From: Candidatus Omnitrophota bacterium
Lineage (GTDB): Bacteria; Omnitrophota; Omnitrophia; Omnitrophales; Aquincolibacteriaceae
Direction of reading: 5' to 3'
Length of the DNA stretch: 64,000 nucleotides
Assembly: GCA_041674705.1 (NCBI GenBank)
Contig: JBAYVF010000006.1
Span: forward strand, 23,241-87,240
Part shown: one piece after another, positions 1 through 64,000 of the stretch
How positions within the stretch are numbered: position 1 is the first letter of the stretch
Layout of the letters: each line of letters starts with the position of its first letter
Notes under the pieces: generated by a model
The model's input: the letters and a program-made list of their open reading frames with translations, nothing else
Told to the model about the DNA's origin: nothing
The model's database searches: none
Position numbers and translations under genes: made by a program

Positions 1-441
1 AAAAACACCGACACTGCAATTTTTAATAAAATTCTCGGCGCGCGCCTTGGTGTAACTGATCGCGACAGAGCCGAGGATGATGCCGAGCGTGACGAAGAAC
101 CAGAAAACCTCACCATTCCGGACGTAATAAGTTGCCAGCCCCGCGAACACGAAAAAATCCGAGTAGCGATCCACGACCGAGTCCAGGAAAGCACCAAAGG
201 GACTTGTCTTGCCGGTCGTGCGCGCCAGAAGACCGTCAAGAAGATCGGCGGCTCCGGCAACGAAAAGGAATACCCCGCCGAGGAAAAGATATCCCTTCGC
301 GTAGATGACGCCGGTCAGGAGGCTTAAGGCCGCTCCTCCGAGCGTCAGTTGCATCGGAGAAATACCCTGCGCCTTCAGGAAAGAGACGATGGCGTTGGCG
401 ATCGGCTCGACTTTAGGATACAGCGTTTCGCGTAGCGACAT
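1..441 (-). CDS. CDP-alcohol phosphatidyltransferase family protein (first 147 codons; 3' end beyond window edge)
   Basis: Not in ORF track because no stop lies in the window. Reverse translation from ATG at 441 gives MSLRETLYPKVEPIANAIVSFLKAQGISPMQLTLGG...AGAADLLDGLLARTTGKTSPFGAFLDSVVDRYSD. This matches DG-x2-AR-x8-G-x3-D-x3-D exactly. It starts 3 nt after the ino1 stop. Confidence 0.8.
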   Translation of the reverse strand, partial: MSLRETLYPKVEPIANAIVSFLKAQGISPMQLTLGGAALSLLTGVIYAKGYLFLGGVFLFVAGAADLLDGLLARTTGKTSPFGAFLDSVVDRYSDFFVFAGLATYYVRNGEVFWFFVTLGIILGSVAISYTKARAENFIKNCSVGVF

Positions 442-443
442 AA

Positions 444-1559
444 CTACCGGGGGCAAGTGCCCTGGATGAACTTGCGAACCAGTTCCTTGGCTTCGTAGTC
501 CACGATCTGTTTGGGCGGATGCTTCATGGTGTAGGCCGACATGGAGATGAGCGGTCCACCGATCTTGCGGTCCCGGGCGATCTTGCAAGCCCGGATCGCG
601 TCGATGGAACAACCGGCGCTATTGGGCGAGTCTTCGACCGAAAGACGCATTTCAGCGGTGACAGGGAAGCCGCCGAATCCACGGCCTTCAATGCGAAGGT
701 AGCAAACCTTGTTGTCATTCTGCCAGGGAACATAATCCGAAGGACCGATGTGGATATTGTCCTCATCGAGCGGAATATCAAGCTGGCTCTGGACCGCCGA
801 GGTTTTGGAGATCTTCTTCGATTCCAGACGTAAGCGATTGAGCATGTTCAGGAAGTCCGTGTTGCCGCCGGTGTTCAGCTGGTAGGTGCGGTCGATCTTG
901 CAACCGCGGTCCATGAAAAGCTTGGCCAGCGTGCGGTGCGTGACAGTGGCGCCGATCTGGGCCTTGATGTCGTCACCGACACAAGGAATACGCTTGGCTT
1001 CAAAGCGTTTCGCCCAGGCAGGGTTAGAGACGATGAAGACCGGCATGCAGTTGATAAGGCTGATGCCTGTTTTCAGGCACGCCTCGGCATAAAACTCGGT
1101 GGCTTTTTGAGAGCCGACAGGGAGGTAGTTCAGGAGAATCTCCGCGCCACTTTCTCTCAGGACCTTTTCCACATTACAGGATTTCTTATCGGAAGGGAGG
1201 AAGGTGCGGTCTTCTTTATAGCTGGCCATATGCTCGGAAACCCCGTCCAGGATATTGCCCATTTCGACCTTGATCTTGCTTTTGGAGACCGAGCCGATGG
1301 ACCAAACGCAGTTGGGTTTTGCGGCAAGCGCCACATCCAGGCGTTCACCCACCTTACGCTTGTCGATGTCAAAAGCAGCCACAACCTCGATATCCTGGGG
1401 GAAATAGCCGCCCATGTCGTAATTCATAAGACCGAGGTGCTCGACAGGCTTGTTTTTGACAGGTTTTTGGCCGGCGAGAGCGCGGTAGTGCTCAATACCC
1501 TGTACGAGCGACGCGGCGCAATTTCCGACACCTACAATAGCGATCTTGATCTTCCCCAT
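444..1559 (-). CDS. ino1: myo-inositol-1-phosphate synthase
   Basis: MGKIKIAIVGVGNCAASLVQGIEHYR is the Rossmann N-terminus typical of bacterial/archaeal MIPS. ATG at 1559 is preceded by GGGAGGAAA. The longer track start at 1616 lacks an SD. Confidence 0.85.
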   Translation of the reverse strand: MGKIKIAIVGVGNCAASLVQGIEHYRALAGQKPVKNKPVEHLGLMNYDMGGYFPQDIEVVAAFDIDKRKVGERLDVALAAKPNCVWSIGSVSKSKIKVEMGNILDGVSEHMASYKEDRTFLPSDKKSCNVEKVLRESGAEILLNYLPVGSQKATEFYAEACLKTGISLINCMPVFIVSNPAWAKRFEAKRIPCVGDDIKAQIGATVTHRTLAKLFMDRGCKIDRTYQLNTGGNTDFLNMLNRLRLESKKISKTSAVQSQLDIPLDEDNIHIGPSDYVPWQNDNKVCYLRIEGRGFGGFPVTAEMRLSVEDSPNSAGCSIDAIRACKIARDRKIGGPLISMSAYTMKHPPKQIVDYEAKELVRKFIQGTCPR

Positions 1560-1741
1560 GGATTTCCTCCCGGTTGATTTATATGAAGACGATGGGATTT
1601 CCAGTCGATGGCGCAATATGATAGCAGTAAGGGTTCGAAAATCAAGCGAAACAAGGCGTTTCTAAGCGTTTTAGGGAACGAAAGTTACAGGAGATACGTC
1701 CGATAACCCTATTCGATAGCTCTTTTCCTATCTTTCTTTTC

Positions 1742-1750
1742 TGTTAGAAT
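1742..1750 (+). promoter_or_regulatory. candidate extended -10 promoter element (TGtTAGAAT)
   Basis: TG-n-TAGAAT lies 57 nt upstream of the 1807 start. No good -35 is visible. Confidence 0.3.
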
Positions 1751-1806
1751 GCTCTCGACTCACGGGATGAAAACCACAATATTTCTTAAAACGAAGGAGT
1801 TACCAG

Positions 1807-2127
1807 ATGGCCTCTTATGAGGATTTTCAGAAATTAGACATTAAAGTCGCTGAGATCGAGACTGTCACCCCGCACCCGAACGCGGATCGCCTCTATGTGC
1901 TGGGCATTAAGATCGGCGAGATTCGCAAGCAGATCGTGGCCGGCATTCGGGCCCATTACACGGAAGAGCAGCTGAAAGGGAAGAAAATCGTCGTGATCGA
2001 TAATCTGGATCCTGCCGTGATCCGCGGCGTAGAATCCCAAGGGATGCTTCTCGCGGCTTCCAACGAGACCCTTCTGACGCTCATCACGCCTGAGCGTCCC
2101 ATTTCAGATGGCGCCAAAGTAAAATAA
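1807..2127 (+). CDS. tRNA-binding domain protein (Trbp111/CsaA-like)
   Basis: 106-aa OB-fold pattern: KLDIKVAEI..V..HPNADRLYVL.I..G...QIVAGI...Y..E.L.GKKIVV..NL.P..IRGVESQGMLLAA. GGAG SD upstream. Confidence 0.75.
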   Translation: MASYEDFQKLDIKVAEIETVTPHPNADRLYVLGIKIGEIRKQIVAGIRAHYTEEQLKGKKIVVIDNLDPAVIRGVESQGMLLAASNETLLTLITPERPISDGAKVK

Positions 2128-2134
2128 ATAAAAT

Positions 2135-2216
2135 CGGGGAACGGCGAACGGGGAACGATGGACGCTTACGTTCCCCGCGGAACGTTTCCCGACATATTCT
2201 TGTAAAAGAATATGTC
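2135..2216 (+). terminator. two consecutive hairpins after the tRNA-binding protein gene
   Basis: cggggaacggcgaacggggaacg / cgttccccgcggaacgtttcccg (GAACGG word repeats), then gacatattctt-gtaa-aagaatatgtc. Confidence 0.45.
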
Positions 2217-2237
2217 ATGTGTTAATATTCCGTCCCT

Positions 2238-3572
2238 ATGAACAACCCGCGCGGTTCCCGCACTTCAACAAAGCATCTTGATTTCCAGCCTTTCAAGGCT
2301 TGGCGCTATGACGCCAAGAGCGTTAAAATTTCTTCGGTCCTGGCGCCGCCTTATGATGTGATCTCTCCGGAAAAGCAAAAAAAGCTTTATGAAAATTCGC
2401 CGTTTAACTGCATTCGTCTTATCCTGAATAAAAAAGATCCCGCCGATACGGACCAGAGCAATTCCTACACACGAGCTCGCGATACCTTTCAGGATTGGCA
2501 GAAAAAAGGCGTCCTCATTCAGGAAAAAGAACCCTGCTACTATGTGTACCGGCAGACTTTCAAGGATCCCGTAACTCAAGCCACCAAAAACCGGTTCGCG
2601 CTCTTGGGTCGCGTCCGGCTTGAGCCGTTCGAAAAAGGCATTATCGTTCCTCATGAGAAGACGCTCCGCGGCCCCAAAGAAGATCGCATGCGGCTTCTGC
2701 GGACCGTACAGACCAATTTTTCTCCCGCGTTCGGTCTTTACAAAGATAAAGGATTCGAGGTCCGGAGCATGATCCAGGACCCGATGAATTCCAGCCCTAT
2801 CTTTGAGGCCGAGGACGACGACAAGATTGTGCACACGCTTTGGGCGATCGAGGATCCTGACATTATCGCCAAACTCCATAAGGCGCTGCAGTCCAAGAAA
2901 GTTTATATCGCGGACGGGCATCACCGTTATGAAACTGCGCTGGAATATGCCCGGCTGCAGAGGGAAGAGAAGCATTCGGCAGATATGGTGCTTTTCCCAT
3001 TCGATTATATGTATATGGCGCTCGTGAGCTTTGATGATCCGGGGTTCATTGTTCTTCCCACGCACCGGATTCTGACGAAGCTTGGCATGGACGGCGGCGA
3101 AGCCCTTCGCCGGCTGGGAGAATATTTTAAAATCGAAAAAGTTTCGCTCGAAAAATTAAAAGAGATGACGGCTTCTTATGATCAGGAAGGAAAGATCTTC
3201 GGAATGGTTCTCAGCGAAGGATGTTTCCTTCTCACCATGGTCGACAAGGAAAAAGCGAAAGCGCGGATGGTCCAGGGCAAGCCCGACGTTTGGTACGATC
3301 TGAACGTGAACGTGCTGGCGCATCTGATCTTTGTCGAACTCCTCGGACTTACAGAAGATCGATGGGAAGCGGTCTTGAAATTCGAGCACACAGTTGACGG
3401 GGCCGTGGCGCCCCTGCAAAAAGGCGAGGCTGAAGCGGTTTTTCTTTTGCAGCCGCCCAAGGTCGAAATGCTCGAGAAGATGGGCGCCGTCAACGAGCGC
3501 ATGCCCCAAAAATCCACCTATTTCTATCCCAAGCTCGCGACCGGGCTTGTTTTTTATTCACATAAAGAATAA
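2238..3572 (+). CDS. DUF1015 family protein
   Basis: 444 aa. Contains VYIADGHHRYETAL and FKAWRY..., as I recall for DUF1015. Function unknown. Confidence 0.65.
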   Translation: MNNPRGSRTSTKHLDFQPFKAWRYDAKSVKISSVLAPPYDVISPEKQKKLYENSPFNCIRLILNKKDPADTDQSNSYTRARDTFQDWQKKGVLIQEKEPCYYVYRQTFKDPVTQATKNRFALLGRVRLEPFEKGIIVPHEKTLRGPKEDRMRLLRTVQTNFSPAFGLYKDKGFEVRSMIQDPMNSSPIFEAEDDDKIVHTLWAIEDPDIIAKLHKALQSKKVYIADGHHRYETALEYARLQREEKHSADMVLFPFDYMYMALVSFDDPGFIVLPTHRILTKLGMDGGEALRRLGEYFKIEKVSLEKLKEMTASYDQEGKIFGMVLSEGCFLLTMVDKEKAKARMVQGKPDVWYDLNVNVLAHLIFVELLGLTEDRWEAVLKFEHTVDGAVAPLQKGEAEAVFLLQPPKVEMLEKMGAVNERMPQKSTYFYPKLATGLVFYSHKE

Positions 3573-3614
3573 TTTCAAGATCCGCGAAGTCCTCACTCGT
3601 TTTTCGGGTGCCTT

Positions 3615-4973
3615 ATGCCGCTGGTGATCGAAACCTTCCGCTCTTCAAAAACTCCCTGGGAGGTTTTTCAAGCAGTTCACGCAAGCTCCAAAACTTGCTT
3701 CTTTCTGGACAGCCCTCACCACGCCCCGCCCGATCAAGTCTATTCCTATATAGGCATGAATCCGGCCGTTGAGATCCGTCTGGAAGAAAAGGCCCTCTCT
3801 ATAGAAGGCGAACTGAACGGAAAATATCCCGCCCGCGAATTTTTCCCTGTTCTCAAAAAAGCCTTCAGGAAATATCAAACCCGTGGCCCGAACGCTTATC
3901 CGTTCTTTACAGGAGGATTCGTCGGCTATTTGGGATACGAAGCCGCAGATCTTTGCGACAAAATAAAATTCCGGGCAAAGCCGGGTCCGGACGTCCCCCG
4001 AGGCTATTGGGGTCTTTTCCGGGACGTGATCGTTTATGATCATCAAAAGTGCGTTTATTATCTCGCGGCCCATGATCGGGGAGCGGAAAAATTAAAAATT
4101 TATTTTGAAAAAGCCGCTCCGAACACAAAACAGCGTTTTAAGATGAATCGGTTGACGGCGGAAATGATGAAAGGGCAGTTCAAGGGGATGGTTAAAAAAG
4201 CCAAGGCATATATCGTGGCCGGGGATATTTATCAGGCGAATCTTTCGCAGCGTTTTTCATTCGGATACGAAGGCTCTTCTCTGGAACTTTACGGCAAGCT
4301 TCGCGCGATCAATCCGTCGCCTTTTTCCTGTTTTTTGAAAGCAGGAGATCTTGAGATCGTGAGTTCATCCCCCGAGCGGCTGGTCCGGAAGAAGGGCCGC
4401 CTGTGTGAGACGCGGCCGATCGCGGGAACGTGTCCCGCCCGTGGCGCCTCGAGGCGGGTCGCTGAGTGGCGAAAAAAACTTCTTCAAAATGAAAAAGAAA
4501 AATCCGAACATCTGATGCTCGTGGATCTTGAGCGGAACGATCTCGGCCGCGTCTGCGATTACCGCTCCGTGAAGGTTCGGGAGTTTATGACGCTTGAAAA
4601 ATATTCCCACGTGGTGCACATCGTTTCCAGGATCACGGGGAAGCTTAAAAAAAACAAGGACGCGCTCGACGTGATCCGGGCCATGTTTCCTGGCGGGACG
4701 ATCACGGGGTGCCCCAAGATCCGTTGCATGCAGATCATCGATGAGCTTGAGCCCGTGCAACGCGGCATCTATACCGGATCTTTGGGCTATATCGATTTTC
4801 ATGGGGATATGGATCTGAACATCGTGATACGGACCCTTCTTTTGAAAAACGGAAAAGGGCATCTTCAGGTGGGCGCGGGCATTGTGTACGATTCGGATCC
4901 GGAAAAGGAATATGAAGAGACACTTCATAAAGCAGCGGCGTTAGTGAAGGCATTAAAAGAAGCATCCATATGA
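3615..4973 (+). CDS. pabB: aminodeoxychorismate/anthranilate synthase component I (chorismate-binding enzyme)
   Basis: C-terminal chorismate-binding blocks: SSPERLV, EHLMLVDLERNDLGRV, FPGGTITGCPKIRCMQIIDELE, RGIYTGSLGY. The pabB call over trpE rests on the adjacent class-IV aminotransferase and the folate context. Confidence 0.7.
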   Translation: MPLVIETFRSSKTPWEVFQAVHASSKTCFFLDSPHHAPPDQVYSYIGMNPAVEIRLEEKALSIEGELNGKYPAREFFPVLKKAFRKYQTRGPNAYPFFTGGFVGYLGYEAADLCDKIKFRAKPGPDVPRGYWGLFRDVIVYDHQKCVYYLAAHDRGAEKLKIYFEKAAPNTKQRFKMNRLTAEMMKGQFKGMVKKAKAYIVAGDIYQANLSQRFSFGYEGSSLELYGKLRAINPSPFSCFLKAGDLEIVSSSPERLVRKKGRLCETRPIAGTCPARGASRRVAEWRKKLLQNEKEKSEHLMLVDLERNDLGRVCDYRSVKVREFMTLEKYSHVVHIVSRITGKLKKNKDALDVIRAMFPGGTITGCPKIRCMQIIDELEPVQRGIYTGSLGYIDFHGDMDLNIVIRTLLLKNGKGHLQVGAGIVYDSDPEKEYEETLHKAAALVKALKEASI

Positions 4974-5045
4974 CACCAAGACACAAGGACACAAAGTCAC
5001 CAAGTGAAAAACGGGTGACTTGGCAACCTGGTGGCAGGTGACTTG
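4974..5045. repeat. word-repeat palindromic element, GTCACCAAG family
   Basis: caccaagacacaaggacacaaagtcaccaagtg...ggtgacttggcaacctggtggcaggtgacttg. Core stem is aagtcacc/ggtgactt. It shares the 15-mer aggacacaaagtcac with the element at 54308-54376, in inverted orientation. Confidence 0.7.
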
Positions 5046-5048
5046 ACG

Positions 5049-5906
5049 ATGAACTACAAAATCTATCAAAATGGAAAAGAGGTTAGCGGGGAACTTTCGT
5101 TCGATCTCATGCGAACGGAAGCGGCCGGCATTTTTGAAAGCATGCGCGCCTACGATGGCCGGATCTTTCACGAGGAAGAGCATCTCTTTCGGCTTTTAGA
5201 ATCTGCAAAGACCGTGGGCTACCAACCCTTCCCTGACGCGGCGAAACTCCGTCTGGAAATAAGAATGGCGCTCAAGGCCTCCGGGCAGAAAGAGGGTTTT
5301 GTCCGTTTGACCCTATGGGAAGGAAAGACTTTTGTGGTCCTGGGAAGCCGGACGCATGCCAAAGAGCTCTACGAAAAGGGCGTGGTGCTTAAAACCGCTT
5401 CCTTTCCTCGTGGCGGACCGAACACCTTTCCCTGGCAAGCTAAGACCTCAGCGTATCAACAGGCCATTTTAGCCAGCACGGAGCCTCATCCCGACAACAT
5501 CTATGAGTGGGTATTCCTGGATCAAGGGGGTTTTCTCACCGAAACACGCACCGGAAATTTTTTTATCGTCCAATCCCTCAAAAACGGAAAAGCGACGCTG
5601 TTGACACCGCCTGAGCACGGAATCTTGAATGGAGTGACCCGTAGGTTTGTGATAAAATGCGCCCTCGAACTCGGGATACCGGTCCGAGAAGTTCCGATGA
5701 CCCGGCATGAATTTTTCAATGCGGATGAAGCTTTTCTTTGCAACACTTCCTGGGAGGTCCTGCCGGTCCGTGAACTCGATGGCCGCGCGATCGGCACGGG
5801 AAAACCCGGTCCCGTCACTTTAAAACTGCACCGTTTCTTTAAAAGGAGGGTTCAACAAGATGTCACGTCACACCGTTCGCCGCGCACTCATAAGCGTCTC
5901 CGATAA
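5049..5906 (+). CDS. pabC: class IV aminotransferase, probable aminodeoxychorismate lyase
   Basis: Fold-type IV pattern: EEHLFRL..S, GILNGVTR, with Glu/Arg blocks. ATG 5049 is preferred because the track start 5031 lies inside the upstream hairpin. The 3' end overlaps purH by 47 nt. Confidence 0.6.
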   Translation: MNYKIYQNGKEVSGELSFDLMRTEAAGIFESMRAYDGRIFHEEEHLFRLLESAKTVGYQPFPDAAKLRLEIRMALKASGQKEGFVRLTLWEGKTFVVLGSRTHAKELYEKGVVLKTASFPRGGPNTFPWQAKTSAYQQAILASTEPHPDNIYEWVFLDQGGFLTETRTGNFFIVQSLKNGKATLLTPPEHGILNGVTRRFVIKCALELGIPVREVPMTRHEFFNADEAFLCNTSWEVLPVRELDGRAIGTGKPGPVTLKLHRFFKRRVQQDVTSHRSPRTHKRLR

Positions 5907-7437
5907 AACCGGCCTTATTCCTTTCGCTAAAACACTGCGCAAGCACGGCGCGGAGATCCTCTCCACCGGCGGCACCTTGAAAGCCCTTAAAGAAGCCAAA
6001 GTTCCCGCGATGGCGGTCGAAGATTACACGGGATTTCCCGAAATGCTCGACGGGCGCGTGAAGACCCTTCACCCGAAGATCCACGGCGGCCTTCTTTTTC
6101 TTCGTCATAAGAAAAGCCATCAAAAGCAGGTCAAGGCGCATGGCATCAAGCCCATCGATCTTGTCGTCGTGAATCTCTATCCTTTTGAGGAAGCGACGAG
6201 CAAAGGGAACCTGAGCATGGATGACGCCAAGGAATTCATTGATATCGGCGGACCTTCGATGCTTCGTTCCGCGGCGAAGAACTATCAGTCGGTGACCGTC
6301 ATCACGGATGTCGCGGATTATGAGCGCGTCGCGAAAGAACTCGACGAACACAAAGGAAGCGTCACGGACGAAACCCGCTTCGCGCTTTCTCAGAAAGTTT
6401 TCGAAAAAACTTCCGCTTATGATGCGGTGATCAGTCAATTCATGGCCAAGCACAAGAAAAAGACGGGCGATGAACCCGCGCTGCCGTCGCAATTCGTTTT
6501 TCATTTTAAAAAAGCGCAGGATCTCCGGTATGGCGAGAACCCTCACCAGAAAGCCGCTTTTTATGTGCCGACCACACACAAGGCCTCGGCCTCCTGGACC
6601 CAGCTTCACGGCAAAGAGCTTTCCTTTAATAATCTTATGGATGTCGATGCGACGCTGGACGTCTTGGCGGAATTCAACGCGCCGGCAGCCTGTGTGATCA
6701 AACACAACAATCCGTGCGGGATCGCGCAAGACACGCAGGCCCTGGTGGCGGTCGACAAAGCGATCGATGGCGATATTCTTTCGGCGTTCGGCGGGATCGT
6801 GGGCGTGAATCGTTGCTGCGATCGCAAGATCGCGGAAAAAGTCCTCGAGAAGCTTGCCTTTTTTGAAGTCATGGTCGCGCCGTCCTTTAAACCGGGAGCC
6901 TTGAAACTTCTGAAGGCCCGGAAAAATCTCCGTCTGATCGAGGTTCATCAATTCCGCGACGAAAATCTCTACGATGTGAAGTTCCTTCGCACGGGAATCC
7001 TCGTACAGGAAAAAAACCGGCCCATCAAGGACCATATGGCAGAACTGAAGAAGAAATTGCACTTTGTCACGAAGGCCAAGCTTTCTGAAGCGGAGACCGA
7101 GGAGCTGATCTTTGCGTTCCAGTGTTCCAAGGTCGTGAAATCAAACGCGATTGTGCTGACCCAGGGCAAACACACGGTGGGGATCGGGGCGGGGCAGATG
7201 TCCCGCGTGGATTCTGTGCAGATCGCGATGCAGAAGGCCGGATACCTTACCGAAGGCGCGATGCTCGGCAGCGATGCCTTTTTCCCGATGCCGGACTCGA
7301 TCGAAGCGGCGGCCAAGCACAAGATCAAAGCCATCATCCAGCCCGGCGGGTCAATCCGCGATGCGGACGTGATCGCAGCTTGCGATCAGGCGGGTATTGC
7401 GATGGCTTTCACCGGCGAGCGGCATTTTAAACATTAA
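5860..7437 (+). CDS. purH: bifunctional AICAR transformylase / IMP cyclohydrolase
   Basis: RALISVSDKTGLIPFAK (MGS-like N-terminus), YGENPHQKAAFY, QPGGSIRD, FTGERHFKH C-terminus. Confidence 0.95.
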   Translation: MSRHTVRRALISVSDKTGLIPFAKTLRKHGAEILSTGGTLKALKEAKVPAMAVEDYTGFPEMLDGRVKTLHPKIHGGLLFLRHKKSHQKQVKAHGIKPIDLVVVNLYPFEEATSKGNLSMDDAKEFIDIGGPSMLRSAAKNYQSVTVITDVADYERVAKELDEHKGSVTDETRFALSQKVFEKTSAYDAVISQFMAKHKKKTGDEPALPSQFVFHFKKAQDLRYGENPHQKAAFYVPTTHKASASWTQLHGKELSFNNLMDVDATLDVLAEFNAPAACVIKHNNPCGIAQDTQALVAVDKAIDGDILSAFGGIVGVNRCCDRKIAEKVLEKLAFFEVMVAPSFKPGALKLLKARKNLRLIEVHQFRDENLYDVKFLRTGILVQEKNRPIKDHMAELKKKLHFVTKAKLSEAETEELIFAFQCSKVVKSNAIVLTQGKHTVGIGAGQMSRVDSVQIAMQKAGYLTEGAMLGSDAFFPMPDSIEAAAKHKIKAIIQPGGSIRDADVIAACDQAGIAMAFTGERHFKH

Positions 7438-7438
7438 C

Positions 7439-7497
7439 GTGAGTACGGCGTACGGTGTACGGCGTCCCGCGTTTTTTTCTCCGTACGCCGTACGCCT
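7439..7497. repeat. word-repeat palindromic element, GTACGGCG family (terminator position after purH)
   Basis: gtgagtacggcgtacggtgtacggcg - tcccgcgtttttttct - ccgtacgccgtacgcc. Confidence 0.7.
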
Positions 7498-7509
7498 TAT
7501 GCCGTGTTT

Positions 7510-8760
7510 ATGAACTACTCCCAATCCCTTCGTTATTTAAACGCTTTCATCGATCTCGAAAAACTCGCCCAACTGCCCAAGAACCCTTTTTTCAATCTTG
7601 AACGGATGGAGCATTTGCTCAAAGCAGCGGGCCATCCGGAAAAGAATTTTTCCCCCATTCTGATCGCAGGCACTACAGGAAAAGGTTCGACCGGTTTTTT
7701 CCTCGAATCGATCCTTAAGGCCAATCGCATCCGCACGGGCTATTATCACTCACCGCATGTCGAAGATCCGCGCGAGCGAATACGCATTCAGGGAACCATG
7801 GCATCTCCCAGGCTGTGGGCCGAAGGGCTTTCCGAGATCCAGAAACTTCTCCGCAAAAACCCTCTTCCGAAAGCCTGCGGCGTTCTGACCTATTTCGAGA
7901 TCCTGACGTTTCTTGCCACTTGGATTTTTGCGAAAGCGGGTGTCAAGATCGGCATTTTCGAAATCGGGCTCGGAGGCCGGCTTGATGCAACCAATATCCT
8001 CAAAGCGCCGCTGGTGATCCTCACGCCCATTCATCTTGATCATGAAGCGTTCCTGGGCAACACGATTTCAAAGATCGCCGCTGAAAAAGCCGCGATCATC
8101 AAACCACGGAACCGCGTCGTGGTTGGGAAACAATGCCCGGAAGCGCTCCGGGTGATCCTTGGAGCCGTGAAACAAAAAAAAGGAATTTTATGGAAGGCAA
8201 AGCCGGCGACGGGTATTCCGCTCGGGCTCGCCGGGGATTTTCAAAAAATGAATGCCGGCGTCGCGTTGAAAGCCGCCGAGATCTTGCGGAAGGATTTTAA
8301 TTTGTTAATAACGCCTGAGCGATCAGGAAAAGGATTGCTGGCGAAGCACTGGAAAGGCCGGATGGAAACTTTCCTTCAAGGCGGACGCCGGTTTATCTTG
8401 GATGGCGCGCACAATCCGATTTCGATGAAAGAATTGGTTCGATCCCTCGAAATGCAGCGAGTCCGAAACCCCTGGCTTGTCTTCGGAGCAATGAATGATA
8501 AGAATAGTCGTGAGATGCTCCGGAGTCTGAGCCGGTTTTTTTCGAAGGTGGTCCTGACCGGTATCGCGGGAAATCGCGCCAAGCCTGTCGCGATGCTCGT
8601 CTCTGAGGCGAAAGGACTTTTCAAATGCGTTCTCACGGCTCAGAATGTCGAAGAGGCGTTGGATCTTGCGAGAAAAGGAACAAATCCCGGCGCCACCGCC
8701 GTTGTCACGGGATCTTTTTATCTGGTGGGTGAGGCGCGAAGGATCTTAAACCATGTCTAA
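7510..8760 (+). CDS. folC: folylpolyglutamate synthase / dihydrofolate synthase
   Basis: Mur-ligase P-loop IAGTTGKGST, LDGAHNP, and HLDHEAFLG. Confidence 0.85.
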   Translation: MNYSQSLRYLNAFIDLEKLAQLPKNPFFNLERMEHLLKAAGHPEKNFSPILIAGTTGKGSTGFFLESILKANRIRTGYYHSPHVEDPRERIRIQGTMASPRLWAEGLSEIQKLLRKNPLPKACGVLTYFEILTFLATWIFAKAGVKIGIFEIGLGGRLDATNILKAPLVILTPIHLDHEAFLGNTISKIAAEKAAIIKPRNRVVVGKQCPEALRVILGAVKQKKGILWKAKPATGIPLGLAGDFQKMNAGVALKAAEILRKDFNLLITPERSGKGLLAKHWKGRMETFLQGGRRFILDGAHNPISMKELVRSLEMQRVRNPWLVFGAMNDKNSREMLRSLSRFFSKVVLTGIAGNRAKPVAMLVSEAKGLFKCVLTAQNVEEALDLARKGTNPGATAVVTGSFYLVGEARRILNHV

Positions 8761-10144
8761 ACTCGATTTCGAAGACACCATCGCCGCAATCGCGACTCCC
8801 GCGGGCGAGGGAGGCATTGCGGTGATCCGCGTCAGCGGTCCAGGGGCGTTTGAAGCCGTCGAGCCATTTTTTGTTTCCCCTGAACATGAAAAATTGAAGG
8901 ATACGCCCGCCAATACGATCCGCTGGGGAAAGTTTACAGACCCTGCGGGACTTCTCGTGGATCAGGTGCTTGTCAGCTGTTTCCGCGCTCCGCGGTCCTA
9001 TACCGGGCAGGACGTGATCGAGATCAGCTGTCATGGGGGTGTCGCGGTCACAAGGAAGATCCTGGGTTCTTTGCTTGGGAAAGGCGTCCGTCATGCGGAG
9101 CCCGGAGAATTCACACGCCGGGCTTTTCTGAGCGGAAAGATCGATCTTACCCAAGCAGAAGCAGTGCTCGATCTGATCCACGCCAAAAGCGATCGCTCGC
9201 TTGACATCGCGGTTCGTCAACTTTCCGGCGCTCTTTCCCGTACGCTTAGAGAGTTAAAAGATTCGCTCGTCAGACTTTTGGCTCACATGGAAGCTTATCT
9301 TGATTTCCCGGAAGAAGACCTGGAAGTGGATGTTAAGACCGGCATGCAAAAACAATTCACAAGCGTTCAGGAAAAAATTCGCTCTCTTATCGCGGGCTTT
9401 GGACGCAACCAGTTGATCCGCGAAGGCATGCTCGTGACCCTCGTGGGAAAACCCAATGTCGGGAAATCCTCGCTTTTTAACTCGCTTCTTGAGCGCGACC
9501 GCGCGCTTGTTTCCGATCTGCCGCACACCACGCGCGATCATTTAGAAGAAGCTCTTGAGATCCGCGGGCTCTATATCCGTCTGCGAGACACCGCAGGACT
9601 TATTTCTACGCCGGAACATCCCCTGGATAAAATGGGTATGGACCGCACCTTGGAGGCGATCAAGGAAAGCCACGTCGTGCTTTATGTGATGGATGGTTCC
9701 GTGCCGATCGAGGAGCAAGATCGCCACGTTTTTAAAAATATTCCCCAGGACAAGACCGTGCTTGTGCTTATAAATAAATCCGATCTCTCCTCCCGGGTCA
9801 AAGTGAAGGAGCTTAAGCTGTTCTTGGAAGAAAAACCCCTGATCCGGATCTCCGCAAAGACGCGCGAGGGATTCGGGGAGCTCGAAGAAAAGATCGCGGG
9901 GTGTTTGGAGAAAGGAACTTCCGAGGCGGGGGAGCAGATCACGAAACTCCGTCATAAAAAGGCATTAGAATCCGCGCTCGAAGCGATACAACGAGCTGAG
10001 GGCTCATTTAAAGGAAAAATGTCACTCGAATTTGTGACGCCCGACCTTCGCTTGGCCCTGGAAGCCATGAAAGAGCTGACAGGAGAGGTTTATTCCGAGG
10101 ATCTTCTGGATGTGATCTTCTCGGAATTCTGCATTGGCAAATAA
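8753..10144 (+). CDS. mnmE: tRNA uridine-5-carboxymethylaminomethyl modification GTPase
   Basis: G-domain GKPNVGKSSLFN, DTAG, NKSD. C-terminal FCIGK. 8-nt overlap with folC. Confidence 0.95.
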   Translation: MSKLDFEDTIAAIATPAGEGGIAVIRVSGPGAFEAVEPFFVSPEHEKLKDTPANTIRWGKFTDPAGLLVDQVLVSCFRAPRSYTGQDVIEISCHGGVAVTRKILGSLLGKGVRHAEPGEFTRRAFLSGKIDLTQAEAVLDLIHAKSDRSLDIAVRQLSGALSRTLRELKDSLVRLLAHMEAYLDFPEEDLEVDVKTGMQKQFTSVQEKIRSLIAGFGRNQLIREGMLVTLVGKPNVGKSSLFNSLLERDRALVSDLPHTTRDHLEEALEIRGLYIRLRDTAGLISTPEHPLDKMGMDRTLEAIKESHVVLYVMDGSVPIEEQDRHVFKNIPQDKTVLVLINKSDLSSRVKVKELKLFLEEKPLIRISAKTREGFGELEEKIAGCLEKGTSEAGEQITKLRHKKALESALEAIQRAEGSFKGKMSLEFVTPDLRLALEAMKELTGEVYSEDLLDVIFSEFCIGK

Positions 10145-10180
10145 ATTTTCAGAAACATTGAAAATTTATTTTAAATAGCG

Positions 10181-10208
10181 TTGACATCAGAAGTTTCTTT
10201 GCTATCCT
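10181..10208 (+). promoter_or_regulatory. candidate sigma70-type promoter (TTGACA-16-TATCCT)
   Basis: Perfect -35 with an A/T-rich upstream tract. The -10 coincides with the first bases of the 86-bp repeat copy. Confidence 0.4.
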
Positions 10209-10285
10209 TGTCTCGATTTATTTTCTAAAGGGTGACAAGGATTGCCCCAATTTCAAATTTGTTGAAATTGATAGGTATTGGGACT
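10201..10285 (+). repeat. CCCAAT-family dispersed element, full-length diverged copy
   Basis: ...ggattgccccaatttcaaatttgttgaaattgataggtattgggact is collinear with the copies at 43130-43215 (reverse complement) and 51267-51352. Confidence 0.8.
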
Positions 10286-10494
10286 AGAATTCCTCTCGCC
10301 GAGCAAATTTGAAAAAATTTTCGATAAGAAAAATAAAAGGCCCATGATTTTTAAAGATTTGATTCGCCGGCAGCGGGAAAAAAGAAGCGAGAGTCTTCGC
10401 GTGAGTTCGAAGCCCGGAAAAAAGAAAACGTAATCTTTTAAAGCGTCGATCCATCCCCATACAAAATAAGCTCAATGAAAAAATGGGATGTTCG

Positions 10495-10510
10495 ATACTA
10501 TATGTAGTGG
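10495..10510 (+). promoter_or_regulatory. NrdR-box-like palindrome 1
   Basis: atACTATATgTAGTGg compared with the published NrdR box consensus acaCwAtATaTwGtgt, upstream of an RNR gene. Confidence 0.5.
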
Positions 10511-10526
10511 ATGGGCATAACGCAAT

Positions 10527-10542
10527 CACCCACATATAGTGA
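10527..10542 (+). promoter_or_regulatory. NrdR-box-like palindrome 2
   Basis: cacCCACATATAGTGa is the inverted partner of box 1. The centres are about 33 bp apart. It lies 44 nt before the nrdJ ATG. Confidence 0.45.
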
Positions 10543-10585
10543 TGTTTAATAAGCTTTTAAAAAGTTTAAGGAGAGATAACGCTTT

Positions 10586-13500
10586 ATGAAGACAGCAAAA
10601 CTGCCATCCGTTCAGGAAGGACAAAGCCTCGGCCGAGGACTTGTATTCAGGAGATTTTTCACAAAGCCGGACGTTCACCCCCTGGATGAGATCAAATACG
10701 TCAAGCGCAGCTCGGTGATCACGAATCCTGACGGTTCGGTGGTTTTCAAGATGGAAAACGTTGAAGTCCCCGAGAGCTGGAGCCAGCTTGCGACCGATAT
10801 TGTTGTTTCAAAATATTTCCGGAAGGCGGGAGTTCCTGAAACCGGGTCCGAGGTAAGCGCGCGACAGGTGGTGTCTCGCATTGCCCATTCGATCCGCGTG
10901 GCGGGTGAAAAGCTTGGGGGTTATTTTAAAACTCCGGCCGATGCGCAAGTCTTTGAAGAAGAAATGCTCCATTTATTGATCCAGCAGAAATGCGCCTTTA
11001 ATTCTCCCGTCTGGTTTAATTGCGGGATGGACCTTTACGGGATCAAGGGGAGTGGCGGCAATTATTATTGGGACCCGGTGACCGACACGATCCAGCAATC
11101 CACGGATTCTTATTCCAACCCGCAATGTTCCGCCTGTTTTATTCAGTCCGTCGATGACAATCTAATGTCCATTTTCGATCTGATCAAGAATGAAGCCCGG
11201 CTTTTCAAGTTCGGATCCGGAACCGGGACGAACTTTTCAAAACTCCGCGGCCGCCAGGAAAAACTCTCAAGCGGCGGGACGTCGTCCGGACTGATGTCGT
11301 TTTTGGAAGTGCTGGATCGCGGGGCGGGCGCGACAAAATCCGGCGGGACCACGCGCCGTGCGGCGAAGATGTGCTGTCTCGATCTCGATCACCCCGAGAT
11401 CATGGATTTTATTAACTGGAAAGTCCGCGAAGAAAAGAAAGTCGCCGCGCTTATCGCGGCCGGGTATTCCTCGGATTTCAACGGAGAGGCCTATAAGACG
11501 GTCGGGGGACAAAATTCGAATAATTCCGTGAGGATCTCGGACGAATTTATGCGCGCCTATCTGAATGACGGAAAATGGCAGACGCGTTTTCGCACGACCG
11601 GGGATGTTTGCGAAACTTTTCAAGCCAAGGACATGATGGACCAGATCGCGTTCGCGGCTTGGGCGTGCGCGGATCCCGGCGTCCAATTCGACACGACGAT
11701 CAATGATTGGCATACCTGCGCCAACACCGATCGCATTCACGCCTCCAATCCTTGTTCGGAATATATGTTCCTGGATAATTCAGCGTGTAACCTGGCTTCG
11801 ATCAATGTCATGAAATATCTCAAGGCCGACGGGACGTTTGATGTCGACGGGTTCCGTCACACCACGCGTGTTTTTATCACGGCCATGGATATTCTGGTGG
11901 ATTACGCCTCGTATCCCACCGAGCAGATCGCCGGAAACAGTCATGTTTACCGGCCACTTGGAATTGGTTACGCCAATCTTGGAAGCCTCCTTATGGTGAA
12001 CGGCATTCCCTACGACAGCGCCGAAGCTTCCGCGATCTGCAGCGCCCTTACCGCGATCCTGACGGGGCATGCCTACCGGACCTCAGCCGAGATCGCCGCT
12101 TCGAAAAACCCATTCTCCGATTACAAGAAAAATGAAAGTTCGATGTTACGCGTGATCGAAAAACACCGGGCGGCCGCGCACAAGATCCCGGCCGAGCATT
12201 GCTGGCAGGATATTCTGGTGGCGGCGCATGAAGATTGGGAAGACGCGTTTGAGATCGGGAAGCTTTACGGCTATCGTAACGCGCAGGTTTCCGTGATCGC
12301 ACCGACCGGCACGATCGGGCTCCTTATGGATTGCGACACGACCGGGATCGAGCCGGATTTTGCGCTCGTAAAATTCAAAAAGCTCGCCGGCGGCGGTTAT
12401 TTCAAGATCATCAACCAGGGTGTCCCCGCGGCTTTGCATAAACTCGGATATTCCGAAAGCGAAATTCAGAACATCATTGAGTATATCCAGGGCACTTCGC
12501 GCCTTGAAGGGACGCCGTGGATCAATCGCGCGACTTTGGCCGCAAAAGGTTTCACGAGCCCCGAACTGGATAAGATCGACTCCATGTTGCCGTCGGTATT
12601 TGATCTTAGTTTTGCTTTTACGAAATGGACGCTTGGGGAGGATACCCTGAAGCGTCTTGGTTTCAAGGCAGAAGATTATAACCATCTCCGGTTCAACGTG
12701 CTTGAGGCGCTCGGTTTCTCGAAAGCAGAGATCGAAGAAGCCAACGGCGTGGTGTGCGGCATGATGACGATCGAAGGCGCGCCGCTTCTCAAGCCTGAAC
12801 ATTTACCGGTCTTTGATTGCGCGAACCGGTGCGGAAAACACGGCAAGCGTTTCATTGAACCCATGACGCATGTCCGGATGATGGCCGCGGCGCAGCCGTT
12901 CATTTCCGGCGCCATTTCCAAGACGGTGAATCTCCCGCACGAAAGCACGGTGGAAGACATCGAAAAGATCTACGTGGAATCCTGGAAAATGGGGCTGAAG
13001 GCCGTCGCGCTCTACCGGGATGGCTCCAAGTTGTCACAGCCGCTGAATACCAAGTCCGGCGATTCGGCTTCGGATAAAAAAACCGAAAAGAAAAATGAGA
13101 TCCAGACGGCGCATCCTCTGGTCCTGCAGCGCAAGCGCTTGCCCAAAAAGCGCGCGGGGATCACGGTCGAATCCCGTGTCGGGGGCCAAAAGATCTATCT
13201 CCGGACCGGAGAATATCCAGACGGAACGATCGGTGAGATCTTTGTCGATATGCACAAAGAAGGCGCCGCGTTCCGTTCCATGATGAACTGCTTTGCGATC
13301 GCGGTTTCGCTCGGGCTTCAGTACGGGGTCCCTCTTGATGAATTTGTGAATGTCTTCACCTTCACCCGTTTCGAACCGCAGGGGCTTGTGGACCATCCGA
13401 ATATCAAGCTCTCCACCTCGATCGTGGATTATCTTTTCCGTGTGTTGGGTATGGAATATCTTGGGATGACGGAATTCGTCCAGATCCCGCCCAAGCCCGA

Positions 13501-13759
13501 GGATCTTCAGATCAATAAAAAAACAGTTTCCGCAATTGCGCAGGCCCCCGCGATCGAGGCCCCCGCTTCGGTTCAAGACCCGGTCCCCTCCGTGAGCGTT
13601 GTCAAAAAGAACACTTCCCTCAGCGCTGCCGGCGCGAACGAGCATCTGGCGAACATGATGGGCGATGCGCCCTTCTGCACGAATTGCGGCCATGTGACCG
13701 TGCGAAGCGGCTCCTGCTATAAGTGCCTGAATTGCGGCAATAGTATGGGATGCTCGTAA
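10586..13759 (+). CDS. nrdJ: adenosylcobalamin-dependent (class II) ribonucleotide reductase
   Basis: 1057 aa. Active-site block HASNPCSEYMFLDNSACNLASIN. C-terminal Cys cluster CTNCGH..GSCYKCLNCG. AAGGAGAG SD. Confidence 0.9.
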   Translation: MKTAKLPSVQEGQSLGRGLVFRRFFTKPDVHPLDEIKYVKRSSVITNPDGSVVFKMENVEVPESWSQLATDIVVSKYFRKAGVPETGSEVSARQVVSRIAHSIRVAGEKLGGYFKTPADAQVFEEEMLHLLIQQKCAFNSPVWFNCGMDLYGIKGSGGNYYWDPVTDTIQQSTDSYSNPQCSACFIQSVDDNLMSIFDLIKNEARLFKFGSGTGTNFSKLRGRQEKLSSGGTSSGLMSFLEVLDRGAGATKSGGTTRRAAKMCCLDLDHPEIMDFINWKVREEKKVAALIAAGYSSDFNGEAYKTVGGQNSNNSVRISDEFMRAYLNDGKWQTRFRTTGDVCETFQAKDMMDQIAFAAWACADPGVQFDTTINDWHTCANTDRIHASNPCSEYMFLDNSACNLASINVMKYLKADGTFDVDGFRHTTRVFITAMDILVDYASYPTEQIAGNSHVYRPLGIGYANLGSLLMVNGIPYDSAEASAICSALTAILTGHAYRTSAEIAASKNPFSDYKKNESSMLRVIEKHRAAAHKIPAEHCWQDILVAAHEDWEDAFEIGKLYGYRNAQVSVIAPTGTIGLLMDCDTTGIEPDFALVKFKKLAGGGYFKIINQGVPAALHKLGYSESEIQNIIEYIQGTSRLEGTPWINRATLAAKGFTSPELDKIDSMLPSVFDLSFAFTKWTLGEDTLKRLGFKAEDYNHLRFNVLEALGFSKAEIEEANGVVCGMMTIEGAPLLKPEHLPVFDCANRCGKHGKRFIEPMTHVRMMAAAQPFISGAISKTVNLPHESTVEDIEKIYVESWKMGLKAVALYRDGSKLSQPLNTKSGDSASDKKTEKKNEIQTAHPLVLQRKRLPKKRAGITVESRVGGQKIYLRTGEYPDGTIGEIFVDMHKEGAAFRSMMNCFAIAVSLGLQYGVPLDEFVNVFTFTRFEPQGLVDHPNIKLSTSIVDYLFRVLGMEYLGMTEFVQIPPKPEDLQINKKTVSAIAQAPAIEAPASVQDPVPSVSVVKKNTSLSAAGANEHLANMMGDAPFCTNCGHVTVRSGSCYKCLNCGNSMGCS

Positions 13760-13761
13760 GG

Positions 13762-13828
13762 CGATAAGGCGTACGGAGTACGGCGAAAACATAAAAAGCA
13801 TGACGCCGTACGCCTTCCGCCGTACGGA
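13762..13828. repeat. word-repeat palindromic element, GTACGGCG family (terminator position after nrdJ)
   Basis: aaggcgtacggagtacggcg - 18 nt - cgccgtacgccttccgccgtacgg. Confidence 0.7.
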
Positions 13829-13870
13829 TGCTGGCTCTTTAAGTGAAAATGAAGTAATATTTTACCCACC

Positions 13871-15643
13871 ATGACCTCCCACGAACCCATTGAAGCGACC
13901 GAGAAACTTTTTACACGCACCCGCTCGCGGTCTTTTCGAGGATGGATCCGCTTTGGGGTTTACTTCCTGATCATCGGCGTTTTCGCCCTCCTTTTGGGAA
14001 CGCACAAGCTGGATCGTCTCGAAGCTCTCGTTCGCGACAGTTTCTTAAAACAGGTTACCTGGGGGCAAGCCCATCCGGGGATTGTCCTGATCGAAATCCC
14101 GGAAACGGCTTTAGCGGAGATAGGTCCCTGGCCGTGGCCCCGAAGTTATCACGCGATTATGGCGCGCCTTTTAAGCGAATGGAAGGCGGCCGCAGTGGTT
14201 CTTGATCTCGACCTGTCCGAACCGACCGATCCCAAGAACGATCAGGATCTGGCGCAATCTCTTGGAAAGGTTGAAATCCCTTTTTATCTTCCGGTGGAGC
14301 TGAAACCCCAACAAGAGAAAAAATTCTGGGTGCATGGGATGCCCGTCGTGCTGGAGAGCGGCGAAGGCAAGAGAAGCTGGATCCATCCTTTGCCAGAGTT
14401 TGAGAAAGAAGCCCGGGGCGTCGGTCATAGTTATCTCGCTTCGGACCCCGACGGCCTTCTGAGAAGATTCGATCCCTTCATCACAGAGGGAAAAGAAAGC
14501 CATCTTTTTCTTCCGCTTCGCGTGGCGTTCGACCAAATGAAAAAACCCATCCCTTCGCCCCAAGAGTGGGAGAGGCTCGAAGATTTTCAGGGGAAGATTC
14601 TGATCCCCTGGAGCGAGGCGTGGGACCGCGGATTCACGCGTTACAATTACGCGGACCTGATTCATAGTTTTTATGCGATCCAGAAAGGGATGCGGCCCGT
14701 CATCGACCCCGGCATGGTTGCCGGAAAGATCTGCCTGGTGGGGCCCGTTGCGCCCGGGGCAACGGATCTTAAAGTCACACCTCTTAGCAGTGCGTATGCA
14801 AGGATCGGTGTTTACGCTCAGGTTTTGAATGCGGCGTTGACCAGCAACTGGGTGCGGCCCGTGTCGTTCCTGGGAAACATCCTTTGCCTTTTAGGGTGCG
14901 GAGTTTTGGCGATGACCTTATTTGTCGCGCTGAGCGGAGCGTGGTCGCTTGTGGCAGGGCTTTTACTTGTCGTCGGATGGTTCGCGTTCTGCTTCACGGT
15001 TTTCGCAAAGTGGCATTTAGGGTTCTACGTGGTCACTCCGGCCCTGCTTATGTTCTGTCTTTTCATTTTTACAGCGATCTATGCCCAGGCCACCGCGATG
15101 CGTGAAAAGTCGCATCTCTTTCACCTCGCCACGCGGGACGGACTGACCGAGCTTTATGTGATCCGTCATTTTCGTCTGATCATGAACCAGATCGTGCGTG
15201 AAGCAAGTTCCCGAAAACAGCCCTTGTCGGTCATCTTGCTCGATATCGACAACTTTAAAAAGATCAACGATACCTACGGGCATCCCGCAGGGGATATGGT
15301 GCTTAAAAAAACGGCGGCCATTATCCTTGCTTTTATCCGGAAGCGCCGGCCTTTTCGGGAGATCGATTTCGCGGCGCGCTACGGCGGTGAGGAATTCATC
15401 ATCATGCTCCGGAAAGCCGGCCTCCAGGAGGCCGCCGAGGTTGCGGCCGAACGCATCCGGAAAAAGATCGAAGAAACAAAGTTTGAGTGGGAAGGAAAAG
15501 CGATCCGGGTCACGGTGAGTTTGGGGGTCGCGGTTCGTCATGCGGGGGAAAACGTTCCTGACCCGATGGTCCATCGGGCCGATGCCGCCCTGTATAAAGC
15601 CAAAGAAGCCGGAAAAAATCGCGTTTGGAGTGAAGGCCGGTAG
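13871..15643 (+). CDS. CHASE2 sensor domain-containing diguanylate cyclase
   Basis: N-terminal TM, then IVLIEIPETALAEIGPWPWPRSYHA (CHASE2), three TM helices, then a GGDEF domain with RYGGEEF. An RxxD I-site (REID) sits at the canonical spacing. Confidence 0.85.
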   Translation: MTSHEPIEATEKLFTRTRSRSFRGWIRFGVYFLIIGVFALLLGTHKLDRLEALVRDSFLKQVTWGQAHPGIVLIEIPETALAEIGPWPWPRSYHAIMARLLSEWKAAAVVLDLDLSEPTDPKNDQDLAQSLGKVEIPFYLPVELKPQQEKKFWVHGMPVVLESGEGKRSWIHPLPEFEKEARGVGHSYLASDPDGLLRRFDPFITEGKESHLFLPLRVAFDQMKKPIPSPQEWERLEDFQGKILIPWSEAWDRGFTRYNYADLIHSFYAIQKGMRPVIDPGMVAGKICLVGPVAPGATDLKVTPLSSAYARIGVYAQVLNAALTSNWVRPVSFLGNILCLLGCGVLAMTLFVALSGAWSLVAGLLLVVGWFAFCFTVFAKWHLGFYVVTPALLMFCLFIFTAIYAQATAMREKSHLFHLATRDGLTELYVIRHFRLIMNQIVREASSRKQPLSVILLDIDNFKKINDTYGHPAGDMVLKKTAAIILAFIRKRRPFREIDFAARYGGEEFIIMLRKAGLQEAAEVAAERIRKKIEETKFEWEGKAIRVTVSLGVAVRHAGENVPDPMVHRADAALYKAKEAGKNRVWSEGR

Positions 15644-15706
15644 CTCTTCTCGCGTCTTGACCTATCCCAAGGAAAACAATACACTTTCACTTCTCGGACG
15701 CTGGGT

Positions 15707-15757
15707 GAAGGATGGAGGAGGGTGAAAAGTCAGGCACCATCCGCCATCCGTCTTCCG
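15707..15757. repeat. palindromic element, GGATGG family
   Basis: gaaggatggaggagggtg - loop - caccatccgccatccgtcttc. It shares stem words with 51145-51222 and 28565-28650. Confidence 0.7.
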
Positions 15758-15846
15758 CAATCCTGTTTTACGTGGAGGGATGGCAGAGTCATTCGCGGTT
15801 TCGCGGCGAATGACTTCGAGGAGTAAAGCGACGAGAGGTCTTCAGA

Positions 15847-16110
15847 ATGGAACAACGTTGGTCTCTTTATATTCTTGAGTGTCGCACGAAAGATTTGTAT
15901 GTGGGCATTGCTCAGGATGTGCAGAAAAGACTGGAGTTGCACAATAAGGGGCGTGCATGCCGGTACACTAAATTTCGAGGACCTGTGACGTTAGTTCATG
16001 AAGAATACTGCGGTGGTTACGCTGAAGCACGAAGACGGGAAAGAGAAGTCAAAAAGTTTTCTAGGATCAAGAAGTTAGCTTTAAGAGACCTCTCGTCACC
16101 AAAGACGTGA
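15847..16110 (+). CDS. GIY-YIG nuclease family protein (UPF0213-like, 87 aa)
   Basis: WSLYILECRTKDLYVGIAQDVQKRLELHNKG...YTKFRGPVTLVHEE.....A.RRERE.K pattern. Confidence 0.8.
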   Translation: MEQRWSLYILECRTKDLYVGIAQDVQKRLELHNKGRACRYTKFRGPVTLVHEEYCGGYAEARRREREVKKFSRIKKLALRDLSSPKT

Positions 16111-16144
16111 CTCGAGGTCCCAAAAATTATAAAACAAATTTTTG

Positions 16145-16230
16145 GGAGGGATGGCAGAGTGGTCGAATGCGGCGGTCTCGCCACCGCCTGCGAAGCGGCG
16201 GGGTCCCGCCTCTTTTTAGGCGGGAAAAAC
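16145..16230 (+). pseudogene. tRNA-Ser-like 5' fragment followed by a hairpin (non-functional tRNA remnant)
   Basis: The first ~36 nt (GGAGGGATGGCAGAGTGGTCGAATGCGGCGGTCTCG) are near-identical to the tRNA-Ser(CGA) 115 nt downstream. There is no 7-nt anticodon loop, T-arm or 3' acceptor. It ends in cccgcc-tcttttta-ggcggg. Confidence 0.5.
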
Positions 16231-16259
16231 TAGCATTTTTTGATCGGCCGTTCGTTTAG

Positions 16260-16346
16260 GGAGAGGTGGCAGAGTGGTCGAATGCGGCAGTCTCGAAAAC
16301 TGTTAATCGCGCAAGCGGTTCGGGAGTTCGAATCTCCCCCTCTCCG
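16260..16346 (+). tRNA. tRNA-Ser(CGA)
   Basis: Hand-folded cloverleaf: acceptor GGAGAGG/CCTCTCC, anticodon arm GCAGT-CTCGAAA-ACTGT, long variable arm, T-arm GGGAG-TTCGAAT-CTCCC. No encoded CCA. Confidence 0.9.
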
Positions 16347-16383
16347 TTTTGCTATGATTTTTAAATAAAAAAAGGAATAGAAA

Positions 16384-18078
16384 TTGGAATATCTGATCTT
16401 CGCCAGGAAATTCAGGCCGCAGACGTTTGAAGAGATCGTGGGGCAGGAGACCATCACCACGACCTTGAAGAACGCCATCCGCCAGGAACGCGTTCCGCAA
16501 AGCTTTCTTTTTTCCGGGCCTCGAGGTGTGGGAAAAACCTCAACCGCGCGTATTCTCGCCAAGGCTCTGAATTGTAAAGAAGGTCCTACCGAAAAACCCT
16601 GTGGCAAATGTATTTCCTGTAAAGAGATCGAGCAGGGGAATTCCATGGATGTGCTCGAAGTGGACGGTGCGTCGAACCGCGGCATTGAAGAGATCCGAAC
16701 ACTTCGCGAGAATGTAAAATTCAAACCTTCTTCGGGCCGCTACAAGATCTACATCATTGACGAAGTCCATTCCTTGACCGGCGATGCTTTTAATGCCCTC
16801 TTAAAGACCCTCGAAGAGCCGCCGGCGCATGTGAAATTTATTTTCGCCACGACGGAAGCCCACAAGGTGCCTCTCACGATCCTGTCGCGCTGTCAGCGGC
16901 TTCAATTCAAAAGGATCTCGGTCCCTGAAGCGGTTGAAAAACTTGAGAAGATCGCGCAGAAAGAAAAACTGAAGTGCGAGAAGAACGTGCTTTTCATGAT
17001 CGCGAAGGCTACGGAAGGCGCGCTTCGCGACGCGGAAAGTCTTTTAGACCAACTGGCGAGTTTTTCCGAAGGGAAGATCAAAGAAGAAGACGTCTTAACG
17101 CTTCTCGGTCTTGCGCCGGAAGCGATGTATGTTTCGGTTCTTGTGGCGATCCGCGAGAAAAAAGGGGATGAGATCTTTGGTCTCGTGAAAAAGCTTTATG
17201 AGGAAGGCGCCGACCTCGCGCAATTCGCGAAGGGGCTCTTCGAAGTTTTCCGTCATCTCTTGGTCTTGAAGACCGCGGTCAAAGCGGAGGCGTTGATCGA
17301 AGCGAGCTCCGACATGATCGTGAAGTTGAAGAAGCTGACGACCGATTTCCCGCAGGGCGAGTTGCTTTTGGCTCTTTCAATCCTTCAAAACTTGCAGATC
17401 CAGCTGCGCCGTCCGGTGGCCTCGCCCAAACTGCTCCTGGAGGCCGCGCTCCTCAAGCTTGTTTATATGGATGGCATGAAATCCGTCGACAGTCTTATCC
17501 AGAACGCTTCTTTAGCGTCGAGGGGGAGTTCCGCAGCTCCGGCCATGGAAAAAAAAACACTAAAACCGGTCACGGCCGCTAGCAGAGTTGAAATTCCTCA
17601 AAAGGGGACAGGCACCGTTTCTTCGGGGACTGGCTCCTTTTCCGCAGGAAAAGGTGCCTGCCCCCCTCAAAAAGAAACGGAGCCTGTCCCCCCAGAAGGC
17701 CTGACGCTCAATGATGTCGAAAAGGTATGGCCTCAAGTGATCGAGCTTGTAAAAGCCAAGCGCATGTCCTTGAGTCTTTATCTTGCCGAAGCCGAGCCGG
17801 CAGAAGTAGAAGGTTCGGTGATCGTCCTGGGGCTTCCCTCCGAATTCCGTTTTCATAAAGAGACGCTCGAAAAAGATCTGAACAAGCAGGTTATCGAAGA
17901 CGCGTTCGCGCAAGCCTTGGCTGTCAAGGTCCGGGTCCAATGTGTTGTGACCGAACGCGACGGGACGACTCAGGAAGCGGCCGAGGAAAGAGCCTCGGCT
18001 CAAGACGAAGGCGTGCCTGATATTGTTTCAAAGGCCCTTGAAATTTTCGACGGTTCCAAAGTTATCCGCAAAGATTGA
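16384..18078 (+). CDS. dnaX: DNA polymerase III subunit gamma/tau
   Basis: TTG start. FRPQTFEEIVGQ, P-loop GPRGVGKTSTARILAK, Zn module CGKCISC, DEVH. 564 aa. Confidence 0.9.
   Translation: MEYLIFARKFRPQTFEEIVGQETITTTLKNAIRQERVPQSFLFSGPRGVGKTSTARILAKALNCKEGPTEKPCGKCISCKEIEQGNSMDVLEVDGASNRGIEEIRTLRENVKFKPSSGRYKIYIIDEVHSLTGDAFNALLKTLEEPPAHVKFIFATTEAHKVPLTILSRCQRLQFKRISVPEAVEKLEKIAQKEKLKCEKNVLFMIAKATEGALRDAESLLDQLASFSEGKIKEEDVLTLLGLAPEAMYVSVLVAIREKKGDEIFGLVKKLYEEGADLAQFAKGLFEVFRHLLVLKTAVKAEALIEASSDMIVKLKKLTTDFPQGELLLALSILQNLQIQLRRPVASPKLLLEAALLKLVYMDGMKSVDSLIQNASLASRGSSAAPAMEKKTLKPVTAASRVEIPQKGTGTVSSGTGSFSAGKGACPPQKETEPVPPEGLTLNDVEKVWPQVIELVKAKRMSLSLYLAEAEPAEVEGSVIVLGLPSEFRFHKETLEKDLNKQVIEDAFAQALAVKVRVQCVVTERDGTTQEAAEERASAQDEGVPDIVSKALEIFDGSKVIRKD
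17549..17557 (+). promoter_or_regulatory. A9 slippery run in dnaX (candidate recoding / transcriptional slippage site)
   Basis: GAA AAA AAA ACA at codons 389-392. The -1 frame stops at 17580-17582 and the +1 frame stops at 17561-17563. Confidence 0.45.
17604..17691. repeat. 88-nt imperfect palindrome inside dnaX coding sequence (in frame)
   Basis: ggggacaggcaccgtttctt..ggactggctccttttcc / ggaaaaggtgcctgcccc..aagaaacggagcctgtcccc. Encodes GTGTVSSGTGSFSAGKGACPPQKETEPVP in the tau linker. Confidence 0.75.
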
Positions 18079-18096
18079 TCCATCGGGAGCCCAGCC

Positions 18097-18696
18097 ATGA
18101 AAGCCTATTCGGAAATAATGACGAGATTGGTTGAGGCGCTCTCCAAACTCCCAGGTATCGGCCGGCGTTCGGCCGAGCGCATGGTTTTCCACCTCCTGAA
18201 AACAAAAAAAGAAGATGCGCTCACGCTCGGAGAGCTCATCAAGCAGCTTCGCGAGAGCGTGGTGTTTTGCAGCGTTTGCCATAATTTCTCGGATCAAAAA
18301 CTTTGCCATGTTTGTTCGGACCCGGGCCGCGATCAGGGGCTTATTTGCGTCGTCGAAGATCCCAAGGACGTTGTGGCGATCGAAAAGACCGGAAGCCATC
18401 GCGGGGTCTATCACGTACTGCTGGGGGCGCTATCGCCGCTGGACGGGATCGGGCCGGATCAGATCTGCATTCAGGATCTTCTGGAACGCGTGAAGCAGAA
18501 AAAAGTCCGGGAAGTCATTCTCGCGACCAACCCCAACACCGAAGGCGATACGACCGCGCTTTATCTCGCGAAAGTTTTGACACCTTCCAAAGTCAAAGTG
18601 ACGCGCCTGGCGCGCGGCATCCCGGTCGGCAGTTATATTGAATACACGGACCAGGCCACGCTCGCCCGCGCTTTTTCAGGCAGACATCTCGCATGA
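18097..18696 (+). CDS. recR: recombination protein RecR
   Basis: LPGIGRRSAERM helix-hairpin-helix, Zn finger CSVCHNFSDQKLCHVC, Toprim VVEDPKD...ATNPNTEGD. Confidence 0.95.
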   Translation: MKAYSEIMTRLVEALSKLPGIGRRSAERMVFHLLKTKKEDALTLGELIKQLRESVVFCSVCHNFSDQKLCHVCSDPGRDQGLICVVEDPKDVVAIEKTGSHRGVYHVLLGALSPLDGIGPDQICIQDLLERVKQKKVREVILATNPNTEGDTTALYLAKVLTPSKVKVTRLARGIPVGSYIEYTDQATLARAFSGRHLA

Positions 18697-19502
18697 TCTC
18701 TTCTTTTAAGGGGATGACGGCGCTTGTCACCGGTGCTTCTTCCGGGATCGGCAAGGCCCTGGCGCGCGAACTCGCGGGACAAGGCGCGAACCTGATCCTC
18801 GTCTCGCGTAATGCCCAACGCCTGGAACAAGAAGCAGAAGATCTCAGGATCCGTTTTGGTGTGAACGTCCATGTTTTCCCTGAGGATCTGGAGCGTTTGG
18901 AAGAGCGGCTGGAGCTTTTTGCATGGATCCAGAAGATGGGTCTCATCGTGGACGTTCTTGTGAATAATGCCGGTCTTGCGCATTACGGTCCGTTCGGAGA
19001 AACAAATTTTGAGGATACGGCAGCAATGCTGGACCTGAACATTCACGCGCTCACGCATTTGACGAGGCTTTTTCTCCCAGGAATGCTTGAAAGAAAAACA
19101 GGTGGAGTTTTGAATGTGGCTTCCACCGCCGGCTTTCAACCCCTTCCTTATCTTTCGGTGTATGCGGCGACCAAGGCTTTTGTGCTCAATTTTTCCGAGG
19201 CGTTAGGGGAAGAATGCCGAGGCCGTGGCGTTCGCGTTTTTTGCCTCTGTCCGGGGAATACACTCACACGTTTTCATCAGACCGCCGGGATCGATAAGAA
19301 AAGAATGTTCTTCAGCGCTTCAGCCTCGGATGTCGCGCGTTTTGCGCTCAGGAAATTTTTGAAGACGAACCAGCCTTCGGCGATCTTTGGTTTTTGGAAT
19401 AAACTCATGATCTATGCGGAGAGATTAAGCCCGAGACGGCTGACCGTGTTCGTGACGGGGATGATGTATCGATCGAACGGGACCGGAGACCCGAGACCAT
19501 AG
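18693..19502 (+). CDS. SDR family oxidoreductase
   Basis: TGASSGIGKALA and the YAATKAF catalytic motif. ATGA overlap with recR. Confidence 0.85.
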   Translation: MISSFKGMTALVTGASSGIGKALARELAGQGANLILVSRNAQRLEQEAEDLRIRFGVNVHVFPEDLERLEERLELFAWIQKMGLIVDVLVNNAGLAHYGPFGETNFEDTAAMLDLNIHALTHLTRLFLPGMLERKTGGVLNVASTAGFQPLPYLSVYAATKAFVLNFSEALGEECRGRGVRVFCLCPGNTLTRFHQTAGIDKKRMFFSASASDVARFALRKFLKTNQPSAIFGFWNKLMIYAERLSPRRLTVFVTGMMYRSNGTGDPRP

Positions 19503-19556
19503 ACCAACGCACCACGTTTTAAAGTCTCTGGTCTCTCGTCTCAAGTCTTCGGTCTG
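19480..19556. repeat. word-repeat palindrome (GAGACC words) spanning the SDR stop codon
   Basis: ggaccggagacccgagaccatagacc ... gtctctggtctctcgtctcaagtcttcggtctg. The left arm encodes the last residues GTGDPRP. Confidence 0.6.
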
Positions 19557-19576
19557 TGCTGTTAAGCTAAAGAGAG

Positions 19577-19605
19577 TTGCTAGCGCCGCTTTTCTTGATT
19601 AGAAT
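19577..19605 (+). promoter_or_regulatory. candidate promoter for tRNA-Gly (TTGCTA-17-TAGAAT)
   Basis: Spacing is 17 nt. The -10 ends 25 nt before the mature tRNA 5' end. Confidence 0.4.
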
Positions 19606-19630
19606 GACTTCCGTTTCGCGCATCAAACAC

Positions 19631-19701
19631 GCGGGCATAGCATAATGGTAATGTCCTAGCCTTCCAAGCTAGTCATGCGGGTTCGATTCCCGCTGCCCGC
19701 T
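19631..19701 (+). tRNA. tRNA-Gly(TCC)
   Basis: Hand-folded: acceptor GCGGGCA/TGCCCGC, anticodon arm CTAGC-CTTCCAA-GCTAG, T-arm GCGGG-TTCGATT-CCCGC. Confidence 0.9.
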
Positions 19702-19891
19702 GATTTCCAATAAATCAGCACGGTGCCGTCACGTCTTAAGGATAGACGTGTACGGCAACCGCGCTCTTTCTGGGTGGCTGGAAGAAAGCGCCGACCGCAG
19801 ATCGAAACTACAAGTTTCGATCTGTTTGCGGCACCAACGCACAAGCGTTGGTGTTCCCGCCGTCTTCAAAAACACACCTCTTGCGAATTGG

Positions 19892-20791
19892 ATGCGAATG
19901 ATTCAAAAAATTTTATTCCTCGTCGAATACGCCATCTTCAGGGCCCTGGCATTTCTTCTCCGTCTCATTCCTCTTCGAATAAGTTACAAAACGGCTGATG
20001 TCTTGGGGGTGTTCGTTGTCCGGATCCTGGGGATTCGGCGTGAGACCATGCTGAAAAATCTTCGCCTGGCATTCGGGAAGGAAAAGGATGAAGCCGAACT
20101 TCTCCGGATCGCCGAGGAGTCGATGGCGAACCTCGGCAAACTCGTTTTCGAATTCATCCGAACACCGGAAGCTTCCGCCTACCCCGAGCGGTATATGGAA
20201 CCGCCAGACGTATCGCCGCTGATGGAAGCTGTGAAGAAAAAAGGCGGTTTTATCGCGATTGTTTCGCATTTCGGAAATTGGGAGTGGTTGGCAATTCCCA
20301 TCCAAAAAGACGGCCTTCATGTGCATGCCGTGGGCCGTCCCCTCAAAAATCCTTATCTTTACCGTTATGTCCGGGAAATTCGCGAAGCGGCGAACCTGAC
20401 CAATATCGAAAAGTCAGGCGCGGTGCGGTCCTCTCTCGAGGTGCTTAAAGAGCGGGGGATTCTGGCGGTGCTGATCGATCAACATGAAAGCCGGGGATCG
20501 ATGTGGGTGAATTTTTTTGGCCGCAAAGCCGCGACGAGCACTTTGCCGGCAATGCTTGCCCTTAAATATGAATATCCGGTGCTTCCCGCGTTCTTTTATC
20601 GCGATGAGAGCGGTTGCTCGAAAATTAAATACGGACCACTTTTCCCCCTGATCCGGACCGGAGATCTTCAAGCTGATTTATTGGCTAATACCCAGCAGTA
20701 TGTAACTAAGATCGAGGAAGAGATCCGAAAACGGCCCGGCGACTGGCTTTGGGCCCATCGGAGATGGCGCGCCCCGGAAGTAAAGGTTTAA
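19892..20791 (+). CDS. lysophospholipid/lipid A biosynthesis acyltransferase (LpxL/HtrB family)
   Basis: N-terminal TM, SHFGNWEW acyltransferase motif, LIDQH block. ATG 19892 is preferred because the track start 19748 lies in a hairpin array. Confidence 0.7.
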   Translation: MRMIQKILFLVEYAIFRALAFLLRLIPLRISYKTADVLGVFVVRILGIRRETMLKNLRLAFGKEKDEAELLRIAEESMANLGKLVFEFIRTPEASAYPERYMEPPDVSPLMEAVKKKGGFIAIVSHFGNWEWLAIPIQKDGLHVHAVGRPLKNPYLYRYVREIREAANLTNIEKSGAVRSSLEVLKERGILAVLIDQHESRGSMWVNFFGRKAATSTLPAMLALKYEYPVLPAFFYRDESGCSKIKYGPLFPLIRTGDLQADLLANTQQYVTKIEEEIRKRPGDWLWAHRRWRAPEVKV

Positions 20792-23700
20792 GCAGCGGAG
20801 GAGATGACGACGTAATTCTGGACCAAGGCTTCGACGAAAGCACGAACCTCGGAACGAAAACGTCCGGTCTGGTCATAAAGAAAGCCGTTCTTCATTTGCA
20901 GGTCTTCAGGCCGATTGACAAGTAGCGCCAGAACGATGCCATCCATGCCGTCTAGGGCAAAACATTCTTGAAGATGTGGAACAATCCTCGGCTCCGCCCT
21001 GCCTAATCTTGCTTTGAATGCTCCTACCGTATCTCGTTCCATATCCGAGAAACCAAAGACCGGGATCTTTCCAGACCTCGCCATTTCAGGCAACCGGATA
21101 TCAACGGTAGCAACCGACCGTAACGCCACCACGCGATTACTATATTGTCCGTGAACAACATCCGGGATCACTAGTCGGATCTCCGAACGTCTTGTCCCCG
21201 CCAAGCAAAGAAGTTTTTTAAAATCCGTCGCCGTCATTAAATCTATCGTCGTCTGCTCAATTACAAGCACCGCCTTGTTCATGATAGGCGCTATCGGTTG
21301 AACTCTCGCCTCAGAACGAACCGGTGCGTCTTTGGCCATCGCCGCGTCTCCACTCGCTACCGCCTGATCAGTCATAGTTTCCGAATAAATACCATAAACC
21401 ATCTCGAGTTGAGCCAAACCAGTCTGAAGCCCCTTCTTATATGCCATGAGCGTTAGCAACGCATCCGCTCGATCAATAGGATTCGCTCTAAGACGATTTT
21501 CAAGACCGCCAACATCCTGTGCTTGAAGCCACCGAATATCATCGATGCCTTTTTTAATCTCAACCAACACTTCCTTTATTAATGAGACAACGTCCGTACG
21601 CGACATTTTCTTCCAATCCTGTCTATATTGATTGTCAAAAGGAATCTTTTTTGAAAAAATATCACGCTGAATGCCTTGATTCCGCTTATTAATCATTTCA
21701 AGTCGATTGTTAATTTCGGCTATTTCAGCCACCTCTTCTTCCTGTAAATAGACCTCCGCTGAACTCCATAATCCGAGGGCCTGACGAAGCGTATAATTTA
21801 ATTTGTCGCCGAATAAAAGAGTTAGCGCCTCGGCCATCTGATATAAATGTTCATCGGACAGCTCCCCACGTTTAAGCGTTAAGGCAGCTTTACGCAACAG
21901 AGAACCCGCCATCAAAAATCTCTCCGCTCCTTGCCCTCGATAAAAGGCGGATTCCCGCTCAAGGAACTCATCAATCGTCAGCTTCCCTTCGCGGAAAGAC
22001 TGTTCGCTCTGATCAGGTTCTTTGCCTGTTGTCACATGGAATCGTAAAAGAGTCCCTTCTGTCGTCAATGCAGCAAGGCGCGTCTGCGTCTCCGCCTCGG
22101 AGATACCCAGGAGACTGGCCACTTCTTCTACCTTGAATCCACCGACGATGCTATTGATGGGATAATGGGAAAGACTCGCCACCGCAGCATCTTCGCTCCG
22201 CATCTCGGAGCGGACCGTTATGTCTTTAGCCATCGCGCGGTCGGCCTCGGCCGCCTTCATCTCCCTGCCGTCCGCCGTGAAAATCTCTTTCTCTTCGCCT
22301 GTATCGGGGATACGGGGAAATTCAACGGGGGCGGTCATCAAATCAGGCCCATGCCCCAGCCAGGACAAACTCATTTTACCGTCAGACAATATCTTGACGC
22401 TTCGGATCTTCGTTGGCTCTTTCTTGTCCGTGTAAGGATTAACGAATAATATTTTCACGCCTGACGGAAGTTTGATGAGCGTGCGCTGCACGCCAAAGAT
22501 ATCTTCGTTCTCGGCCAATACTTCTCCTTTGGCGCTCAATCCATCGAGGAGCTGCATCCATTCTTGCCGTGAAAAGGCATGGCTTTTCGTGAACTCAGAC
22601 ACGCTGTCGATCGTCTCATAACTGGCCGTGGGGTACATCGGGGTAAGTTTTATCACATCAATTTTATTGCTGAAACTTTCAGCAAACCTTTCGAGATCTG
22701 AAACATTGTCGATCCCGCTCTTGAACGCGATCAAATTAACTCTCAAAGTCTTGCCCCTGGACATTAGAAAACGATTGATCTCCTCTATTTCCCCTATCGT
22801 GAGCGTCGATGTTTCCATAATGGCGTCATTTCGTTTCTTGTCATAATGATGATAGGAGATATTAACCGATGTGATCGAGGAATTCCCGACAAGCTCCAGA
22901 ATATTTTTATCTCTCAAGGGCGTTCCGTTCGTCGTAACAGTGACCTCGTCTAATTGATCCTTGACCTTATCCAATTCCCCCAACACTTCTCCTAAATGCC
23001 GTGCGAGCAAAGGTTCCCCCCCCAGCAACACGACATCTTTCACATGATAAGCGCTCATGGCTTTGCTAAGCTTTTGTGGAAAATTACGCGCCACAGCCTC
23101 ACCGCTATGTTGCGACCCTGTTTTATTAATACAAAAAGCGCAGTTACCGTTACAGAGGTCGGTCATGACAATACTCAGACTGGTTTCATCGGCTATCTGA
23201 TAGAGGCCCTCGCCGATACGAACAGGAGTCAAAGAATCATCCATTAAACGCATTTCTCGAATGTAAGGCACACTGCTTTTTGTTTGGTTGTGCCCAGGGG
23301 CCTCCGCCGCGTCGGGAGGCATCTGATCTGAAATGGGAGAAAGAGGGCTCTGTTCCCAATTTTCCTGACTTTCTATTCGAGGTAAATCTGTAAACTTATT
23401 ATCGGGTCTCGGGCCTTGCTCTATTAAATCCACACTATCTAACCCCAGGCCGTCCACCCGAGCAAATTCTTTAGAGCTATCAATACTCGAAAGCATTTCT
23501 GCACCTCTAGGATTTTTGTCATTTGGCTCCTTCTCAGCGGCAGGTTCTTGTTTCAACCGCATTTCGGAGCGCTTGTCTAGAGCGGTTCGATTTGGCTTAT
23601 TCCGTTGCGAGTCTCTAAGGCTACGCGCCTTTCCCGGCCGAATGGCAACCCATAAATCGGAGGTTTCAATAAACCGGCGCCTCAAGAACTCAACATCACA

Positions 23701-26700
23701 ACCAAGCCCTAAAAACATGTGCGAAAGACGGGCTAATAGAGAAAAACCTTCCTGATTAGGGAAATGGCACCCTTTTTCTGAATAATAATAACTTAAATAA
23801 TGGTTCAAAATCAGCCACTGCGGCGTCACTTCCGCCATCAAGCAGATCCAATCTCGTAAAACCCTCCCTTCGGATACAAGTCTCTTCAAAACCGACAGAC
23901 CCTTCTCGGCACGCCGCCATGCCTTGACCGCAACAGAAGCGGGCAACCGATCACTGTGATCAAAAATTTCAGCCACCTCTTTCAGGGGAAGAATTTCGCC
24001 CAAAAACATGTCGTCCAAGGCATGATTGCCAACCACTAGATGCGGGTTACGCGGCAAAGATTCCATTCCTTCCCGTAAAGTCTTTTGGATGGAAACAACT
24101 TTCACTCCGGGGACAAGTCTTTGATAGGAATCCACAGCTTTTTTGATCACTTTCGCAGGTTCAAGAACATAAACGGTACCAAGAAAACCGTATTTTTTGA
24201 GCCCCCACGCAATTTGTGAACCCGAACCCGGCGCTACTTCGACAACAACCCCATCTTTAGGCAACTGAATTTTTTTAAAAATATCTTGCCAAATAAGGCC
24301 CATGAACTGGTCCCATGTCATTCGCGCTGGGTCAAATTGACTCAAATCAAAGGACATGCCAGGGGATCCCGCCTTGCCATTCGTATCCATGGATGAAACT
24401 TGTCGCATTTGTTGTAATCGCTCAAGGCCTTTTATAACCGAAGGGTCGTCTTTCATAAAAGGAGCAAAAACAGGCCGTGAAGGTCCAAGCGATTGTAGTC
24501 TGAATTTTCGGTTCTTGAATAACAATGTCGGAACCAAATTTTCAAGAAGCTTCTGGTTATCGAAAGCAGGGCTGATCACCCACATTTCATCATCGTGCCT
24601 TTCGATCGCACAGTCATATTTTTTCCCGTTCAGCCTTATGGACCAAGATCCTTGTTCTTTTGGCATTTCCTCTTGATCAAAAAAGGCGGTAAAAAACCGG
24701 AAACTGCCGTCCTTAGAAAGCAATTTTCCAGAATAGCCATTAACATAAAGTTCCATGTCGGCAAGATAATAATTATCAAAAATACGGGAAGGAACGCGCC
24801 TACTGGCTTGCACGATCTTATCGATCAACAGCGAAAATCGTTCTGCCTTGATTTTCCTGCCTTGATACATTTCCACGAGATTCTGTTTGATCCGGCGTCC
24901 GAAGAGAGGCGACAAATAGGAACGATCCTCATTCACAATATAGGCCTTCATTTCCGCAGAATCCTCTAAAGGCGCGAAAACCGATCCTCGAATCTTTGCA
25001 AAAAGAGAATCATACGCAAAGATGAAGAACAGTGCCCTTCGACAACAATCTTCAAGCATCCCATCGTCTTGAACCACATACCCGTGCTCTTCGACATAGC
25101 GCTTCATGAAATCCGGAATCGCGTCATTTTCCTTCCGTTCAGTTTCCGCATCGGGATTCAGCAACAGAAAAAACGCTTTTTCAATACTCCATTGAGGACT
25201 TCTTCGGAGAAGCGGGTAATACCGGAAGAAATTAGAAAAATCAAAGACGGCAAGCTCATCATGATCGGGAGCATGAATATCCCATGCATTGTAACGCGGG
25301 AGCATCATGCGTGACAGGGCCTGAAATTCATCGGCTAATATTTTTAGTTCTCTTTCGAACTGCTGGCCTACGGCGTCTTTAAATGGCGTGGACAATCCCA
25401 TGAGATCAAGGAACCTTGTTCGGATCTGCGACGCATAAGCCTCCTCCATGGCGTGTTTTAGATCTTTTAAAGACACCTTGCCGCGATTAACTTCGCTTTG
25501 CGCTAAACCTTCCAAAATCATTAATTGACCGTTCTGCTCTAATCCAAATAAATTGGTTGTATAGAATGTTTTTCCAACGACTTGAGGCGGACGGTGACGG
25601 ACAGAAAGGACCGTGTCATAATCAAGCATACGGCCTTCCACCGAGATATTGCCTGCCGACCATGCTCCGTGAAAGATCCTTTCAATAAACTTTTCAGCCT
25701 CCCCTTTTCCAAACATGGTTGCCACACGAAGCATTCTTTTTTTGTTAAGTGGCTCGTTTTTTTTAAATAAATGCGTCGGACGATCCAAGCTTCCATCATC
25801 CATACGAACTAAGAGAGCCGCTGCTTCCCTGGATCCCGGCCACGAAGGATTATCAAAAGTCTTTACCGCATCAATGATCCCGAGTACCGGCGCCGTACCA
25901 GTACGGAGGTCGTAGTGCAAGGAATTGGAAACGATGGCTTCCCATACTGCGGTCGGAAGATCAAGAAAGCCGTCCGAATGCCATTTATCTGACTCGTGAC
26001 TCACGAGAGCTGTTTTAACCCCTTTCACATTGAAACGAGAACCTATATAAAAAGCACGTCCTGAACCCAAGTTACCATTCGTCGCGATACCGGTCGGATC
26101 GAATTGATAATCCACAAAAACAGGCAAATACTTTTCAAGCTTAAGCCCATCTGAACCTTGACCGCGTTTAAGCGTGGCCACGGAAAATTGACGTTCTATA
26201 GCGTCCAACATATTTTTTGAATCCGTCCACGGCGGAAGAAACCGGCCCAGCATGGCGCGGTTTCCATAGATGCCCGCCATGGACTCTACCGGATCTTTAT
26301 AAGCAGTTTGTCGGATGAATGACGAACGGCCCAGACGATCCAAGGCCTGAGGTTCCTTACGCATCTCCTGTTCGAGAGAAAGAATCGGCCTTAAGCAAAA
26401 AGCCATCCACGAGTCACTCTCAAAACCCTCAGTTTCAACAATCATTTCGGATTCCAGATCCCTTGTATTTTTAGGCACCGAAGCAGAAATTTGCTCAAAA
26501 AGGTCTTTGGCCCTTCTGAAATCATCAGAAGAAATCCGGTCATTGCGAAGCAGAGCATCACGACTTGCTATGACAAAAGCTGGTGACGCTTTTATAAAAA
26601 AGCTCTTCCAGTCCAGCCCGCGAGAACTATCCTCCGATGACATCCTTGTGAATGCATTGACAATCACCCCATCCACAGGGTTTAAAAAGCCACTCCCTTG

Positions 26701-28887
26701 ATTGAATGCGTCCAGAAGGACAGGAATAATCTTGGCTCCAGGCAAAAGGTGACGGTATCTTTCTAAATTTCGAAGGACCGCTTTATTTCCACCTGTCAGC
26801 ATTAATGTGCCTTTAAATTTCCTGGAGGCTAGCACTTCAGGCACGGATGACGGTTCGGAGGATACAAATTCGATCAAAGATCCTTTTTCCGGAAATTGAT
26901 AACGGTCTAAAAGAAGTTGCCAAATCCGCTGGGCAGCCACACGGCGGTCCTTTTCAGGGATCTTTTCGAGCCTTGAATTTAAAGGAACTTCTTGGTCGTC
27001 GCGCGATTCGCTTCGGCGAGACATTACATTTTTTTTAAGGGAAAGATCCTGGGCATGAACTGATCCCATTTCGTCAATACCAGCAGCTTGCCTTCCATTC
27101 GTTTCCTGCATCTCGAAGCGAGTGGTTCGCTCATGATTTAAATCTCGCATTTCAGCTCTTCCAATCACACGATGGAGCGTTCCAAGATCGGCGTTGCGGT
27201 CTGCATACAGAGCATTGGCTACGGCCAAAACCTCCATGCGGCCTTCAGAGCGAGCAAAAATGCGCTCGGCCGGGACCATGGTTGCAGGGGCCAAAGGTTT
27301 TGTGGCAATTGCCCGCTCGAACGGAAAGTCACCGTCTGTCATAAGCTTTTTATAGAACGCTTCGTGACGAGGGCTGGGCTTGGTGATTCGCGGACTGACG
27401 ACGAGGTAACTGATCCCTTTGACTTCGAGGACGCGTTTGATGTTCTCCTTATGGAATCCTCCATATACCAAAATTGCCGGCTCGATGCCGGGCAATTTCG
27501 AACTCGAAGTTCGAAGCTCGAAGTTCGAAGTTTCGGCATTATCTTTGTTCTTTGCGTTTTGCTCTTTTCCCTTTTCAAGAAAATATTTATCCAACATCTC
27601 CGAAAGTGAATTGTCACGCTGATGGGCGATTTCGTAGAATTTAATCGCATCCTTGATGTTTTGCTCCCACATCCGGGAGAGGATAAGCGTCTTTGGCGAC
27701 TGGCTGAAAATAAACTTAGCGAAGGAATCCGTATCAAATGTTTTAAGGCTGTTTTTGACCGCCTCATATTCTTCTTGGGATACTTGAAGGTCGTTCAGAC
27801 GGTCGAGAAGGCTTAGGATTTTGTAATACTCAAGAAGCTGCTTATCTTCCGCCTTATGCAAGTAAGTTTCCGCGACCGCTTGCTCAAGTTTAATAAGCTC
27901 GCCGAAGATTTCACGGGCATCAATGTGTTTGGCTTTTTCGATGACAGCCGGATCATTCGAGCGAATGGCTTCAAGAATAAAGCTGAAAAGACCGTCAGCG
28001 TGGAGCGCAGAGCGTTTAACGCTTAGCTTTTTGTCGTTTCTGTCCCCTCTACGCTCTACGCTATCCGCTAGTGAAAATGTCCTTCCAAGATAAGTAAAAA
28101 GGTCGAGCTTCTTGGCATCGAACTGTTCCTTGATCTTGAGCCATTCCTTGAGCGCTTTTGGAAACCGGGCATCGGCAAGTGACTTTAATTCCTTTTCGAG
28201 CGCCTTGAGATCTTTGGTGATGACGTCTTTCTTTGCCGCAGAGAGACGGTATTGTCCGATGTTTTCTTTGTGGAGCTTTAGGGAATCAGCGCCAACGAGG
28301 TTGAAATCCTTTGTCCGGTTAATGTGGGCGTATTCCGCACCGCCTACGCGAAGATGGTCCATCAGGAAGTAAGAGACCTTTTCTTTGATCGTGAGGTCTT
28401 TGATGAACCCGAAATAGTTGTCCGTAGGCACCGGGCCTTCATAGCCCTCCTCGAAGACTGTCTTAATGCCGTCATGCGCGACTAGGTGGTTGATGATCTT
28501 GGCGATATTTTCCTGAGCTTCGAGCGAGTCATGGGCGTCTTGCAGAAAGACTATGGTCTTTCTGCCGGATATCGGATGAAGGATGGAGGATGGCGCCAAA
28601 CCTTTGGTTTTCAGTTCTTCGCCATCCGCCATCCGCTGCCCGCCATCCGGGGCAAAATAGACCTCGTCTATTTTGCCAAGTTCGGGAGGGATCCGGATCT
28701 TTACATCACGGACCAGGCGAGAAAGATCCTTGGATGGATCCCCTCCCTGAACATTGGCATTGACTGGTTGGGCGAATGCAGGGGGCACATAGTTGAGAAG
28801 GCCTGTAAACAGAAAAAGCGCCGCTGTGATAATGGCGACGCCTCTTTTGAATGGGTTTCTCCCGAAGGGAGTATTTTGTATTCTCAT
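20788..28887 (-). CDS. giant multidomain protein (2,699 aa): signal/anchor, unknown N-terminal region, SelO-like, methyltransferase-like, radical SAM, unknown C-terminal modules
   Basis: Single uninterrupted ORF. The motifs are quoted in the domain sub-features and findings. The stop overlaps the lpxL-like stop region by 4 nt (convergent genes). Confidence 0.85.
   Translation of the reverse strand: [2699 protein letters not shown]
22500..23190 (-). other. radical SAM core region of giant ORF (approx. aa 1900-2130)
   Basis: [19 protein letters not shown] (CxxxCxxC at 23131-23154), [29 protein letters not shown]. Confidence 0.7.
23730..24390 (-). other. class-I SAM methyltransferase-like Rossmann region of giant ORF (approx. 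aa 1500-1720)
   Basis: [14 protein letters not shown] (motif I-like), GTVYVLEP (acidic end of beta2), [11 protein letters not shown] (motif IV-like). Confidence 0.45.
25000..26400 (-). other. SelO/YdiU-like pseudokinase (AMPylase-fold) region of giant ORF (approx. aa 830-1295)
   Basis: [22 protein letters not shown] aligns with E. coli YdiU [42 protein letters not shown] aligns with [42 protein letters not shown] aligns with [21 protein letters not shown]. Confidence 0.6.
27485..27539. repeat. palindromic word-repeat (CGAAGTT words) in frame inside giant ORF
   Basis: atgccgggcaatttcgaactcgaagttcgaagctcgaagttcgaagtttcggcat. Encodes ..[18 protein letters not shown].. Confidence 0.65.
27998..28062. 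repeat. palindromic word-repeat (CTACGC words) in frame inside giant ORF
   Basis: gcgtggagcgcagagcg - 27 nt - cctctacgctctacgct (14/17 complementary by hand). Encodes ..[21 protein letters not shown].. Confidence 0.55.
28565..28650. repeat. GGATGG-family palindromic element in frame inside giant ORF
   Basis: ccggatatcggatgaaggatggaggatggcg - cctttggtttt.. - cgccatccgccatccgctgcccgccatccgg. Encodes ..[29 protein letters not shown].. Confidence 0.7.
28771..28887 (-). other. signal-peptide-like / N-terminal anchor segment of giant ORF (aa 1-39)
   Basis: [16 protein letters not shown] (basic), [15 protein letters not shown] (hydrophobic), then [10 protein letters not shown] (AxA-type site). Confidence 0.6.
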
Positions 28888-29148
28888 TTGCCTGGTCCGA
28901 CAAACTTTTACAAATCGCTTAGTAATCGGAAAGGTAACACCTATCTCCAGGATGTCAAACTGACGGCTAAGTGGGACACCTTATACGTGTTCCATGTTAT
29001 AAATTGCTATATATTGCAAATTTTTAACTTAAAAAAACTCAACAAGGAATTGCACCACTGACCCAATTCATGGAACGTTCACAATCCCGAACGCGAAATG
29101 ATCTGCAGAATCTCTCTCATCTCTCAGAAAGCTTCCAGGATACTCTCG

Positions 29149-29176
29149 TTGACTTTCACGAAATTCCTTCTATAAT
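29149..29176 (+). promoter_or_regulatory. candidate sigma70-type promoter for the nusA operon (TTGACT-16-TATAAT)
   Basis: Near-consensus hexamers 88 nt upstream of the nusA ATG. Confidence 0.55.
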
Positions 29177-29200
29177 ACGCTTATCAATTTTGGGAATGCG

Positions 29201-29234
29201 AAGAAGTGGGCGCACAAACCCACTTCTTTTTTTT
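29201..29234 (+). terminator. intrinsic-terminator-like hairpin plus T8 in the nusA leader (candidate attenuator)
   Basis: aaGAAGTGGG-cgcacaaa-CCCACTTCtt followed by tttttttt. It lies between the candidate promoter and the nusA SD (GGAAGGA). Confidence 0.55.
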
Positions 29235-29263
29235 CTCCGAAAACGGAAGGAATCAGGGACAAA

Positions 29264-30508
29264 ATGTCACAGGATTTGCTCGCTTCACTGGAATATATCG
29301 AAAAAGAGAAGGGGATCACCAAAGAGGTCCTCTTGGATGCGCTCCGTCATGCCCTGATTTCCGCCTGCCGCAAAGGTTCTCCGGAAAAAGGAGACGCCTT
29401 TGACGTTCAAATTGATCCCAAGACCTTTCGCATCACCATGTTTCTGGACGGGAAAGAGATCAATGATCCCCGTTTCGGACGTATTGCCGCGCAAACCGCC
29501 AAACAAGTCATCATTCAGAAAATCCGCGAAGCCGAACGCGAATCCATTTTTGAAGAATACAGCCACAAGCAGGGCGACATCGTTTCCGGAAGCGTTCATC
29601 GGATCGAATCGAAAGCAATCATTGTGGACTTCGGAAAAACCGAAGGCATCTTGCCCGCGCGCGAACAATCACCGCTCGACAGTTTCCGTCAGGGGAATGT
29701 GGTGCGCGCCTACGTGATGGAAGTGAAAAAAACATCCAAAGGGCCAGAGGTCATTTTGTCGAGAACCCATCCGGACCTTGTGACGCAATTTTTTGAAATG
29801 GAAGTGCCGGAAATTCACGACGGGCTCGTAAAGGTTAAGGCCGTCGCGCGTGAGGCCGGATCCCGCACCAAGATCGCCGTAACTTCGTCCGATGAAAAGA
29901 TCGATTGCGTCGGCTCCTGCGTGGGCGTTCGCGGGCAGCGCGTCAAAAGCATTGTGCGTGAGCTTGGCGGTGAAAAGATCGATATTATCCGTTATAGCGA
30001 CGACATCGAGACCTACATTAAAAACGCAATGGCGCCGGCCGAGCTGAAAAAGATCACGCTTAATCCGGACCGGCAAAGCGCCGAGATCCTGGTTGAAGAC
30101 GATCAGTTGTCGCTTGCCATCGGGAAAAAGGGCCAGAATGTGCGTCTTGCGTCCAAACTGATCGGCTGGGAACTCGACGTGCGTAGCGCCACGCAAAAGA
30201 TCCCTCTCGGTTCGCTGGATGGCATCGGAGAAAAGACAGAGCAGATCCTTAAGGAAGCCGGGATACAGGGGCTTCGGGAACTCCTTCGAAAAACAGTGGA
30301 AGAGCTTTCCGAGATCCCGGGCATCGGTCCCAAGACCGCCGAGAAGATCCTCGCGTCGGCTAAAGAAGCCGCGACAAAAAAAGGCGAAGCGGGTAAAATC
30401 ATCGAGAAAGCGGTTCCGGCGGAAACGCCCGAGGCGAATAACGCCGCGGAAGAAATAGAAAAGAAGGCTCCTGAGGCTGAAAAGGGGCAGGAAGAGGCGG
30501 GTGCGTAA
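29264..30508 (+). CDS. nusA: transcription termination/antitermination factor NusA
   Basis: MSQDLLASLEYIEKEKGI N-terminus, S1 and two KH regions (LAIGKKGQNVRLASKL), C-terminal HhH. Confidence 0.95.
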   Translation: MSQDLLASLEYIEKEKGITKEVLLDALRHALISACRKGSPEKGDAFDVQIDPKTFRITMFLDGKEINDPRFGRIAAQTAKQVIIQKIREAERESIFEEYSHKQGDIVSGSVHRIESKAIIVDFGKTEGILPAREQSPLDSFRQGNVVRAYVMEVKKTSKGPEVILSRTHPDLVTQFFEMEVPEIHDGLVKVKAVAREAGSRTKIAVTSSDEKIDCVGSCVGVRGQRVKSIVRELGGEKIDIIRYSDDIETYIKNAMAPAELKKITLNPDRQSAEILVEDDQLSLAIGKKGQNVRLASKLIGWELDVRSATQKIPLGSLDGIGEKTEQILKEAGIQGLRELLRKTVEELSEIPGIGPKTAEKILASAKEAATKKGEAGKIIEKAVPAETPEANNAAEEIEKKAPEAEKGQEEAGA

Positions 30509-30509
30509 C

Positions 30510-32717
30510 ATGGCCGAAAAGAAAGAAAAAGCCAAAGAAAAAAAAGCAGCGATCAAAAAACCCTCCAAAGCCCCTGCCGAGAAAAAAACGGCGTCCCAAA
30601 AATCCGTCACAACGAAGACGGTGAAAGAAAAAAAATCTGCCGTTAAAGCCTCGCCTAAAACAAAAATTGCCGCAGAGATCAAAACCCATGAAAAGAAATC
30701 CGTTGTAGAAATAAAGTCTCCCGCAGCGAAGCCTGCGGCCCCAGCCGTTTCGAAAGTTGTTGCAGTTCCGCCCATAAAAAAATCAGAAGCGCCCGTCGTT
30801 CCCATTCACGAGAAGAAGCCTGAGCCTAAACCTGTCGAGCGTAAAGCCCCGGAGGTCTCGCCGTCCAAGGCGGTCCCTGTCGTGGAAGCGCCTAAAGCAA
30901 AGGTAGAAGTCCCGGCGCCGCAAGCTCCCAAAGCAGTTGTTCCTCCGCCTCCTCCCGTGAAACCTGTTGTGGAGATCCGTTTTCCGATCACCGTCGGGAA
31001 TTTGGCTCAAAGAATGAATCGAAGGATCCCGGAGGTCATTAAAGCGCTTATGGGAATCGGCATTTTCGCGAACGTGAATCAGCTTTTAAATGAAGAGATC
31101 GTTTATGCCGCCGGGGAAGCTCTCGGGATCGAGATCCGTAAAAAAGCGGATGAGGCCAAAGAGATCATCGAAAGCGGCGTCGAAGAAGATTCTACCAAGC
31201 TGAAGCCGCGCCCGCCGGTTGTGACCATGATGGGGCATGTCGACCATGGGAAGACATCTCTCCTGGACGCGATCCGCAACACGAACGTGGCGGCCAAGGA
31301 AAAAGGGTTTATTACTCAGCATATCGGCGCATATGGCGTGGATATCCCAGGCAAAGGGCATGTGACATTTCTAGACACGCCGGGCCATGAGGCCTTTACG
31401 GCCATGCGTGCCCGTGGCGCGAACGTAACGGATGTGGTGGTTCTCGTGGTGGCGGCCGATGATGGCGTGATGCCCCAAACGATCGAGGCCATTGACCATG
31501 CCCGCGAGGCCGGGTGTCCGATCGTTGTGGCCATGAATAAAACAGATCTCGCGAATGCCAACCCCGCCAAGGTGCTGGGCGAACTTCAGAAGATCGGACT
31601 CGTGCCGGAAGAGTGGGGCGGCAAGACGATCGTTGTGAAAGTTTCCGCGAAGACCGGCAAAGGGATTGAAGATCTTCTGGATATGCTACTTCTCGAGGCC
31701 GAAGTACTGGAGTTAAAAGCGAACCCCGATCGTTTGGCCGTGGGCATTGTGATCGAAAGCCATATTTCCAAAGGAAGCGGGCCCGTTGCGAGCGTGGTCG
31801 TTCAAAAAGGGACGCTCAAGCTCGGCGACATTGTCGTTGCCGGGCAATTTACGGGACGCATTCGTGCCATGAAAAATGATCGCGCCAAAACAGTGCGCGA
31901 AGCCGGACCCGCTTATGCGGTAGAGCTTTCCGGTTTAAACGGCGTGCCCGAAGCCGGAGAAACGGTTTATGCGGTGGCGGATGAGAAGACCGCCAGAACG
32001 ATTACGGAACAAAAGATCCTTGAGCTCCGCGAGCGGCAAATGCGTGGAACCCCGAAACACATGTCGCTTGAAAGTCTCTATTCCAAGTTATCCGAAGGGA
32101 ATTTCAAGGAGCTGAAGATCATTCTCAAGGCGGACACGCAGGGTTCCATCGAGGCGCTCACCCAGTCGCTTGATAAGATCAGCTCTGAAAAATGCCGGCT
32201 CCATGTCATTCATGGCATTGTCGGAGGGATCAACGAATCGGACGTAATGCTTGCCGCGGCCTCCGATGCGATCATCATCGGTTTCCACGTGAAAGCCGAT
32301 CCGAAGGCGCAGATCCTGGCCGAGCAAGAAGGTGTCGACCTCCGTTTTTACAGCATCATTTATGACGCGGTTGAGAAGATCCGCAAGGCGATGGAAGGTA
32401 TTCTGGAGCCGGATCTTAAGGAGGTTGTTGAGGGCAAGACCAAGGTTCGTCAGATCTTCAAGTCCTCCCGGGTCGGGAATATCGGCGGAGCGATCGTGAT
32501 GAAAGGCCGTATCACGCGGCAACACCGCGTGCGCCTTGTGCGTAACAATGTGGTGATCTTTGACGGGAAGTTGTCGTCTCTCAAGCGTTTCAAAGACGAC
32601 GTTAAAGAAGTCGCCGAAGGTTATGAGTGCGGGGTGGCTCTGGAAGGTTTCAATGATCTTCGCGAAGGGGACATGCTGGAATCTTATCGCATCGATAAGT
32701 TTGCCGCAAAATTATAA
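30510..32717 (+). CDS. infB: translation initiation factor IF-2
   Basis: [24 protein letters not shown]. Lys/Pro/Ala-rich N-terminus. ATG lies 2 nt after the nusA stop. The track alternative is GTG 30501. Confidence 0.95.
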
Positions 32718-32735
32718 AAAGGCAAGCCTTTTAAA

Positions 32736-32862
32736 CTCCAATCACCAAGAAACAAGAACCAAACAAACTCCAACAACCAAAATCCAAACGTTAACAAAAA
32801 GAAATTTTTGTTTTTGATTATTGGTATTTGGTCATTGCTTGGTTATTGGATCTTGGAATTTT
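32736..32862. repeat. long imperfect palindrome of CCAA/TTGG words between infB and rbfA
   Basis: ctccaatcaccaagaaacaagaaccaaac... / ...ggtcattgcttggttattggatcttggaattttg. Confidence 0.55.
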
Positions 32863-32899
32863 GTATTTCGACAAAGAAATTTTCTTTGAACGCCAGGGG

Positions 32900-33349
32900 A
32901 TGACTCCTATGCAAGGAAAACGGACCGAACGCGTGGCATCCCTCCTTCAAATGGAATTGGGCACGCTTATTCTGGAAAGGATCAAAGATCCGCGTCTGGG
33001 TTTTGTGACCGTCATGCATGTCAAGATCACCCCGGACCTCAAGTCTGCCGTAGTGTTCATCAGCGTGATGGGGGATAAGAAGAAAAAAGAAGAAACGCTC
33101 AAGGTCCTCGAGCGCGCGGCGGGGTTCCTTCAGCACGAGGTGGGTCTGGCGATCCAGATGCGTTACACGCCGAAGCTTCAATTTGAGTTGGACGACTCTC
33201 TCGACAAGGATTTTGAAATAGGCCAGGTTATTCACAAGATCGAAGAAAAGGACAAGCCCAATTCTCCATCAGAAAATTCAAAGGTTAATTGGACTAGCCC
33301 TGGCGACCTTCTATCAGAAAAAAATCAAAGCCAGGACAAGGCCGCTTAA
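32900..33349 (+). CDS. rbfA: ribosome-binding factor A
   Basis: KRTERVASLLQMELGTLILERIKDPRLGFVTV...V.I.PDLK.A.V..S. The start could be ATG 32900 or 32909. The C-terminal 30 aa come from the repeat element. Confidence 0.85.
   Translation: MTPMQGKRTERVASLLQMELGTLILERIKDPRLGFVTVMHVKITPDLKSAVVFISVMGDKKKKEETLKVLERAAGFLQHEVGLAIQMRYTPKLQFELDDSLDKDFEIGQVIHKIEEKDKPNSPSENSKVNWTSPGDLLSEKNQSQDKAA
33251..33340 (+). repeat. 90-nt CCCAAT-family element translated in frame at the rbfA 3' end
   Basis: 75/90 nt identical (hand alignment, no gaps) to 39090-39179 in ftsK. Encodes DKPNSPSENSKVNWTSPGDLLSEKNQSQDK. Confidence 0.85.
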
Positions 33350-34089
33350 TGGACGTGAACTTTATCGACGGCGTTCTCTTGGTCGACAAGCCCGAGAACT
33401 GGACTTCCCACGATGTCTGCGCGTTCGTGCGCCGGCGCTTCGGGATTAAAAAAGTCGGGCATGCCGGAACCCTCGATCCTCTTGCCACAGGGCTTTTGGT
33501 GCTCCTGCTTGGCAAAGCGACCAAAAACTCCATGCAGTTAAGCGCTTGCGATAAGGAATATTTCGGTGCGTTGGAGCTGGGCGTTCAAACCGATTCTCAT
33601 GATCGTCACGGAAAAGTTACCGCCGAAGCGCCCTGGGAGCCTATCACGCTCGAGATGATCCGCGCCAAGGCCGCTCAGCAGTTTACCGGCGACATCGTTC
33701 AGGTGCCGCCCATGGTTTCTGCCCTGAAACACGAAGGAACGCGCCTTTACAAGCTCGCGCGCCAGGGCAAGACTGTGGAACGCGAGGGGCGGCCGGTCAC
33801 AGTACATGAATTCCGTTTTGACAAAAAAGACGGAAAGTTCGTAGAATTCCTGGCCTACGTCTCGAAAGGCACCTATGTTCGCACGCTCGTGAACGATCTC
33901 GGCGAGGCTCTGGGTTGTTTCGCGACAATGGCGCGCTTGCGCCGGCTCCGTAGCGGTTCGTTCAGGTTGGAACAGAGCGTTACGATCGAGGATATGAAGA
34001 ATTTCACTCCAGCCCAACTTCGTGAAAAAGTGATCCCCTTAAGCGCCACACACCTCCATGCAGATCATACCGGACCTTCAAAAGTATAA
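33349..34089 (+). CDS. truB: tRNA pseudouridine(55) synthase
   Basis: GHAGTLDPLATGLLVLLLG catalytic Asp block. TAATG overlap with rbfA. Confidence 0.9.
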   Translation: MDVNFIDGVLLVDKPENWTSHDVCAFVRRRFGIKKVGHAGTLDPLATGLLVLLLGKATKNSMQLSACDKEYFGALELGVQTDSHDRHGKVTAEAPWEPITLEMIRAKAAQQFTGDIVQVPPMVSALKHEGTRLYKLARQGKTVEREGRPVTVHEFRFDKKDGKFVEFLAYVSKGTYVRTLVNDLGEALGCFATMARLRRLRSGSFRLEQSVTIEDMKNFTPAQLREKVIPLSATHLHADHTGPSKV

Positions 34090-35080
34090 GGGCCGTTCGT
34101 CCAGACCCATTGTTCTCGCGCTTGGGAACTTTGACGGCTTTCATCTCGGCCATCAGAAGCTTCTGCGGTATGTCGTTAGCCAAGCGAAAAAAGAACATGC
34201 GCTTGCCGCAGTTCTAACCTTTCCTGAGCATCCGCATAGCATTCTTCATCCTGACCGTAAACCCATGATGCTCATGAGCCTGGAGCAGAAACTTTTTTAT
34301 CTGGCCGAAGCCGGGATCGACCTTTGTTTTTTGCAATCCTTTACCCCGGCGTTCTCAAAAATGACGCCGCGGGATTTTGCGGAAAAAGTTCTCGTAAAAA
34401 AGCTTCACATCCGCGAGATCTGCATGGGACACGACGCTCATTTTGGTCGCGGCCGGAAAGGGGATACGGGGCTCATGAAGGAGCTCGCTAAGACGAACGG
34501 ATTTCTTTTCAGGAAAATGAAGCCCGTGATGTCGGGAGGAAAACCCGTCTCGAGTTCCCGTGTTCGCGAACTTCTTATGAAAGGCGAGATCGAGCGAGCC
34601 GGGAAATGTCTCGGCCGGCCTTTCAGCATGTTCGGCAAGGTGATCCAAGGAAAAGGCCACGGGCTTCATCTCGGGTTCCCGACGGCTAATCTCGAAGTTC
34701 ATTCCGAGATTCTTTTGCCCCTGGGCGTCTATGTGGCTTCGGGACGTTTTTTGTCCCGCCCCCCTTCTTGCTTTCGCAAGAAAGCAGGGGGGCACGCTTT
34801 AAAATCAGCGTGGCTTCCGGGAGTCGCGAATTTCGGGAAACGGCCGACTTATCCCAAAGCAGAAACGCCACGGCCGGTCCTGGAACTGCACCTCCTGGAT
34901 TTCAAAGGGAAAGTTTACGGTCAAATGATGGAGATCGCCCTGCATCGGTTCCTTCGACCGGAGAAGAAATTTCCCGCCGAAAAGGCCCTTAAAGTACAAA
35001 TTCAGCAAGATGTTCAGGCCGCAAGGCGTTATTACAGATCAAGAAATCGCTTCAGAAATACGGGAGAGGCGAAATTTTGA
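34058..35080 (+). CDS. ribF: bifunctional riboflavin kinase / FMN adenylyltransferase
   Basis: LGNFDGFHLGHQ, SSSRVRE, GFPTANL, NFGKRPT, E.HLLDF. Confidence 0.9.
   Translation: MQIIPDLQKYKGRSSRPIVLALGNFDGFHLGHQKLLRYVVSQAKKEHALAAVLTFPEHPHSILHPDRKPMMLMSLEQKLFYLAEAGIDLCFLQSFTPAFSKMTPRDFAEKVLVKKLHIREICMGHDAHFGRGRKGDTGLMKELAKTNGFLFRKMKPVMSGGKPVSSSRVRELLMKGEIERAGKCLGRPFSMFGKVIQGKGHGLHLGFPTANLEVHSEILLPLGVYVASGRFLSRPPSCFRKKAGGHALKSAWLPGVANFGKRPTYPKAETPRPVLELHLLDFKGKVYGQMMEIALHRFLRPEKKFPAEKALKVQIQQDVQAARRYYRSRNRFRNTGEAKF
34758..34793. repeat. 36-nt GC-clamped hairpin in frame inside ribF
   Basis: gccccccttcttgc-tttc-gcaagaaagcaggggggc. Encodes an extra loop (..RPPSCFRKKAGGH..) between GVYVASG and the NFGKRPT block. 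Confidence 0.6.
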
Positions 35081-35094
35081 AAATCATTAAAATC

Positions 35095-35124
35095 TGGACA
35101 AGGCGAGGGTTGCTGGGGTATACT
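35095..35124 (+). promoter_or_regulatory. weak candidate promoter for rpsO (TGGACA-18-TATACT)
   Basis: Hexamer match only. Confidence 0.25.
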
Positions 35125-35188
35125 CCCGAGCCTTCAACGACTATAAAAAAGACGTAACTCAAACAAAGACGAGGAGTTAGAAGAAAAA

Positions 35189-35458
35189 ATGGCATTAGCA
35201 AAGACGAAGAAAAAAGAGATCATTTCGAAATACAAGATCAGCAAGAACGATTCAGGGTCCGATGAGGTGCAGATCGCCCTCCTTACCGAGCGCATCAACG
35301 GTCTTTCCGGACATTTTGGAAAAAATGTCAAGGATCACCATTCGCGTTACGGGCTTATCAAGATGGTCAGCCGCCGTAAAAGGCTTCTGAAGCATCTCCA
35401 AAGAGAGACCCCTGAAAAATATCAGCAGATCATCGCTCGCCTTGATCTGAGGAAGTAA
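35189..35458 (+). CDS. rpsO: 30S ribosomal protein S15
   Basis: 89 aa. GSDEVQIALLTERINGLSGHF..N.KDHHSRYGLIKMVSRRKRLLKHL. Confidence 0.95.
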   Translation: MALAKTKKKEIISKYKISKNDSGSDEVQIALLTERINGLSGHFGKNVKDHHSRYGLIKMVSRRKRLLKHLQRETPEKYQQIIARLDLRK

Positions 35459-35538
35459 TTTCCTCGTTTCAGATGGAAAATCAGCCTGTCCTTATCTTGA
35501 AGAAGTCCCAACCTCACAATCGAAAGGTGTAACCTCAC

Positions 35539-37722
35539 ATGACAAACGTCTCAAAAGTTTCTACTCAGATCGGGGGCCGCGAAGTGTCCCTGGAAACCGG
35601 GCGCATGGCCAAGCAGGCTCATGGCGCCGTGCTCGCCCAATGCGGCGGGACCGTGATCCTGGCAGCCGTGGTCGCGGCAGCGGATAAGAAAGAGATCCGC
35701 GATTTTTTCCCGCTCACCGTGGATTACCGTGAACGCACGTACGCCGCCGGGAAGATCCCGGGAGGTTTTTTCAAGCGGGAAGGGCGTCCCTCTGAAAAGG
35801 AGATCCTGACCTCGCGCCTGATCGACCGGCCCATCCGTCCGCTTTTCCCCGAAGATTATCTTAACGAAGTGCAAGTCTCAGTCACGGTGCTGTCGATCGA
35901 CGGCGAGAACATGACCGAGATTTTCGCCATGAACGCGGCTTCGGCGGCGCTCATGATCTCGGACATTCCTTACACGACCGCTCTCGGCGCCGCGCGCGTC
36001 GGGCTCGTGGACGGACAATTCATCGTGAATCCCACGCACCAGGAGCTTGAAAAGAGCGCCCTGGACCTCGTGGTCGCCGGGACGCTTGAAAAGATCGTCA
36101 TGATCGAAGCGGGCGCCCAGGAGATCTCGGAAGAGCAAATGCTTGAGGCCCTCAAAGTCGGGCATGAAGCGGTCAAGCAAGCCGTGAAGTTGCAGCTCGA
36201 CCTTGTGAAAAAGGCCGGCAAGACCAAGAAAGCCGTGAAGCCGCTTCAATTCCAGGCGGGTATGGAAAAAAAGATCGAGGCCGCGATCGGCGGGGAGTTC
36301 GAAAAAATGTTCTCTCAGTCAGGCAAGGAAGCGCAGGAAGCGTTCCTGAAAGGTCTTTATGAAAAGGCCCTTGCGCAGTGCGACACCAAGGCTGAAGATT
36401 TTGATGAGGCCCTCGTGAAGATCGCGTTTGCGCGGCTCGAACACGAAAAGATCCGTGATTTTGTGCTTTCGACCGGCAAACGTCCGGACGGACGCGGCGA
36501 ACGCGATATCCGTCAGATCACCTGCGAGATCGGCATTTTGCCGAGGACGCACGGATCTTCACTTTTTACCCGCGGTCAGACCCAGAGTTTGAGTGTGGTT
36601 ACGCTCGGCACGGGCGATGACGAACAGACGATCGATGCTCTGGAGAAAAATTACTCCAGGCGTTTTATGCTCCATTATAATTTTCCGCATTACAGCGTGG
36701 GCGAGGTCGGCCCCAATCGCGGAACGGGTCGTCGTGAGATCGGTCACGGGGCGCTTGCTTCACGCGCTTTGGAACCTATTCTCCCTTCCCAGGAAGATTT
36801 TCCGTATACCATTCGTCTCGTTTCCGAGATCATGGAATCCAATGGGTCGAGTTCCATGGCCACGGTTTGCGGCGGAACGCTCGCGCTTATGGATGCCGGG
36901 GTGCCTGTCAAGGCGCCGGTGGCTGGCATCGCGATCGGGATGGTGTCTGACAAGAGCCGCTGGAAAGTTTTGACCGATATCGCCGGGATCGAAGACCATT
37001 TGGGCGATATGGACTTCAAGGCCGCGGGAACCCGCGAAGGCCTTACGGCGCTTCAGATGGATATGAAGATCGACGGTATTACCGAAGCCCAGCTCAAGGA
37101 AGCGTTCGATCACGCCAAACAGGCGCGCTTCAAGATCCTGGACAAGATCGCGGCTTGCATCAAAACTCCGAAGGAACTTTCGGAATTTGCGCCGCGCATT
37201 ACGACCCTCAAGATCGATCCGGAAAAGATCGGCATGTTGATCGGTCCCGGAGGCAAGAATATCCGCAAGATCGTCGAAGAAACCGGCGCCAAGATCGACA
37301 TCGAAGATGACGGCCGTGTTTTCATTGCCGCGATGAGCAGTGAGTCCTCTGCTGCCGCGATCGCGCGCGTTCAGGCCGTGACCGAAGACGCCGAGATCGG
37401 CAAGATCTATGACAGCACGGTCCAGAAGCTCATGGTGTTTGGCGCGTTCTGCGAAGTGTTGCCCGGGAAAGACGGGCTTTGCCACGTTTCCGAGATCACC
37501 GAAGGATTTGTAAAAAGCGCCGGGGATTATCTCCGCGTGGGGGACAAGGTAAAAGTGAAGGTCCTCAGTGTCGATGAACGGGGCAAGATCAGCTTGAGCA
37601 TCAAGCAAGCGATGACCGAACCCCTTCCGATACTTCCTGAAGATCAAAGGACGGTCGTGGAAGCAGCTCCTCCGAGACGTGATCGCGATGATCGCGGTGG
37701 AAGAGGCCGGCCTCGCCGCTAA
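35539..37722 (+). CDS. pnp: polyribonucleotide nucleotidyltransferase (PNPase)
   Basis: Two RNase PH domains (FPLTVDYRE.TYAAGKIPGGFFKREGR; RPDGR...IR), then KH (GPGGKNIRKI) and S1. 727 aa. Confidence 0.95.
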   Translation: MTNVSKVSTQIGGREVSLETGRMAKQAHGAVLAQCGGTVILAAVVAAADKKEIRDFFPLTVDYRERTYAAGKIPGGFFKREGRPSEKEILTSRLIDRPIRPLFPEDYLNEVQVSVTVLSIDGENMTEIFAMNAASAALMISDIPYTTALGAARVGLVDGQFIVNPTHQELEKSALDLVVAGTLEKIVMIEAGAQEISEEQMLEALKVGHEAVKQAVKLQLDLVKKAGKTKKAVKPLQFQAGMEKKIEAAIGGEFEKMFSQSGKEAQEAFLKGLYEKALAQCDTKAEDFDEALVKIAFARLEHEKIRDFVLSTGKRPDGRGERDIRQITCEIGILPRTHGSSLFTRGQTQSLSVVTLGTGDDEQTIDALEKNYSRRFMLHYNFPHYSVGEVGPNRGTGRREIGHGALASRALEPILPSQEDFPYTIRLVSEIMESNGSSSMATVCGGTLALMDAGVPVKAPVAGIAIGMVSDKSRWKVLTDIAGIEDHLGDMDFKAAGTREGLTALQMDMKIDGITEAQLKEAFDHAKQARFKILDKIAACIKTPKELSEFAPRITTLKIDPEKIGMLIGPGGKNIRKIVEETGAKIDIEDDGRVFIAAMSSESSAAAIARVQAVTEDAEIGKIYDSTVQKLMVFGAFCEVLPGKDGLCHVSEITEGFVKSAGDYLRVGDKVKVKVLSVDERGKISLSIKQAMTEPLPILPEDQRTVVEAAPPRRDRDDRGGRGRPRR

Positions 37723-37734
37723 GCAGCGTTTTAA

Positions 37735-37787
37735 AAAAGGGGGCAGGCTACTTTTCCAATAAAGTGGCCTGCCCCTTTTAATTTTTT
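37735..37787 (+). terminator. intrinsic terminator after pnp
   Basis: aaaagggggcaggc-tacttttccaataaagtg-gcctgcccctttt followed by a T-rich tract. Confidence 0.7.
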
Positions 37788-37796
37788 GAGGATGCT

Positions 37797-38246
37797 ATGA
37801 AAGAAATTCAAGTCCTGATCAAGACCTTACCGCATTTCGAAGGCTTGCCTCTTCCGCAGTATCAGACCGAAGGTGCGAGCGGCATCGATCTCCTGGCGGC
37901 CTGCCAAGAACCTGTCACGATCCAGCCGGGGGACCGGGTTTTAGTTCCCACGGGTATCATTATTGCTCTTCCGAGGCATCTCGAGGCTCAGATCCGTCCA
38001 CGAAGCGGCCTTGCGATCAAACACGGCATTACGCTCCTCAATACCCCCGGGACGATCGACTCCGATTATCGCGGCGAGATCCAGGTCATTTTGATCAATC
38101 ACGCGAAAGAAGCTTTTACCGTAACGCGCGGTATGCGGATCGCCCAAATGGTCCTTGCCGAAGTGGTTAAGGCGAAGCTCGAGGTAGTCGATAATCTTGA
38201 TGGAACGCGCCGGGGTGCCGGCGGTTTCGGCCATACCGGCCACTGA
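37797..38246 (+). CDS. dut: dUTP diphosphatase
   Basis: GASGIDL, PRSGLA, GTIDSDYRGE, and C-terminal RGAGGFGHTG. Confidence 0.95.
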   Translation: MKEIQVLIKTLPHFEGLPLPQYQTEGASGIDLLAACQEPVTIQPGDRVLVPTGIIIALPRHLEAQIRPRSGLAIKHGITLLNTPGTIDSDYRGEIQVILINHAKEAFTVTRGMRIAQMVLAEVVKAKLEVVDNLDGTRRGAGGFGHTGH

Positions 38247-38354
38247 ACCGTAGCGGACAGCGTTAAGCGCTAAGCGTTCAGGATTGCCAAAAAATAAATC
38301 CGTTCATTATTAATATTCTTTACGCTGTTCGCTTAACACCTATCTCTAGGATTT

Positions 38355-40853
38355 ATGAAAAAAGAACGAGTCAACGAGATCTGGGGCGTTTTTTTCCTTT
38401 TGCTGGGGCTCTTCACTTTTGCGAGCCTTTTTTTCTATCGCGCTGAGGATATCGCGTTCTATTCTTCACATCCCACTTTCCCCGTCGCCAATTACGCCGG
38501 AGTTTTTGGCGCCTATGTTGCTTTCGGGCTTTTTCTTGTTTTTGGCGTGAGCGCCTTCGTCATCCCCTTTGTTTTTCTTCTTTGGGCAGAATGTTTTTTT
38601 CTTCAAAAAGTTCCCGAGCGGAAACTCTTCAAATTTATCGGGCTGGCCATTGCGCTTCTCTCGATCGCAACGATCGTGGCGATCACCGTCGGGCCCCAGC
38701 AACGCTTCGTCTATGGCGGCGCGTTCGGGTACGTGGCAGGCAACCATCTTCTGCGCTATTTCGGACGCTTGGGAAGCTATATTCTGGCCGGTTCTGCACT
38801 TTTACTCTCGCTTCTTCTCGCGACAGATTTTCTTCTCTATCCCTTATTTCGCGCGATCCTCGGGAAACTCCAAGCGCTCTTCTCAGGCGTTGCCGAACGG
38901 ATCTCTCGCGAGCCTCAAAAAAATGGAAATGCGGCTCTTTTGAAAAAGGAGCAGGAGCGACAAGCGAGGGATTTGAAACAGCGGGAGAGGGAAAAGGAAA
39001 AAGCGAAAGAAAAAGAAAAATCGGCGCCGCGAATGCCGGACATGCCGCTCAAGATCAAGACCTATCAACCGACCGCGGGCATGGCGGATGATAAGCCCAA
39101 TTCTCAATCAAAAAATTCAAAGGGTAATTGGACTAATCTTGGCAACCTTCAGTCAGAAGAAAATAGAGGCCAGGATAAGACGAAGGCTGAAAAGAAGCCC
39201 AAAGAAGAAGCGAAAGAGGCTGTGAAGAAACAGGTGCCGCAGCTTGCGGCTCCAAAAACGGAAGTTTCGAGCAAGGAAAAGCCATCAGAAAAGGGTTCCA
39301 GCGGCGAGGCCACCTTTAAAGGCGTGATCGGTTCCCAGATCAAGGCTGATGCGAATTATCAATTTCCCTCCGTAGATCTCTTGAAAAGACCGAAGGAAGA
39401 TGTGGTGGGTGGAGGCGATGATCTCGAAGCCAATTCCAAAGCCATCGAAGCGACGCTTGCCGAATTCGAGATCGAGGTCAAGGTGGTCGAGGTAGAGCAG
39501 GGGCCGAAGATCACGCTTTATGAGATCCTTCCGGCACCGGGCGTTCGCGCCAATTCGATCGCGGCCTATGAAGATGATATCGCGATGGCGCTTAAGGCCA
39601 CCAGCATCCGGATGATCATTCCGATCCCCGGGAAACAGACGATCGGGATCGAAGTCCCGAATTCTGTATCCCGGCCGATCCTGGTACGCGAGATGATCGA
39701 GAATCCTGATTTTCGTTCTCAGAAATGCATGCTGCCTTTGATCCTCGGGAAAGACACGAGCGGAAGGCCGATGATCGCGGACCTGGCGGCTATGCCCCAC
39801 ATTCTGATCGCCGGAACCACGGGAAGCGGCAAAACTGTTTGCATTAATTCCATTATCGCCGGGTTTCTTTATCACTGTACGCCTTCTCAGTTAAAACTTG
39901 TTATGGTGGATCCGAAAATGGTCGAGCTCGCCGTTTACAACAAGATCCCGCACATGCTTTCGCCCGTGGTGACGGATGTGCGCAAGGCGTCCAACACGCT
40001 CAACTGGGTCGTGATGGAAATGGAAAAACGGTACCGTCTTTTTGCTACGGTGGGTGTAAGAAATATTGTTGGGTTTAACACCCGCGAACTTTCCGAAGAA
40101 GGCGTGAAACAGGTTGAGGCGGCGGGGGATTCCGAAAATGTAATTCCGGCCTCGATCCCTTACATTGTGGTCATCATCGACGAGCTTGCGGATCTCATGC
40201 TGGTGGCGCAGGATAAGGTTGAGACCGCCATCACACGCCTTGCCCAGCTTTCCCGCGCGGTCGGTATCCACTTGATCCTTGCGACGCAGCGACCCTCAGT
40301 GGATGTCATCACGGGCGTTATCAAAGCGAATTTTCCGGCCCGTGTTGCGTTCAAAGTAGCCTCCGTCGTAGACTCCCGAACGATTCTCGATAACAAAGGG
40401 GCTGATAAGTTACTGGGCCGCGGGGATATGCTTTTTGTGCAACCTGGAAGCGATAATATGATCCGGGGACAAGCGCCGCTCATTGAAGACGAAGAGATCA
40501 ATCGCATCGTGGCTTTTACTGCGACTCAGGGAAAACCGGAATACCATTCCGAGATCCAGTCCGTGCAGAATAGCTCCATGCCGGGAGGCGCCGGAGAAAA
40601 AGATGATATGTTCGAAGAAGCGAAGCGCATTGTTCTCACCACGCGTCAGGCTTCGACCTCCTATTTACAGCGACGCTTGAGACTCGGGTATTCGCGGGCG
40701 GCCCGTGTTGTGGATCAACTGGAGGCTGCAGGCGTGATCGGCCCACAAGACGGAGCGAAGCCTCGCGAGATCCTTTTGCCGAACCCGACCGGAGACTACG
40801 CTGAAGCCACTCCCGTTGATGCTGGCGCCGAGGACGAAGACGATAACGTCTAG
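38355..40853 (+). CDS. ftsK: DNA translocase FtsK
   Basis: Four N-terminal TM helices, a low-complexity linker, motor domain GTTGSGKTV, IIDELADL, ATQRPSVDVITG, and gamma wHTH YLQRRLRLGYSRAARVVDQLE. Confidence 0.95.
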   Translation: MKKERVNEIWGVFFLLLGLFTFASLFFYRAEDIAFYSSHPTFPVANYAGVFGAYVAFGLFLVFGVSAFVIPFVFLLWAECFFLQKVPERKLFKFIGLAIALLSIATIVAITVGPQQRFVYGGAFGYVAGNHLLRYFGRLGSYILAGSALLLSLLLATDFLLYPLFRAILGKLQALFSGVAERISREPQKNGNAALLKKEQERQARDLKQREREKEKAKEKEKSAPRMPDMPLKIKTYQPTAGMADDKPNSQSKNSKGNWTNLGNLQSEENRGQDKTKAEKKPKEEAKEAVKKQVPQLAAPKTEVSSKEKPSEKGSSGEATFKGVIGSQIKADANYQFPSVDLLKRPKEDVVGGGDDLEANSKAIEATLAEFEIEVKVVEVEQGPKITLYEILPAPGVRANSIAAYEDDIAMALKATSIRMIIPIPGKQTIGIEVPNSVSRPILVREMIENPDFRSQKCMLPLILGKDTSGRPMIADLAAMPHILIAGTTGSGKTVCINSIIAGFLYHCTPSQLKLVMVDPKMVELAVYNKIPHMLSPVVTDVRKASNTLNWVVMEMEKRYRLFATVGVRNIVGFNTRELSEEGVKQVEAAGDSENVIPASIPYIVVIIDELADLMLVAQDKVETAITRLAQLSRAVGIHLILATQRPSVDVITGVIKANFPARVAFKVASVVDSRTILDNKGADKLLGRGDMLFVQPGSDNMIRGQAPLIEDEEINRIVAFTATQGKPEYHSEIQSVQNSSMPGGAGEKDDMFEEAKRIVLTTRQASTSYLQRRLRLGYSRAARVVDQLEAAGVIGPQDGAKPREILLPNPTGDYAEATPVDAGAEDEDDNV
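39090..39179 (+). repeat. 90-nt CCCAAT-family element translated in frame in the ftsK linker
   Basis: Encodes DKPNSQSKNSKGNWTNLGNLQSEENRGQDK. 20/30 aa and 75/90 nt identical to the rbfA copy, in the same reading frame of the element. Confidence 0.85.
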
Positions 40854-40897
40854 TCCGTTGCCCGTCGTATAACGTCGGAGACAAGAACGGTCCTTAC

Positions 40898-41533
40898 GTG
40901 ATACAAACTCCCGGAAACGAAAAAAAAGTCCTGCTTCATTCGTGTTGCGCTCCGTGTTCCTGCTCGATCATTCAGCGTATGGTGGAGAACGGCAGCGAGC
41001 CGACGGTTTATTTCTACAATCCCAATATTTACCCCAAAGAAGAATATGAGCATCGCAAACGCGAAGTCATCCGCTTTATCAAAAAAAATGGCATTCCTTT
41101 TGTCGATGCGGATTACGAGATCGATGGATGGCTTGAAGCTATAGAAGGCCATGAGAAAGACGCGGAGCGGGGAAAGCGCTGCACGATCTGCTTTGAGATG
41201 CGTCTCGGGAAGGCCGCAGCTTATGCCGCAGGCAATGGCTTTAAAGTGTTTGCGACCAGCCTCGGCATTTCCCGCTGGAAAGATCTCGCACAAGTGAATC
41301 GCGCGGGAAAACACGCCGCCTCTTTATTTTCAGGGCTTGTCTATTGGGATCACAACTGGAGGCTCTCAGGCGGGCAGGAACAGATGGAAAGGATCGCGAA
41401 AGAAGAGAATTTTTACCGTCAAAATTATTGCGGCTGCCTTTATTCCCTCGAGGAATCTGCGAAGCGGTCCCAATACTCATCAATTTCCATGAAGGGGAAA
41501 TTGGGGCAGCCCAAGTCGCCATCAATGAAATAA
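40898..41533 (+). CDS. queH: epoxyqueuosine reductase QueH (DUF208)
   Basis: LLHSCCAPCS, C.IC...R, and YCGCLYS Cys pattern. Confidence 0.8.
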   Translation: MIQTPGNEKKVLLHSCCAPCSCSIIQRMVENGSEPTVYFYNPNIYPKEEYEHRKREVIRFIKKNGIPFVDADYEIDGWLEAIEGHEKDAERGKRCTICFEMRLGKAAAYAAGNGFKVFATSLGISRWKDLAQVNRAGKHAASLFSGLVYWDHNWRLSGGQEQMERIAKEENFYRQNYCGCLYSLEESAKRSQYSSISMKGKLGQPKSPSMK

Positions 41534-41573
41534 AAATATAGACTTGGGCGGAATCTTGCCAAAAAATCCGCGA

Positions 41574-41651
41574 CCCTGGCTTTTATTTTTAATTTATGGT
41601 AGCCAGGGCCGCCCCAATCTCAGCTACGCTTCGATTGATTGGTATTGGGAC
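41574..41651. repeat. composite hairpins related to CCCAAT family, between the convergent queH and DUF190 genes
   Basis: ccctggct-...-agccaggg followed by ccccaatctcagctacgcttcgattgattggtattgggac. Confidence 0.55.
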
Positions 41652-41653
41652 GG

Positions 41654-41986
41654 TCAGCCTGCCCTGTAGAGAAGGACGTTCGCTTTTTCGAGAGTCACGA
41701 GGCCTTCCTTGACCATCGGATCCAAAAGCGGCAGGAATTTCGCGATCTTCTCCTCGCTGTCCACGATCTCGATCACAATAGGAAGATCCTCGGAAAGGCG
41801 CAGGATCTTTGTCGTGTGCAAGTGGCTTTTGCAGCCAAATCCCATAAAACCTTTAATCGCAGTAGCGCCCGCCAATCCTTCTTTTTTAGCAAGGAGAACG
41901 ATCGCTTCATAAAGGGGACGGCCTTCCCACTTGTCTGCTTCGCCGATAAAAACCCTTAACAGTTTTCCGTCTTCAGGTATTTTCAT
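41654..41986 (-). CDS. DUF190 domain protein (CrcB-associated)
   Basis: 110 aa. LLRVFIGE.DKWEGRPLYEAIV..A...GLAGATA..G..GFG. Confidence 0.75.
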   Translation of the reverse strand: MKIPEDGKLLRVFIGEADKWEGRPLYEAIVLLAKKEGLAGATAIKGFMGFGCKSHLHTTKILRLSEDLPIVIEIVDSEEKIAKFLPLLDPMVKEGLVTLEKANVLLYRAG

Positions 41987-42135
41987 GAATTGTTCCCCCG
42001 TTAGAGATAGGAAACGCTTTTTAGAAAGCGTTTCCGTGGGTTACTAAGCATCGACTGCGCTGAAATCATTTCGTTTTTAACCGCCCCATCCCAGCGAACT
42101 ATTCACATCCCAATCTCTAACGGGGCAAGCTCCTG

Positions 42136-42510
42136 TTAGATCCACCGAGCGAGCATGACGCCCAGCCGGAAAACCAGAAAGCCCAGGATCACGCTCAGGG
42201 CGATATTCATAAAGGCATAAAGGCTTTCGCCGTCTTTGGTGAGATTCGCGGTTTCAAGGATAAAACTCGAAAAAGTGGTGAAGGCGCCGCAAAAACCGAT
42301 CATGAGGAATACGCGAGCGGCAGGTCCCAACAGGAATTTTTCTTCGGCGAGGACAGCGAGAAAGCCGATCGCGAAGCAACCGATAAGATTGACTACCAGG
42401 GTCCCAAAGGGGAATGTGACTCCGAAGACGCGGTGGACGGCTCCCGAAAGGAAGTAGCGGGCAAAGGTTCCGAGAACACCGCCAGCCGCCAAACCGATCC
42501 ACTTCGCCAT
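42136..42510 (-). CDS. crcB: fluoride efflux channel CrcB/FluC
   Basis: MAKWIGLAAGGVLGTFARYFL....FPFGTLVVNLIGCFAIG...GFCGAFTTFSSF. ATG 42510 is preferred over the track start. Confidence 0.9.
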   Translation of the reverse strand: MAKWIGLAAGGVLGTFARYFLSGAVHRVFGVTFPFGTLVVNLIGCFAIGFLAVLAEEKFLLGPAARVFLMIGFCGAFTTFSSFILETANLTKDGESLYAFMNIALSVILGFLVFRLGVMLARWI

Positions 42511-42526
42511 TTTAGAGATCTCCGTA

Positions 42527-43129
42527 TTATTTTTTTCCGCCAAAAGGCTTGGCGGATCCGCCTCCGGCGGACTTACCGACGGTGAAGGCCTGGCCGAGGA
42601 ACTTGCCGGTCGCATAATAAGCGCTTGTGCCCGGATCGAACATGAAAGCTTTCATTTTTTCCGGATCGGGAAAGCCTTTGGAGTTGAGCGCCGACTCTTC
42701 CACCTTGATATCCTTGATCTCGCCGATGAATTGCGTGTGAATGCCGAGCTTGTGCGTTTCTTTCAGCGTGCATTCCAGGACGAAAGGAAATTCCTTGATG
42801 TAGGGTGCGTCGACGAGATCGCTTTTGACGGGCGTCAACCCCGTAGCCTTAAATTTATCTTCGGTCTTCCCGGAAACGATCCCGAAATAATCCGCTTCTT
42901 TCATATGTTTTTCGGAAGGAATATTTACGGTGAAGGCTTTTTTCGCCAGAATGTTCTCATAGGTCTTGCGATGATCGCGTATCGAGACCGTCACGCAAGG
43001 CGGTTCGGAGCAGGCGATGCCGCCCCAGGCCACGTTCATGGCGTTGGGAGCGCCTTTCGCGTCATAAGAACAGACGATCAGGACAGGAGTCGGAAAGAGA
43101 AGCGTTTTGGTACCGAGCGATTTTTTCAT
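42527..43129 (-). CDS. flavin reductase-like FMN-binding domain protein
   Basis: LLFPTPVLIVCSYDAKGAPNAMNVAWGG split-barrel pattern. ATG 43129 is preferred, because the track extension MKGIGT is read from the repeat element. Confidence 0.75.
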   Translation of the reverse strand: MKKSLGTKTLLFPTPVLIVCSYDAKGAPNAMNVAWGGIACSEPPCVTVSIRDHRKTYENILAKKAFTVNIPSEKHMKEADYFGIVSGKTEDKFKATGLTPVKSDLVDAPYIKEFPFVLECTLKETHKLGIHTQFIGEIKDIKVEESALNSKGFPDPEKMKAFMFDPGTSAYYATGKFLGQAFTVGKSAGGGSAKPFGGKK

Positions 43130-43215
43130 AGTCCCAATACCTTTCAATTTTTGCGAAGCAGAAATTGGGGCAATCCCAACTGCCCTTTATGTAAAGAAAT
43201 CAAAAGTTGGGATAG
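43130..43215 (-). repeat. CCCAAT-family 86-bp element, copy abutting the flavin reductase start codon
   Basis: Its reverse complement is 77/86 identical (hand alignment) to 51267-51352. It ends ...gaaaggtattgggact directly before the ATG. Confidence 0.9.
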
Positions 43216-43231
43216 ACGCCACCAAAAAAGT

Positions 43232-43978
43232 TTAACGGCCTTCGATATTGAGCACGTGCGTTTTCTTTTTCAGGAAACGGAAAACAAGATAGATCACAAG
43301 GGAGGTCCCAAAAAAGATCCACCAAAAAGGCGCGATCTTATGGTCGGGTTTCGTAAAAAGGTCCGCGGCGATCCCGAGCACGGTGAGGGCAGAGATCATG
43401 CCAAATTGTGTCGAATGCTCCCGGCGCAACACGGTCTTCCACGCGTACGGGAGTTCCGGTTTTTGAAACCCCGAGAATTTTGGAATAAAGACGGGCGTTT
43501 TCAAGGACCATTCCACGAATGTCTGCCCAAATTTCTGGCGCAGGAATTCTTCTTCCGTGAAAATGATGCGCTCGTAGAAGATCCAGAAAATAGCAATTCC
43601 TGCGAGCGTGAACCACCAAACCTGGATAAAGAGTAGAAGTCCAAGGCAAATGAGGAAATTTCCAAGATAAAGAGGGTTGCGGACCACCGAATACAAACCC
43701 TTGGTGTTCAGACTTTCCGCGACCTGGGTTTGCGTGTTGCGTCCCGAAGTTCCTCTTGGAACATAACCGGCCACGAGGCAGCGCACGATGAACCCCGAAA
43801 GGGAAATGAGGATGCAGATCGCTTTCCAGAGGCTGCCGGAAAAACCGCTGAAGAATGGATGAGAATATTGGGGATCCAGGAGCGCTGCGACGACCAAGGG
43901 GCCTACCAGGAGAGGAAGGTAACTTCGGTGACGGAAGAGGAACGCGCCTTGTTTTTCATAAGTTTCTTTGAGAGCCAT
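43232..43978 (-). CDS. isoprenylcysteine carboxyl methyltransferase (ICMT/PEMT-like) family membrane protein
   Basis: Multi-TM. LNTKGLYSVVRNPLYLGNFLI...ERIIFTEEEFL block. Confidence 0.65.
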   Translation of the reverse strand: MALKETYEKQGAFLFRHRSYLPLLVGPLVVAALLDPQYSHPFFSGFSGSLWKAICILISLSGFIVRCLVAGYVPRGTSGRNTQTQVAESLNTKGLYSVVRNPLYLGNFLICLGLLLFIQVWWFTLAGIAIFWIFYERIIFTEEEFLRQKFGQTFVEWSLKTPVFIPKFSGFQKPELPYAWKTVLRREHSTQFGMISALTVLGIAADLFTKPDHKIAPFWWIFFGTSLVIYLVFRFLKKKTHVLNIEGR

Positions 43979-44076
43979 AACGACCTTTCAGGTTTTACCG
44001 CTATTTTAAAATATCAACAATGAAACAACCGATCCAACGATTTTATTCTAATTCTTCTTTCAGGAAAAAGACAGTT

Positions 44077-44721
44077 TTAAGGCTTTTTCCTCGAACTTGC
44101 CCCGTGAGACGGGGTGAACAACCATTCCCTTAAGATCGGGAGAAAAGAAAGAACAATCACGACCAGGATAACCCAGTGAACTTTTTTTTCAATGTTCGGG
44201 ATCGTGCGGCCGAGAGAAAACCCCAGGAGCGTCATACTCGCGATCCAGCCCAACCCACCGCCGATACTGTAAGCGAGGAATTTTCGGTAGGGCATCCGGC
44301 CGACGCCGGCCACGGTCGGGGCAAAGGTTCGGACGATCGGGACAAAGCGCGCCAGGATGAGTGTTTTTGCGCCATATTTATCGTAAAACTTTTGTGTCCG
44401 GGTCAAATGGTCCTTATGAAAGAAAAAAGAATCGGTACGGCTGAAAAGCTTCGGGCCGAAATGACGCCCAAGCCAGTAACCGGTATTGTCGCCGGCGATT
44501 GCGGCCAGGGCGAGCAAAGGGATAAGGATTTCGATCCGGAGCGCGCCTTCTACTGCCGCGAAAAGACCGGCCGTGACAAGCAGCGAATCGCCCGGGAGGA
44601 AAAAACCGGCGAGAAGCCCTGTTTCGGCATAAATGATGATCACAAGGACTGTGTAACCCCCCCAGCGGATAAGGTCCTGGAAGTGATAAAGCTTAGAAAA
44701 AAATTCGTGTAACCATTCCAT
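44077..44721 (-). CDS. DedA family membrane protein
   Basis: FLPGDSLLVTAG and RFVPIVRTFAPTVAGVGRM motifs. Confidence 0.85.
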   Translation of the reverse strand: MEWLHEFFSKLYHFQDLIRWGGYTVLVIIIYAETGLLAGFFLPGDSLLVTAGLFAAVEGALRIEILIPLLALAAIAGDNTGYWLGRHFGPKLFSRTDSFFFHKDHLTRTQKFYDKYGAKTLILARFVPIVRTFAPTVAGVGRMPYRKFLAYSIGGGLGWIASMTLLGFSLGRTIPNIEKKVHWVILVVIVLSFLPILREWLFTPSHGASSRKKP

Positions 44722-44739
44722 GAATGCCCCTTGTCGCAG

Positions 44740-46365
44740 CTATTTGATTGAGAGGATCTTATTTTCTTGAGTCGTGATGGTATCAAGTTTTCCCCATAAT
44801 TGGAAGAATAGTTCGGGCCTGAAACGGAAAAGCGGTTCAAGGCCTTGGGAGGTTGAGGCGTAAAAGATTTTTTCGTTTATTAATTTCTGTAAAACTTCAA
44901 CGCCCGTGGCCGATCGGCGATCCCGCTTCGAGGCGATCGCCAGCGCCTCGGAAAGGGGGATTGTTTTTGAGGCAAACGAGATGCCTTTCAGGAAGTTCAG
45001 GATACGGGTCGTGATAAGAAGCGTGTAAAGATCCTCACGCTTGAAATCCCGGGTTTCGATCGCCATGGCCGTGAGGCGCGCTGTGAAGACATCGGTTTCG
45101 GAAGGGGCATCAAAATGCCTGGCGATAGGCGAATGCGGAATAAGATAAAAAGGGGAAGCGCCCAGAAGCATAGGGAGCTTGGCGTTAAAAAGGAGTGTCT
45201 TGATCATGGAGGCAAGCGTGTCGCCCGGGAGTCCCAGGATCTGATAAGCAACGACCTTAAAGCCGAGCGCTGCTGCGTTTTTTAAAACTTCGCGGTATTT
45301 CGCGAGCGGGTTGGGCCTCTGGACTGTCTTAAGTAAAGCCGTGTTTGTGCTTACAAGCGAAAGGTTCAGATGTGTGAATCCCGCTTGTCGCATAAGTTTG
45401 AGGATGCTGCGGTCGAGCGTCCAGTAGCAGACTCCGTTCATGGCGAGGAGCTGGATATCTTTTAGGGGGAATTCCCGGATAAGTTGTTTACACAGCCCGG
45501 TCATTTCCTTCCGGTCGAACGTAAGGTTGTCATCTTCGAAATCAAAGACACGATAACCTTCGTTGTAACGCTGCTTGATCTCGGTGAGAATGCTTTTGGC
45601 GGAGCGCCTGCGGCATTTATGGCCGAACGTCTTGTGGACCGAACAAAAAGCGCAGCGGTAAGGGCATCCGCGTGACGTGATGATGAAACAAAGGGGCTTC
45701 TTCTCAAAAAGATAATGATTCTGAGGAAGGTCAGAAAAATCGGGGAATGGAAGCGCTTCGATCGGGAAGTTCTCTTTTCGCGGATTTAAAATCAATCGCC
45801 CGCGCTTTTTATATCCAAGATTCGGGATCTTTGCGAAATTTTTGCCACTCTTTAAAACCTTCAAAAATTCCACGAACGGCTTTTCGCCTTCGCCCTGAAT
45901 TACGAAGTCGATCGCCGGATGCGCGAGCATGGTTTCCGGCATGGCGGACACGTGAGCACCTCCGATCAGAATGGGAACATCCCAACGCTTTTTGATCGCT
46001 TCCGCGCAGCGGAAAACCTCGCGATGATAAGGGGCAAAAAGAGCTGCGATGCCGACAAGATCCGGCTTTTCTTTCGCAACTTCTTCAGCGATCGTCTCAA
46101 AATCCGCGCCGAAGTGATAATAGTGATGGAAAGTCGAGAAAGGGCTTTTGTCATCTTTGGAATAATAATCTTTTAAATAGGCGAGCTCTTTCGGGAGCGG
46201 GATCGTTTTCCGGCCCCAACCGTGGTGGTAATCTCTGATCGTGACCCGGACTCCTGGGATATGTTTTTGCGCCGCGGCTTTGAGATAGGCCAGGCCGATC
46301 GGTTGGAGACGGATGTCCGTATTGTAGAAATCCTCGACCGGAGGTTGTAAAAGCAGGACCTTCAT
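44740..46365 (-). CDS. B12-binding domain-containing radical SAM protein
   Basis: N-terminal MKVLLLQPP...GLAYL...DLVGI..GG.H (cobalamin-binding-like), then SRGCPYRCAFCS. ATG 46365 gives an ATGA overlap with the upstream gene. The track start is 46395. Confidence 0.8.
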   Translation of the reverse strand: MKVLLLQPPVEDFYNTDIRLQPIGLAYLKAAAQKHIPGVRVTIRDYHHGWGRKTIPLPKELAYLKDYYSKDDKSPFSTFHHYYHFGADFETIAEEVAKEKPDLVGIAALFAPYHREVFRCAEAIKKRWDVPILIGGAHVSAMPETMLAHPAIDFVIQGEGEKPFVEFLKVLKSGKNFAKIPNLGYKKRGRLILNPRKENFPIEALPFPDFSDLPQNHYLFEKKPLCFIITSRGCPYRCAFCSVHKTFGHKCRRRSAKSILTEIKQRYNEGYRVFDFEDDNLTFDRKEMTGLCKQLIREFPLKDIQLLAMNGVCYWTLDRSILKLMRQAGFTHLNLSLVSTNTALLKTVQRPNPLAKYREVLKNAAALGFKVVAYQILGLPGDTLASMIKTLLFNAKLPMLLGASPFYLIPHSPIARHFDAPSETDVFTARLTAMAIETRDFKREDLYTLLITTRILNFLKGISFASKTIPLSEALAIASKRDRRSATGVEVLQKLINEKIFYASTSQGLEPLFRFRPELFFQLWGKLDTITTQENKILSIK

Positions 46366-47096
46366 CGCTTCTTCGGGGAGACCCTGAGCAGGCAATCTTC
46401 CAGATCTTCTGGAAGCGGAGATTCAAGCGTGAGCAATTTGCCGCTTGTCGGATGCGGGAAGATCAGCCGCCAGGCGTGAAGAAACATCCGGTGAAGACCG
46501 AGCGCCGCCTTCAGTTCCTTGTTGAGCGTAAAATTTCCGTAGAGCCGGTCGCCGGCCACCGGATGACCGTGATAGGCCGACTGCACGCGGATCTGGTGCG
46601 TTTTTCCGGTCAAAAGTTCGATCTCCAGAAGCGATAGATTGAACTTCGGAAAATATTCTTTCATTTTATAATTCAAAAATGCGTTGGGCCGGCCGAGCGT
46701 GCTGATCGCTGAACGGATCCCTCCCTCGGACCGTCGTTCCATCATGTTATCGCGCCATATCCCGTGCGCCGGCATCGGCTTTCTTGAAACAAGAGCAAGA
46801 TAATTTTTTTTGACGGCTCGTTCCTCGAATGCTTTTCGGCAAGCCGCGACGCTTTTCTTGTTCTTGGCCGCCAGAAGCACTCCGGAGGTGTCTTGATCGA
46901 GGCGATGGATGAGCCAGATCGGGCCTTGAGGTGTTTGAAATCGACGATCCCCAAGATCATAAGGACCTTCGAAAGCGGAGGAGAGGCTTTTGGATCCAGG
47001 ATTTGGATGTGAGAGGACCCCTTCCGGCTTGTCAATGACGAGCAGATCGGCGTCCTCAAAGAGGATCGGGCATTGCGTAAAAAAGGAGTTTGCCAT
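46362..47096 (-). CDS. RluA family pseudouridine synthase
   Basis: HRLDQDTSGVLLAAK catalytic block and THQIRVQ. The start is ATG 47096 or GTG 47129. Confidence 0.8.
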   Translation of the reverse strand: MANSFFTQCPILFEDADLLVIDKPEGVLSHPNPGSKSLSSAFEGPYDLGDRRFQTPQGPIWLIHRLDQDTSGVLLAAKNKKSVAACRKAFEERAVKKNYLALVSRKPMPAHGIWRDNMMERRSEGGIRSAISTLGRPNAFLNYKMKEYFPKFNLSLLEIELLTGKTHQIRVQSAYHGHPVAGDRLYGNFTLNKELKAALGLHRMFLHAWRLIFPHPTSGKLLTLESPLPEDLEDCLLRVSPKKR

Positions 47097-47121
47097 TAGG
47101 AAAAGGACCTTTTTAAATGCG

Positions 47122-47189
47122 CCCGCCACAAAGCGCTGGCGGGTCCGTCCGACAGCGCGAGCGGACGGGTCCGCCGCGCTGTTTGGCGG
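47122..47189 (-). other. three tandem short GC hairpins, each with GCGC in the loop
   Basis: On the minus strand: ccgcc-aaacagcgc-ggcgg, ccgtccg-ctcgcgctgt-cggacgg, cccgcc-agcgctttgt-ggcggg. They lie between the small ORF stop and the rluA-family start. There is no U-tract. Confidence 0.4.
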
Positions 47190-47190
47190 A

Positions 47191-47274
47191 TTAGCTGCAG
47201 CAGCAACCGCAGCGGGATTTTTTCGCTGTTTTCTTAGTTTTCTTTTTTGCGGCTTTTTTTGCTTTTTTGGCCAT
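47191..47274 (-). CDS. unannotated small ORF, 27 aa, polybasic with C-terminal Cys cluster (MAKKAKKAAKKKTKKTAKKSRCGCCCS)
   Basis: Below the ORF-track length cut-off. ATG is preceded by AAAGGAG plus a 5-nt spacer. It lies 26 nt downstream of the GDT1-like stop on the same strand. Confidence 0.55.
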   Translation of the reverse strand: MAKKAKKAAKKKTKKTAKKSRCGCCCS

Positions 47275-47300
47275 GACGACTCCTTTGGGTTGAATTGCGG

Positions 47301-47573
47301 TTAAATTTTATTGAAGAACATCAACATCCCGATGACCACGAACGCTGTGGCGCCGCCATAACGTATGAACTCCGGTTTGACGTATTTTGCCAGGAGAGTC
47401 CCGAGAATGACCGAGATCAGCGTGACAAGCGCATAGCCCGCGATCGATCCCAGGAATACGGACAAAGGTTTCCCGGTCTTGGAGGCCATGGTGATCCCCA
47501 CGAGTTGCGTCTTATCGGCAAGTTCCGCAAAGAAGATAGCGCTTAAGGTTGCTAAAAAAATTTTCCAATCCAT
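47301..47573 (-). CDS. UPF0016 (GDT1/TMEM165-like) single-repeat cation transporter subunit
   Basis: 90 aa, 3 TM, with the E-x-G-D-K-T-type motif as FAELADKTQL. Confidence 0.7.
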   Translation of the reverse strand: MDWKIFLATLSAIFFAELADKTQLVGITMASKTGKPLSVFLGSIAGYALVTLISVILGTLLAKYVKPEFIRYGGATAFVVIGMLMFFNKI

Positions 47574-47643
47574 AAAAGTCTCCTTGAAAGGTGATTGACA
47601 AAAGGAATTGTACCATAAAGTACTCGTCGCGCACTGAGCGGAC

Positions 47644-50199
47644 TTAATATCCGTATTTCTTTACGTACCAGGACTTGATCTTTTGCGTCAGGGTCAGATA
47701 GGCGAGGACGATCACAAGGACCGAGAAACCGTAACCCCAGGTCGGCGGAACAAAGCCGAAGAATTTTCCCCAAGGGGAAAGCGTGACGGCAAAAGCGGTT
47801 CCGACGATACAAAGCGACATTTGGACCAGGAACCGGCTAGGGCGGCTTTCGAGGAACGGTATCTTGGCGGTTCGGATGATATAAATAATAAAGGTTTGAG
47901 TGCAGAGCGACTCCAGGAACCAGCCGGTATGGAAAAATTCCTGCGAGGCATGGAAAACAAAAAGCAAGATCCCGAAAGTCAAAAAATCAAAGAGGGAACT
48001 GATCGGGCCAAAGATGAGCATGAACCGGCGGATCGCGGCGATATCCCAACCTTTGGGAGTTTTCAGATATTCATCATCCACCTTATCGGTCGGGATGGCG
48101 ATCTGGGAGACGTCGTAAAGAAAATTATTGAACAAGATCTGGATCGGAAGCATCGGAAGAAAGGGAAGGAAAAGGCTCGCGCCGGTCATGCTGATCATAT
48201 TCCCGAAATTAGAACTCGAACCCATCTTGATGTATTTCATGATGTTCCCGAAGGTTCTGCGACCTTCCAACACGCCGTCCTCAAGGACCAGGAGGCTTTT
48301 TTCAAGCAGGATAATGTCCGCGGATTCTTTGGCGATATCGACGGCGTTATTGACAGAAATGCCGACGTCCGAGGTTTTAAGGGCCGGCGCGTCGTTGATG
48401 CCGTCTCCCAAGTATCCGACGATCTGCCCGTTCTCATGAAGCGCATGAATAACACGTTCCTTCTGAAGCGGGGAGAGGCGTGCGAAGACGGTGGTTTTTT
48501 TGACCAGTTCCCGGAGCGTGATATCGCTGGCGGCCTCCAGCGTATCACCCGTGACGATCTCGTGGACATCCAACCCGACATGGCTGCAGATCTTTTTGGT
48601 GACTAGTTCGTTGTCGCCAGTCAGCACTTTGAATTCGATGCCAAGATTTTTCAGGCGATGGATCGTTTCCTTGGCGCTGGGTTTCGGCGGGTCAAGGAAC
48701 GCGAGGTAGCCGATCAGGACGAGGTTCTTTTCATCGTCCTTGCTGTAAACGCTTTTTTTCTCCGGCATGTTTTTATAGGCCACGGCCAGGACCCGGAAGC
48801 CGTCGGCGCTCAAAGAGTCGTATTCTTCCTTAAGATCGGAAAGGATCAAATTTTCCATTTCCAGGATCTCGCCGTCGAGTTCGTAATGACTGCAGCGTTT
48901 AAAGATCTCTTCGGGGGCGCCTTTGGAAATAAGCGTTTGTTTTCCCTCGGCTTCAACAATGACCGACATGATCCTGCGCGAAAAATCGAACGGGATCTCA
49001 TCCTCTTTTTTATATTGTTCGGTCAGCACCAGTTCGTGCTTCAGGATCGCGCGGTCGAGCAAGTTCTTGAGGCCGGTCTGATAGAAACTGTTGATGAAGG
49101 CGTATTTGAGGACCTCTTCGTTTTCAGCCCGGACCACGTCGCAGTGACGTTCGAGCACGACATCATCCAGCGTGAGGGTGCCGGTCTTGTCCGTACAGAT
49201 CACGTTCATGGCGCCCAGGTTCTGGATCGAATTGAGACGCTTTACGATCACCTTTTTTTTGGACATAGCGATCGCTCCTTTGGAGAGATTGATCGTCACG
49301 AGCATCGGCAGCATTTCTGGCGTCAAGCCGACGGCGACGGCAAGAGAAAAAAGCAAAGCCGTTTTCCAATCGCCTTTGGTGAACAGATTGATCACAAAGA
49401 TCGCCGCGACCATGACCATCATGACTTTGATCATAAGCCAAACGAAACGATTCACCCCTTTGTCGAAACTGGTTTGCGTGCGGATATTCGCCAAGCGCCT
49501 CGAAACTTCTCCAAATTGAGTGTCGATGCCGGTTTTAATCACCAGGCCCAGAGCTGTGCCGCTCACCACGCTGGATCCCATGAACGCGATATTGGTCAGG
49601 CTGGTGACGGAAAGGCCTTGGGTGTTGATCGGGGCCGCGATTTTTTCAATGGGGAAGGATTCTCCTGTCAGGGAGGACTGATTGATGAACAGGTCTTTAC
49701 AGGAAAGGATGCGGAGGTCGGCAGGGATCATGTCGCCTGCGTAAAGGTCCACGATATCGCCCGGGACGATCTCTCGCATTTTGATCTCGGTTGGTTTTCC
49801 ATCCCGGTTCACGGTGGCGGTGGCGCGTACGAGTTCGCTCAGCTTTTCGGCCTCTTTATTGGACTTGTATTCCTGGAAAAAGGACAAAAAAACGCTGAGG
49901 AAGATCATGAGCAGGACCAGCAACGCCTGGATATCTTCTCCGAAGCAGAGAGAAAATGTGGCGATGACCAAAAGGATGATAACGAGCGGATCCGTAAATT
50001 TCTGGAGAAGCTGCCACAACGCGGTCCGCTTCTTTTTTTTGGCCGGTTCGTTGTAACCGTGTTTTTCAATGCGTAAAGCGGCTTCCTCTTCGGAGAGGCC
50101 TCCCCACGAGGTCATGAATTCTTTGAGGAGCTCCTCGGCGGTTGCCGCGCTAAAAAAAGAAACCGGCTTTTGATTTTTGGGATTCTGAGGATTTGGCAT
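47644..50199 (-). CDS. mgtA: magnesium-translocating P-type ATPase
   Basis: ICTDKTGTLT, TGDN, GDGINDAPALK. 851 aa with MgtA-like N-terminus and TM layout. Confidence 0.85.
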   Translation of the reverse strand: MPNPQNPKNQKPVSFFSAATAEELLKEFMTSWGGLSEEEAALRIEKHGYNEPAKKKKRTALWQLLQKFTDPLVIILLVIATFSLCFGEDIQALLVLLMIFLSVFLSFFQEYKSNKEAEKLSELVRATATVNRDGKPTEIKMREIVPGDIVDLYAGDMIPADLRILSCKDLFINQSSLTGESFPIEKIAAPINTQGLSVTSLTNIAFMGSSVVSGTALGLVIKTGIDTQFGEVSRRLANIRTQTSFDKGVNRFVWLMIKVMMVMVAAIFVINLFTKGDWKTALLFSLAVAVGLTPEMLPMLVTINLSKGAIAMSKKKVIVKRLNSIQNLGAMNVICTDKTGTLTLDDVVLERHCDVVRAENEEVLKYAFINSFYQTGLKNLLDRAILKHELVLTEQYKKEDEIPFDFSRRIMSVIVEAEGKQTLISKGAPEEIFKRCSHYELDGEILEMENLILSDLKEEYDSLSADGFRVLAVAYKNMPEKKSVYSKDDEKNLVLIGYLAFLDPPKPSAKETIHRLKNLGIEFKVLTGDNELVTKKICSHVGLDVHEIVTGDTLEAASDITLRELVKKTTVFARLSPLQKERVIHALHENGQIVGYLGDGINDAPALKTSDVGISVNNAVDIAKESADIILLEKSLLVLEDGVLEGRRTFGNIMKYIKMGSSSNFGNMISMTGASLFLPFLPMLPIQILFNNFLYDVSQIAIPTDKVDDEYLKTPKGWDIAAIRRFMLIFGPISSLFDFLTFGILLFVFHASQEFFHTGWFLESLCTQTFIIYIIRTAKIPFLESRPSRFLVQMSLCIVGTAFAVTLSPWGKFFGFVPPTWGYGFSVLVIVLAYLTLTQKIKSWYVKKYGY

Positions 50200-50207
50200 G
50201 AGGAAGT

Positions 50208-51089
50208 CTAACTCATTAAAATATTAATCACAATCCCCGCGGTAAGGCTTACGAGAACGAGGAGGCCCATGATGAAAGCGGTTTCTTTGCGGTCCTTGTT
50301 CTCTTGAAAAAGGACCAGTATCCCCAGGCCGCCGCTCGCTGAAAGGCCCGCAATGGCCGAACCGAAGGTGATGGCGCCTTTCAAATAAACCTCGGTGATC
50401 GCGACGGAGGCAGCGCAATTCGGGATAAGCCCGACCAGAGTCGCGATCAAGGGCTGGAAAAAAGTTCCCGAGAAAAAGACGCGCTCCAGGCCCGCTTCTC
50501 CAAATTTCGCGACCACAAAGCCGATCGCCAGAGAAACCGCAAAAATAAAAAACAGAACCTTCAGGGTGTGCTTAAGCGGAAAAAGGAAAAAAGTTTTCCA
50601 GCGGGGGATCCCCTGGCCGTGTGTGTGGCAATCGCAGGATCGGTACCCTCCCTCGGGAACAATGGGGGCGTGCGGAACATGCGGCTCCCCAGAGGAATTT
50701 CTTTTAAAGATAAGATCGACCGCGTATCCGGCGATCGTCGCAAGAACCACCTTTGTGAGTAAAAGACTAAGAACCAAGGGGGCTGCGTTGTGTTGGGCGA
50801 GAATCACCGGGATCGCTTCATCCGAAGTTGAAATAAAAACGGCGAGCAGCGTTCCTCGCGAAATACACCGGCGGGTATAAAGCGTGGCGGCGACCACCGA
50901 GAAACCGCATTGAGGTATACAGCCTAAAAGCGCACCCAAAAAAGGCGCCACGCCCATTTTGTGGCTGATCTTTTCTCCGAGGAAAGATTCCGACTTGTTC
51001 TCAAGAAACTCGAGCGCGATATAAATGCCCAAAAGAAGCGGCAGCATCCCCATCGTGTCTTTGAGTGTTTCCATCAAGATTTGATTCAT
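50208..51089 (-). CDS. polytopic membrane permease, possibly a metal-ion exporter family
   Basis: About 10 TM helices. GCIPQCGFS and TSDEAIPV motifs, two homologous halves. The family assignment is from memory only. Confidence 0.35.
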   Translation of the reverse strand: MNQILMETLKDTMGMLPLLLGIYIALEFLENKSESFLGEKISHKMGVAPFLGALLGCIPQCGFSVVAATLYTRRCISRGTLLAVFISTSDEAIPVILAQHNAAPLVLSLLLTKVVLATIAGYAVDLIFKRNSSGEPHVPHAPIVPEGGYRSCDCHTHGQGIPRWKTFFLFPLKHTLKVLFFIFAVSLAIGFVVAKFGEAGLERVFFSGTFFQPLIATLVGLIPNCAASVAITEVYLKGAITFGSAIAGLSASGGLGILVLFQENKDRKETAFIMGLLVLVSLTAGIVINILMS

Positions 51090-51144
51090 GAATGAGGATA
51101 GTACTTTGGAATATTGGCAAAATCAACAATCCAGAATTATTTGA

Positions 51145-51222
51145 CTGGATGGAGGAGGGCGGACGGAGAATGGTGTTTGGTTTTGGCGTCGCCCGCCATC
51201 CACCATCCGTCTCCCGTTTTTT
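51145..51222. repeat. palindromic element, GGATGG family, followed by T6
   Basis: ggatggaggagggcgg (51147-51162) pairs with ccgccatccaccatcc (51193-51208), 14/16. The loop contains gtttggtttt, as in the intragenic copy at 28565-28650. Confidence 0.7.
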
Positions 51223-51266
51223 AGTCCCGCTTGCGGTTGCCAGTTGATTCTGCCAGAATAGCTCTG

Positions 51267-51352
51267 TTATCCCAACTTTAAATTTCTTTGCATAAAGGAT
51301 AGTTGAGATTGCCCCAATTTCTACTTCGTAAAAATTGAAAGGTATTGGGACT
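51267..51352 (+). repeat. CCCAAT-family 86-bp element, copy abutting the 51353 start codon
   Basis: Inverted partner of 43130-43215. It ends ...gaaaggtattgggact directly before the ATG. Confidence 0.9.
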
Positions 51353-51550
51353 ATGAAAAATTATGTCTGGAAGTATCTTCTTCCCGGGATTGCCCTCATA
51401 GCATGCGCGTTCTGGGTCGGGACGCTGCCCAACATGGTTTTTTCTTTCCTCGGTTTTCTCTCGTTCTTTTTGGCCGGCGTAGCCCTTATCATAGAAGGAC
51501 GGAAACAATGCTTTTCCTGTAAAGGGAAAGGCACGGAGAACGGCGAGTGA
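51353..51550 (+). CDS. small membrane protein (65 aa, 2 TM, C-terminal CFSC)
   Basis: ATG 51353 is preferred, because the track extension MKGIGT is read from the repeat. No recognisable family. Confidence 0.45.
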   Translation: MKNYVWKYLLPGIALIACAFWVGTLPNMVFSFLGFLSFFLAGVALIIEGRKQCFSCKGKGTENGE

Positions 51551-51587
51551 TGAACATCGAACGCCTTGGTTTCGAGGGATTCCCGGT

Positions 51588-52121
51588 ATGAACCATCCAT
51601 CGGGTCAATCTTCGCCGAGGGCTTCCGGCGTTCGAGGGCTCACGATAATTTTACTGGGTCTTTTTTTTGCGGCGGTAGTAATCTTTATTTTCCTTTCAAG
51701 ATCACCGTTGCCGGAAAGGGCCCTTTCAAGAGCGGGACAAGCCGCGGCTGAAAAGCCAATGGGCTCCACACTTTTATCAGAGGCAAGCGCCCCCGAGATT
51801 CTTCAGGAAAAGGATGTCGCTGAAAAATCAGTTTATACTTTAAGTGAAGTGGCCCTTGAGCCGGAGCTTCTTGAAATTCCGGGCGCAGGAGAAGCGGACC
51901 AAAAAAAGTTGGGCTATAATCTCGGCATTGAAGATGTCACTGGCCGGGGGAATGTACGTGCCTCGAATTTAAAGATAGGCGTTGATTATAAGGTATCTAA
52001 AAATTCCTCTGTGGGGATAGAGGCGAGACAGGGAGTCCACGATACGCAAGATGCCGCAGCCTGGGGAGCGTCGGTGGATGACGAGACTGCGGCCCGGGCT
52101 AAATACAAACTATCGTTCTGA
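51588..52121 (+). CDS. hypothetical protein with N-terminal TM/signal anchor and OMP-like C-terminal YKLSF
   Basis: GLTIILLGLFFAAVVIFIFL hydrophobic segment. The terminal aromatic residue resembles a beta-barrel sorting signal. Confidence 0.4.
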   Translation: MNHPSGQSSPRASGVRGLTIILLGLFFAAVVIFIFLSRSPLPERALSRAGQAAAEKPMGSTLLSEASAPEILQEKDVAEKSVYTLSEVALEPELLEIPGAGEADQKKLGYNLGIEDVTGRGNVRASNLKIGVDYKVSKNSSVGIEARQGVHDTQDAAAWGASVDDETAARAKYKLSF

Positions 52122-52147
52122 TCCGATCTTTTTAAACGGAGATTTTA

Positions 52148-52540
52148 ATGACCTACTTTAAAGTTGTGAGCATCGTGTTGGGAGGTTGGATGGTCGCCGG
52201 AGGCTTGTGGGCTGTTTTGGGATCGGAAAGCCTGAAGCAACTTGTTGTGAGGCTTTATCCTGAAGCGCGGCCCCGTTGGATGAAGCCCGCCGGGGCGCTG
52301 GTGCTTGCGCTTGTGTTATGGACCTGGGCGGAGTTCGTGAAGACTGTGAATATGGAGAATTTTGTGGTGACGCTTGTGGTGAGCCTTGGGCTCGTCAAGA
52401 TGGTGCCGCTCGTCTTCCTTTATAAGAAGTCCCGGGAGTTCCTGATGGCGCTTACGGCGGAGCCACTCGCGTTCCGTGTCGTGGTCCTCAGCTCCGCTGC
52501 CGTGGGTCTGGCGCTTTTGATGATGGGGCTATTCTTTTAA
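52148..52540 (+). CDS. hypothetical integral membrane protein (130 aa, 4 TM)
   Basis: ORF with a GGAG-like SD (aaacggag). Hydrophobic throughout. Confidence 0.45.
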   Translation: MTYFKVVSIVLGGWMVAGGLWAVLGSESLKQLVVRLYPEARPRWMKPAGALVLALVLWTWAEFVKTVNMENFVVTLVVSLGLVKMVPLVFLYKKSREFLMALTAEPLAFRVVVLSSAAVGLALLMMGLFF

Positions 52541-52565
52541 TTCTCAGGGCTGCAGGTCTGGGTTC

Positions 52566-52596
52566 CCTGACTTTTTATTTCTTCAAGGAAGTCAGG
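52566..52596. terminator. hairpin between convergent genes (52148-52540 and atpC)
   Basis: cctgactt-tttatttcttcaagg-aagtcagg. Confidence 0.45.
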
Positions 52597-52613
52597 ACAA
52601 CCACGACTTTCCA

Positions 52614-54297
<1,684 letters not shown>

Positions 54298-54307
54298 TTA
54301 GAATGTC

Positions 54308-54376
54308 GCAAAGTCACAACGTCACCAAGTCACCGCGTCGTCTTTGTGACTTTGTGTCCTGGTGACTTTGTCACGT
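54308..54376. repeat. word-repeat palindromic element, GTCACCAAG family, between atpD and atpG
   Basis: gcaaagtcacaacgtcaccaagtcacc ... tttgtgactttgtgtcctggtgactttgtcac. The right arm overlaps the atpG stop. Confidence 0.7.
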
Positions 54377-55240
54377 GGTCTTTAGGGCTTGTGAGCCCGA
54401 AACGATTTCAATAAGTTCTTTGGTGATCGCTGCCTGCCGGATCTTATTTCTCAAGAGGACAAGCGTGTCGATCAGTTCTTTCGCGTTCTCAGTCGCCTGA
54501 TGCATGGCATTCATGCGCGCCATGTGTTCCGAGATCATGGATTCCATGAAGATCATCCGCATTTTAGCCGCAAAGACGATCGGGACGAGCCGTGCGAACA
54601 AAGCTTCACGGCTAGGCTCCAGGATGTAAGGACTGGATGTCTCAAGACGTTCGCCCGCGGTTGCTTTCAACGGGAACGGCAGGAGTTTTTCTGTTGTGAC
54701 GTGATAAACCGACCGACCCGTGAAATGAGGGTAAATGGCGTAGACTGCGTCGACCTTTTTTTCGGAAAAAAGGTCTTCGATCAAAAGACCGATCTCCGTG
54801 ATCATAAATTCAAAGGGGACCGCGTGAGTGTCTGGGAAGTCCTGGAACCATGTGTGACCGGCCCGCGAAAGAGCGTTCACGCCGATTTTTCCGACACCCA
54901 CAAGAACCTGTGTTTTGGGGTTGGTTTGCAAAAACTTTTTGGCTTCTCCGACAAGAACGTGATTGTAGGAACCGCAAAGACCGGTGTCGGAGGTGATCAC
55001 CAGAAGCGCCGACTTTTTTTCTTCGCGCTTTTCAAGCAAAGGATGTTCGAGCGGCATATCCGCGCTGAGCAACCGATTCAGGATCCCCTCCAAAGCCTCG
55101 GCATAAGGAGTGGCCTGTTCGCGCAGTTTTTGAAAGCGTTTAAGCTTTGACGCGGCCACCATTTCCATGGCGCGTGTGATCTTTTGGGTGTTTTCAACAC
55201 CGCGGATCCTGTTTTTGAGTGCTCGCAGTTGGCCTGACAT
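54371..55240 (-). CDS. atpG: F1 ATP synthase subunit gamma
   Basis: LKNRIRGVENTQKITRAMEMVAASKLKR and C-terminal ITKELIEIVSG. Confidence 0.95.
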   Translation of the reverse strand: MSGQLRALKNRIRGVENTQKITRAMEMVAASKLKRFQKLREQATPYAEALEGILNRLLSADMPLEHPLLEKREEKKSALLVITSDTGLCGSYNHVLVGEAKKFLQTNPKTQVLVGVGKIGVNALSRAGHTWFQDFPDTHAVPFEFMITEIGLLIEDLFSEKKVDAVYAIYPHFTGRSVYHVTTEKLLPFPLKATAGERLETSSPYILEPSREALFARLVPIVFAAKMRMIFMESMISEHMARMNAMHQATENAKELIDTLVLLRNKIRQAAITKELIEIVSGSQALKTT

Positions 55241-55276
55241 TTTTCCGATTCTCGGGGGACAGGGGCCGTTCCCCGG

Positions 55277-56779
55277 TTATTTAAAAATGCTTTTGAATTT
55301 TACGATCGCTCGCTTTAGATTCTCTTTTAACGTGTCGGAAAGGACTTTTTTCTCCGCGATCTCCATGAAGATCTCCGGATAATCCTTGTCGATGAAATTC
55401 AGAAGCCCTTTTTCAAAATTCCGGACTTGAAAAACAGGAATGTCGTCCAGCAATCCCTCATTTCCAGAGAAAATGCTCACGACTTGGCTTTCAAGAGGAA
55501 GCGGCTGCAGGTCGGTCTGTTTCAGGATCTCGACCATGCGCTCGCCGCGCGTAAGCTGATCCTTGGTGGCTTTGTCGAGGTCCGTCGCGAGTTGGGCGAA
55601 GGCCTGAAGTTCGCGGTACTGGGCGAGAGCGAGGCGCAGTGTGCCCGCGACTTGTTTCATGGCTTTCGTCTGGGCATTCCCGCCGACACGTGAAACCGAA
55701 AGCCCGACGTTAATAGCGGGGCGCACGCCCGCATAAAAAAGATCCCCCTCCAGATAGATCTGTCCGTCCGTGATCGAGATGACGTTTGTCGGGATATAAG
55801 CTGAAATGTCTCCCAGTTGGGTTTCAATCACAGGAAGCGCGGTCAGCGAGCCGCCGCCCAGGTCTTCGCGCATTTTGGCCGCGCGTTCAAGCAGACGCGA
55901 ATGAAGATAAAACACATCTCCCGGATACGCTTCTCGTCCCGGCGGTCGTTGTAAAAGAAGCGAGATTTCCCGGTAAGCGACGGCATGTTTGGAAAGATCG
56001 TCATACATCACCAAGGCATGCTTGCCGGTGAACATGGATTCTTCGCCGATCGCGGCGCCGGCATAAGGCGCGAGATATTGAAGGGGAGCCGGATCGTCGG
56101 AAGAAGCCGAGACGATCGTGGTGTATTCCATGGCGCCGTGTTTTTCAAGCGTCTCCGTGAGCGCCACAACGCTCGAGAGTTTTTGGCCGATCGCGACATA
56201 AATGCAATGAACGCCGGTGGTCTTTTGATTAAGGATCGCGTCGATCAGGATGGCGGTCTTACCAGTCTGGCGATCGCCAATGATGAGTTCGCGCTGGCCG
56301 CGACCGATCGGGATCATAGCGTCAATGGACTTGATACCGGTCTGGAGCGGTTCTTTTACCGGCTGGCGCTGGACGACGGACGGGGGCAGGGATTCGATCG
56401 GGCGTGTTTTTTTTGCAACGATCGGGCCTTTTCCATCCAGTGGCTCTCCGAGCGGGTTGATGACGCGGCCTTTTAACGCCTCACCGACAGGGACTTGGGC
56501 GATCTTGCCTGTGCGTTTGACCTGATCGCCTTCTTTGATGGTGCGGCCTTCGCCGAGAATCACCACTCCGACATGATGCGGCTCCAGATTGAGCACGAGA
56601 CCCGTCGTTCCATCGTGGAATGTGACGAGCTCGCCGGCCATGGCTTCGTCCAGCCCATAAACGCGGGCAATCCCGTCGCCCACTTGTAGGACATAACCCA
56701 CGGATTGCATTTCGAGTTTCGTTTCGTATTTCTGGATCTCTTTTTGAATGGCTTGCGTGACTTCTTCGGGTTTAAGCAT
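55277..56779 (-). CDS. atpA: F1 ATP synthase subunit alpha
   Basis: [10 protein letters not shown]-loop. 500 aa. Confidence 0.97.
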
Positions 56780-57339
56780 TATAAAATTCCCTCTGTTTCC
56801 ATATTTGCAAAAAGTTTTTGTTGGATCTCATGAAGACGATTTTTGAAACTGCAATCGATCTCTTTACCGTCAAAGCGCAGGATGAATCCACCCAAGATGC
56901 CGCGATCGGTCCGGGGGATGAGGCGGATCTCGGAGCGAAATTTTTTTGTGAGCGCGGTCTTGAATCTCCCCATAGCTTCAGAAGAAAACGGTACGGCGGA
57001 GAGCATCTCGACTTCCTGAACGCCTTGTTTTTTCTCAAAGCGTTCATGAAACATTCTTTCGATGTTCGGCACAAGCGCAAATCGTTTTTTGTCGATCAAA
57101 ACACGGAGAAATCGTTGCAAGAGCCCTGTTTTCCCCCCAGCGAGAGCGCTTAACGCCAGCGCGTATTTTTCCGGGCTTGTAAGCGTGGGATTGGCCATGA
57201 GGAGCAGGATCTTCGGCTGAGCTTCCAGACTCTTGGCAAGCGCATGAAGCCCGGCGTCTATTTCGACGAGACGGCCTTCTTTTTCTGCAAGCTCAAAAAG
57301 GGCGCGGGTATAACGGCCCGCAGCGATCGTGTCGCTCAT
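56779..57339 (-). CDS. atpH: F1 ATP synthase subunit delta (OSCP)
   Basis: [13 protein letters not shown]-terminus, operon position, 186 aa. Confidence 0.85.
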
Positions 57340-57836
57340 GGTTTTTTCTCGAGTTCCCCGAGAATTTCGAGGGCTTTTTTCTCTTGTTCGGCGCCGTCCA
57401 TCTTTTCCGTCAGGATCTTTTCTGCGACGCGGATCGAAAGACTGGCGATCTCCTGGCGGAGCGTGACCCGCGCTTTCTCGATCTCAAGTTCGATATTCGC
57501 TTTTGCTTTTTCAAACGAGGTCTGGGACTCCAGCCGCGCCTTTTCTTGGATCTCCCGCGCGAGATGGCGTCCTTCCCGAACCGCTTCCTGCATCTTGGCG
57601 CGGGCTTCTTCCTCGATCTTCTGGAGATGCGCGAGGTAATCTTTTTGCAATGTCGCAACCTCTCGTTTGGTTTTCTCGATTCCGCTCCATTCGCTTTCGA
57701 AGCGTTCGCGCCGGGACCGGATGATCGCCAGAAGCGGTTTCCAGGCGAACTTCTTGAGCACAGCGAAAACGATCAAGAAGGCGACGAGCTGGACCAAGAC
57801 CTCTGAGAGATGGATGTTTTCTTGAAAGAATTCCAT
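57336..57836 (-). CDS. atpF: Fo ATP synthase subunit b
   Basis: Single N-terminal TM followed by a long charged helix. Operon position. Confidence 0.85.
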   Translation of the reverse strand: MEFFQENIHLSEVLVQLVAFLIVFAVLKKFAWKPLLAIIRSRRERFESEWSGIEKTKREVATLQKDYLAHLQKIEEEARAKMQEAVREGRHLAREIQEKARLESQTSFEKAKANIELEIEKARVTLRQEIASLSIRVAEKILTEKMDGAEQEKKALEILGELEKKP

Positions 57837-57849
57837 AAACGTTTGGGAG

Positions 57850-58080
57850 TTAGATCTTTCCCATCAGTACGAATCCGAAGATCAACACATAAAGCGTTAA
57901 CGCTTCGATCAGCGCGCAACCCGCCATCATGTTGACCAGGATCTTTTGAGAAGCTTCGGGTTGGCGGCCGGTGGCGTCCATCGCGGAGGCGACGGCTTTC
58001 CCGAGGCCCAGCGCCGATCCAAACGCCGTGATGGCGAGTCCGATCGGAAGTGCGAAACCTAGTGCGACATGTGAATCCAT
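57850..58080 (-). CDS. atpE: Fo ATP synthase subunit c
   Basis: 76-aa hairpin. GRQPE loop and the ion-binding Glu in ALIEALTLY. Confidence 0.95.
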   Translation of the reverse strand: MDSHVALGFALPIGLAITAFGSALGLGKAVASAMDATGRQPEASQKILVNMMAGCALIEALTLYVLIFGFVLMGKI

Positions 58081-58091
58081 AGTGATTCTCC

Positions 58092-58952
58092 TTACGTTGA
58101 GGGTGAATGAACAGAACCAGATGCTTTTTCGGATGCCGCAACAGGGTCCTCGTCATGATCATGCGGCAGGATCAATGAAATATACACGGTTGAGAGCAAA
58201 AGGAAAACAAAAGCTTGGATAAAACTGAAGAGGATGACGAGGACATTGGCGAAAAGCTGGAAAAAGAATGGGAGCCAATAATACATGACGTTAAGTTCCG
58301 CGAATTTATAAAGCAGCTTGTCCTCGCTTGAGACATTGGCGAAAAGACGAAGCGAGAGGCTTAAAGGGACGGCAAAGAACTCGATGCTTAAATTGATAAC
58401 GAGCATGAGGGGCATCAGCACAAGTCCCAGGATCCCAACCGGGTTTCCAGCGAGATGTTTCGCGTAGTTGACGAAGCCATGTTCCTTGATGCCAACCCAT
58501 TGAATATAGACCGTGGTGATGAGCGCCAAGGCGATCGTCGTGCTCCATGTGCCGGTGGGTGATTTCATCAAAGGGATAAGCCCCAGCCAATTCTGGAGAA
58601 GAATATAAATGAAAAGCGTTCCGAGGAAGGGGACATGTTCCATACCCCGGGGTCCGAGGATGCCGGTGACGAATTCGGCGAGACCTTCCATGACGATCTC
58701 CCAGCGGTTTTGAAGACCTTGGGGGATGAAGGCTTTTTTTCGAGCAGCGCGAATGGATTGAAGTGTGATAAAGCCAAGGATTAAAAACGAAAAAATGAGA
58801 TTTTCCCAGGAAAATAAAAAATGAACAAAATGGGATTTTGGGAAAAAATGCTCCAGGACGGTGATCAGGTTCGGAAGTTCCTCGGCGGCTTTTTCCTGGA
58901 CCTGGGCCACGGCTTGCACGGCGGTTGTCACATTCTGTTCAGTGATGCTCAT
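58092..58952 (-). CDS. atpB: Fo ATP synthase subunit a
   Basis: LSLRLFANV (essential Arg block). Polytopic, 286 aa. Confidence 0.9.
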   Translation of the reverse strand: MSITEQNVTTAVQAVAQVQEKAAEELPNLITVLEHFFPKSHFVHFLFSWENLIFSFLILGFITLQSIRAARKKAFIPQGLQNRWEIVMEGLAEFVTGILGPRGMEHVPFLGTLFIYILLQNWLGLIPLMKSPTGTWSTTIALALITTVYIQWVGIKEHGFVNYAKHLAGNPVGILGLVLMPLMLVINLSIEFFAVPLSLSLRLFANVSSEDKLLYKFAELNVMYYWLPFFFQLFANVLVILFSFIQAFVFLLLSTVYISLILPHDHDEDPVAASEKASGSVHSPST

Positions 58953-59194
58953 AAATCCTTTTTCTCGCTTCCTTTATATAGAAGCCTCAGGATTCGTACG
59001 GTTTGGATGGCCGAGCCGACGAGTCCTAGAAGCACAAACGCCAGGGTGGTGCCAGGGGCCCAGCCCCGTTTTGAGATCAACCATTGGCTGATCAAATAAC
59101 CCGCCAAAGGACCGCTCAGGAGGATCGTGGGCAGGGTGAGTGCCAGTCCGAGCATCCAAAAAAGCTTCCGAAGATCTTTCTTGATGGTGTCCAA
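58949..59194 (-). CDS. AtpZ/AtpI-like small membrane protein
   Basis: 81 aa, 2 TM, located immediately upstream of atpB with an overlap. Confidence 0.55.
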   Translation of the reverse strand: MDTIKKDLRKLFWMLGLALTLPTILLSGPLAGYLISQWLISKRGWAPGTTLAFVLLGLVGSAIQTVRILRLLYKGSEKKDL

Positions 59195-59295
59195 GGGATC
59201 CGGGGTGGGTTCTCACCCAACGCATGCGTGCTTTTAGTCAAAAAACTTGTTGGGCGATATTATCTTGCAAATCATATTTCTTTGCAAGGCAAGAT

Positions 59296-59367
59296 GCGCG
59301 TACGGCGAAAGGCGTACGGCGTAACGCGATTAACTTTTGCCGTACTCTCTGCGCCTTCCGCCGTGCG
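59296..59367. repeat. word-repeat palindromic element, GTACGGCG family (divergent region atp operon / 59438 gene)
   Basis: gcgcgtacggcgaaaggcgtacggcg ... gccgtactctctgcgccttccgccgtgcg. It shares gcgccttccgccgt with the 13762 copy. Confidence 0.65.
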
Positions 59368-59437
59368 AAGATAAATTTTATTCTGGATTTTATGATCTTC
59401 TGCCGATACAGTAGTTCACTGGGAGGCATAGAAAATT

Positions 59438-60193
59438 ATGTTCAAAGGACTTTTCAAGCTCATCTTCGGACTGATACGCCTGGCGTTTTTTCTCGTTTTA
59501 TTGATGGTTATTTTTCACACCTGGGCGATCAAGCAAGCCCTTACGTTTACGCTGAGTTATCAGCTGGGCGCGGATGTCTCGATTCAGAATGTGAAAATGG
59601 ACTGGAAGAATACCGGGTTTGAGGTCCAGGGCCTGGAGATCGGGAATCCCTACAGTTTTCCCCGGGGGATTTTGGCGGATATCCCGCTTGTGATTATTTC
59701 TGTGGATCTTCCGAGCATCTCCCAGGGTGTTTTACGGCTCAAAACCGTGGGATTTGACCTCCGGGAGCTTCAGGTGATGAACGTTCCGCAGAAGGGTTTG
59801 AATGTCTTAGAGTTGAAGCCATTAAAGAAAAGCAATGAAGAGCGTTCTTCTTCGCGAGAGGCCGTTCGAACCCAGATCAAAAGATATACGCCCGAAGTGA
59901 TGATCGACGAGCTTATCTTTTCCATCGGAGATATCAGCTACTTGGATACGACGGGTGCTTCCATGAAACAAAATCGTTACCGGGCCGGGATCCGCGGGGC
60001 GACTTATTACAATATTCGCGGAACCCAGGATATGACCGCGATCGTGGTGGGGGAGGCTTTAAAAAAAATGGGCTTGGGTTATCTTGAATCGCAATTCAAA
60101 AATCTCCAAAGTCGCGCCGTTTCCTCCGCGGTAAAAAAGAGCGGTCTCTTTGGCCGGGTGATGGAAGCCTTGAGCGGGAATTCCGCAAGCTAA
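59438..60193 (+). CDS. hypothetical membrane-anchored protein (251 aa)
   Basis: N-terminal TM FKLIFGLIRLAFFLVLLMVIF. No family recognised. Confidence 0.45.
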   Translation: MFKGLFKLIFGLIRLAFFLVLLMVIFHTWAIKQALTFTLSYQLGADVSIQNVKMDWKNTGFEVQGLEIGNPYSFPRGILADIPLVIISVDLPSISQGVLRLKTVGFDLRELQVMNVPQKGLNVLELKPLKKSNEERSSSREAVRTQIKRYTPEVMIDELIFSIGDISYLDTTGASMKQNRYRAGIRGATYYNIRGTQDMTAIVVGEALKKMGLGYLESQFKNLQSRAVSSAVKKSGLFGRVMEALSGNSAS

Positions 60194-60330
60194 CCTCGTA
60201 ACTCCTTTCAAGAAAACAAGTTAGGAGCATCCATTCGAAGGCAAGGGGGCTTGTTTTCCAGGAGTTCGAGCTGTGTTTTAGAGGCTGCCGGGTTCAGGAA
60301 AAAAGCAGCCAAAAGATTTTTTTAAAAAGC

Positions 60331-60358
60331 TTGACACGATTTTCTTTTTCACTAGAAT
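60331..60358 (+). promoter_or_regulatory. candidate strong promoter for tRNA-Thr/tuf (TTGACA-16-TAGAAT with A/T-rich UP-like tract)
   Basis: aaaagatttttttaaaaagcTTGACAcgattttctttttcacTAGAAT. Confidence 0.5.
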
Positions 60359-60504
60359 GTCCACTCTTTCCTTGGGAGAGCTGTCTCCGCTTAGGGTGAT
60401 TTCTGTCTTCAAATGCGGATGTTTTTTAAAGGAAAAAAGCTTTTTATTTTTGCTGTGGTGAAAGTGTCGTAGCGAGCGATCGAAAGCGCTGAGCAGGATC
60501 AAGC

Positions 60505-60577
60505 GCTGGAGTAGCTCAGTTGGTAGAGCACATCCTTGGTAAGGATGAGGTCCTGGGTTCAATTCCCAGCTCCAGCT
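60505..60577 (+). tRNA. tRNA-Thr(GGT)
   Basis: Hand-folded: acceptor GCTGGAG/CTCCAGC, D-arm GCTC-AGTTGGTA-GAGC, anticodon arm CATCC-TTGGTAA-GGATG, T-arm CTGGG-TTCAATT-CCCAG. Confidence 0.9.
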
Positions 60578-60617
60578 TAGGATGCGAAAAACAAAACCTC
60601 AATAAGGGAGAACTTAT

Positions 60618-61817
<1,200 letters not shown>

Positions 61818-61827
61818 CATCTCGTTC

Positions 61828-61866
61828 GTCCCAATTTGCAATGAAATTTAAAATGAAAATTGGGAC
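61828..61866. repeat. CCCAAT-type hairpin directly after tuf
   Basis: gtcccaattt-gcaatgaaatttaaaatga-aaattgggac. Confidence 0.55.
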
Positions 61867-62053
61867 AGCACTGATTTCCGATTAGAAACTAATAGAAAAT
61901 CAGGCGGCCACAAATCCTAGCATTTTTTGGCGAAGCCCTGCAGGCTGTAAGACGTTTATTTTCGCCGTAAGAGGTCTTACAAGCCGAAATCATTATTTGA
62001 AAGCCGTGTTTTTTCCGCGGTTTTTTTAAGACAAAGGAAAAGGTTTTATTTCG

Positions 62054-62203
62054 ATGCAAGAGATTATTTCCCTCATGTCGACCTGCGATCATAAGTCGAC
62101 TTATTGGACACGAAAAAACAAAAAACAGAATCCAGACAAGATCGAGCGGAAGAAGTATTGCCCGAGCTGTCGGAAGCGTGTCCTGTTTCGGGAGAAGAAA
62201 TAA
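62054..62203 (+). CDS. rpmG: 50S ribosomal protein L33
   Basis: Below the ORF-track cut-off. MQEIISLMSTCDHKSTYWTRKNKKQNPDKIERKKYCPSCRKRVLFREKK matches the L33 pattern ..Y.T.KNK.N.P.K.E.KKYCP.CRK...H.E.K. Canonical position before tRNA-Trp/secE. Confidence 0.85.
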   Translation: MQEIISLMSTCDHKSTYWTRKNKKQNPDKIERKKYCPSCRKRVLFREKK

Positions 62204-62228
62204 GCTTTTTCGGAGCCACACGGGACAG

Positions 62229-62302
62229 AGGCCTGTAGCTCCAATTGGTAGAGCGGCGGTCTCCAAAACCGCATGTTGCAGGTTCGAGTCCTGCCAGGCC
62301 TG
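62229..62302 (+). tRNA. tRNA-Trp(CCA)
   Basis: Hand-folded: acceptor AGGCCTG/CAGGCCT, anticodon arm GCGGT-CTCCAAA-ACCGC, T-arm GCAGG-TTCGAGT-CCTGC. Confidence 0.9.
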
Positions 62303-62501
62303 TTTTGCAAGGCTGTTTTGGCAGGAGGAGAAGGGAGTCCCTGCTGTCAAACATGACATGCCGTCATGTTTGAAGGGACGGGTGGCCGACCCGGAGCGCG
62401 TAGCGAAGGGCGCCGAGTCCCCGACGAAGGCGGGCAAGCTGCCAGGCCTGTTTTAAATACGGGCGGTACATTGGGACTCGAAACAACGCGAGGATGTTCA
62501 A

Positions 62502-62684
62502 GTGCAAAAAGCAACGAATTTTTTTCGGGAAACGCAGCAGGAGCTCAAAAAAGTCACCTGGCCGACTTGGAATGAGTTGTGGCAGGCGGCTACGGTAGTC
62601 ATTATTGTGACTTTCCTCACTTCCGCGTTCATCGCGGGCGTGGATTTCTGCATCTCGAATATCCTCCGGATGTTGATCAGTTAA
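62502..62684 (+). CDS. secE: preprotein translocase subunit SecE
   Basis: GTG start with GAGGA SD. FFRETQQELKKVTWP plus a single TM. Canonical position. Confidence 0.9.
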   Translation: MQKATNFFRETQQELKKVTWPTWNELWQAATVVIIVTFLTSAFIAGVDFCISNILRMLIS

Positions 62685-62688
62685 ATTT

Positions 62689-63222
62689 ATGGCCGACGCA
62701 AAGTGGTATGTAGTTCATACACAGACAGGCGTGGAAAATAAGGCTCGCGCGAGCTTGATCAGTCACGCGGAGACCGCGGGGCTTCCGCACTTGATCCATG
62801 AAGTGTTGATCCCGCTTGAAAAGGTCAGCGAAGTCAAGGGCGGCAAGAAAAGGATCAGCGAGAGGAAATTTTTTCCCGGCTATATTCTGGTCAAGATGGA
62901 ATTGACCGATGAGAGTTGGTACCTGGTTCGCAACACGCCGGGGATTTCTGGATTTATCGGGTCGGGAAAGAATCCGATCCCGCTCACGGAAAAAGAAGTC
63001 AACGCGATCATCCTTGAGCAGGAAGAAAAGCAGACGAAGCCGAAGCCGAAAGTTGAATTCGAAGAAGGCGAGAGCGTCCGGGTCAAAGAGGGCTCTTTCG
63101 CGAATTTTAATGGCACGATCGAACAGATCAATCCGGACCGCGGAAAAATGCGCGTGCTCGTCACGATCTTCGGCCGGCCGACACCCGTCGAACTTGAATA
63201 CTGGCAAGTAGAAAAGATCTAA
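62689..63222 (+). CDS. nusG: transcription termination/antitermination protein NusG
   Basis: [18 protein letters not shown] domain and C-terminal KOW ([21 protein letters not shown]). Confidence 0.95.
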
Positions 63223-63224
63223 AA

Positions 63225-63650
63225 ATGGCAAAAGAAATCAAAACGAAAATTAAATTGCAGATCCCCGGCGGACAAGCCAATCCGGCTCCTCCGATCGGTC
63301 CTGCGCTTGGTCAGCATGGTGTCAACATTATGGAGTTCTGCAAGCAATTCAACGAGCGCACCAAAGACCGTCCGGGCACGATCCTTCCGGTGGTGCTGAC
63401 GGTTTATAAAGACAAGTCCTTTACTTTCATTCTCAAGTCGCCGCCGGTCGCTGCGGAGATCAAAAAAGCTGTGGGGCTTGCGAAGGCTTCTTCGGAGCCC
63501 GGCCGCGTGATCATCGGCAAGATCACCCACGCGCAGGTCATCGAGATCGCGCGGAAAAAAATGGTCGACCTTAATACCACCAAGATCGAAAGCGCGTGCC
63601 GCATTGTGGAAGGCGCGGCTCGCAGCATGGGCATCGAAGTCGTAAAATAA
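63225..63650 (+). CDS. rplK: 50S ribosomal protein L11
   Basis: [34 protein letters not shown]. Confidence 0.97.
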
Positions 63651-63670
63651 AAATTAGAACAGGACAGACG

Positions 63671-64000
63671 ATGAAACGCAGCAAGCGGTATCAAAAACGG
63701 GCAACTCTGGTAGAAGAAGGGAAGCTTTATTCTCTTCCCGAGGCCGTTAAGATCCTCAAAAAAGTTGAAAAAAGCAAAGCGGACGAAACGATTTCTCTTA
63801 GTTTCCAGCTGGGCGTTCGCGCCGAGCAAGGGGATGAGAACGTTCGTGGCACCGTCAGTTTGCCGCATGGTAGCGGCAGGTCCTTGCGCGTGCTTTGTTT
63901 TGCTAAAGGCGAGAGCGCCCGGGATGCCGAAACGGCCGGAGCGGATTTTGTCGGAGCCGAAGAGCTTGTGGAAAAAGTGAAGAACGGTTTTCTTGATTTT
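63671..64000 (+). CDS. rplA: 50S ribosomal protein L1 (5' part; runs off window)
   Basis: Not in the track because no stop lies in the window. MKRSKRYQKRATLVEEGKLYSLPEAVKILKKVEKSKADETISLSFQLGV....DENVRGTVSLPHG. Confidence 0.9.
   Translation, partial: MKRSKRYQKRATLVEEGKLYSLPEAVKILKKVEKSKADETISLSFQLGVRAEQGDENVRGTVSLPHGSGRSLRVLCFAKGESARDAETAGADFVGAEELVEKVKNGFLDF

Follow-up and report, generated by a model that had tools for sequence, protein, structure and literature searches.

The question raised by this locus is why two unrelated genes of a Candidatus Omnitrophota bacterium, those encoding RbfA and FtsK, carry closely similar stretches of DNA that are translated in the same frame. The DNA studied, referred to here as the window, is a 64,000-nt stretch of the forward strand of contig JBAYVF010000006.1 (GCA_041674705.1; positions 23,241 to 87,240), and all coordinates are those of the window, with position 1 as its first letter. 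The original prediction called rbfA essential; "housekeeping" is the better term. The host genes and the copies that they contain are as follows.

32897..33349, + strand: host gene rbfA (Pfam RBFA at aa 9-111 of 150)
33251..33340, + strand: genic-type copy in the rbfA tail, adding 28 codons, two codons before the stop
33251-33256: left repeat GACAAG of the rbfA copy, of which CAAG is the duplicated target
33257-33297: hairpin module 1 of the rbfA copy, stem CCAATT/AATTGG, ending in GACTAG
33298-33340: hairpin module 2 of the rbfA copy, stem CCTGGC/GCCAGG, ending in GACAAG
38355..40853, + strand: host gene ftsK (Pfam FtsK_4TM, FtsK_alpha, FtsK_SpoIIIE, and FtsK_gamma domains)
39090..39179, + strand: genic-type copy in the FtsK linker, adding 28 codons
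39090-39095: left repeat GATAAG of the ftsK copy
39096-39136: module 1 of the ftsK copy
39137-39179: module 2 of the ftsK copy, ending in GATAAG

As originally proposed, positions 33251 to 33340 and 39090 to 39179 align without gaps and are identical at 75 of 90 nt, and each copy begins and ends with the same hexamer (GACAAG in rbfA and GATAAG in ftsK). The first half matches better (42/47) than the second (33/43), and the flanking 30 nt, identical at only 7/30 and 5/30 positions, are unrelated. A degenerate pattern for the 40-nt core matched twice in the window and never in 100 shuffles. The rbfA copy is a chimera that matches one subtype at 44/47 positions and the other at 40/43. Both copies lie within long open reading frames in a common element frame, and their translations are exactly the peptides that had been quoted; stop codons occur in all three antisense frames and in one sense frame. 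The insert occupies approximately aa 119 to 148 of RbfA, past the RBFA domain, in a gene whose stop codon overlaps the ATG of truB, and approximately aa 246 to 275 of FtsK, between the 4TM region (4 to 164) and the alpha domain (337 to 436) as placed by Pfam. The proposal that such inserts are tolerated in surface loops or tails is supported: one window copy is located in a tail and the other in a linker, and the peptides that they encode are strongly hydrophilic (GRAVY of -1.7 and -2.1). A single-sequence structure model gave the RbfA tail low confidence, with pLDDT values below 50 from residue 94 onward. An example of an element-encoded peptide, as a predicted translation, is PNSQSKNSKGNWTNLGNLQSEENR.

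Orthologues from related genomes contain the corresponding empty sites. The 28- to 30-aa segment is absent from the RbfA tail in 12 relatives, all Candidatus Omnitrophota genomes in which the protein ends in EEKDK followed by AG, AV, or TS and the stop codon, and from FtsK in 15 of 17 relatives, which show a clean gap of exactly 28 residues. Empty sites carry the flanking motif once and look precise. Occupied sites are variable, and the rbfA site in different genomes holds differing subtypes, single copies, tandems, or chimeras. At locus L009 only half of the element is present, at L002 and L061 it is repeated in tandem, and at L010 and L011 an intergenic-type copy is nested inside a genic-type copy. 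The GT9 orthologues of L065 and L079 are each empty where the other has an insertion. Flanks at the ftsK site are GATAAG on both sides in the window and GACAAG on both sides in L010, L011, and L067, and empty sites with either allele (GATAAG or GACAAG) were found. On the shallow, poorly resolved tree, this pattern of presence and absence does not separate repeated gain from precise loss.

The window contains at least eight copies, genic and intergenic types together. Those outside rbfA and ftsK, with one weaker unit, are as follows.

10202..10286, - strand: intergenic-type copy, with mnmE on one side and the class II ribonucleotide reductase gene on the other
41465..41551, + strand: intergenic-type copy overlapping the queH 3' end
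41571..41653, - strand: intergenic-type copy, tail to tail with the 41465 copy and directly 3' of the DUF190 gene stop
43129..43215, + strand: intergenic-type copy in the orientation of the genic copies, adjoining a flavin-reductase-like gene at its minus-strand ATG (43129-43127)
51268..51353, - strand: intergenic-type copy adjoining a 65-aa membrane-like ORF at its ATG (51353)
52566..52605, - strand: solo second-hairpin-like unit between convergent ORFs (weak match)
61826..61903, + strand: diverged copy directly 3' of the tuf stop codon, with both hairpins recognisable

The 41465 copy, read in a different frame, gives queH its last ~21 codons and its stop codon. The 43130 copy is also spanned by a plus-strand ORF (42731-43636), but this ORF was taken to be spurious, since the Flavin_Reduct protein of this region is encoded on the minus strand. 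An iterated profile found seven window copies. With a profile built from intergenic copies only, the two genic copies ranked highest among the non-seed window matches (E of 9e-4 and 2e-3, collinear), and an eighth copy was recovered. Judged by their sequences, the intergenic CCCAAT copies and the genic copies, which have the same architecture, are one family. Profile, architecture, and nesting bear out the predicted link to the copies at 10201, 43130, and 51267, but it is weaker than the "clearly" with which it had been put. Across 882 kb of sequence there were 145 profile matches (E up to 1).

Genic insertion extends well beyond the window. A metagenome scan yielded 83 matches in 46 loci, and every match within an ORF of at least 150 aa was sense-oriented and shared a single codon register, the frame that reads CCC-AAT as Pro-Asn/His. 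Loci L034 to L079 come from anaerobic-digester and groundwater samples. Together with peptide-profile searches, the scan placed genic copies at ~24 sites in ~20 protein families, all in one frame and one orientation and with host domains intact; carriers besides RbfA and FtsK, identified by Pfam, include UvrA, KsgA, PFK, AroE, histidine kinases, GT9, and TrpE/PabB. The same insertions recur in many independent assemblies. A 58-column "dimer" peptide profile returned only four proteins, and a representative-protein search with the two window peptides returned eight at an E value of ≤0.001, one of which (P0006) is a false-positive repeat protein; these numbers are small because clustering at 50% identity hides most carriers. 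The viral contigs scanned gave no match to the element. Rfam 15 at the gathering threshold identified only four tRNAs in the whole window, with no element match, and at an E value of ≤10 nothing better than E = 2 was obtained for three copies. Promoter and terminator scans around four copies gave no useful signal above shuffles.

The element adds 84 nt (28 codons), which is the modal added length in both subfamilies. The comparison with Rickettsia palindromic elements (RPEs) implied a single long palindrome; instead, the unit is dimeric, and its two hairpins, A (CCCAAT...ATTGG) and B, lie between short duplicated flanks. The stems are variable but complementary, and the loops are conserved and A-rich. 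Among 22 copies, helix B was 91% paired, with seven of nine pairs changed on both sides, and its covariation score of 0.56 compares with 0.19 or less when the partners were slid and was reached by none of 500 shuffles. RNA folding gave a divided result: intergenic copies fell below shuffles (z of -2.8 to -5.2, with one copy at -1.65), whereas the two in-frame window copies folded no better than shuffled sequence (z of -0.7 and -0.4).

Identical 4-mers flank both sides of 30 of the 39 genic-type copies (shuffled mean, 13.7; maximum, 23), and identical 3-mers flank 18 of the 29 intergenic-type copies (shuffled mean, 8.7; maximum, 14); both counts lie above all 2,000 shuffled pairings. The duplicated motif is CAAG, CATG, or TAAG (about CAWG) in the genic type and TAG in the intergenic type, and the flanking motifs across copies are CAAG, CATG, TAAG, TAG, TGG, and CGG. 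The target in rbfA, AGGACAAG, is the same as the element's own last 8 nt. No terminal inverted repeats were found in most copies beyond TCC/GGA, the ends being (T)CCCAAT... and ...GGA and each hairpin being internal to one half. Ends without inverted repeats are unusual among elements that make target duplications.

The window stretches are very probably, to judge from these sequence patterns, copies of a nonautonomous, hairpin-built, target-duplicating mobile element family of one Candidatus Omnitrophota lineage. The original reading of an RPE-like mobile element is supported by the empty sites, the further copies, and the one-frame genic insertions, and the family is real and previously undescribed; the literature searched, including the main Omnitrophota genomics paper, does not mention such repeats. 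An enzyme supplied in trans would recognise the hairpins and insert the unit at short targets, either by cutting the target in a staggered manner or by recombining at a short shared core. Insertions within genes survive only on the sense strand and in one frame, where 84 nt become 28 hydrophilic residues in tails, linkers, or loops. Other copies persist by docking on start codons, with the ATG regenerated from the duplication and, depending on orientation, with the element's own stop and GAGG or with an AAAGG box, and further copies supply a new C-terminal tail. Loss or reshuffling through the short direct repeats would give rise to half elements, tandems, chimeras, and nested composites. The 882 kb of sequence yielded neither a transposase nor any longer, autonomous relative, and a search there for left and right element halves 0.2 to 6 kb apart gave only one weak pair that is probably spurious.

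Some copies dock exactly on start codons, and these variants carry TGA-GAGG-N7-ATG or AAAGG-N10-ATG. Specific to the uppS site is an 87-nt variant that brings its own stop codon and a GAGG; it occurs in nine loci, from a sample collected with a 21-nt pattern that lies within the element. The stem of the first hairpin at the purA-uppS site is CCAATC/GATTGG or CCCATC/GATGGG, and pairing is kept in five of six species. Orthologous copies diverge by 4 to 11%, against 26 to 48% at neighbouring third codon positions (dS of 0.6 to 1.3), and inserted copies diverge 4 to 14 times more slowly than adjacent synonymous or third-codon sites; one pairing (L010 18544 with L008 18330) was rejected and left out of this comparison, the L010 copy being the nested one. 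In the ftsK copy, dN and dS are about equal (0.078 and 0.065), and the constraint is therefore on nucleotides and not on the peptide. A fixed selfish copy should not be much more conserved than nearby neutral sites, which speaks against a pure passenger.

The slow divergence, the equal dN and dS, the stem changes that keep pairing, and the initiation motifs of the docked variants could all be understood if the element were a structured DNA or RNA module useful to the host (for instance, a pair of hairpins bound by protein, the leader of an mRNA, or a cassette for initiating translation), maintained by purifying selection with mobility secondary. We regard this as possible but on balance improbable, given that half of the relatives lack the element at the same sites, that the genic copies fold weakly, that neither Rfam matches nor promoter or terminator signals above shuffles were obtained, and that the uppS-site sample was ascertained from within the element. 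G:T and A:C mismatches (11 versus 9) show no strand bias, and so nothing points to RNA of one orientation. Usefulness of this kind would extend the mobile-element explanation and not exclude it.

The low divergence and common sites might alternatively reflect recurrent site-specific reinsertion, or gene conversion between copies, and not old orthologous insertions. The ftsK flanks, which differ between the window and L010, L011, and L067 yet agree on both sides of each copy and have empty counterparts of either allele, point in this direction, as do the differing contents of the rbfA site among genomes and the identity of the rbfA target to the end of the element. In contrast, the restriction of the 87-nt variant to the uppS site in nine loci fits orthology, and we consider reinsertion or conversion a minority explanation of comparable standing to host usefulness.

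The mobile-element explanation also leaves a choice of enzyme. Two subterminal hairpins with covarying stems, the lack of terminal inverted repeats, insertion that is always 3' of a short motif resembling the element's 3' end, and empty sites that look precise are consistent with a hairpin-recognising single-strand HUH enzyme (IS200/IS605 TnpA or RAYT) or a site-specific recombinase acting on a short core, in place of a DDE transposase with staggered cuts. However, the flanking tetramer differs among copies of a single subtype, with matching changes on the two sides (CAAG, CATG, and TAAG). Target duplication or a shared core accounts for this directly, and cleavage at a fixed, guide-defined site does not. 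The element has no REP signature of the GTAG type, and no gene for such an enzyme was seen in the 882 kb. We consider mobilisation by an HUH enzyme or recombinase unlikely. The reading of the 30-aa segments as an ancestral low-complexity protein feature, a chance match, or an assembly artefact has a negligible probability and is refuted: only the hydrophilic, low-complexity look of the peptide favors it, against the DNA-level match between unrelated flanks (0 of 100 shuffles), the empty sites in relatives, the noncoding copies, and the recurrence of the same insertions in independent assemblies. Readings as attC-like, CRISPR-like, or intein-like sequences were dropped on anatomy alone.

RPEs are short palindromic repeats found in intergenic DNA and also, with striking frequency, within unrelated housekeeping genes, where they are read in frame and encode a conserved extra peptide; in-frame gene insertion reaches an unusually high frequency in them (PMC10969869). 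The Omnitrophota element resembles RPEs in that the survivors are in one frame and in otherwise intact conserved proteins, here ~20 unrelated families. It differs in size (84 nt versus about 100 to 150 bp) and in consisting of two separate hairpins with covarying stems and not one long palindrome. Further differences are the clear 3- to 4-nt duplication at its flanks, the variants docked on start codons, the nested composites, and the stronger conservation of copies in place than of synonymous sites. It appears to be an analogue of RPEs and not a member of that family; the phylum differs, and a sequence relationship is not expected. Intragenic copies, with occasional in-frame fusions, are also found among bacterial MITEs, namely Coxiella QMITE1, ERIC, large BOX, Anabaena MITEs, and Correia (PMC10969869). 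Like MITEs, the Omnitrophota element is small, has no transposase ORF, is present in many copies (at least eight in 64 kb), duplicates its target, and is polymorphic among relatives; MITEs, however, are defined by terminal inverted repeats matching an insertion sequence, and the Omnitrophota element shares only TCC/GGA. With REP/BIME and REPIN sequences, which are associated with RAYT transposases, it has in common short structured hairpin units that occur singly, paired, or clustered and are conserved in place. REPs are extragenic, 20 to 40 nt long, have a GTAG-type head, and are paired in inverted orientation, whereas the 84-nt Omnitrophota unit has two unlike hairpins in direct order, many intragenic copies, a flanking duplication, and no GTAG head. 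Palindrome-associated elements derived from IS200/IS605 likewise have subterminal hairpins in place of inverted repeats and insert beside a short motif; that family is not known to leave a target duplication, whereas the Omnitrophota flanking motif varies and is duplicated.

For 25 years, widespread in-frame insertion of selfish repeats has been known mainly as an oddity of Rickettsia; the Omnitrophota family adds a second large-scale case, which is independent of the first and comes from an uncultured phylum unrelated to Rickettsia. It combines several ways of being harmless, through in-frame insertion, start-codon docking, and tail replacement, and offers a tractable system for how proteins tolerate, and perhaps recruit, inserted peptides. 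In Omnitrophota, these inserts of 28 aa will mislead orthology assignment and domain calling and will confuse MAG assembly. That inserted copies evolve far more slowly than neighbouring synonymous sites presents a testable puzzle. We suggest, with considerable doubt, that the element may not be a mere passenger and that, defined by hairpins and having no inverted repeats, it may be moved by an enzyme class new to such elements, with copies kept by the host through nucleotide-level selection. If the host does use them, copies at start codons would serve as portable leader or ribosome-binding cassettes and copies within genes as structured DNA or RNA sites, and the element would be a domesticated, gene-compatible building block and not junk.

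The segments at 33251-33340 in rbfA and 39090-39179 in ftsK, which the original prediction had paired as copies of one repeat translated in frame, align without gaps with 75 of 90 bases identical, and their 30-base flanks are unrelated (7/30 and 5/30 matching). A degenerate 40-nt core derived from the repeat has two matches in the window and none in any of 100 shuffles. Both copies lie inside long open reading frames and share one element frame, encoding the very hydrophilic peptides DKPNSPSENSKVNWTSPGDLLSEKNQSQDK and DKPNSQSKNSKGNWTNLGNLQSEENRGQDK (GRAVY of -1.7 and -2.1), and Pfam confirms the hosts as RbfA and FtsK. In RbfA (150 amino acids; Pfam domain at residues 9 to 111), the insert spans residues ~119 to 148 and ends two codons 5' of the stop codon, which overlaps the start of truB. 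In FtsK, it spans residues ~246 to 275, separating the 4TM region from the alpha domain. When RbfA was modeled by AlphaFold from its sequence alone, the core came out with moderate confidence and everything from residue 94 through the C terminus had pLDDT under 50, which lends weak support to a disordered tail.

An iterated nucleotide profile search of the window recovered seven copies, and a profile built from intergenic copies only added an eighth.

Element copies in the window (iterated profile except the last)
10206-10285, minus strand, element copy
33255-33336, plus strand, genic copy in rbfA
39094-39175, plus strand, genic copy in ftsK
41467-41547 (extent 41465-41551), plus strand, copy at the queH 3' end
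41575-41651, minus strand, element copy
43130-43212 (extent 43129-43215), plus strand, start-docked copy
51270-51352 (extent 51268-51353), minus strand, start-docked copy
61826-61903, plus strand, diverged copy after tuf (intergenic-only profile)

The top nonseed matches of the intergenic-only profile were the two genic copies (E values of 9e-4 and 2e-3, collinear), so the predicted kinship with the intergenic "CCCAAT" elements was right. In orientation, the genic copies agree with the 43130 copy and are opposite to the 10201 and 51267 copies. Elsewhere, the window contains a giant 2,699-residue open reading frame (20788-28887, minus strand) to which Pfam assigns only a radical-SAM domain, spanning residues 1906 to 2024. 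It also contains a 41-nt direct repeat (16140-16180 and 16255-16295; 90% identity) that opens two tRNA-like sequences 115 nt apart, with an Rfam tRNA call at 16260-16346 only.

The unit consists of hairpin A (CCCAAT...ATTGG; inner stem of 9 to 10 bp in intergenic copies) followed by hairpin B, in which the A-rich loop is conserved and the 7- to 9-bp stem varies in sequence. Among the 22 copies compared, pairing in helix B reaches 91%, and both sides have changed in 7 of 9 pairs of helix B and 7 of 10 pairs of helix A. The covariation score was 0.56, compared with at most 0.19 with slid partners, and none of 500 shuffles reached 0.56. Stem mismatches of the G:T and A:C kinds are equally common (11 and 9) and thus leave no mark of one transcribed strand. 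Folded as single-stranded DNA, the five intergenic copies had z scores of -2.8 to -5.2, except for one at -1.65; neither in-frame window copy stood out (-0.7 and -0.4). Insertion lengthens a site by 84 nt in either subtype; one site-specific variant adds 87 nt. Short direct duplications flank each copy. In the genic type they are CAAG/CAAG, CATG/CATG, or TAAG/TAAG; in the intergenic type, TAG/TAG, TGG/TGG, or CGG/CGG. The flanking repeats are identical in 30 of 39 distinct genic and 18 of 29 distinct intergenic copies, above all 2,000 shuffled pairings, with many of the CATG pairs deriving from one locus. The terminal hexamers singled out in the original prediction resolve into the 4-nt duplication plus two bases where the target chances to resemble the element end; at the rbfA target this likeness reaches 8 nt, AGGACAAG.

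Relatives carry the corresponding empty sites. Searching species-representative genomes with the RbfA core yielded 33 loci, 26 of them 73 to 99% identical and with titles nearly all naming Candidatus Omnitrophota. In 12 of these RbfA ends ...IEEKDK(AG/AV/TS...)*, with a single GACAAG, matching the window sequence exactly once the 84 nt are taken out. In FtsK, a clean gap of 28 residues at GM(A/T)DDK|(T/A)K is present in 15 of 17 relatives, the insert being carried in that comparison only by the window and loci L010 and L011. These empty sites show that the segment was inserted and is not ancestral to the proteins. The rbfA site is filled at the same position in L001, in L002 by two tandem copies, and in L010/L011 by a copy that has another nested within it. 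Locus L009 (3751-3800) has the first 41-nt hairpin module alone, with a frameshifted tail and an open reading frame running beyond the usual stop, and L015 and L018 retain decayed remnants.

The further copies that the prediction called for were found, with carriers totaling about 24 sites in about 20 families. Scanning metagenomic sequence for a 21-nt pattern taken from the hairpin-hairpin junction gave 46 loci and 83 profile hits. Hits within open reading frames of at least 150 amino acids were all on the sense strand and in the register reading CCC-AAT as Pro-Asn/His; several are duplicates of one contig, and two are nongenic (the 43130 copy, in a spurious antisense frame, and a copy upstream of uvrA). 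Hosts identified by Pfam include UvrA (three sites), KsgA/RsmA, phosphofructokinase, homoserine dehydrogenase, AroE, a UvrD/AddA-like helicase, a Proton_antipo_M subunit, two HisKA_7TM kinases (insert within HATPase_c just after the N-box), UbiD, PTPS, GT9 (two sites), an acyl-CoA dehydrogenase-like protein, a 4Fe-4S protein, a Zn-ribbon protein, TrpE/PabB, and a DEAD helicase. Two protein searches added aminotransferase IV, a second phosphofructokinase site, small open reading frames, and a carrier resembling, by eye, a helicase fragment. The two kinases are different proteins (L051, residues 649 to 703; L053, residues 367 to 393) with the insert at a homologous position after the N-box helix, as a tandem pair in one of them. 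Genic survivors keep a strict frame and strand. In the window genic copies every antisense frame contains stops, as does one sense frame; a second sense frame is open, yet it is used at no genic site.

The element also rearranges through its direct repeats. Intergenic-type copies are nested at the two TAGs of genic-type copies, forming composites in at least 10 different host genes, and tandem copies occur in rbfA, a kinase, and uppS. By sequence, the window rbfA copy is a chimera of the two subtypes: its first 47 nt match copy 1 of L061 at 44 positions and the window ftsK copy at 42, and its last 43 nt are of the other subtype, matching L001 at 40 of 43. Deletion within an L061-like tandem would produce such a chimera. 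One GT9 heptosyltransferase-like protein has different insert sites in L065 and L079, each empty at the other's site, and 12 host codons are absent beside the L065 insert. Carriers do not form a clade in a neighbor-joining tree of five flanking proteins, and the overall clade is shallow, so repeated gain and precise loss both fit their distribution. The hexamer on both sides of the ftsK copy is GATAAG in the window and GACAAG in L010, L011, and L067, a hint that insertions at this single site may have been independent.

Fixed copies are far more conserved than the surrounding sequence. The ftsK copies of the window and L010 differ at 6 of 84 positions, with dN approximating dS, compared with 14/90 upstream, 27/90 downstream, and a motor-domain dS of 0.74. 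Two unascertained intergenic pairs have elements identical at 64/72 and 48/50 positions against third-position differences of 48% and 37%, respectively. At the uppS site in six species, sampled by a pattern spanning 21 of the 84 element positions, the element differs by 6.3% against a dS of 0.89 (purA plus uppS) and includes a compensated stem-pair switch. Nucleotide-level selection, homogenization, or recurrent reinsertion are possible sources of the slow divergence.

Several copies abut start codons. In reverse orientation, the intergenic-type 43130 and 51352 copies and several in relatives (L007 17671, L008 18330, L010 20271, and L002 19444) end at a downstream ATG (...AAAGGTATTGGGACT|ATG) or at most 1 nt off, with AAAGG 10 nt upstream, an arrangement suggesting that the element may supply the ribosome-binding region. 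The downstream genes are Flavin_Reduct, a 65-residue membrane-like open reading frame, and, by eye, crcB-like and Trm112-like genes. Nine related loci (L040, L050, L055, L056, L063, L064, L068, L075, and L077) have the 87-nt variant between purA and uppS in sense orientation, docked on the uppS ATG in one, two, or four tandem copies; each copy starts with the duplicated ATG and ends in TGA, forming a mini-open reading frame followed by GAGG-N7-ATG. The last ~21 codons and stop of queH (40898-41533, plus strand) come from the 41467 copy in a frame unlike that of the genic copies, the QueH Pfam domain being complete by residue 185. The convergent queH and DUF190 genes are separated by a 120-nt gap with two copies arranged tail to tail (41465-41653), where a scan found no intrinsic-terminator-like site.

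The family is solidly real: a repeated, polymorphic unit of two hairpins bounded by a short duplication. An enzyme supplied in trans may recognize the hairpins and direct insertion to CAWG or TAG targets. Purifying selection would then purge genic insertions except those adding 28 hydrophilic residues in tolerant regions, and slippage between the duplicated tetramers could remove the element. No gene for such an enzyme was found in 882 kb, and neither scanned viral contigs nor Rfam gave a match to the element. Its closest analogue is the Rickettsia palindromic elements (PMC10969869), which it resembles, as predicted, in being a repeat inserted in frame; host, size, and architecture are different. 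The element resembles MITEs in size, copy number, and target duplication but not in its ends, which have only TCC/GGA in common and so lack true terminal inverted repeats. REP/RAYT and IS200/IS605-type elements do not fit on the tested features. Full-text literature searches turned up no account of such repeats in Omnitrophota, nor did a term search of the phylum's main genomics paper. The element bears on the study of mobile DNA and of protein evolution.

Follow-up and report, generated by a model that had tools for sequence, protein, structure and literature searches.

For the Correia elements (NEMIS) of Neisseria, promoter creation and co-transcription into structured RNA have been reported (PMC2229807, PMC3049150). 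The repeat analysed here, from Candidatus Omnitrophota, resembles them in being small, non-coding and highly repeated, in duplicating a TA target and in lying near gene boundaries, and its promoter-like junctions at nrdJ recall the promoter creation by Correia elements. However, Correia elements measure 105-155 bp and carry 26-bp terminal inverted repeats and an IHF site, whereas the Omnitrophota element comprises 80-83 bp with terminal repeats of ~6 nt at most, two separate covarying hairpins and a 3' end that forms a putative SD and start-codon context; the two share no sequence similarity. Insertion into TA with a 2-bp duplication is a hallmark of IS630/Tc1-mariner elements (PMC2229807, PMC2170065). 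RUP of Streptococcus pneumoniae and Nezha of cyanobacteria, MITEs attributed to IS630-family transposases, are like the Omnitrophota element non-autonomous and show a 2-bp duplication at TA, but they share terminal inverted repeats with an identified IS. For the Omnitrophota element no such partner, i.e. no cognate autonomous IS with matching ends, was found in ~0.6 Mb of flanking loci; its duplications also comprise CA, CG, GA, TG, AG and GG, and its left terminus depends on the subfamily.

REP/BIME and IS200/IS605-derived elements are likewise short, conserve hairpins rather than terminal repeats and form mosaic arrays. They insert without target duplication and need Y1/HUH enzymes, whereas the Omnitrophota element has a demonstrated 2-bp duplication. 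Rickettsia palindromic elements (RPE) are also small mobile repeats which are tolerated at or inside genes with preserved function, but they insert in frame within coding sequence, whereas the element described here mainly replaces the translation-initiation region before the ATG. ERIC sequences of enterobacteria, unrelated in sequence, exert orientation-dependent effects on neighbouring mRNAs. The CIR RNA of Caulobacter/Brucella consists of two stem-loop arms plus a linker (PMC2229807). This is also the P1-linker-P2 plan of the Omnitrophota element, with unrelated sequence. To our knowledge, neither start-codon placement nor SD supply has been reported for CIR or ERIC.

The window, i.e. the whole stretch of 64,000 nucleotides that was analysed, contains at least five copies of the 80-83 bp repeat according to a covariance model (CM) search:

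43131-43212, minus strand: left copy, 82 bp, CM score 103.9 bits, TCCCAAC...TTGGGAC, between the ICMT-like and flavin reductase genes
51270-51351, plus strand: right copy, 82 bp, CM score 96.4 bits, at the start codon of the gene for a 65-aa membrane protein
10205-10284, plus strand: third copy, 80 bp, CM score 92.8 bits, within the -10 box of the nrdJ promoter
41467-41549, minus strand: fourth copy, more diverged, CM score 76.1 bits, E = 7e-19 (CM hit 41463-41556)
41573-41651, plus strand: fifth copy, CM score 65.8 bits, E = 5e-16 (CM hit 41566-41655)

An earlier note on this DNA had aligned the reverse complement of 43130-43215 with 51267-51352, and the agreement is exactly 77/86, ungapped. 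The third copy, which the note had placed at 10201-10285, is real as well, with 63-64 identities to the other two, and belongs to the P1 subfamily TCCTTGTC/GACAAGGA with GATAGG. The surrounding genes were correctly named: a flavin reductase-crcB-DUF190 operon lies on the left and a small membrane protein on the right, and the block between them encodes, on one strand, ICMT-like, DedA, B12-rSAM and RluA-family proteins, a 27-aa ORF, a GDT1-like protein, mgtA and a permease. The fourth and fifth copies were left out of CM building. The former is antisense to the QueH ORF, whose 3' end it overlaps, and has CG on either flank; the latter lies directly beyond the DUF190 stop codon, head-to-head with the fourth, and the DUF190/QueH junction of relatives holds no element.

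We regard the 86-bp sequence as very probably an 80-83 bp non-autonomous, MITE-like mobile DNA element whose family is specific to Candidatus Omnitrophota. Our verdict is that the element is previously undescribed and has repeatedly been co-opted as a portable translation-initiation leader. The earlier note had offered three readings, a mobile promoter/5'-UTR cassette, a cis-regulatory RNA shared by the operons, and inversion or mobilisation of the 8-kb block. Only the first is supported. It agrees with empty sites, by the 2-bp duplication, by dispersed, tandem and nested copies in 16 MAGs, by a GAAAGG situated 10 nt before a start codon which the duplication rebuilds, and by the nrdJ junctions, both of which rebuild promoter-like sites. 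In a scan of genome contigs, 94 stretches belonged to the family, all except one within 16 Omnitrophota MAGs. The window together with these MAGs gave 180 nhmmer hits, with at least 100 copies in MAG nzgw336, tandem arrays and nested insertions included, and the CM search gave 155 hits at E <= 0.001. Small size (80-83 bp), lack of coding capacity and many dispersed copies are as expected for a MITE. Furthermore, a tandem array with a period of 85 bp (4.4 copies, 100% identity), neighbouring units from different subfamilies and an element nested inside another repeat were observed.

For all three strong copies of the window the orthologous sites of relatives are empty, and comparison with these sites defined the duplicated dinucleotides at the two start codons:

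43213-43214, minus strand: left TA of the duplication of the left copy, from the comparison of filled and empty site
43129-43130, minus strand: right TA of the left copy, its A opening the flavin reductase ATG
51268-51269, plus strand: left TA of the right copy, preceded by T, not C
51352-51353, plus strand: right TA of the right copy, whose A begins the membrane-protein ATG

At the left copy the filled site reads ..GGCGTC-TA-(element)-TA-TGAAAAAA and the empty site of L096 reads ..GGTGACC-TA-TGAAAAAA; in the loci L096, L098 and L100 the orthologous region measures just 16-21 nt and is free of the element. The empty sites of the right copy are ..AGAATAGCGCCATCATG (L102) and ..GAGCCCGTTATG (L103), and a further orthologue of the membrane-protein gene (L142) carries a closely similar copy. 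Since the right copy has TTA on its left and CTA on its right flank, the duplication is TA and thus 2 bp, not 3. The duplicated TA lies in CTATG at the flavin reductase start, in TTATG at the membrane-protein start and in the TAGAAT -10 box of nrdJ. The window holds three independent insertions, into two start codons and one -10 box.

Over the family, GGGAC is followed by TA in 132/158 copies and the base at -3 of the target is a pyrimidine. For an element mobilised by the IS630/Tc1-mariner type, strict TA would be expected; true non-TA duplications exist as well: in 11 of ~22 non-TA cases the same dinucleotide stands on both sides (CA four times, CG three times, GA, TG, AG and GG), whereas chance predicts 1/16 per case. 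The 11 matched flanks thus establish that the 2-bp duplication is real, and together with the three empty/filled comparisons they give the element the target-site duplication of a MITE. Insertion duplicates 2 bp, mostly TA after a pyrimidine. Such a duplication suggests a transposase that acts in trans and cuts with a stagger of 2 nt, an enzyme which, together with its class, we infer. Because the compared spacers are short and T-ATG starts, TAA/TAG stops and -10 boxes all have TA, the element would tend to land on gene signals; it can replace the signals it displaces, and the duplication restores the ATG.

That both copies abut genuine start codons, as claimed earlier, is confirmed by the conserved N-termini: MKKS of the flavin reductase is the same in 15 orthologues, and MKNY of the 65-aa membrane protein recurs in its orthologues. 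Both copies end in ...GAAAGGTATTGGGAC-TA-TG (also given as AAATTGAAAGGTATTGGGAC-TA-TG) on these codons. The signals for translation initiation are the following:

43140-43145, minus strand: SD-like GAAAGG of the left copy, 10 nt before the flavin reductase ATG
51337-51342, plus strand: SD-like GAAAGG of the right copy, upstream of the membrane-protein ATG
43215-43226, minus strand: decayed remnant of the native SD, TGGTGGCG, compared with GAGGTGAC in the relatives L096, L098 and L100

The native SD remnant of the flavin reductase gene now lies 84 nt farther from the ATG, and while GAGGTGA is kept in the three relatives, the window has the decayed TGGTGGC. Start-codon coupling of other copies, whose position relative to start codons the earlier note had wanted tabulated, was found in genomes and metagenomes. 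Within the genome set an ATG stands exactly 1 nt past GGGAC in 15/158 copies, and all 15 open ORFs of 65-676 aa; with the metagenome scan included, 56 copies in 24 gene groups are ATG-coupled, among them rpmB, prfB, hrcA, lpxA, uvrB, plsC and dapF. Coupling goes along with the GAAAGG variant (10/11 versus 5/147; Fisher p = 1.6e-11), which is combined with several different P1/P2 types. Of ~51 GAAAGG copies in the metagenome scan, 39 were coupled; this sample was chosen for the variant and hence gives ATG coupling given GAAAGG, not over all copies. Judged from sequence, the GAAAGG of the element appears to give both genes a new ribosome-binding site, the 3' 30 nt of the element supplying the SD-like motif 10 nt ahead of the ATG; GAAAGG is a partial SD, and the 10-nt spacing is rather long. 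Gene ends show a comparable arrangement. The terminal CTA is shared with the TAG stop of a converging ORF in 12 copies, and the terminal C plus TA would restore this stop for a gene that converges on the element.

In the relatives L105-L107 the nrdJ promoter TTGACA-16-TAGAAT is intact, whereas in the window it is split by the insertion and the mnmE-nrdJ spacer has grown to 441 nt from the 358 nt of L105-L107. Both junctions score promoter-like:

10181-10208, plus strand: hybrid promoter-like site of the flanking -35 TTGACA, 16 nt and TATCCT
10262-10290, plus strand: hybrid promoter-like site of the TTGAAA of the element, 17 nt and the original TAGAAT -10 box

The left junction confirms the TTGACA-16-TATCCT described before, and its TATCCT is composed of the TA duplication and the first 4 nt of the element. 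In general, TA plus TCCY would form a -10-like hexamer, and TTGAAA, 17 bp from the right-hand TA, could act as a -35. Both hybrid promoters at nrdJ are predicted to fire.

The anatomy of the element is 5'-YCC...(hairpin P1)...TTGCCCCA-(hairpin P2)-TGAWAGGTATTGGGAC-3', in which the 5' end is the 5' arm of P1 itself. The two internal hairpins are real and covary strongly. They had been suspected from the pairings tcccaac/gttggga (P1) and caatttc/gaaattg (P2), and the alignment of copies supports both: 94% of cells are paired, compared to 20-48% in slid controls, and 135 cells carry double-sided changes against 43 +/- 6.6 in shuffles, a value reached in 0/500 of them. One subfamily has exchanged the entire P2 helix for AUCCCGCC/GGCGGGAU. 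The pairing cccaat/attggg is invariant among copies. Long terminal inverted repeats are absent; the TCCCAAC subfamily has ~6 nt of them (TCCCAA...TTGGGA), and subfamilies with the left ends TCCTTGTC, TCCTGAC or CCCTCGCC keep YCC alone and still show the duplications. Such near-absence of terminal inverted repeats is atypical for elements moved by DDE transposases, and the classic MITE model leaves the hairpin covariation unexplained. The non-standard stem pairs comprise 34 A.C versus 7 G.U, with 15/34 A.C at a single position; this excess favours the opposite strand and therefore argues against selection for folding of the sense mRNA.

Given real and covarying hairpins, the start-codon-coupled copies may have a role at the RNA level. 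It is possible, if rather unlikely, that after insertion they became a structured 5' leader with a protective or insulating effect on the mRNA, or with a binding site for a common trans-acting factor, such that many Omnitrophota housekeeping genes share one post-transcriptional control module; this would supplement the mobile-element explanation. Orthologous genes indeed carry the element across metagenomes and MAGs (rpmB five times, SDR six times, trm112-like five times, and likewise hrcA, lpxA, uvrB, plsC and prfB). The rpmB copies have the unusual P2 loop CTAG in common and show a compensatory P1 change (TCCCAAC/GTTGGGA versus TCCCGAC/GTCGGGA), and plsC copies differ in three compensated P1 pairs, but different P1 types at one gene could reflect repeated insertion instead of covariation in place. 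Linker TTGCCCCA and tail GGTATTGGGAC are invariant in 51 sequences; these bases were fixed by the scan pattern, however, and their invariance consequently weighs little. Against a structured leader, the downstream genes have no function in common, non-coupled copies lack an orientation bias and the stem mismatches favour the antisense strand. Moreover, in several orthologous sets a nested insertion has replaced the 5' two-thirds of the element and the last ~30 nt alone remains, so that P1 is dispensable there.

A further extension of the mobile-element reading, which we regard as improbable, is an unconventional MITE whose ends are recognised as hairpins, which evolved a portable SD, spacer and rebuilt start codon along with -35/-10 half-sites, and which may form a phylum-wide structured 5'-UTR module. 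If true, such an element could spread, within compact genomes, to the promoters and start codons of essential genes, and the resulting leaders might persist as that module, possibly with a common bound factor. As a mobile element it would in any case illustrate how insertion exactly between SD and ATG can be tolerated, the displaced signal being replaced by the putative one of the element, even at core genes such as rpmB, prfB, lpxA, uvrB and hrcA, and how selfish DNA can be maintained in a streamlined genome, where it afterwards rewires promoters and the initiation of translation. The 30 nt conserved at the 3' end make up a candidate natural, context-independent RBS cassette. The combination of a 2-bp duplication, covarying hairpins and hardly any terminal inverted repeats raises the question of which enzyme recognises the element. 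Neither a transposase nor any protein present in several copies was seen in the fetched loci (~0.6 Mb of flanking sequence), and the stretches between outward-facing element ends contain nothing that resembles a transposase.

Movement as single-stranded DNA by a hairpin-recognising enzyme, as for REP/BIME-RAYT or IS200/IS605-derived palindrome-associated elements, would make the covarying hairpins the recognition structures. Several traits agree with it: the two hairpins stand beside invariant single-stranded motifs, the element lacks long terminal inverted repeats, its left terminus, though variable in sequence, is in every case paired to a segment further inside, mosaic arrays of clustered copies occur, and A.C in excess of G.U suggests that the complementary strand folds. 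Conserved hairpins are also what REP/RAYT-type elements have, with recognition by an enzyme being putative here. Nevertheless, we consider this route very unlikely. Those families insert without duplication and at a fixed tetra- or pentanucleotide, whereas the 11 matched non-TA flanks and the three empty/filled comparisons reveal 2-bp duplications of varying sequence; P1 begins right at the left end, with no space for the guide/cleavage-site spacing of IS608, and a non-exhaustive search of the loci revealed no Y1/HUH gene. Integron attC sites were also considered, since CCCAAC/GTTGGG resembles their conserved R''/R' core with its AAC...GTT triplets, and rejected, as other subfamilies have TCCTTGTC/GACAAGGA or TCCTGGC/GCCAGGA.

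It is highly improbable that the inverted pair bounds a composite transposon or serves as a substrate for recombination by which the 8-kb block (43.2-51.3 kb) is inverted or mobilised. Two inverted copies of 90% identity 8 kb apart make homologous recombination physically possible, but both junctions are older than the elements: the adjacency of the ICMT-like and flavin reductase genes (L096-L101, same orientation) and that of ArsP_2 and the membrane protein (L102 and L103, collinear spacer) both occur without the element, so that neither inversion nor mobilisation of the block is supported. At least three more copies exist elsewhere in the window, and the two copies have separate TA duplications at separate sites, as is characteristic of single insertions that took place independently. 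The left and right copies are separate insertions, not a matched pair, and they are inverted because each points to its own downstream gene.

An ancestral cis-regulatory RNA, i.e. a riboswitch or regulon leader of the crcB operon, the membrane-protein gene and nrdJ that relatives have lost, hardly deserves more credit, and the tests run argue strongly against it. The RNA-like architecture with covariation, the 5' leader position at three loci of the window and a weak resemblance to DUF2815 RNA (the best sub-threshold Rfam hit, 24.1 bits versus a gathering threshold of 41.2) speak in its favour. Fixed position, fixed orientation and related genes would be expected, but copies are co-oriented with genes in 35/69 and 21/36 cases (overall ~50:50, with crude gene calls from a simple ORF caller), the downstream genes fall into 24 unrelated housekeeping groups, and copies also lie between convergent genes, antisense to genes, in tandem and nested. 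They are flanked by duplicated dinucleotides, and in relatives whose proteins are 93% identical the spacer is compact (16 nt) and contains an SD of its own. Rfam 15 returned tRNAs only at threshold for the window and nothing for related loci.

For the annotation of Omnitrophota MAGs, the mobile element has the consequence that spurious upstream TTG starts and shared N-terminal peptides arise. The shared peptide MKGIGTMK, earlier ascribed to the repeat, is such a case, as it is read from an in-frame TTG six codons upstream, within the element. Some contig breaks at repeats are likewise accounted for by the element. Weaker relatives were detected by the CM in the window at 39090-39183, 33251-33344 and 61824-61912. 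In a parallel to the RPEs, one element-like sequence lies in frame inside the FtsK linker.

The inverted pair of an 86-bp element described in the earlier note was confirmed, 51267-51352 and the reverse complement of 43130-43215 being identical at 77 of 86 positions without any gap and both paired copies terminating in ...AAATTGAAAGGTATTGGGAC-TA-TG. The start codons abutted by the pair are genuine, as the N-terminus MKKSLG of the flavin reductase is common to 15 orthologues and the 65-aa membrane protein on the right and its orthologues all open with MKNY. The gene content proposed for the region was likewise borne out, and so was the third copy at 10201-10285. The covariance model (CM) R1, trained on 51 family members, was used to search the window without filters and recovered all three known copies, together with two additional solid copies and weaker relatives:

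43131-43212, minus strand: left copy of the inverted pair
51270-51351, plus strand: right copy of the inverted pair
10205-10284, plus strand: third copy, in the nrdJ leader
41463-41556, minus strand: additional solid copy, outside the training set (CM 76 bits, E = 7e-19)
41566-41655, plus strand: additional solid copy, outside the training set (CM 66 bits, E = 5e-16)
39090-39183, minus strand: weaker relative (CM R1)
33251-33344, minus strand: weaker relative (CM R1)
61824-61912: weaker relative (CM R1)

In view of these extra copies the inverted pair has to be regarded as two members of a repeat family. The peptide shared by the two flanking genes, already suspected to be spurious, stems from an in-frame TTG in the element, six codons before the true ATG, and reads MKGIGT. 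Mechanical callers extend both proteins by these same residues (ORFs 42527-43147, minus strand, and 51335-51550, plus strand), and an N-terminal extension of this type is likely an annotation artefact wherever the element occupies a start codon.

For each of the three strong window copies orthologous loci were fetched from relatives. In the flavin reductase relatives (93, 82 and 79% protein identity) just 16-21 nt separate the ICMT-like stop codon from the ATG, and the empty sites read ...GAGGTGAC-CTATG, ...GAGGTGAC-TTATG and ...GAGGTGCC-ACATG, the filled site in the window being ...TGGTGGCGTC-TA-[82 bp]-TA-TG. The membrane-protein site is empty in relatives (...AGAATAGCGCCATCATG and ...GAGCCCGTTATG) and filled in the window (...AGCTCTGT-TA-[82 bp]-TA-TG). 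For nrdJ, TTGACA-16-TAGAAT is unbroken in three relatives; in the window the element occupies the TA of TAGAAT, and the mnmE-nrdJ spacer comprises 441 nt versus 358 nt in three relatives. Furthermore, both window copies at the DUF190/QueH junction are absent in relatives, and one relative carries its own ATG-coupled copy, i.e. one sitting exactly on the start codon, before a trm112-like gene, where the window has none. Evidently, the insertion sets differ between close lineages. At the DUF190/QueH junction the QueH ORF (40979-41533, plus strand) runs with its final ~22 codons into the antisense strand of the diverged copy at 41467-41549 (minus strand), so that the QueH C-terminus may be encoded by the repeat in the window lineage; in relatives the QueH and DUF190 stop codons overlap without any element. 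The flavin reductase of the window (42527-43129, minus strand) has 200 aa, compared to 188 aa for most orthologues, and its 12 extra C-terminal residues (...SAGGGSAKPFGGKK) are common only to the closest match.

The dinucleotide following GGGAC is TA in 132 of 158 copies, and the base before the left TA is, with one exception, a pyrimidine (C 44, T 22, A 1). Some 22 copies are flanked on the right by a dinucleotide other than TA, and 11 of them carry that same dinucleotide at the left (CA four times, CG three times, GA, TG, AG and GG once each), for which the chance is 1/16 per case. Taken with the right copy, which is flanked by TTA and CTA, these matched flanks establish a true 2-bp duplication. 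A 3-bp duplication of CTA was ruled out by the same right copy (TTA left, CTA right) and by the matched CA/CA and CG/CG flanks. Single insertions with this 2-bp duplication hit TA sites within start contexts, stop codons and one -10 box. Such a duplication would imply a 2-nt staggered cut and argues against mobilisation of the REP/RAYT or IS200/IS605 type, both of which leave no duplication. No transposase was found in the fetched DNA: when the ORFs of each MAG (100 aa or longer) were clustered, no multi-copy protein emerged, and between outward-facing element ends 0.3-3.5 kb apart only ordinary genes (PPDK, recA and regulators, for example) were present.

The element is not a general 5' leader, since a test for a family-wide bias towards facing downstream genes showed no preference: with a crude ORF caller, and for copies followed by a gene no more than 300 nt away, 35 of 69 were co-oriented in nzgw336, the MAG richest in copies, and 21 of 36 in the other MAGs. 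The ATG lies exactly 1 nt past GGGAC in 15 of the 158 copies of the genome set, all 15 opening ORFs of 65-676 aa, and in 12 copies the terminal CTA doubles as the stop codon TAG of an ORF that runs towards the element. Start-codon coupling is concentrated in the GAAAGG/AAAAGG variant (10 of 11 copies versus 5 of 147 for all other variants, Fisher p = 1.6e-11; GATAGG, 3 of 93). A metagenome scan with the query AAATTGAAAGGTATTGGGAC, which is blind to the following bases, yielded about 51 real elements, of which 39 had an ATG at the junction, every one opening an ORF. Pooling gave 56 ATG-coupled copies across 24 gene groups, those recognised by their N-termini being rpmB, prfB (frameshift site included), hrcA, lpxA, lpxL-like, uvrB, plsC, dapF, recX, an ECF sigma factor, SDR, ptsI-like and trm112-like. 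GAAAGG was found on several backgrounds of the internal hairpins P1 and P2, and some orthologous sets keep just the final ~30 nt of the element beside the ATG, a pattern which selection on the translation-initiation region would give. The native Shine-Dalgarno (SD) sequence of the flavin reductase is GAGGTGA in three relatives; in the window it has decayed to TGGTGGC and now lies 84 nt upstream. In seven fetched loci (L108, L118, L119, L121, L133, L151 and L152) the 5' two-thirds of the ATG-coupled copy are the 3' end of another element, the junction reading ...GGGAC-CG-CTTCG... and the older copy retaining only its final ~30 nt beside the ATG, which suggests a nested insertion into the P2 loop.

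By making good the signal that it splits, the element would allow such insertions to survive. Thereby, the ATG would be rebuilt from TA and TG, GAAAGG, located 10 nt upstream of it, would be supplied by the element as SD, and the TAG stop would arise from the element's terminal C and TA. At the left junction TA and TCCY may form a -10-like TATCCY, and a TTGAAA inside the element, 17 bp from the right-hand TA, may belong to the same scheme; for nrdJ both element junctions score promoter-like. The spacers compared with relatives are short and tolerate few other TA sites, the sole TA of the 16-nt flavin reductase spacer lying within CTATG. Very probably, the element is a mobile insertion which now supplies the translation-initiation context, its SD function being predicted from sequence statistics only.

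The element of 80-83 bp, whose ends can read TCCCAA.../...GGTATTGGGAC, has the layout 5'-YCC..(P1 5' arm)..~27-nt loop..(P1 3' arm)-TTGCCCCA-(P2 hairpin)-TGAWAGGTATTGGGAC-3' and terminal inverted repeats of ~6 nt at most. In the 51-sequence alignment A3, P1 and P2 pair in 94% of cells, falling to 20-48% when the partners are slid by 1-3 columns, and two-sided changes amount to 135 cells versus 43 ± 6.6 after shuffling, a value reached by none of 500 shuffles. Consequently, the proposed pairings tcccaac/gttggga and caatttc/gaaattg are real; this does not extend to cccaat/attggg, which is invariant in the alignment. P1 occurs as CCCAAC/GTTGGG, CCCGAC/GTCGGG, CCTGAC/GTCAGG, CCTGGC/GCCAGG, CCTTGTC/GACAAGG and other forms, and in one subfamily the entire P2 helix is exchanged for AUCCCGCC/GGCGGGAU. 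Non-Watson-Crick stem pairs in A3 are A.C in 34 cases versus G.U in 7 (15 of the 34 at one position), an excess which would fit wobble pairs on, and folding of, the complementary strand. That ATG-coupled copies additionally play a role at the RNA level seems unlikely to us; such a role would be compatible with a mobile insertion.

The window belongs to a metagenome contig of 123.9 kb. With the pattern TTGCCCCAATTTN{6,30}GGTATTGGGA, searched in one genome per species, 94 stretches were obtained, all except one chance match in 16 Candidatus Omnitrophota MAGs. Counting fetched pieces only, nzgw336 holds about 100 copies, including an 85-bp tandem array (4.4 copies, 100% identity), mixed-subfamily arrays and copies nested in other repeats. 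The plasmid and phage collections gave no element match by blastn, and Rfam, applied with gathering and E-value thresholds to the window, the right copy, the tandem array and six related loci, returned tRNAs and noise and no family at threshold. Literature searches on Omnitrophota repeats and RNA motifs and on MITEs supplying an SD or start codon yielded no description of the element. In behaviour its nearest counterparts are Correia, RUP and Nezha, bacterial MITEs that duplicate TA, and in fold two-arm repeats, CIR among them (PMC2229807, PMC3049150). It departs from those repeats in having no long terminal inverted repeats, two covarying hairpins, one of which takes in the left terminus, duplications that are not strictly TA and a systematic link to start codons via a portable SD. 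We file it as a small non-autonomous mobile repeat and do not claim that it belongs to any named family.

The earlier note had also considered that the pair might invert or mobilise the 8-kb block of minus-strand genes between its two copies. Judged from junctions in the relatives' loci, there is no sign of this, since both junctions predate the elements and each copy has its own TA duplication: the ICMT-like to flavin reductase adjacency is element-free and in the same orientation in L096-L101, and the ArsP_2/membrane-protein adjacency is element-free, with a collinear spacer, in L102 and L103. A new fluoride riboswitch, prompted by the crcB operon, was rejected because orthologous crcB operons lack the element and unrelated genes carry it, and an integron attC site was dropped as the AAC/GTT triplets vary across subfamilies.

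The nrdJ leader further contains two near-palindromic boxes, ACTATATGTAGTG and CACATATAGTGAT (10497-10509 and 10531-10543, ~34 bp apart), which are kept in three relatives (alignment A5) and, by resemblance, are candidate tandem NrdR operator boxes. The FtsK gene (38355-40853, plus strand) reads in frame (...DKPNSQSKNSKGNWTNLGNLQSEENRGQDKT...) through the antisense element-like sequence at 39090-39183 (CM 31.8 bits, E = 1e-6), which, by analogy to Rickettsia palindromic elements, may have entered the FtsK linker as an in-frame insertion derived from a repeat. This sequence and 33251-33344 (minus strand) represent a second, related repeat type, also present in flanks in L036, L054, L088 and L093, in which CTAGTCCAATTAACCTTTGAATTTTTTGATGGAGAATTGGG, with an SD-like GGAG tract, comes after a P1-like hairpin (TCCTGGC/GCCAGG). 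Another repeat with its own inverted repeats, ...TAATACCGTTCTCCATTTGATT-TTA-GGGGTTAACGGTATTGTACCGCAT...ATGCGGTAC, was found in L003, L015, L019, L043, L050, L073 and other nzgw336 loci, either empty (centre 3-4 nt) or filled by one, two or three element units (gaps of 87, 172 and 255 nt). Finally, a composite non-coding region of ~320-440 nt without an Rfam family match has a TCCTTGTC-type element with several hairpin modules around it (L067, 1906-2343), and its homologues in L004, L006, L012, L013, L022, L031, L033, L040, L047, L048 and L087 show 79-92% identity within and between MAGs.

Follow-up and report, generated by a model that had tools for sequence, protein, structure and literature searches.

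Bacterial metallothioneins such as SmtA/BmtA and MymT carry many Cys residues spread through the chain in CxC and CxxC motifs, which form a metal-thiolate cluster, and ArsD, a protein of about 120 aa with a thioredoxin-like fold and the residues Cys12-Cys13-Cys18, has the ArsA ATPase as its partner. Mammalian protamines, which the peptide described here resembles, combine polybasic runs with Cys cross-links, and a polybasic run followed by Cys endings such as CC or CCX has the formal shape of the membrane-targeting signals of the Rab and K-Ras type. Among the small proteins linked to ion transport, MntS, of 42 aa, is both a binding partner and an inhibitor of the Mn exporter MntP, and it associates with itself when Mn is present (bioRxiv 10.1101/2023.06.02.543501; PMC4361602). 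Here we describe a microprotein gene that shares features with each of these systems, located in a stretch of 64,000 nucleotides of Candidatus Omnitrophota DNA (hereafter the window).

A preliminary description of this DNA had proposed a minus-strand ORF of 27 codons opened by AAAGGAG-tcgtc-ATG, and re-translation of positions 47191-47274 indeed yields MAKKAKKAAKKKTKKTAKKSRCGCCCS* (Table 1). As had also been stated, Cys makes up four of the final six residues. The count of 13 Lys needs correction, the peptide having 11 Lys and one Arg. An antisense ORF of 104 aa (46990-47304, plus strand) was considered and rejected as a shadow of the microprotein gene, because wobble changes in the sense frame are non-synonymous in the antisense frame and because its downstream part overlies non-conserved hairpin sequence.

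Table 1. Features of the microprotein locus (positions are those of the window).
Feature	Position	Strand	Basis and remarks
RluA-family pseudouridine synthase	46362..47096	-	PF00849; ENA call of 244 aa; ATG 47096, alternative GTG 47129
GC-rich composite stem-loop, no U-tract	47122..47190	-	Inverted repeats I1, I3-I5 and fold
Microprotein gene, MAKKAKKAAKKKTKKTAKKSRCGCCCS	47191..47274	-	27 codons and stop; direct translation and orthologues
Shine-Dalgarno sequence AAAGGAG	47280..47286	-	5 nt (tcgtc) 5' of ATG 47274-47272
GDT1/UPF0016 cation transporter, single-repeat, 90 aa	47301..47573	-	PF01169, E = 3.7e-21
MgtA-type Mg2+ P-type ATPase, variable operon cargo	47644..50199	-	TIGR01524, 1020 bits (cutoff 611)
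ArsP_2 "arsenic efflux protein" permease, first gene of the operon	50208..51089	-	PF11449; NF037962, 241 bits (cutoff 100)

Orthologues of the microprotein ORF were identified at 23 genome loci and 27 metagenome loci; the non-redundant loci number 41, all of them from Omnitrophota, and encode 38 distinct peptides of 24-31 aa. A Shine-Dalgarno sequence of the AGGAG/GGAG type lies 5-9 nt 5' of the start in nearly all of these loci, two of them (L106 and L107) having the weaker AAGGAA, and indels consist exclusively of whole codons. Differences at the first, second and third codon positions amount to 0.19, 0.09 and 0.41, and pN/pS is 0.17 with pS = 0.70, a value at which synonymous sites are close to saturation. 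In addition, the 39 distinct ORFs are free of runs of nine or more A residues, where the expectation is 11.8 (none of 2000 shuffles gave as low a count): the Lys codons are placed so as to avoid poly(A) runs, which are prone to stalling and slippage. The recurrence of the ORF is more than chance, because the Shine-Dalgarno sequence is present in nearly all loci, the frame is kept and purifying selection is clear. Judged from these alignments, the ORF is a genuine, clade-specific protein-coding gene, predicted to be translated, in one clade of Candidatus Omnitrophota. The core of the preliminary description, an unannotated small ORF that is polybasic, Cys-terminated and situated in a metal-transporter cluster, is borne out by the 41 non-redundant loci and by the purifying selection acting on them, and its proposal to look for conservation in relatives is answered by a frame that is kept in these loci.

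The range of the gene appears to be narrow. Looser searches for K-rich/Cys-rich small ORFs at 57 more distant Omnitrophota loci near GDT1 found none; GDT1 is kept without the peptide in distant Omnitrophota, and the peptide is therefore not a general GDT1 partner. The DNA pattern of the family gave no matches in viral contigs. The microprotein is almost never annotated, and its 84 nt are probably below the reach of common gene callers. In a protein collection of 5.8 billion clusters it is present only as two mis-started calls; a concatenated protein query of two variants retrieved only two over-extended gene calls (P0121 and P0122), and when a profile was run against 1.84 billion representatives, nothing beyond these two input sequences came back, with no fusion (Rosetta-stone) clue to function. 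Four family members had no match to NCBIfam and Pfam models at E <= 10, the PDB gave no match at E <= 10 either, and literature searches on polybasic Cys-tailed bacterial peptides or Omnitrophota small proteins gave nothing relevant.

The architecture of the peptide is constant: all 38 peptides have an initial MAKK, helically phased Lys, an invariant KKS and 2-5 Cys followed by 0-1 residue. Cys is confined to the final 3-7 residues, the remainder being Lys, Ala, Thr and Ser. Lys makes up 37-52% of the peptide body, and the 38 distinct peptides contain no Asp or Glu and only three large hydrophobic residues in total. The helical moment of Lys is 0.39, compared with 0.17 +/- 0.014 in shuffled sequences, and Lys is phased at about 90-100 degrees per residue. 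Since neither a signal sequence nor a hydrophobic segment is present, the peptide is predicted to stay in the cytoplasm.

The GDT1 gene ends at 47301; the ATG of the ORF follows after 26 nt and MgtA lies upstream of GDT1, both as the preliminary description had it. Packing in the window is tight, with 8 nt between ArsP_2 and MgtA and 70 nt between MgtA and GDT1. GDT1 is directly 5' of the ORF in 38 of the 41 loci, and the spacer between them measures 17-35 nt in roughly 20 distinct loci; the two are most likely co-transcribed. In the three loci from which GDT1 is gone (L090, L116 and L118), the ORF still adjoins transporter genes. MgtA is found in only seven of the 41 loci, and its slot is taken elsewhere by Nramp, CDF, Amt/PII or nothing. 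ArsP_2, which carries the Cys motifs GCIPQCG, SCDCHTH and IPNCAAS (of the CxxC, CxC and C types), lies 0.4-4.2 kb 5' of the ORF wherever upstream sequence suffices, with the exception of L119. Moreover, at 15 loci a second Cys-rich small ORF (ORF2, with GCGC/CCC...SCCG motifs) comes next after the microprotein ORF, the stop codon of ORF2 overlapping the ATG with which the gene of an ArsP_1 permease (motif TPFCSCSS) starts. The small ORF is always inside a transporter cluster, in the manner of the MntS/MgtS/MgtR/KdpF type, in which a protein of less than 50 aa is encoded beside a transporter gene. The microprotein gene forms the final cistron in an operon for cation/metal(loid) transport, whose order is ArsP_2, MgtA/Nramp/CDF, GDT1, ORF. 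It should be noted that RluA, the B12-dependent radical SAM (B12-rSAM) gene, DedA and an LmtA-like gene travel with the ORF too, and because the whole neighborhood is syntenic across the clade, the association between ORF and transporters is partly phylogenetic inertia. Neither a metalloregulator gene nor a riboswitch was found at the locus, and a sigma-70 promoter scan gave nothing near the ORF.

On composition and gene neighborhood, we tentatively favor a function as a polyanion-docking peptide whose thiolate cluster would bind soft metals or metalloids near the transporters. Of the four readings offered in the preliminary description, that of a thiolate metal-binding or chaperone peptide appears to fit best, because the ORF lies in a transporter operon, ArsP_2 and GDT1 are constant upstream, and ORF2 is coupled to the thiol-lined ArsP_1. 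Docked on a polyanionic surface, the Lys-rich body would fold into a cationic amphipathic helix; the surface in question is most likely the inner, acidic side of the membrane close to the transporters. The KKS would act as a hinge presenting the 2-5 adjacent C-terminal thiolates, whose pKa should be lowered by the neighboring Lys, and these could hold an ion with an affinity for thiols, for example Zn(II), Cd(II), Cu(I) or As(III)/Sb(III). The peptide may buffer the ion, or act for the Cys-lined ArsP_2, and for ArsP_1 in the loci that have it, as a module that senses the ion or hands it on. A role in transport is favored by the ion-transport context, which persists through rearrangements, including swaps of the variable slot and the three losses of GDT1. 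A role with soft metals is weakened by the hard cations (Mn, Ca, Mg) that GDT1, MgtA and Nramp carry, which thiolates bind poorly.

A polycation with a Cys cluster would suit nucleic-acid binding equally well, which also counts against the metal reading. A serious, though less likely, alternative is that the peptide is a protamine- or histone H1-like binder whose AKK-repeat helix coats DNA or RNA and whose Cys form cross-links through disulfides or shared metal ions, with a role in nucleoid compaction or ribosome association in ultra-small cells; proximity to transporters would then be incidental. The Lys/Ala-rich composition, with phased Lys and no acidic residues, resembles the Lys-rich repeats of chlamydial Hc2 (PMC2848022), and Omnitrophota are mostly ultra-small cells (PMC10066038). 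The strong Shine-Dalgarno sequence and the 3' stem-loop would suit an abundant product, and an rRNA/tRNA pseudouridine synthase gene (RluA) follows 3' of the ORF wherever the flank is long enough, being the next gene or lying beyond ORF2 and the permease. However, the ORF is co-transcribed, in all likelihood, with transporters in an association that outlasts several rearrangements, and the translational coupling of ORF2 to a permease ties the Cys motif to transport. Furthermore, the gene is limited to one clade and is not Omnitrophota-wide, and no Pfam or NCBIfam model matches, including those of Hc1 and Hc2.

The operon shared with transporters also brings to mind a small regulatory subunit that would switch GDT1, ArsP_2 or ArsP_1 on or off, with the Cys cluster as a metal or redox sensor. 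MntS and MntP provide the precedent, and GDT1/UPF0016 and MntP are both Mn-linked small-repeat transporters. We consider such a subunit unlikely, as the peptide's gene has no constant transporter neighbor (GDT1 is missing in three loci, ArsP_1 in 26 and MgtA in 34) and no sequence similarity to MntS. Most known small proteins that regulate transporters have a hydrophobic segment, whereas this peptide has none with which to bind within the membrane.

Downstream of the ORF, the RluA-type PseudoU_synth_2, B12-binding radical SAM and DedA/VTT genes of the preliminary description were all found. Its "ICMT-like" gene is better described as LmtA-like: this member of the PEMT/ICMT superfamily, 3 kb downstream of the ORF, matches LmtA with 233 bits and ICMT with 46 bits, and aligns end to end with LmtA, a lipid A 1-phosphate methyltransferase. 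It is absent from the neighborhood of two loci that have the ORF (L021 and L026). With this, the suggestion that the tail is lipidated or methylated loses its main support. A membrane anchor of the kind known from polybasic-CaaX or Rab CC/CXC tails, with S-acylation or prenylation of one or more C-terminal Cys and perhaps a methyl ester as well, would be in line with tails of the form CC, CCX and CXCCCX after a polybasic run and with a methyltransferase of this superfamily nearby; nevertheless, endings of the CC, CCX and CXC-like kinds are so short that they are not diagnostic alone, none of the 38 peptides has a CaaX box, and no protein prenyl- or acyl-transferase is present among the genes examined. 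Bacteria are not known to lipidate Cys tails at the C-termini of their own cytoplasmic proteins, and we regard this anchor as quite improbable. The broader proposal that the Cys tail does more than hold a metal passively, being either an S-lipidation site, and with it a prokaryotic counterpart to the polybasic-plus-Cys anchors of membranes, or a protamine-like Cys/metal cross-linker compacting the genome of ultra-small Omnitrophota cells, has a low probability.

A short peptide with a Cys-rich C-terminus, encoded 0.8 kb 5' of a B12-rSAM gene that has weak, sub-threshold similarity to RiPP methyltransferases among many other matches, could also be a RiPP precursor, with that enzyme acting on its Cys-rich core. 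This is very improbable: the two genes are separated by the housekeeping RluA gene and a strong hairpin, at least three ORF-bearing loci (L015, L017 and L021) have no rSAM gene in their neighborhood, and the enzyme is most similar to P-methyltransferase, hopanoid and lipid enzymes, in each case with a score under the cutoff. Likewise, the protease or exporter that RiPP clusters typically contain is absent, precursor models, that of SCIFF included, give no match, and a Lys-only "leader" is atypical for a RiPP precursor.

The "three tandem hairpins" that had been reported after the stop codon are in fact overlapping, partly nested inverted repeats that fold as one composite GC-rich structure. 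For the 211-nt region the predicted MFE is -71.9 kcal/mol (z = -2.4); hairpins of such strength are rare elsewhere within the window, and the hairpin sequence is not a repeated element there. An uninterrupted helix of at least 10 bp is found just 3' of the stop in 31 of 39 distinct loci, followed by a T-rich tail in only four of these 31, and most loci have a single simple perfect hairpin without an alternative fold. The sequence of the hairpin is unrelated between loci. The sole signal from a terminator scan was an antisense artefact within the ORF. At the gathering threshold, Rfam identified neither a riboswitch nor a leader; at E <= 1 over 46000-52500, it gave only a sub-threshold match to DUF2815 RNA (51296-51355). 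The transcript segment with the small ORF most likely has its 3' end marked or stabilized by the stem-loop. The remaining idea of the preliminary description, a leader peptide at whose Lys/Cys codons slowed translation would control downstream genes through alternative hairpins, draws on an ORF rich in two amino acids and immediately followed, in the window, by overlapping inverted repeats that permit alternative pairings, and is hardly credible given that the amino acid sequence is itself under purifying selection, with MAKK and KKS invariant rather than codon content alone being conserved, that Lys codons avoid long A-runs, that the hairpins vary from locus to locus and mostly lack alternative folds and U-tracts, that the downstream gene varies (RluA, or ORF2 and the permease) and that no Rfam leader or riboswitch matches.

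With its predicted amphipathic helix of polylysine, invariant KKS and C-terminus of vicinal Cys, the peptide represents a new microprotein architecture, on which purifying selection clearly acts in this uncultivated phylum, and the gene illustrates how small genes are missed by automated annotation. The peptide is small enough for chemical synthesis, so that binding to metal(loid)s, membranes and nucleic acids is testable without culture. If it does act as a metal(loid) hand-off or sensor module, it would extend the transporters ArsP_1, ArsP_2 and GDT1, which are poorly understood, by a new accessory component; if it were instead lipidated or protamine-like, it would be the first such case in bacteria, with a mechanism undescribed there.

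Compared with the systems introduced above, the peptide shares with the polybasic-CaaX tail of K-Ras4B and the CC/CXC tails of Rab proteins a polybasic stretch that runs into C-terminal Cys and no more than one residue beyond the final Cys. Those tails, however, sit on folded GTPases and are recognized by dedicated prenyltransferases and an escort protein, whereas no prenyltransferase is encoded among the neighboring genes examined at the Omnitrophota locus, and its methyltransferase is LmtA-like. Protamines are likewise low-complexity polycations, although Arg-rich, that use Cys for cross-linking. Hc1 and Hc2 of Chlamydia (PMC2848022) are Lys/Ala-rich low-complexity polycations from bacteria of the same PVC-related region of the tree but are far longer (165-237 aa for Hc2) and have no Cys tail, and no model of these families matches the Omnitrophota peptide.

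The metallothioneins and ArsD resemble the peptide in that clustered or vicinal Cys form, or in the peptide would form, a soft-metal or As(III) site and in that their genes lie near metal(loid) efflux genes. The 2-5 Cys of the Omnitrophota peptide, in contrast to those of metallothioneins, are found only at the extreme C-terminus, and no metallothionein HMM matches; in contrast to ArsD, the peptide has 27 aa, no ArsA-like gene is present among the neighbors examined and neither an HMM nor a solved structure matches. Finally, MntS of E. coli is not polybasic and has no Cys tail, whereas the Omnitrophota ORF appears to be co-transcribed with several different transporters, its partner being putative. 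Both are nonetheless cytoplasm-facing proteins of less than 50 aa that are tied to cation-transporter function, were long missed by annotation and have been proposed to behave in a metal-dependent manner.

The small ORF proved to be as the preliminary description had it in most respects: its reading frame and Shine-Dalgarno sequence agree with the translation and the upstream bases, the gap to the end of GDT1 at 47301 is 26 nt, and the metal-transporter genes named as its neighbors are assigned by Pfam and NCBIfam, on the same strand. The encoded peptide, credited with 13 Lys, contains 11 Lys and one Arg. Our analysis confirms the small ORF far beyond chance; it is a real gene, and new to annotation. 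The K-rich peptide has no match in Pfam, NCBIfam, or PDB, even at E <= 10, and literature searches returned no description of such a peptide. Among 5.8 billion protein clusters, the gene is represented by two over-extended calls only (P0121 and P0122), and a profile search of 1.84 billion representatives revealed nothing beyond these two and no fusion proteins. At 84 nt, the gene probably falls under the minimum length that common gene callers accept.

The GDT1 protein of the window is present on metagenome contigs, and its homologues are almost always labeled Candidatus Omnitrophota. A genome scan with a GDT1 alignment, performed on one genome per species, identified 80 loci. K-rich, Cys-tailed ORFs with the frame kept follow GDT1 in all loci where it has 75% identity or more to the window's own (L003-L021), and also in L026 and L032; none was found in the 57 more distant GDT1 loci, which share none of the window's other neighbor genes. 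A degenerate DNA pattern derived from family members recovered 19 of 23 known loci and gave 37 matches in JGI metagenomes, including 27 clear family members (stop directly after the Cys run), and 0 matches in viral contigs. After de-duplication, 41 loci remain, with 39 different ORF sequences that encode 38 different peptides.

The peptides are 24-31 amino acids long, begin with MAKK in 35 of 38 cases, and are 37-52% Lys; none contains Asp or Glu, and large hydrophobic residues number only three in the whole set. The helical moment of Lys at 100 degrees is 0.39 (0.17 +/- 0.014 in shuffles), with one helix face keeping a narrow Ala/Thr/Ser stripe. An invariant KKS, optionally followed by S, R, or G, precedes 2-5 Cys (mostly 3-4) arranged as CCC, CCCC, or CGCCC, with 0-1 residue beyond the last Cys. 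Neither a signal peptide nor a membrane segment was detected in the K-rich peptide.

Several patterns indicate that the small ORF is a protein-coding gene. An AGGAG-type Shine-Dalgarno sequence lies 5-9 nt upstream of the ATG in nearly all orthologues (L106 and L107 have a weaker AAGGAA), and orthologue lengths differ by whole codons. Mean pairwise differences at codon positions 1, 2, and 3 are 0.19, 0.09, and 0.41, a third-position excess, and pN/pS is 0.17 with a pS of 0.70, so that synonymous sites are near saturation while the peptide is held. In addition, A-runs of at least 9 are found in 0 of 39 distinct ORFs, vs. 11.8 expected from shuffling the same codons, a value of zero that was reached in 0 of 2000 shuffles; such an order of Lys codons suggests selection to keep translation smooth and in frame. 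Within Lys-Lys pairs of the 39 sequences, the second codon is AAA in 146 and AAG in 22, and the first is AAG in 92 and AAA in 76; together with GCN codons, this bias holds A-runs at 8 or fewer. An antisense ORF of 104 amino acids was rejected as a shadow, since wobble changes in the sense frame would alter its amino acids.

Of the 39 distinct loci, 31 have an uninterrupted helix of 10 bp or more shortly past the stop codon; these helices are unrelated in sequence from locus to locus, and only 4 have a T-rich tail. In the window, what the preliminary description took for three tandem hairpins is a set of inverted repeats that overlap and are partly nested, forming one composite GC-rich fold. 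Hairpins of such strength are rare elsewhere in the window, this one is not a repeated element within it, and Rfam gave no family match at the locus. We infer that the hairpin is a conserved 3'-end or stabilizer structure for the part of the transcript that carries the small ORF. Long GDT1-small ORF spacers (70-210 nt) hold GC-rich inverted repeats (e.g., cgcgcaacg...cgttgcgcg) that look like inserted hairpin-forming elements, so that in some loci the small ORF is flanked by stem-loops upstream and downstream.

GDT1 and the small ORF are only 17-35 nt apart in about 20 distinct loci, too close for a promoter or terminator to fit, which makes co-transcription the simplest reading. GDT1 lies directly upstream in 38 of 41 loci, and ArsP_2 0.4-4.2 kb upstream wherever the flank suffices, except in L119. 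The slot between them is a variable cassette of MgtA (7 of 41 loci, the window included), Nramp plus a soluble MgtE_N-CBS protein, CDF, or Amt plus PII. The MgtE_N-CBS protein has no membrane domain, and its L118 copy alone showed a PRC-barrel; in L004 and L019 it is encoded directly upstream of GDT1, an arrangement suggestive of a two-part transporter with a cytosolic sensor. In L090, L116, and L118, GDT1 is missing and the small ORF still lies beside transport genes.

In 15 loci, the window not among them, the small ORF is followed by a second, also conserved one (M..KKKGFFAKLFEKLDKKLE[DE]KAKK[ST]GC[GC]C...SCCG), whose stop codon overlaps the ATG start of an ArsP_1 permease (PF03773) with a TPFCSCSS motif. 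This ORF encodes 48-81 amino acids, comprising an amphipathic N-terminal helix (KKKGFFAKLFEKLDKKLEEKAKK) and then GCGC/CCC ... SCCG, and is annotated merely as hypothetical (P0123-P0128). Within it, AKK[ST]GCGC is reminiscent of AKKSRCGCCC at the end of the K-rich peptide. Given the GDT1/ArsP_2 presence, the variable transporter slot, and the ArsP_1 pairing, the constant theme is cation/metal(loid) transport, Cys-lined permeases included.

Features of the small ORF locus and of related loci
Feature	Location	Strand	Details
ArsP_2	50208-51089	minus	NCBIfam "arsenic efflux protein" NF037962, 241 bits (cutoff 100)
MgtA (variable slot)	47644-50199	minus	TIGR01524, 1020 bits
GDT1/UPF0016	47301-47573	minus	single repeat, 90 aa; Pfam/NCBIfam
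Shine-Dalgarno AAAGGAG	47286-47280	minus	5 bases ahead of ATG
Small ORF	47274-47191	minus	MAKKAKKAAKKKTKKTAKKSRCGCCCS*
RluA-family pseudouridine synthase; B12-binding radical SAM; DedA/VTT		minus	after small ORF; Pfam/NCBIfam
PEMT/ICMT-superfamily methyltransferase; flavin reductase		minus	Pfam/NCBIfam
The same methyltransferase, aligned with LmtA (lipid A Kdo2 1-phosphate O-methyltransferase)	43232-43978	minus	TIGR04571, full length, 233 bits
CrcB	42136-42615	minus	Pfam/NCBIfam
DUF190	L001 11588-11920		next beyond CrcB
Variable slot, other loci	L004 1904-4764; L019 971-4923; L090 1717-4672
Second small ORF	L018 5375-5521; L007 about 5510-5670; L090 about 4960-5106
Long-spacer loci	L004, L005, L007, L009, L011, L012, L021, L095, L101

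In the window, the gaps along the row ArsP_2 (Cys motifs GCIPQCG, SCDCHTH, and IPNCAAS), MgtA, GDT1, small ORF measure 8, 70, and 26 nt. The lone GDT1 repeat has no adjacent second half and presumably works as a homodimer. Downstream, the gene taken for ICMT-like aligns end to end with LmtA, at a score below the model cutoff of 325 bits, vs. 46 bits for ICMT. DedA adjoins it, and sub-threshold matches of the B12-rSAM protein include hopanoid- and lipid-related enzymes, which suggests an envelope-lipid modification cluster. The fluoride channel gene crcB and, after it, the DUF190 gene close the same-strand row, which brings a further ion-export function to the neighborhood.

Taken together, the small ORF appears from its sequence to encode a translated, selected, cytoplasmic polycation with a terminal vicinal Cys cluster, as last cistron of a transporter operon. 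Its Lys helix would dock on a polyanion, for which the acidic inner face of the membrane next to the transporters is the most plausible candidate. The clustered thiolates would bind a thiophilic ion (for example Zn, Cd, Cu(I), or As(III)/Sb(III)), and the peptide could buffer or sense this ion for Cys-lined permeases, or hand it off to them. We advance this reading tentatively, as somewhat short of probable: the synteny is clade-wide, so that the link to transporters cannot count as independent evidence; the cations moved by GDT1, MgtA, and Nramp are hard ones; and in more distant Omnitrophota GDT1 occurs without the peptide.

A protamine/H1-like nucleic-acid binder with Cys cross-links is rather doubtful; it would fit the composition, the expression signals, the ultra-small cells (PMC10066038), and a resemblance to Hc2 (PMC2848022), but the small ORF belongs to an operon and the second Cys-rich ORF is coupled to a permease. 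Regulation of a transporter, for which MntS is a precedent (bioRxiv 10.1101/2023.06.02.543501), is unlikely, as no one transporter is adjacent in all loci and the peptide has no hydrophobic helix. Covalent chemistry at the Cys tail (lipidation), or protamine-like cross-linking, likewise seems unlikely. The lipidated or methylated anchor proposed in the preliminary description is itself improbable, since a CaaX box is lacking, no transferase gene was found among the genes examined, and the methyltransferase is LmtA-like and not always nearby. Two further proposals have very little in their favor: a RiPP precursor acted on by the B12-rSAM enzyme, given that RluA and the hairpin lie in between and the rSAM gene is missing near the small ORF in L015, L017, and L021, and a leader peptide, given that selection acts on the peptide, the codons steer clear of poly(A) runs, the hairpin is in most loci a single simple one without a U-tract, and the downstream gene differs among loci.

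The proposed function can be tested directly with synthetic peptide. The architecture of the K-rich peptide has not been described before among bacterial transporter-associated or metal-related microproteins, and the peptide is not a member of the metallothionein, ArsD, or MntS families, as homology and architecture tests fail for each. Its two nearest likenesses would be ones of principle: to metallothionein/ArsD as a thiolate metal(loid)-binding accessory, and to MntS as a transporter-linked small protein.
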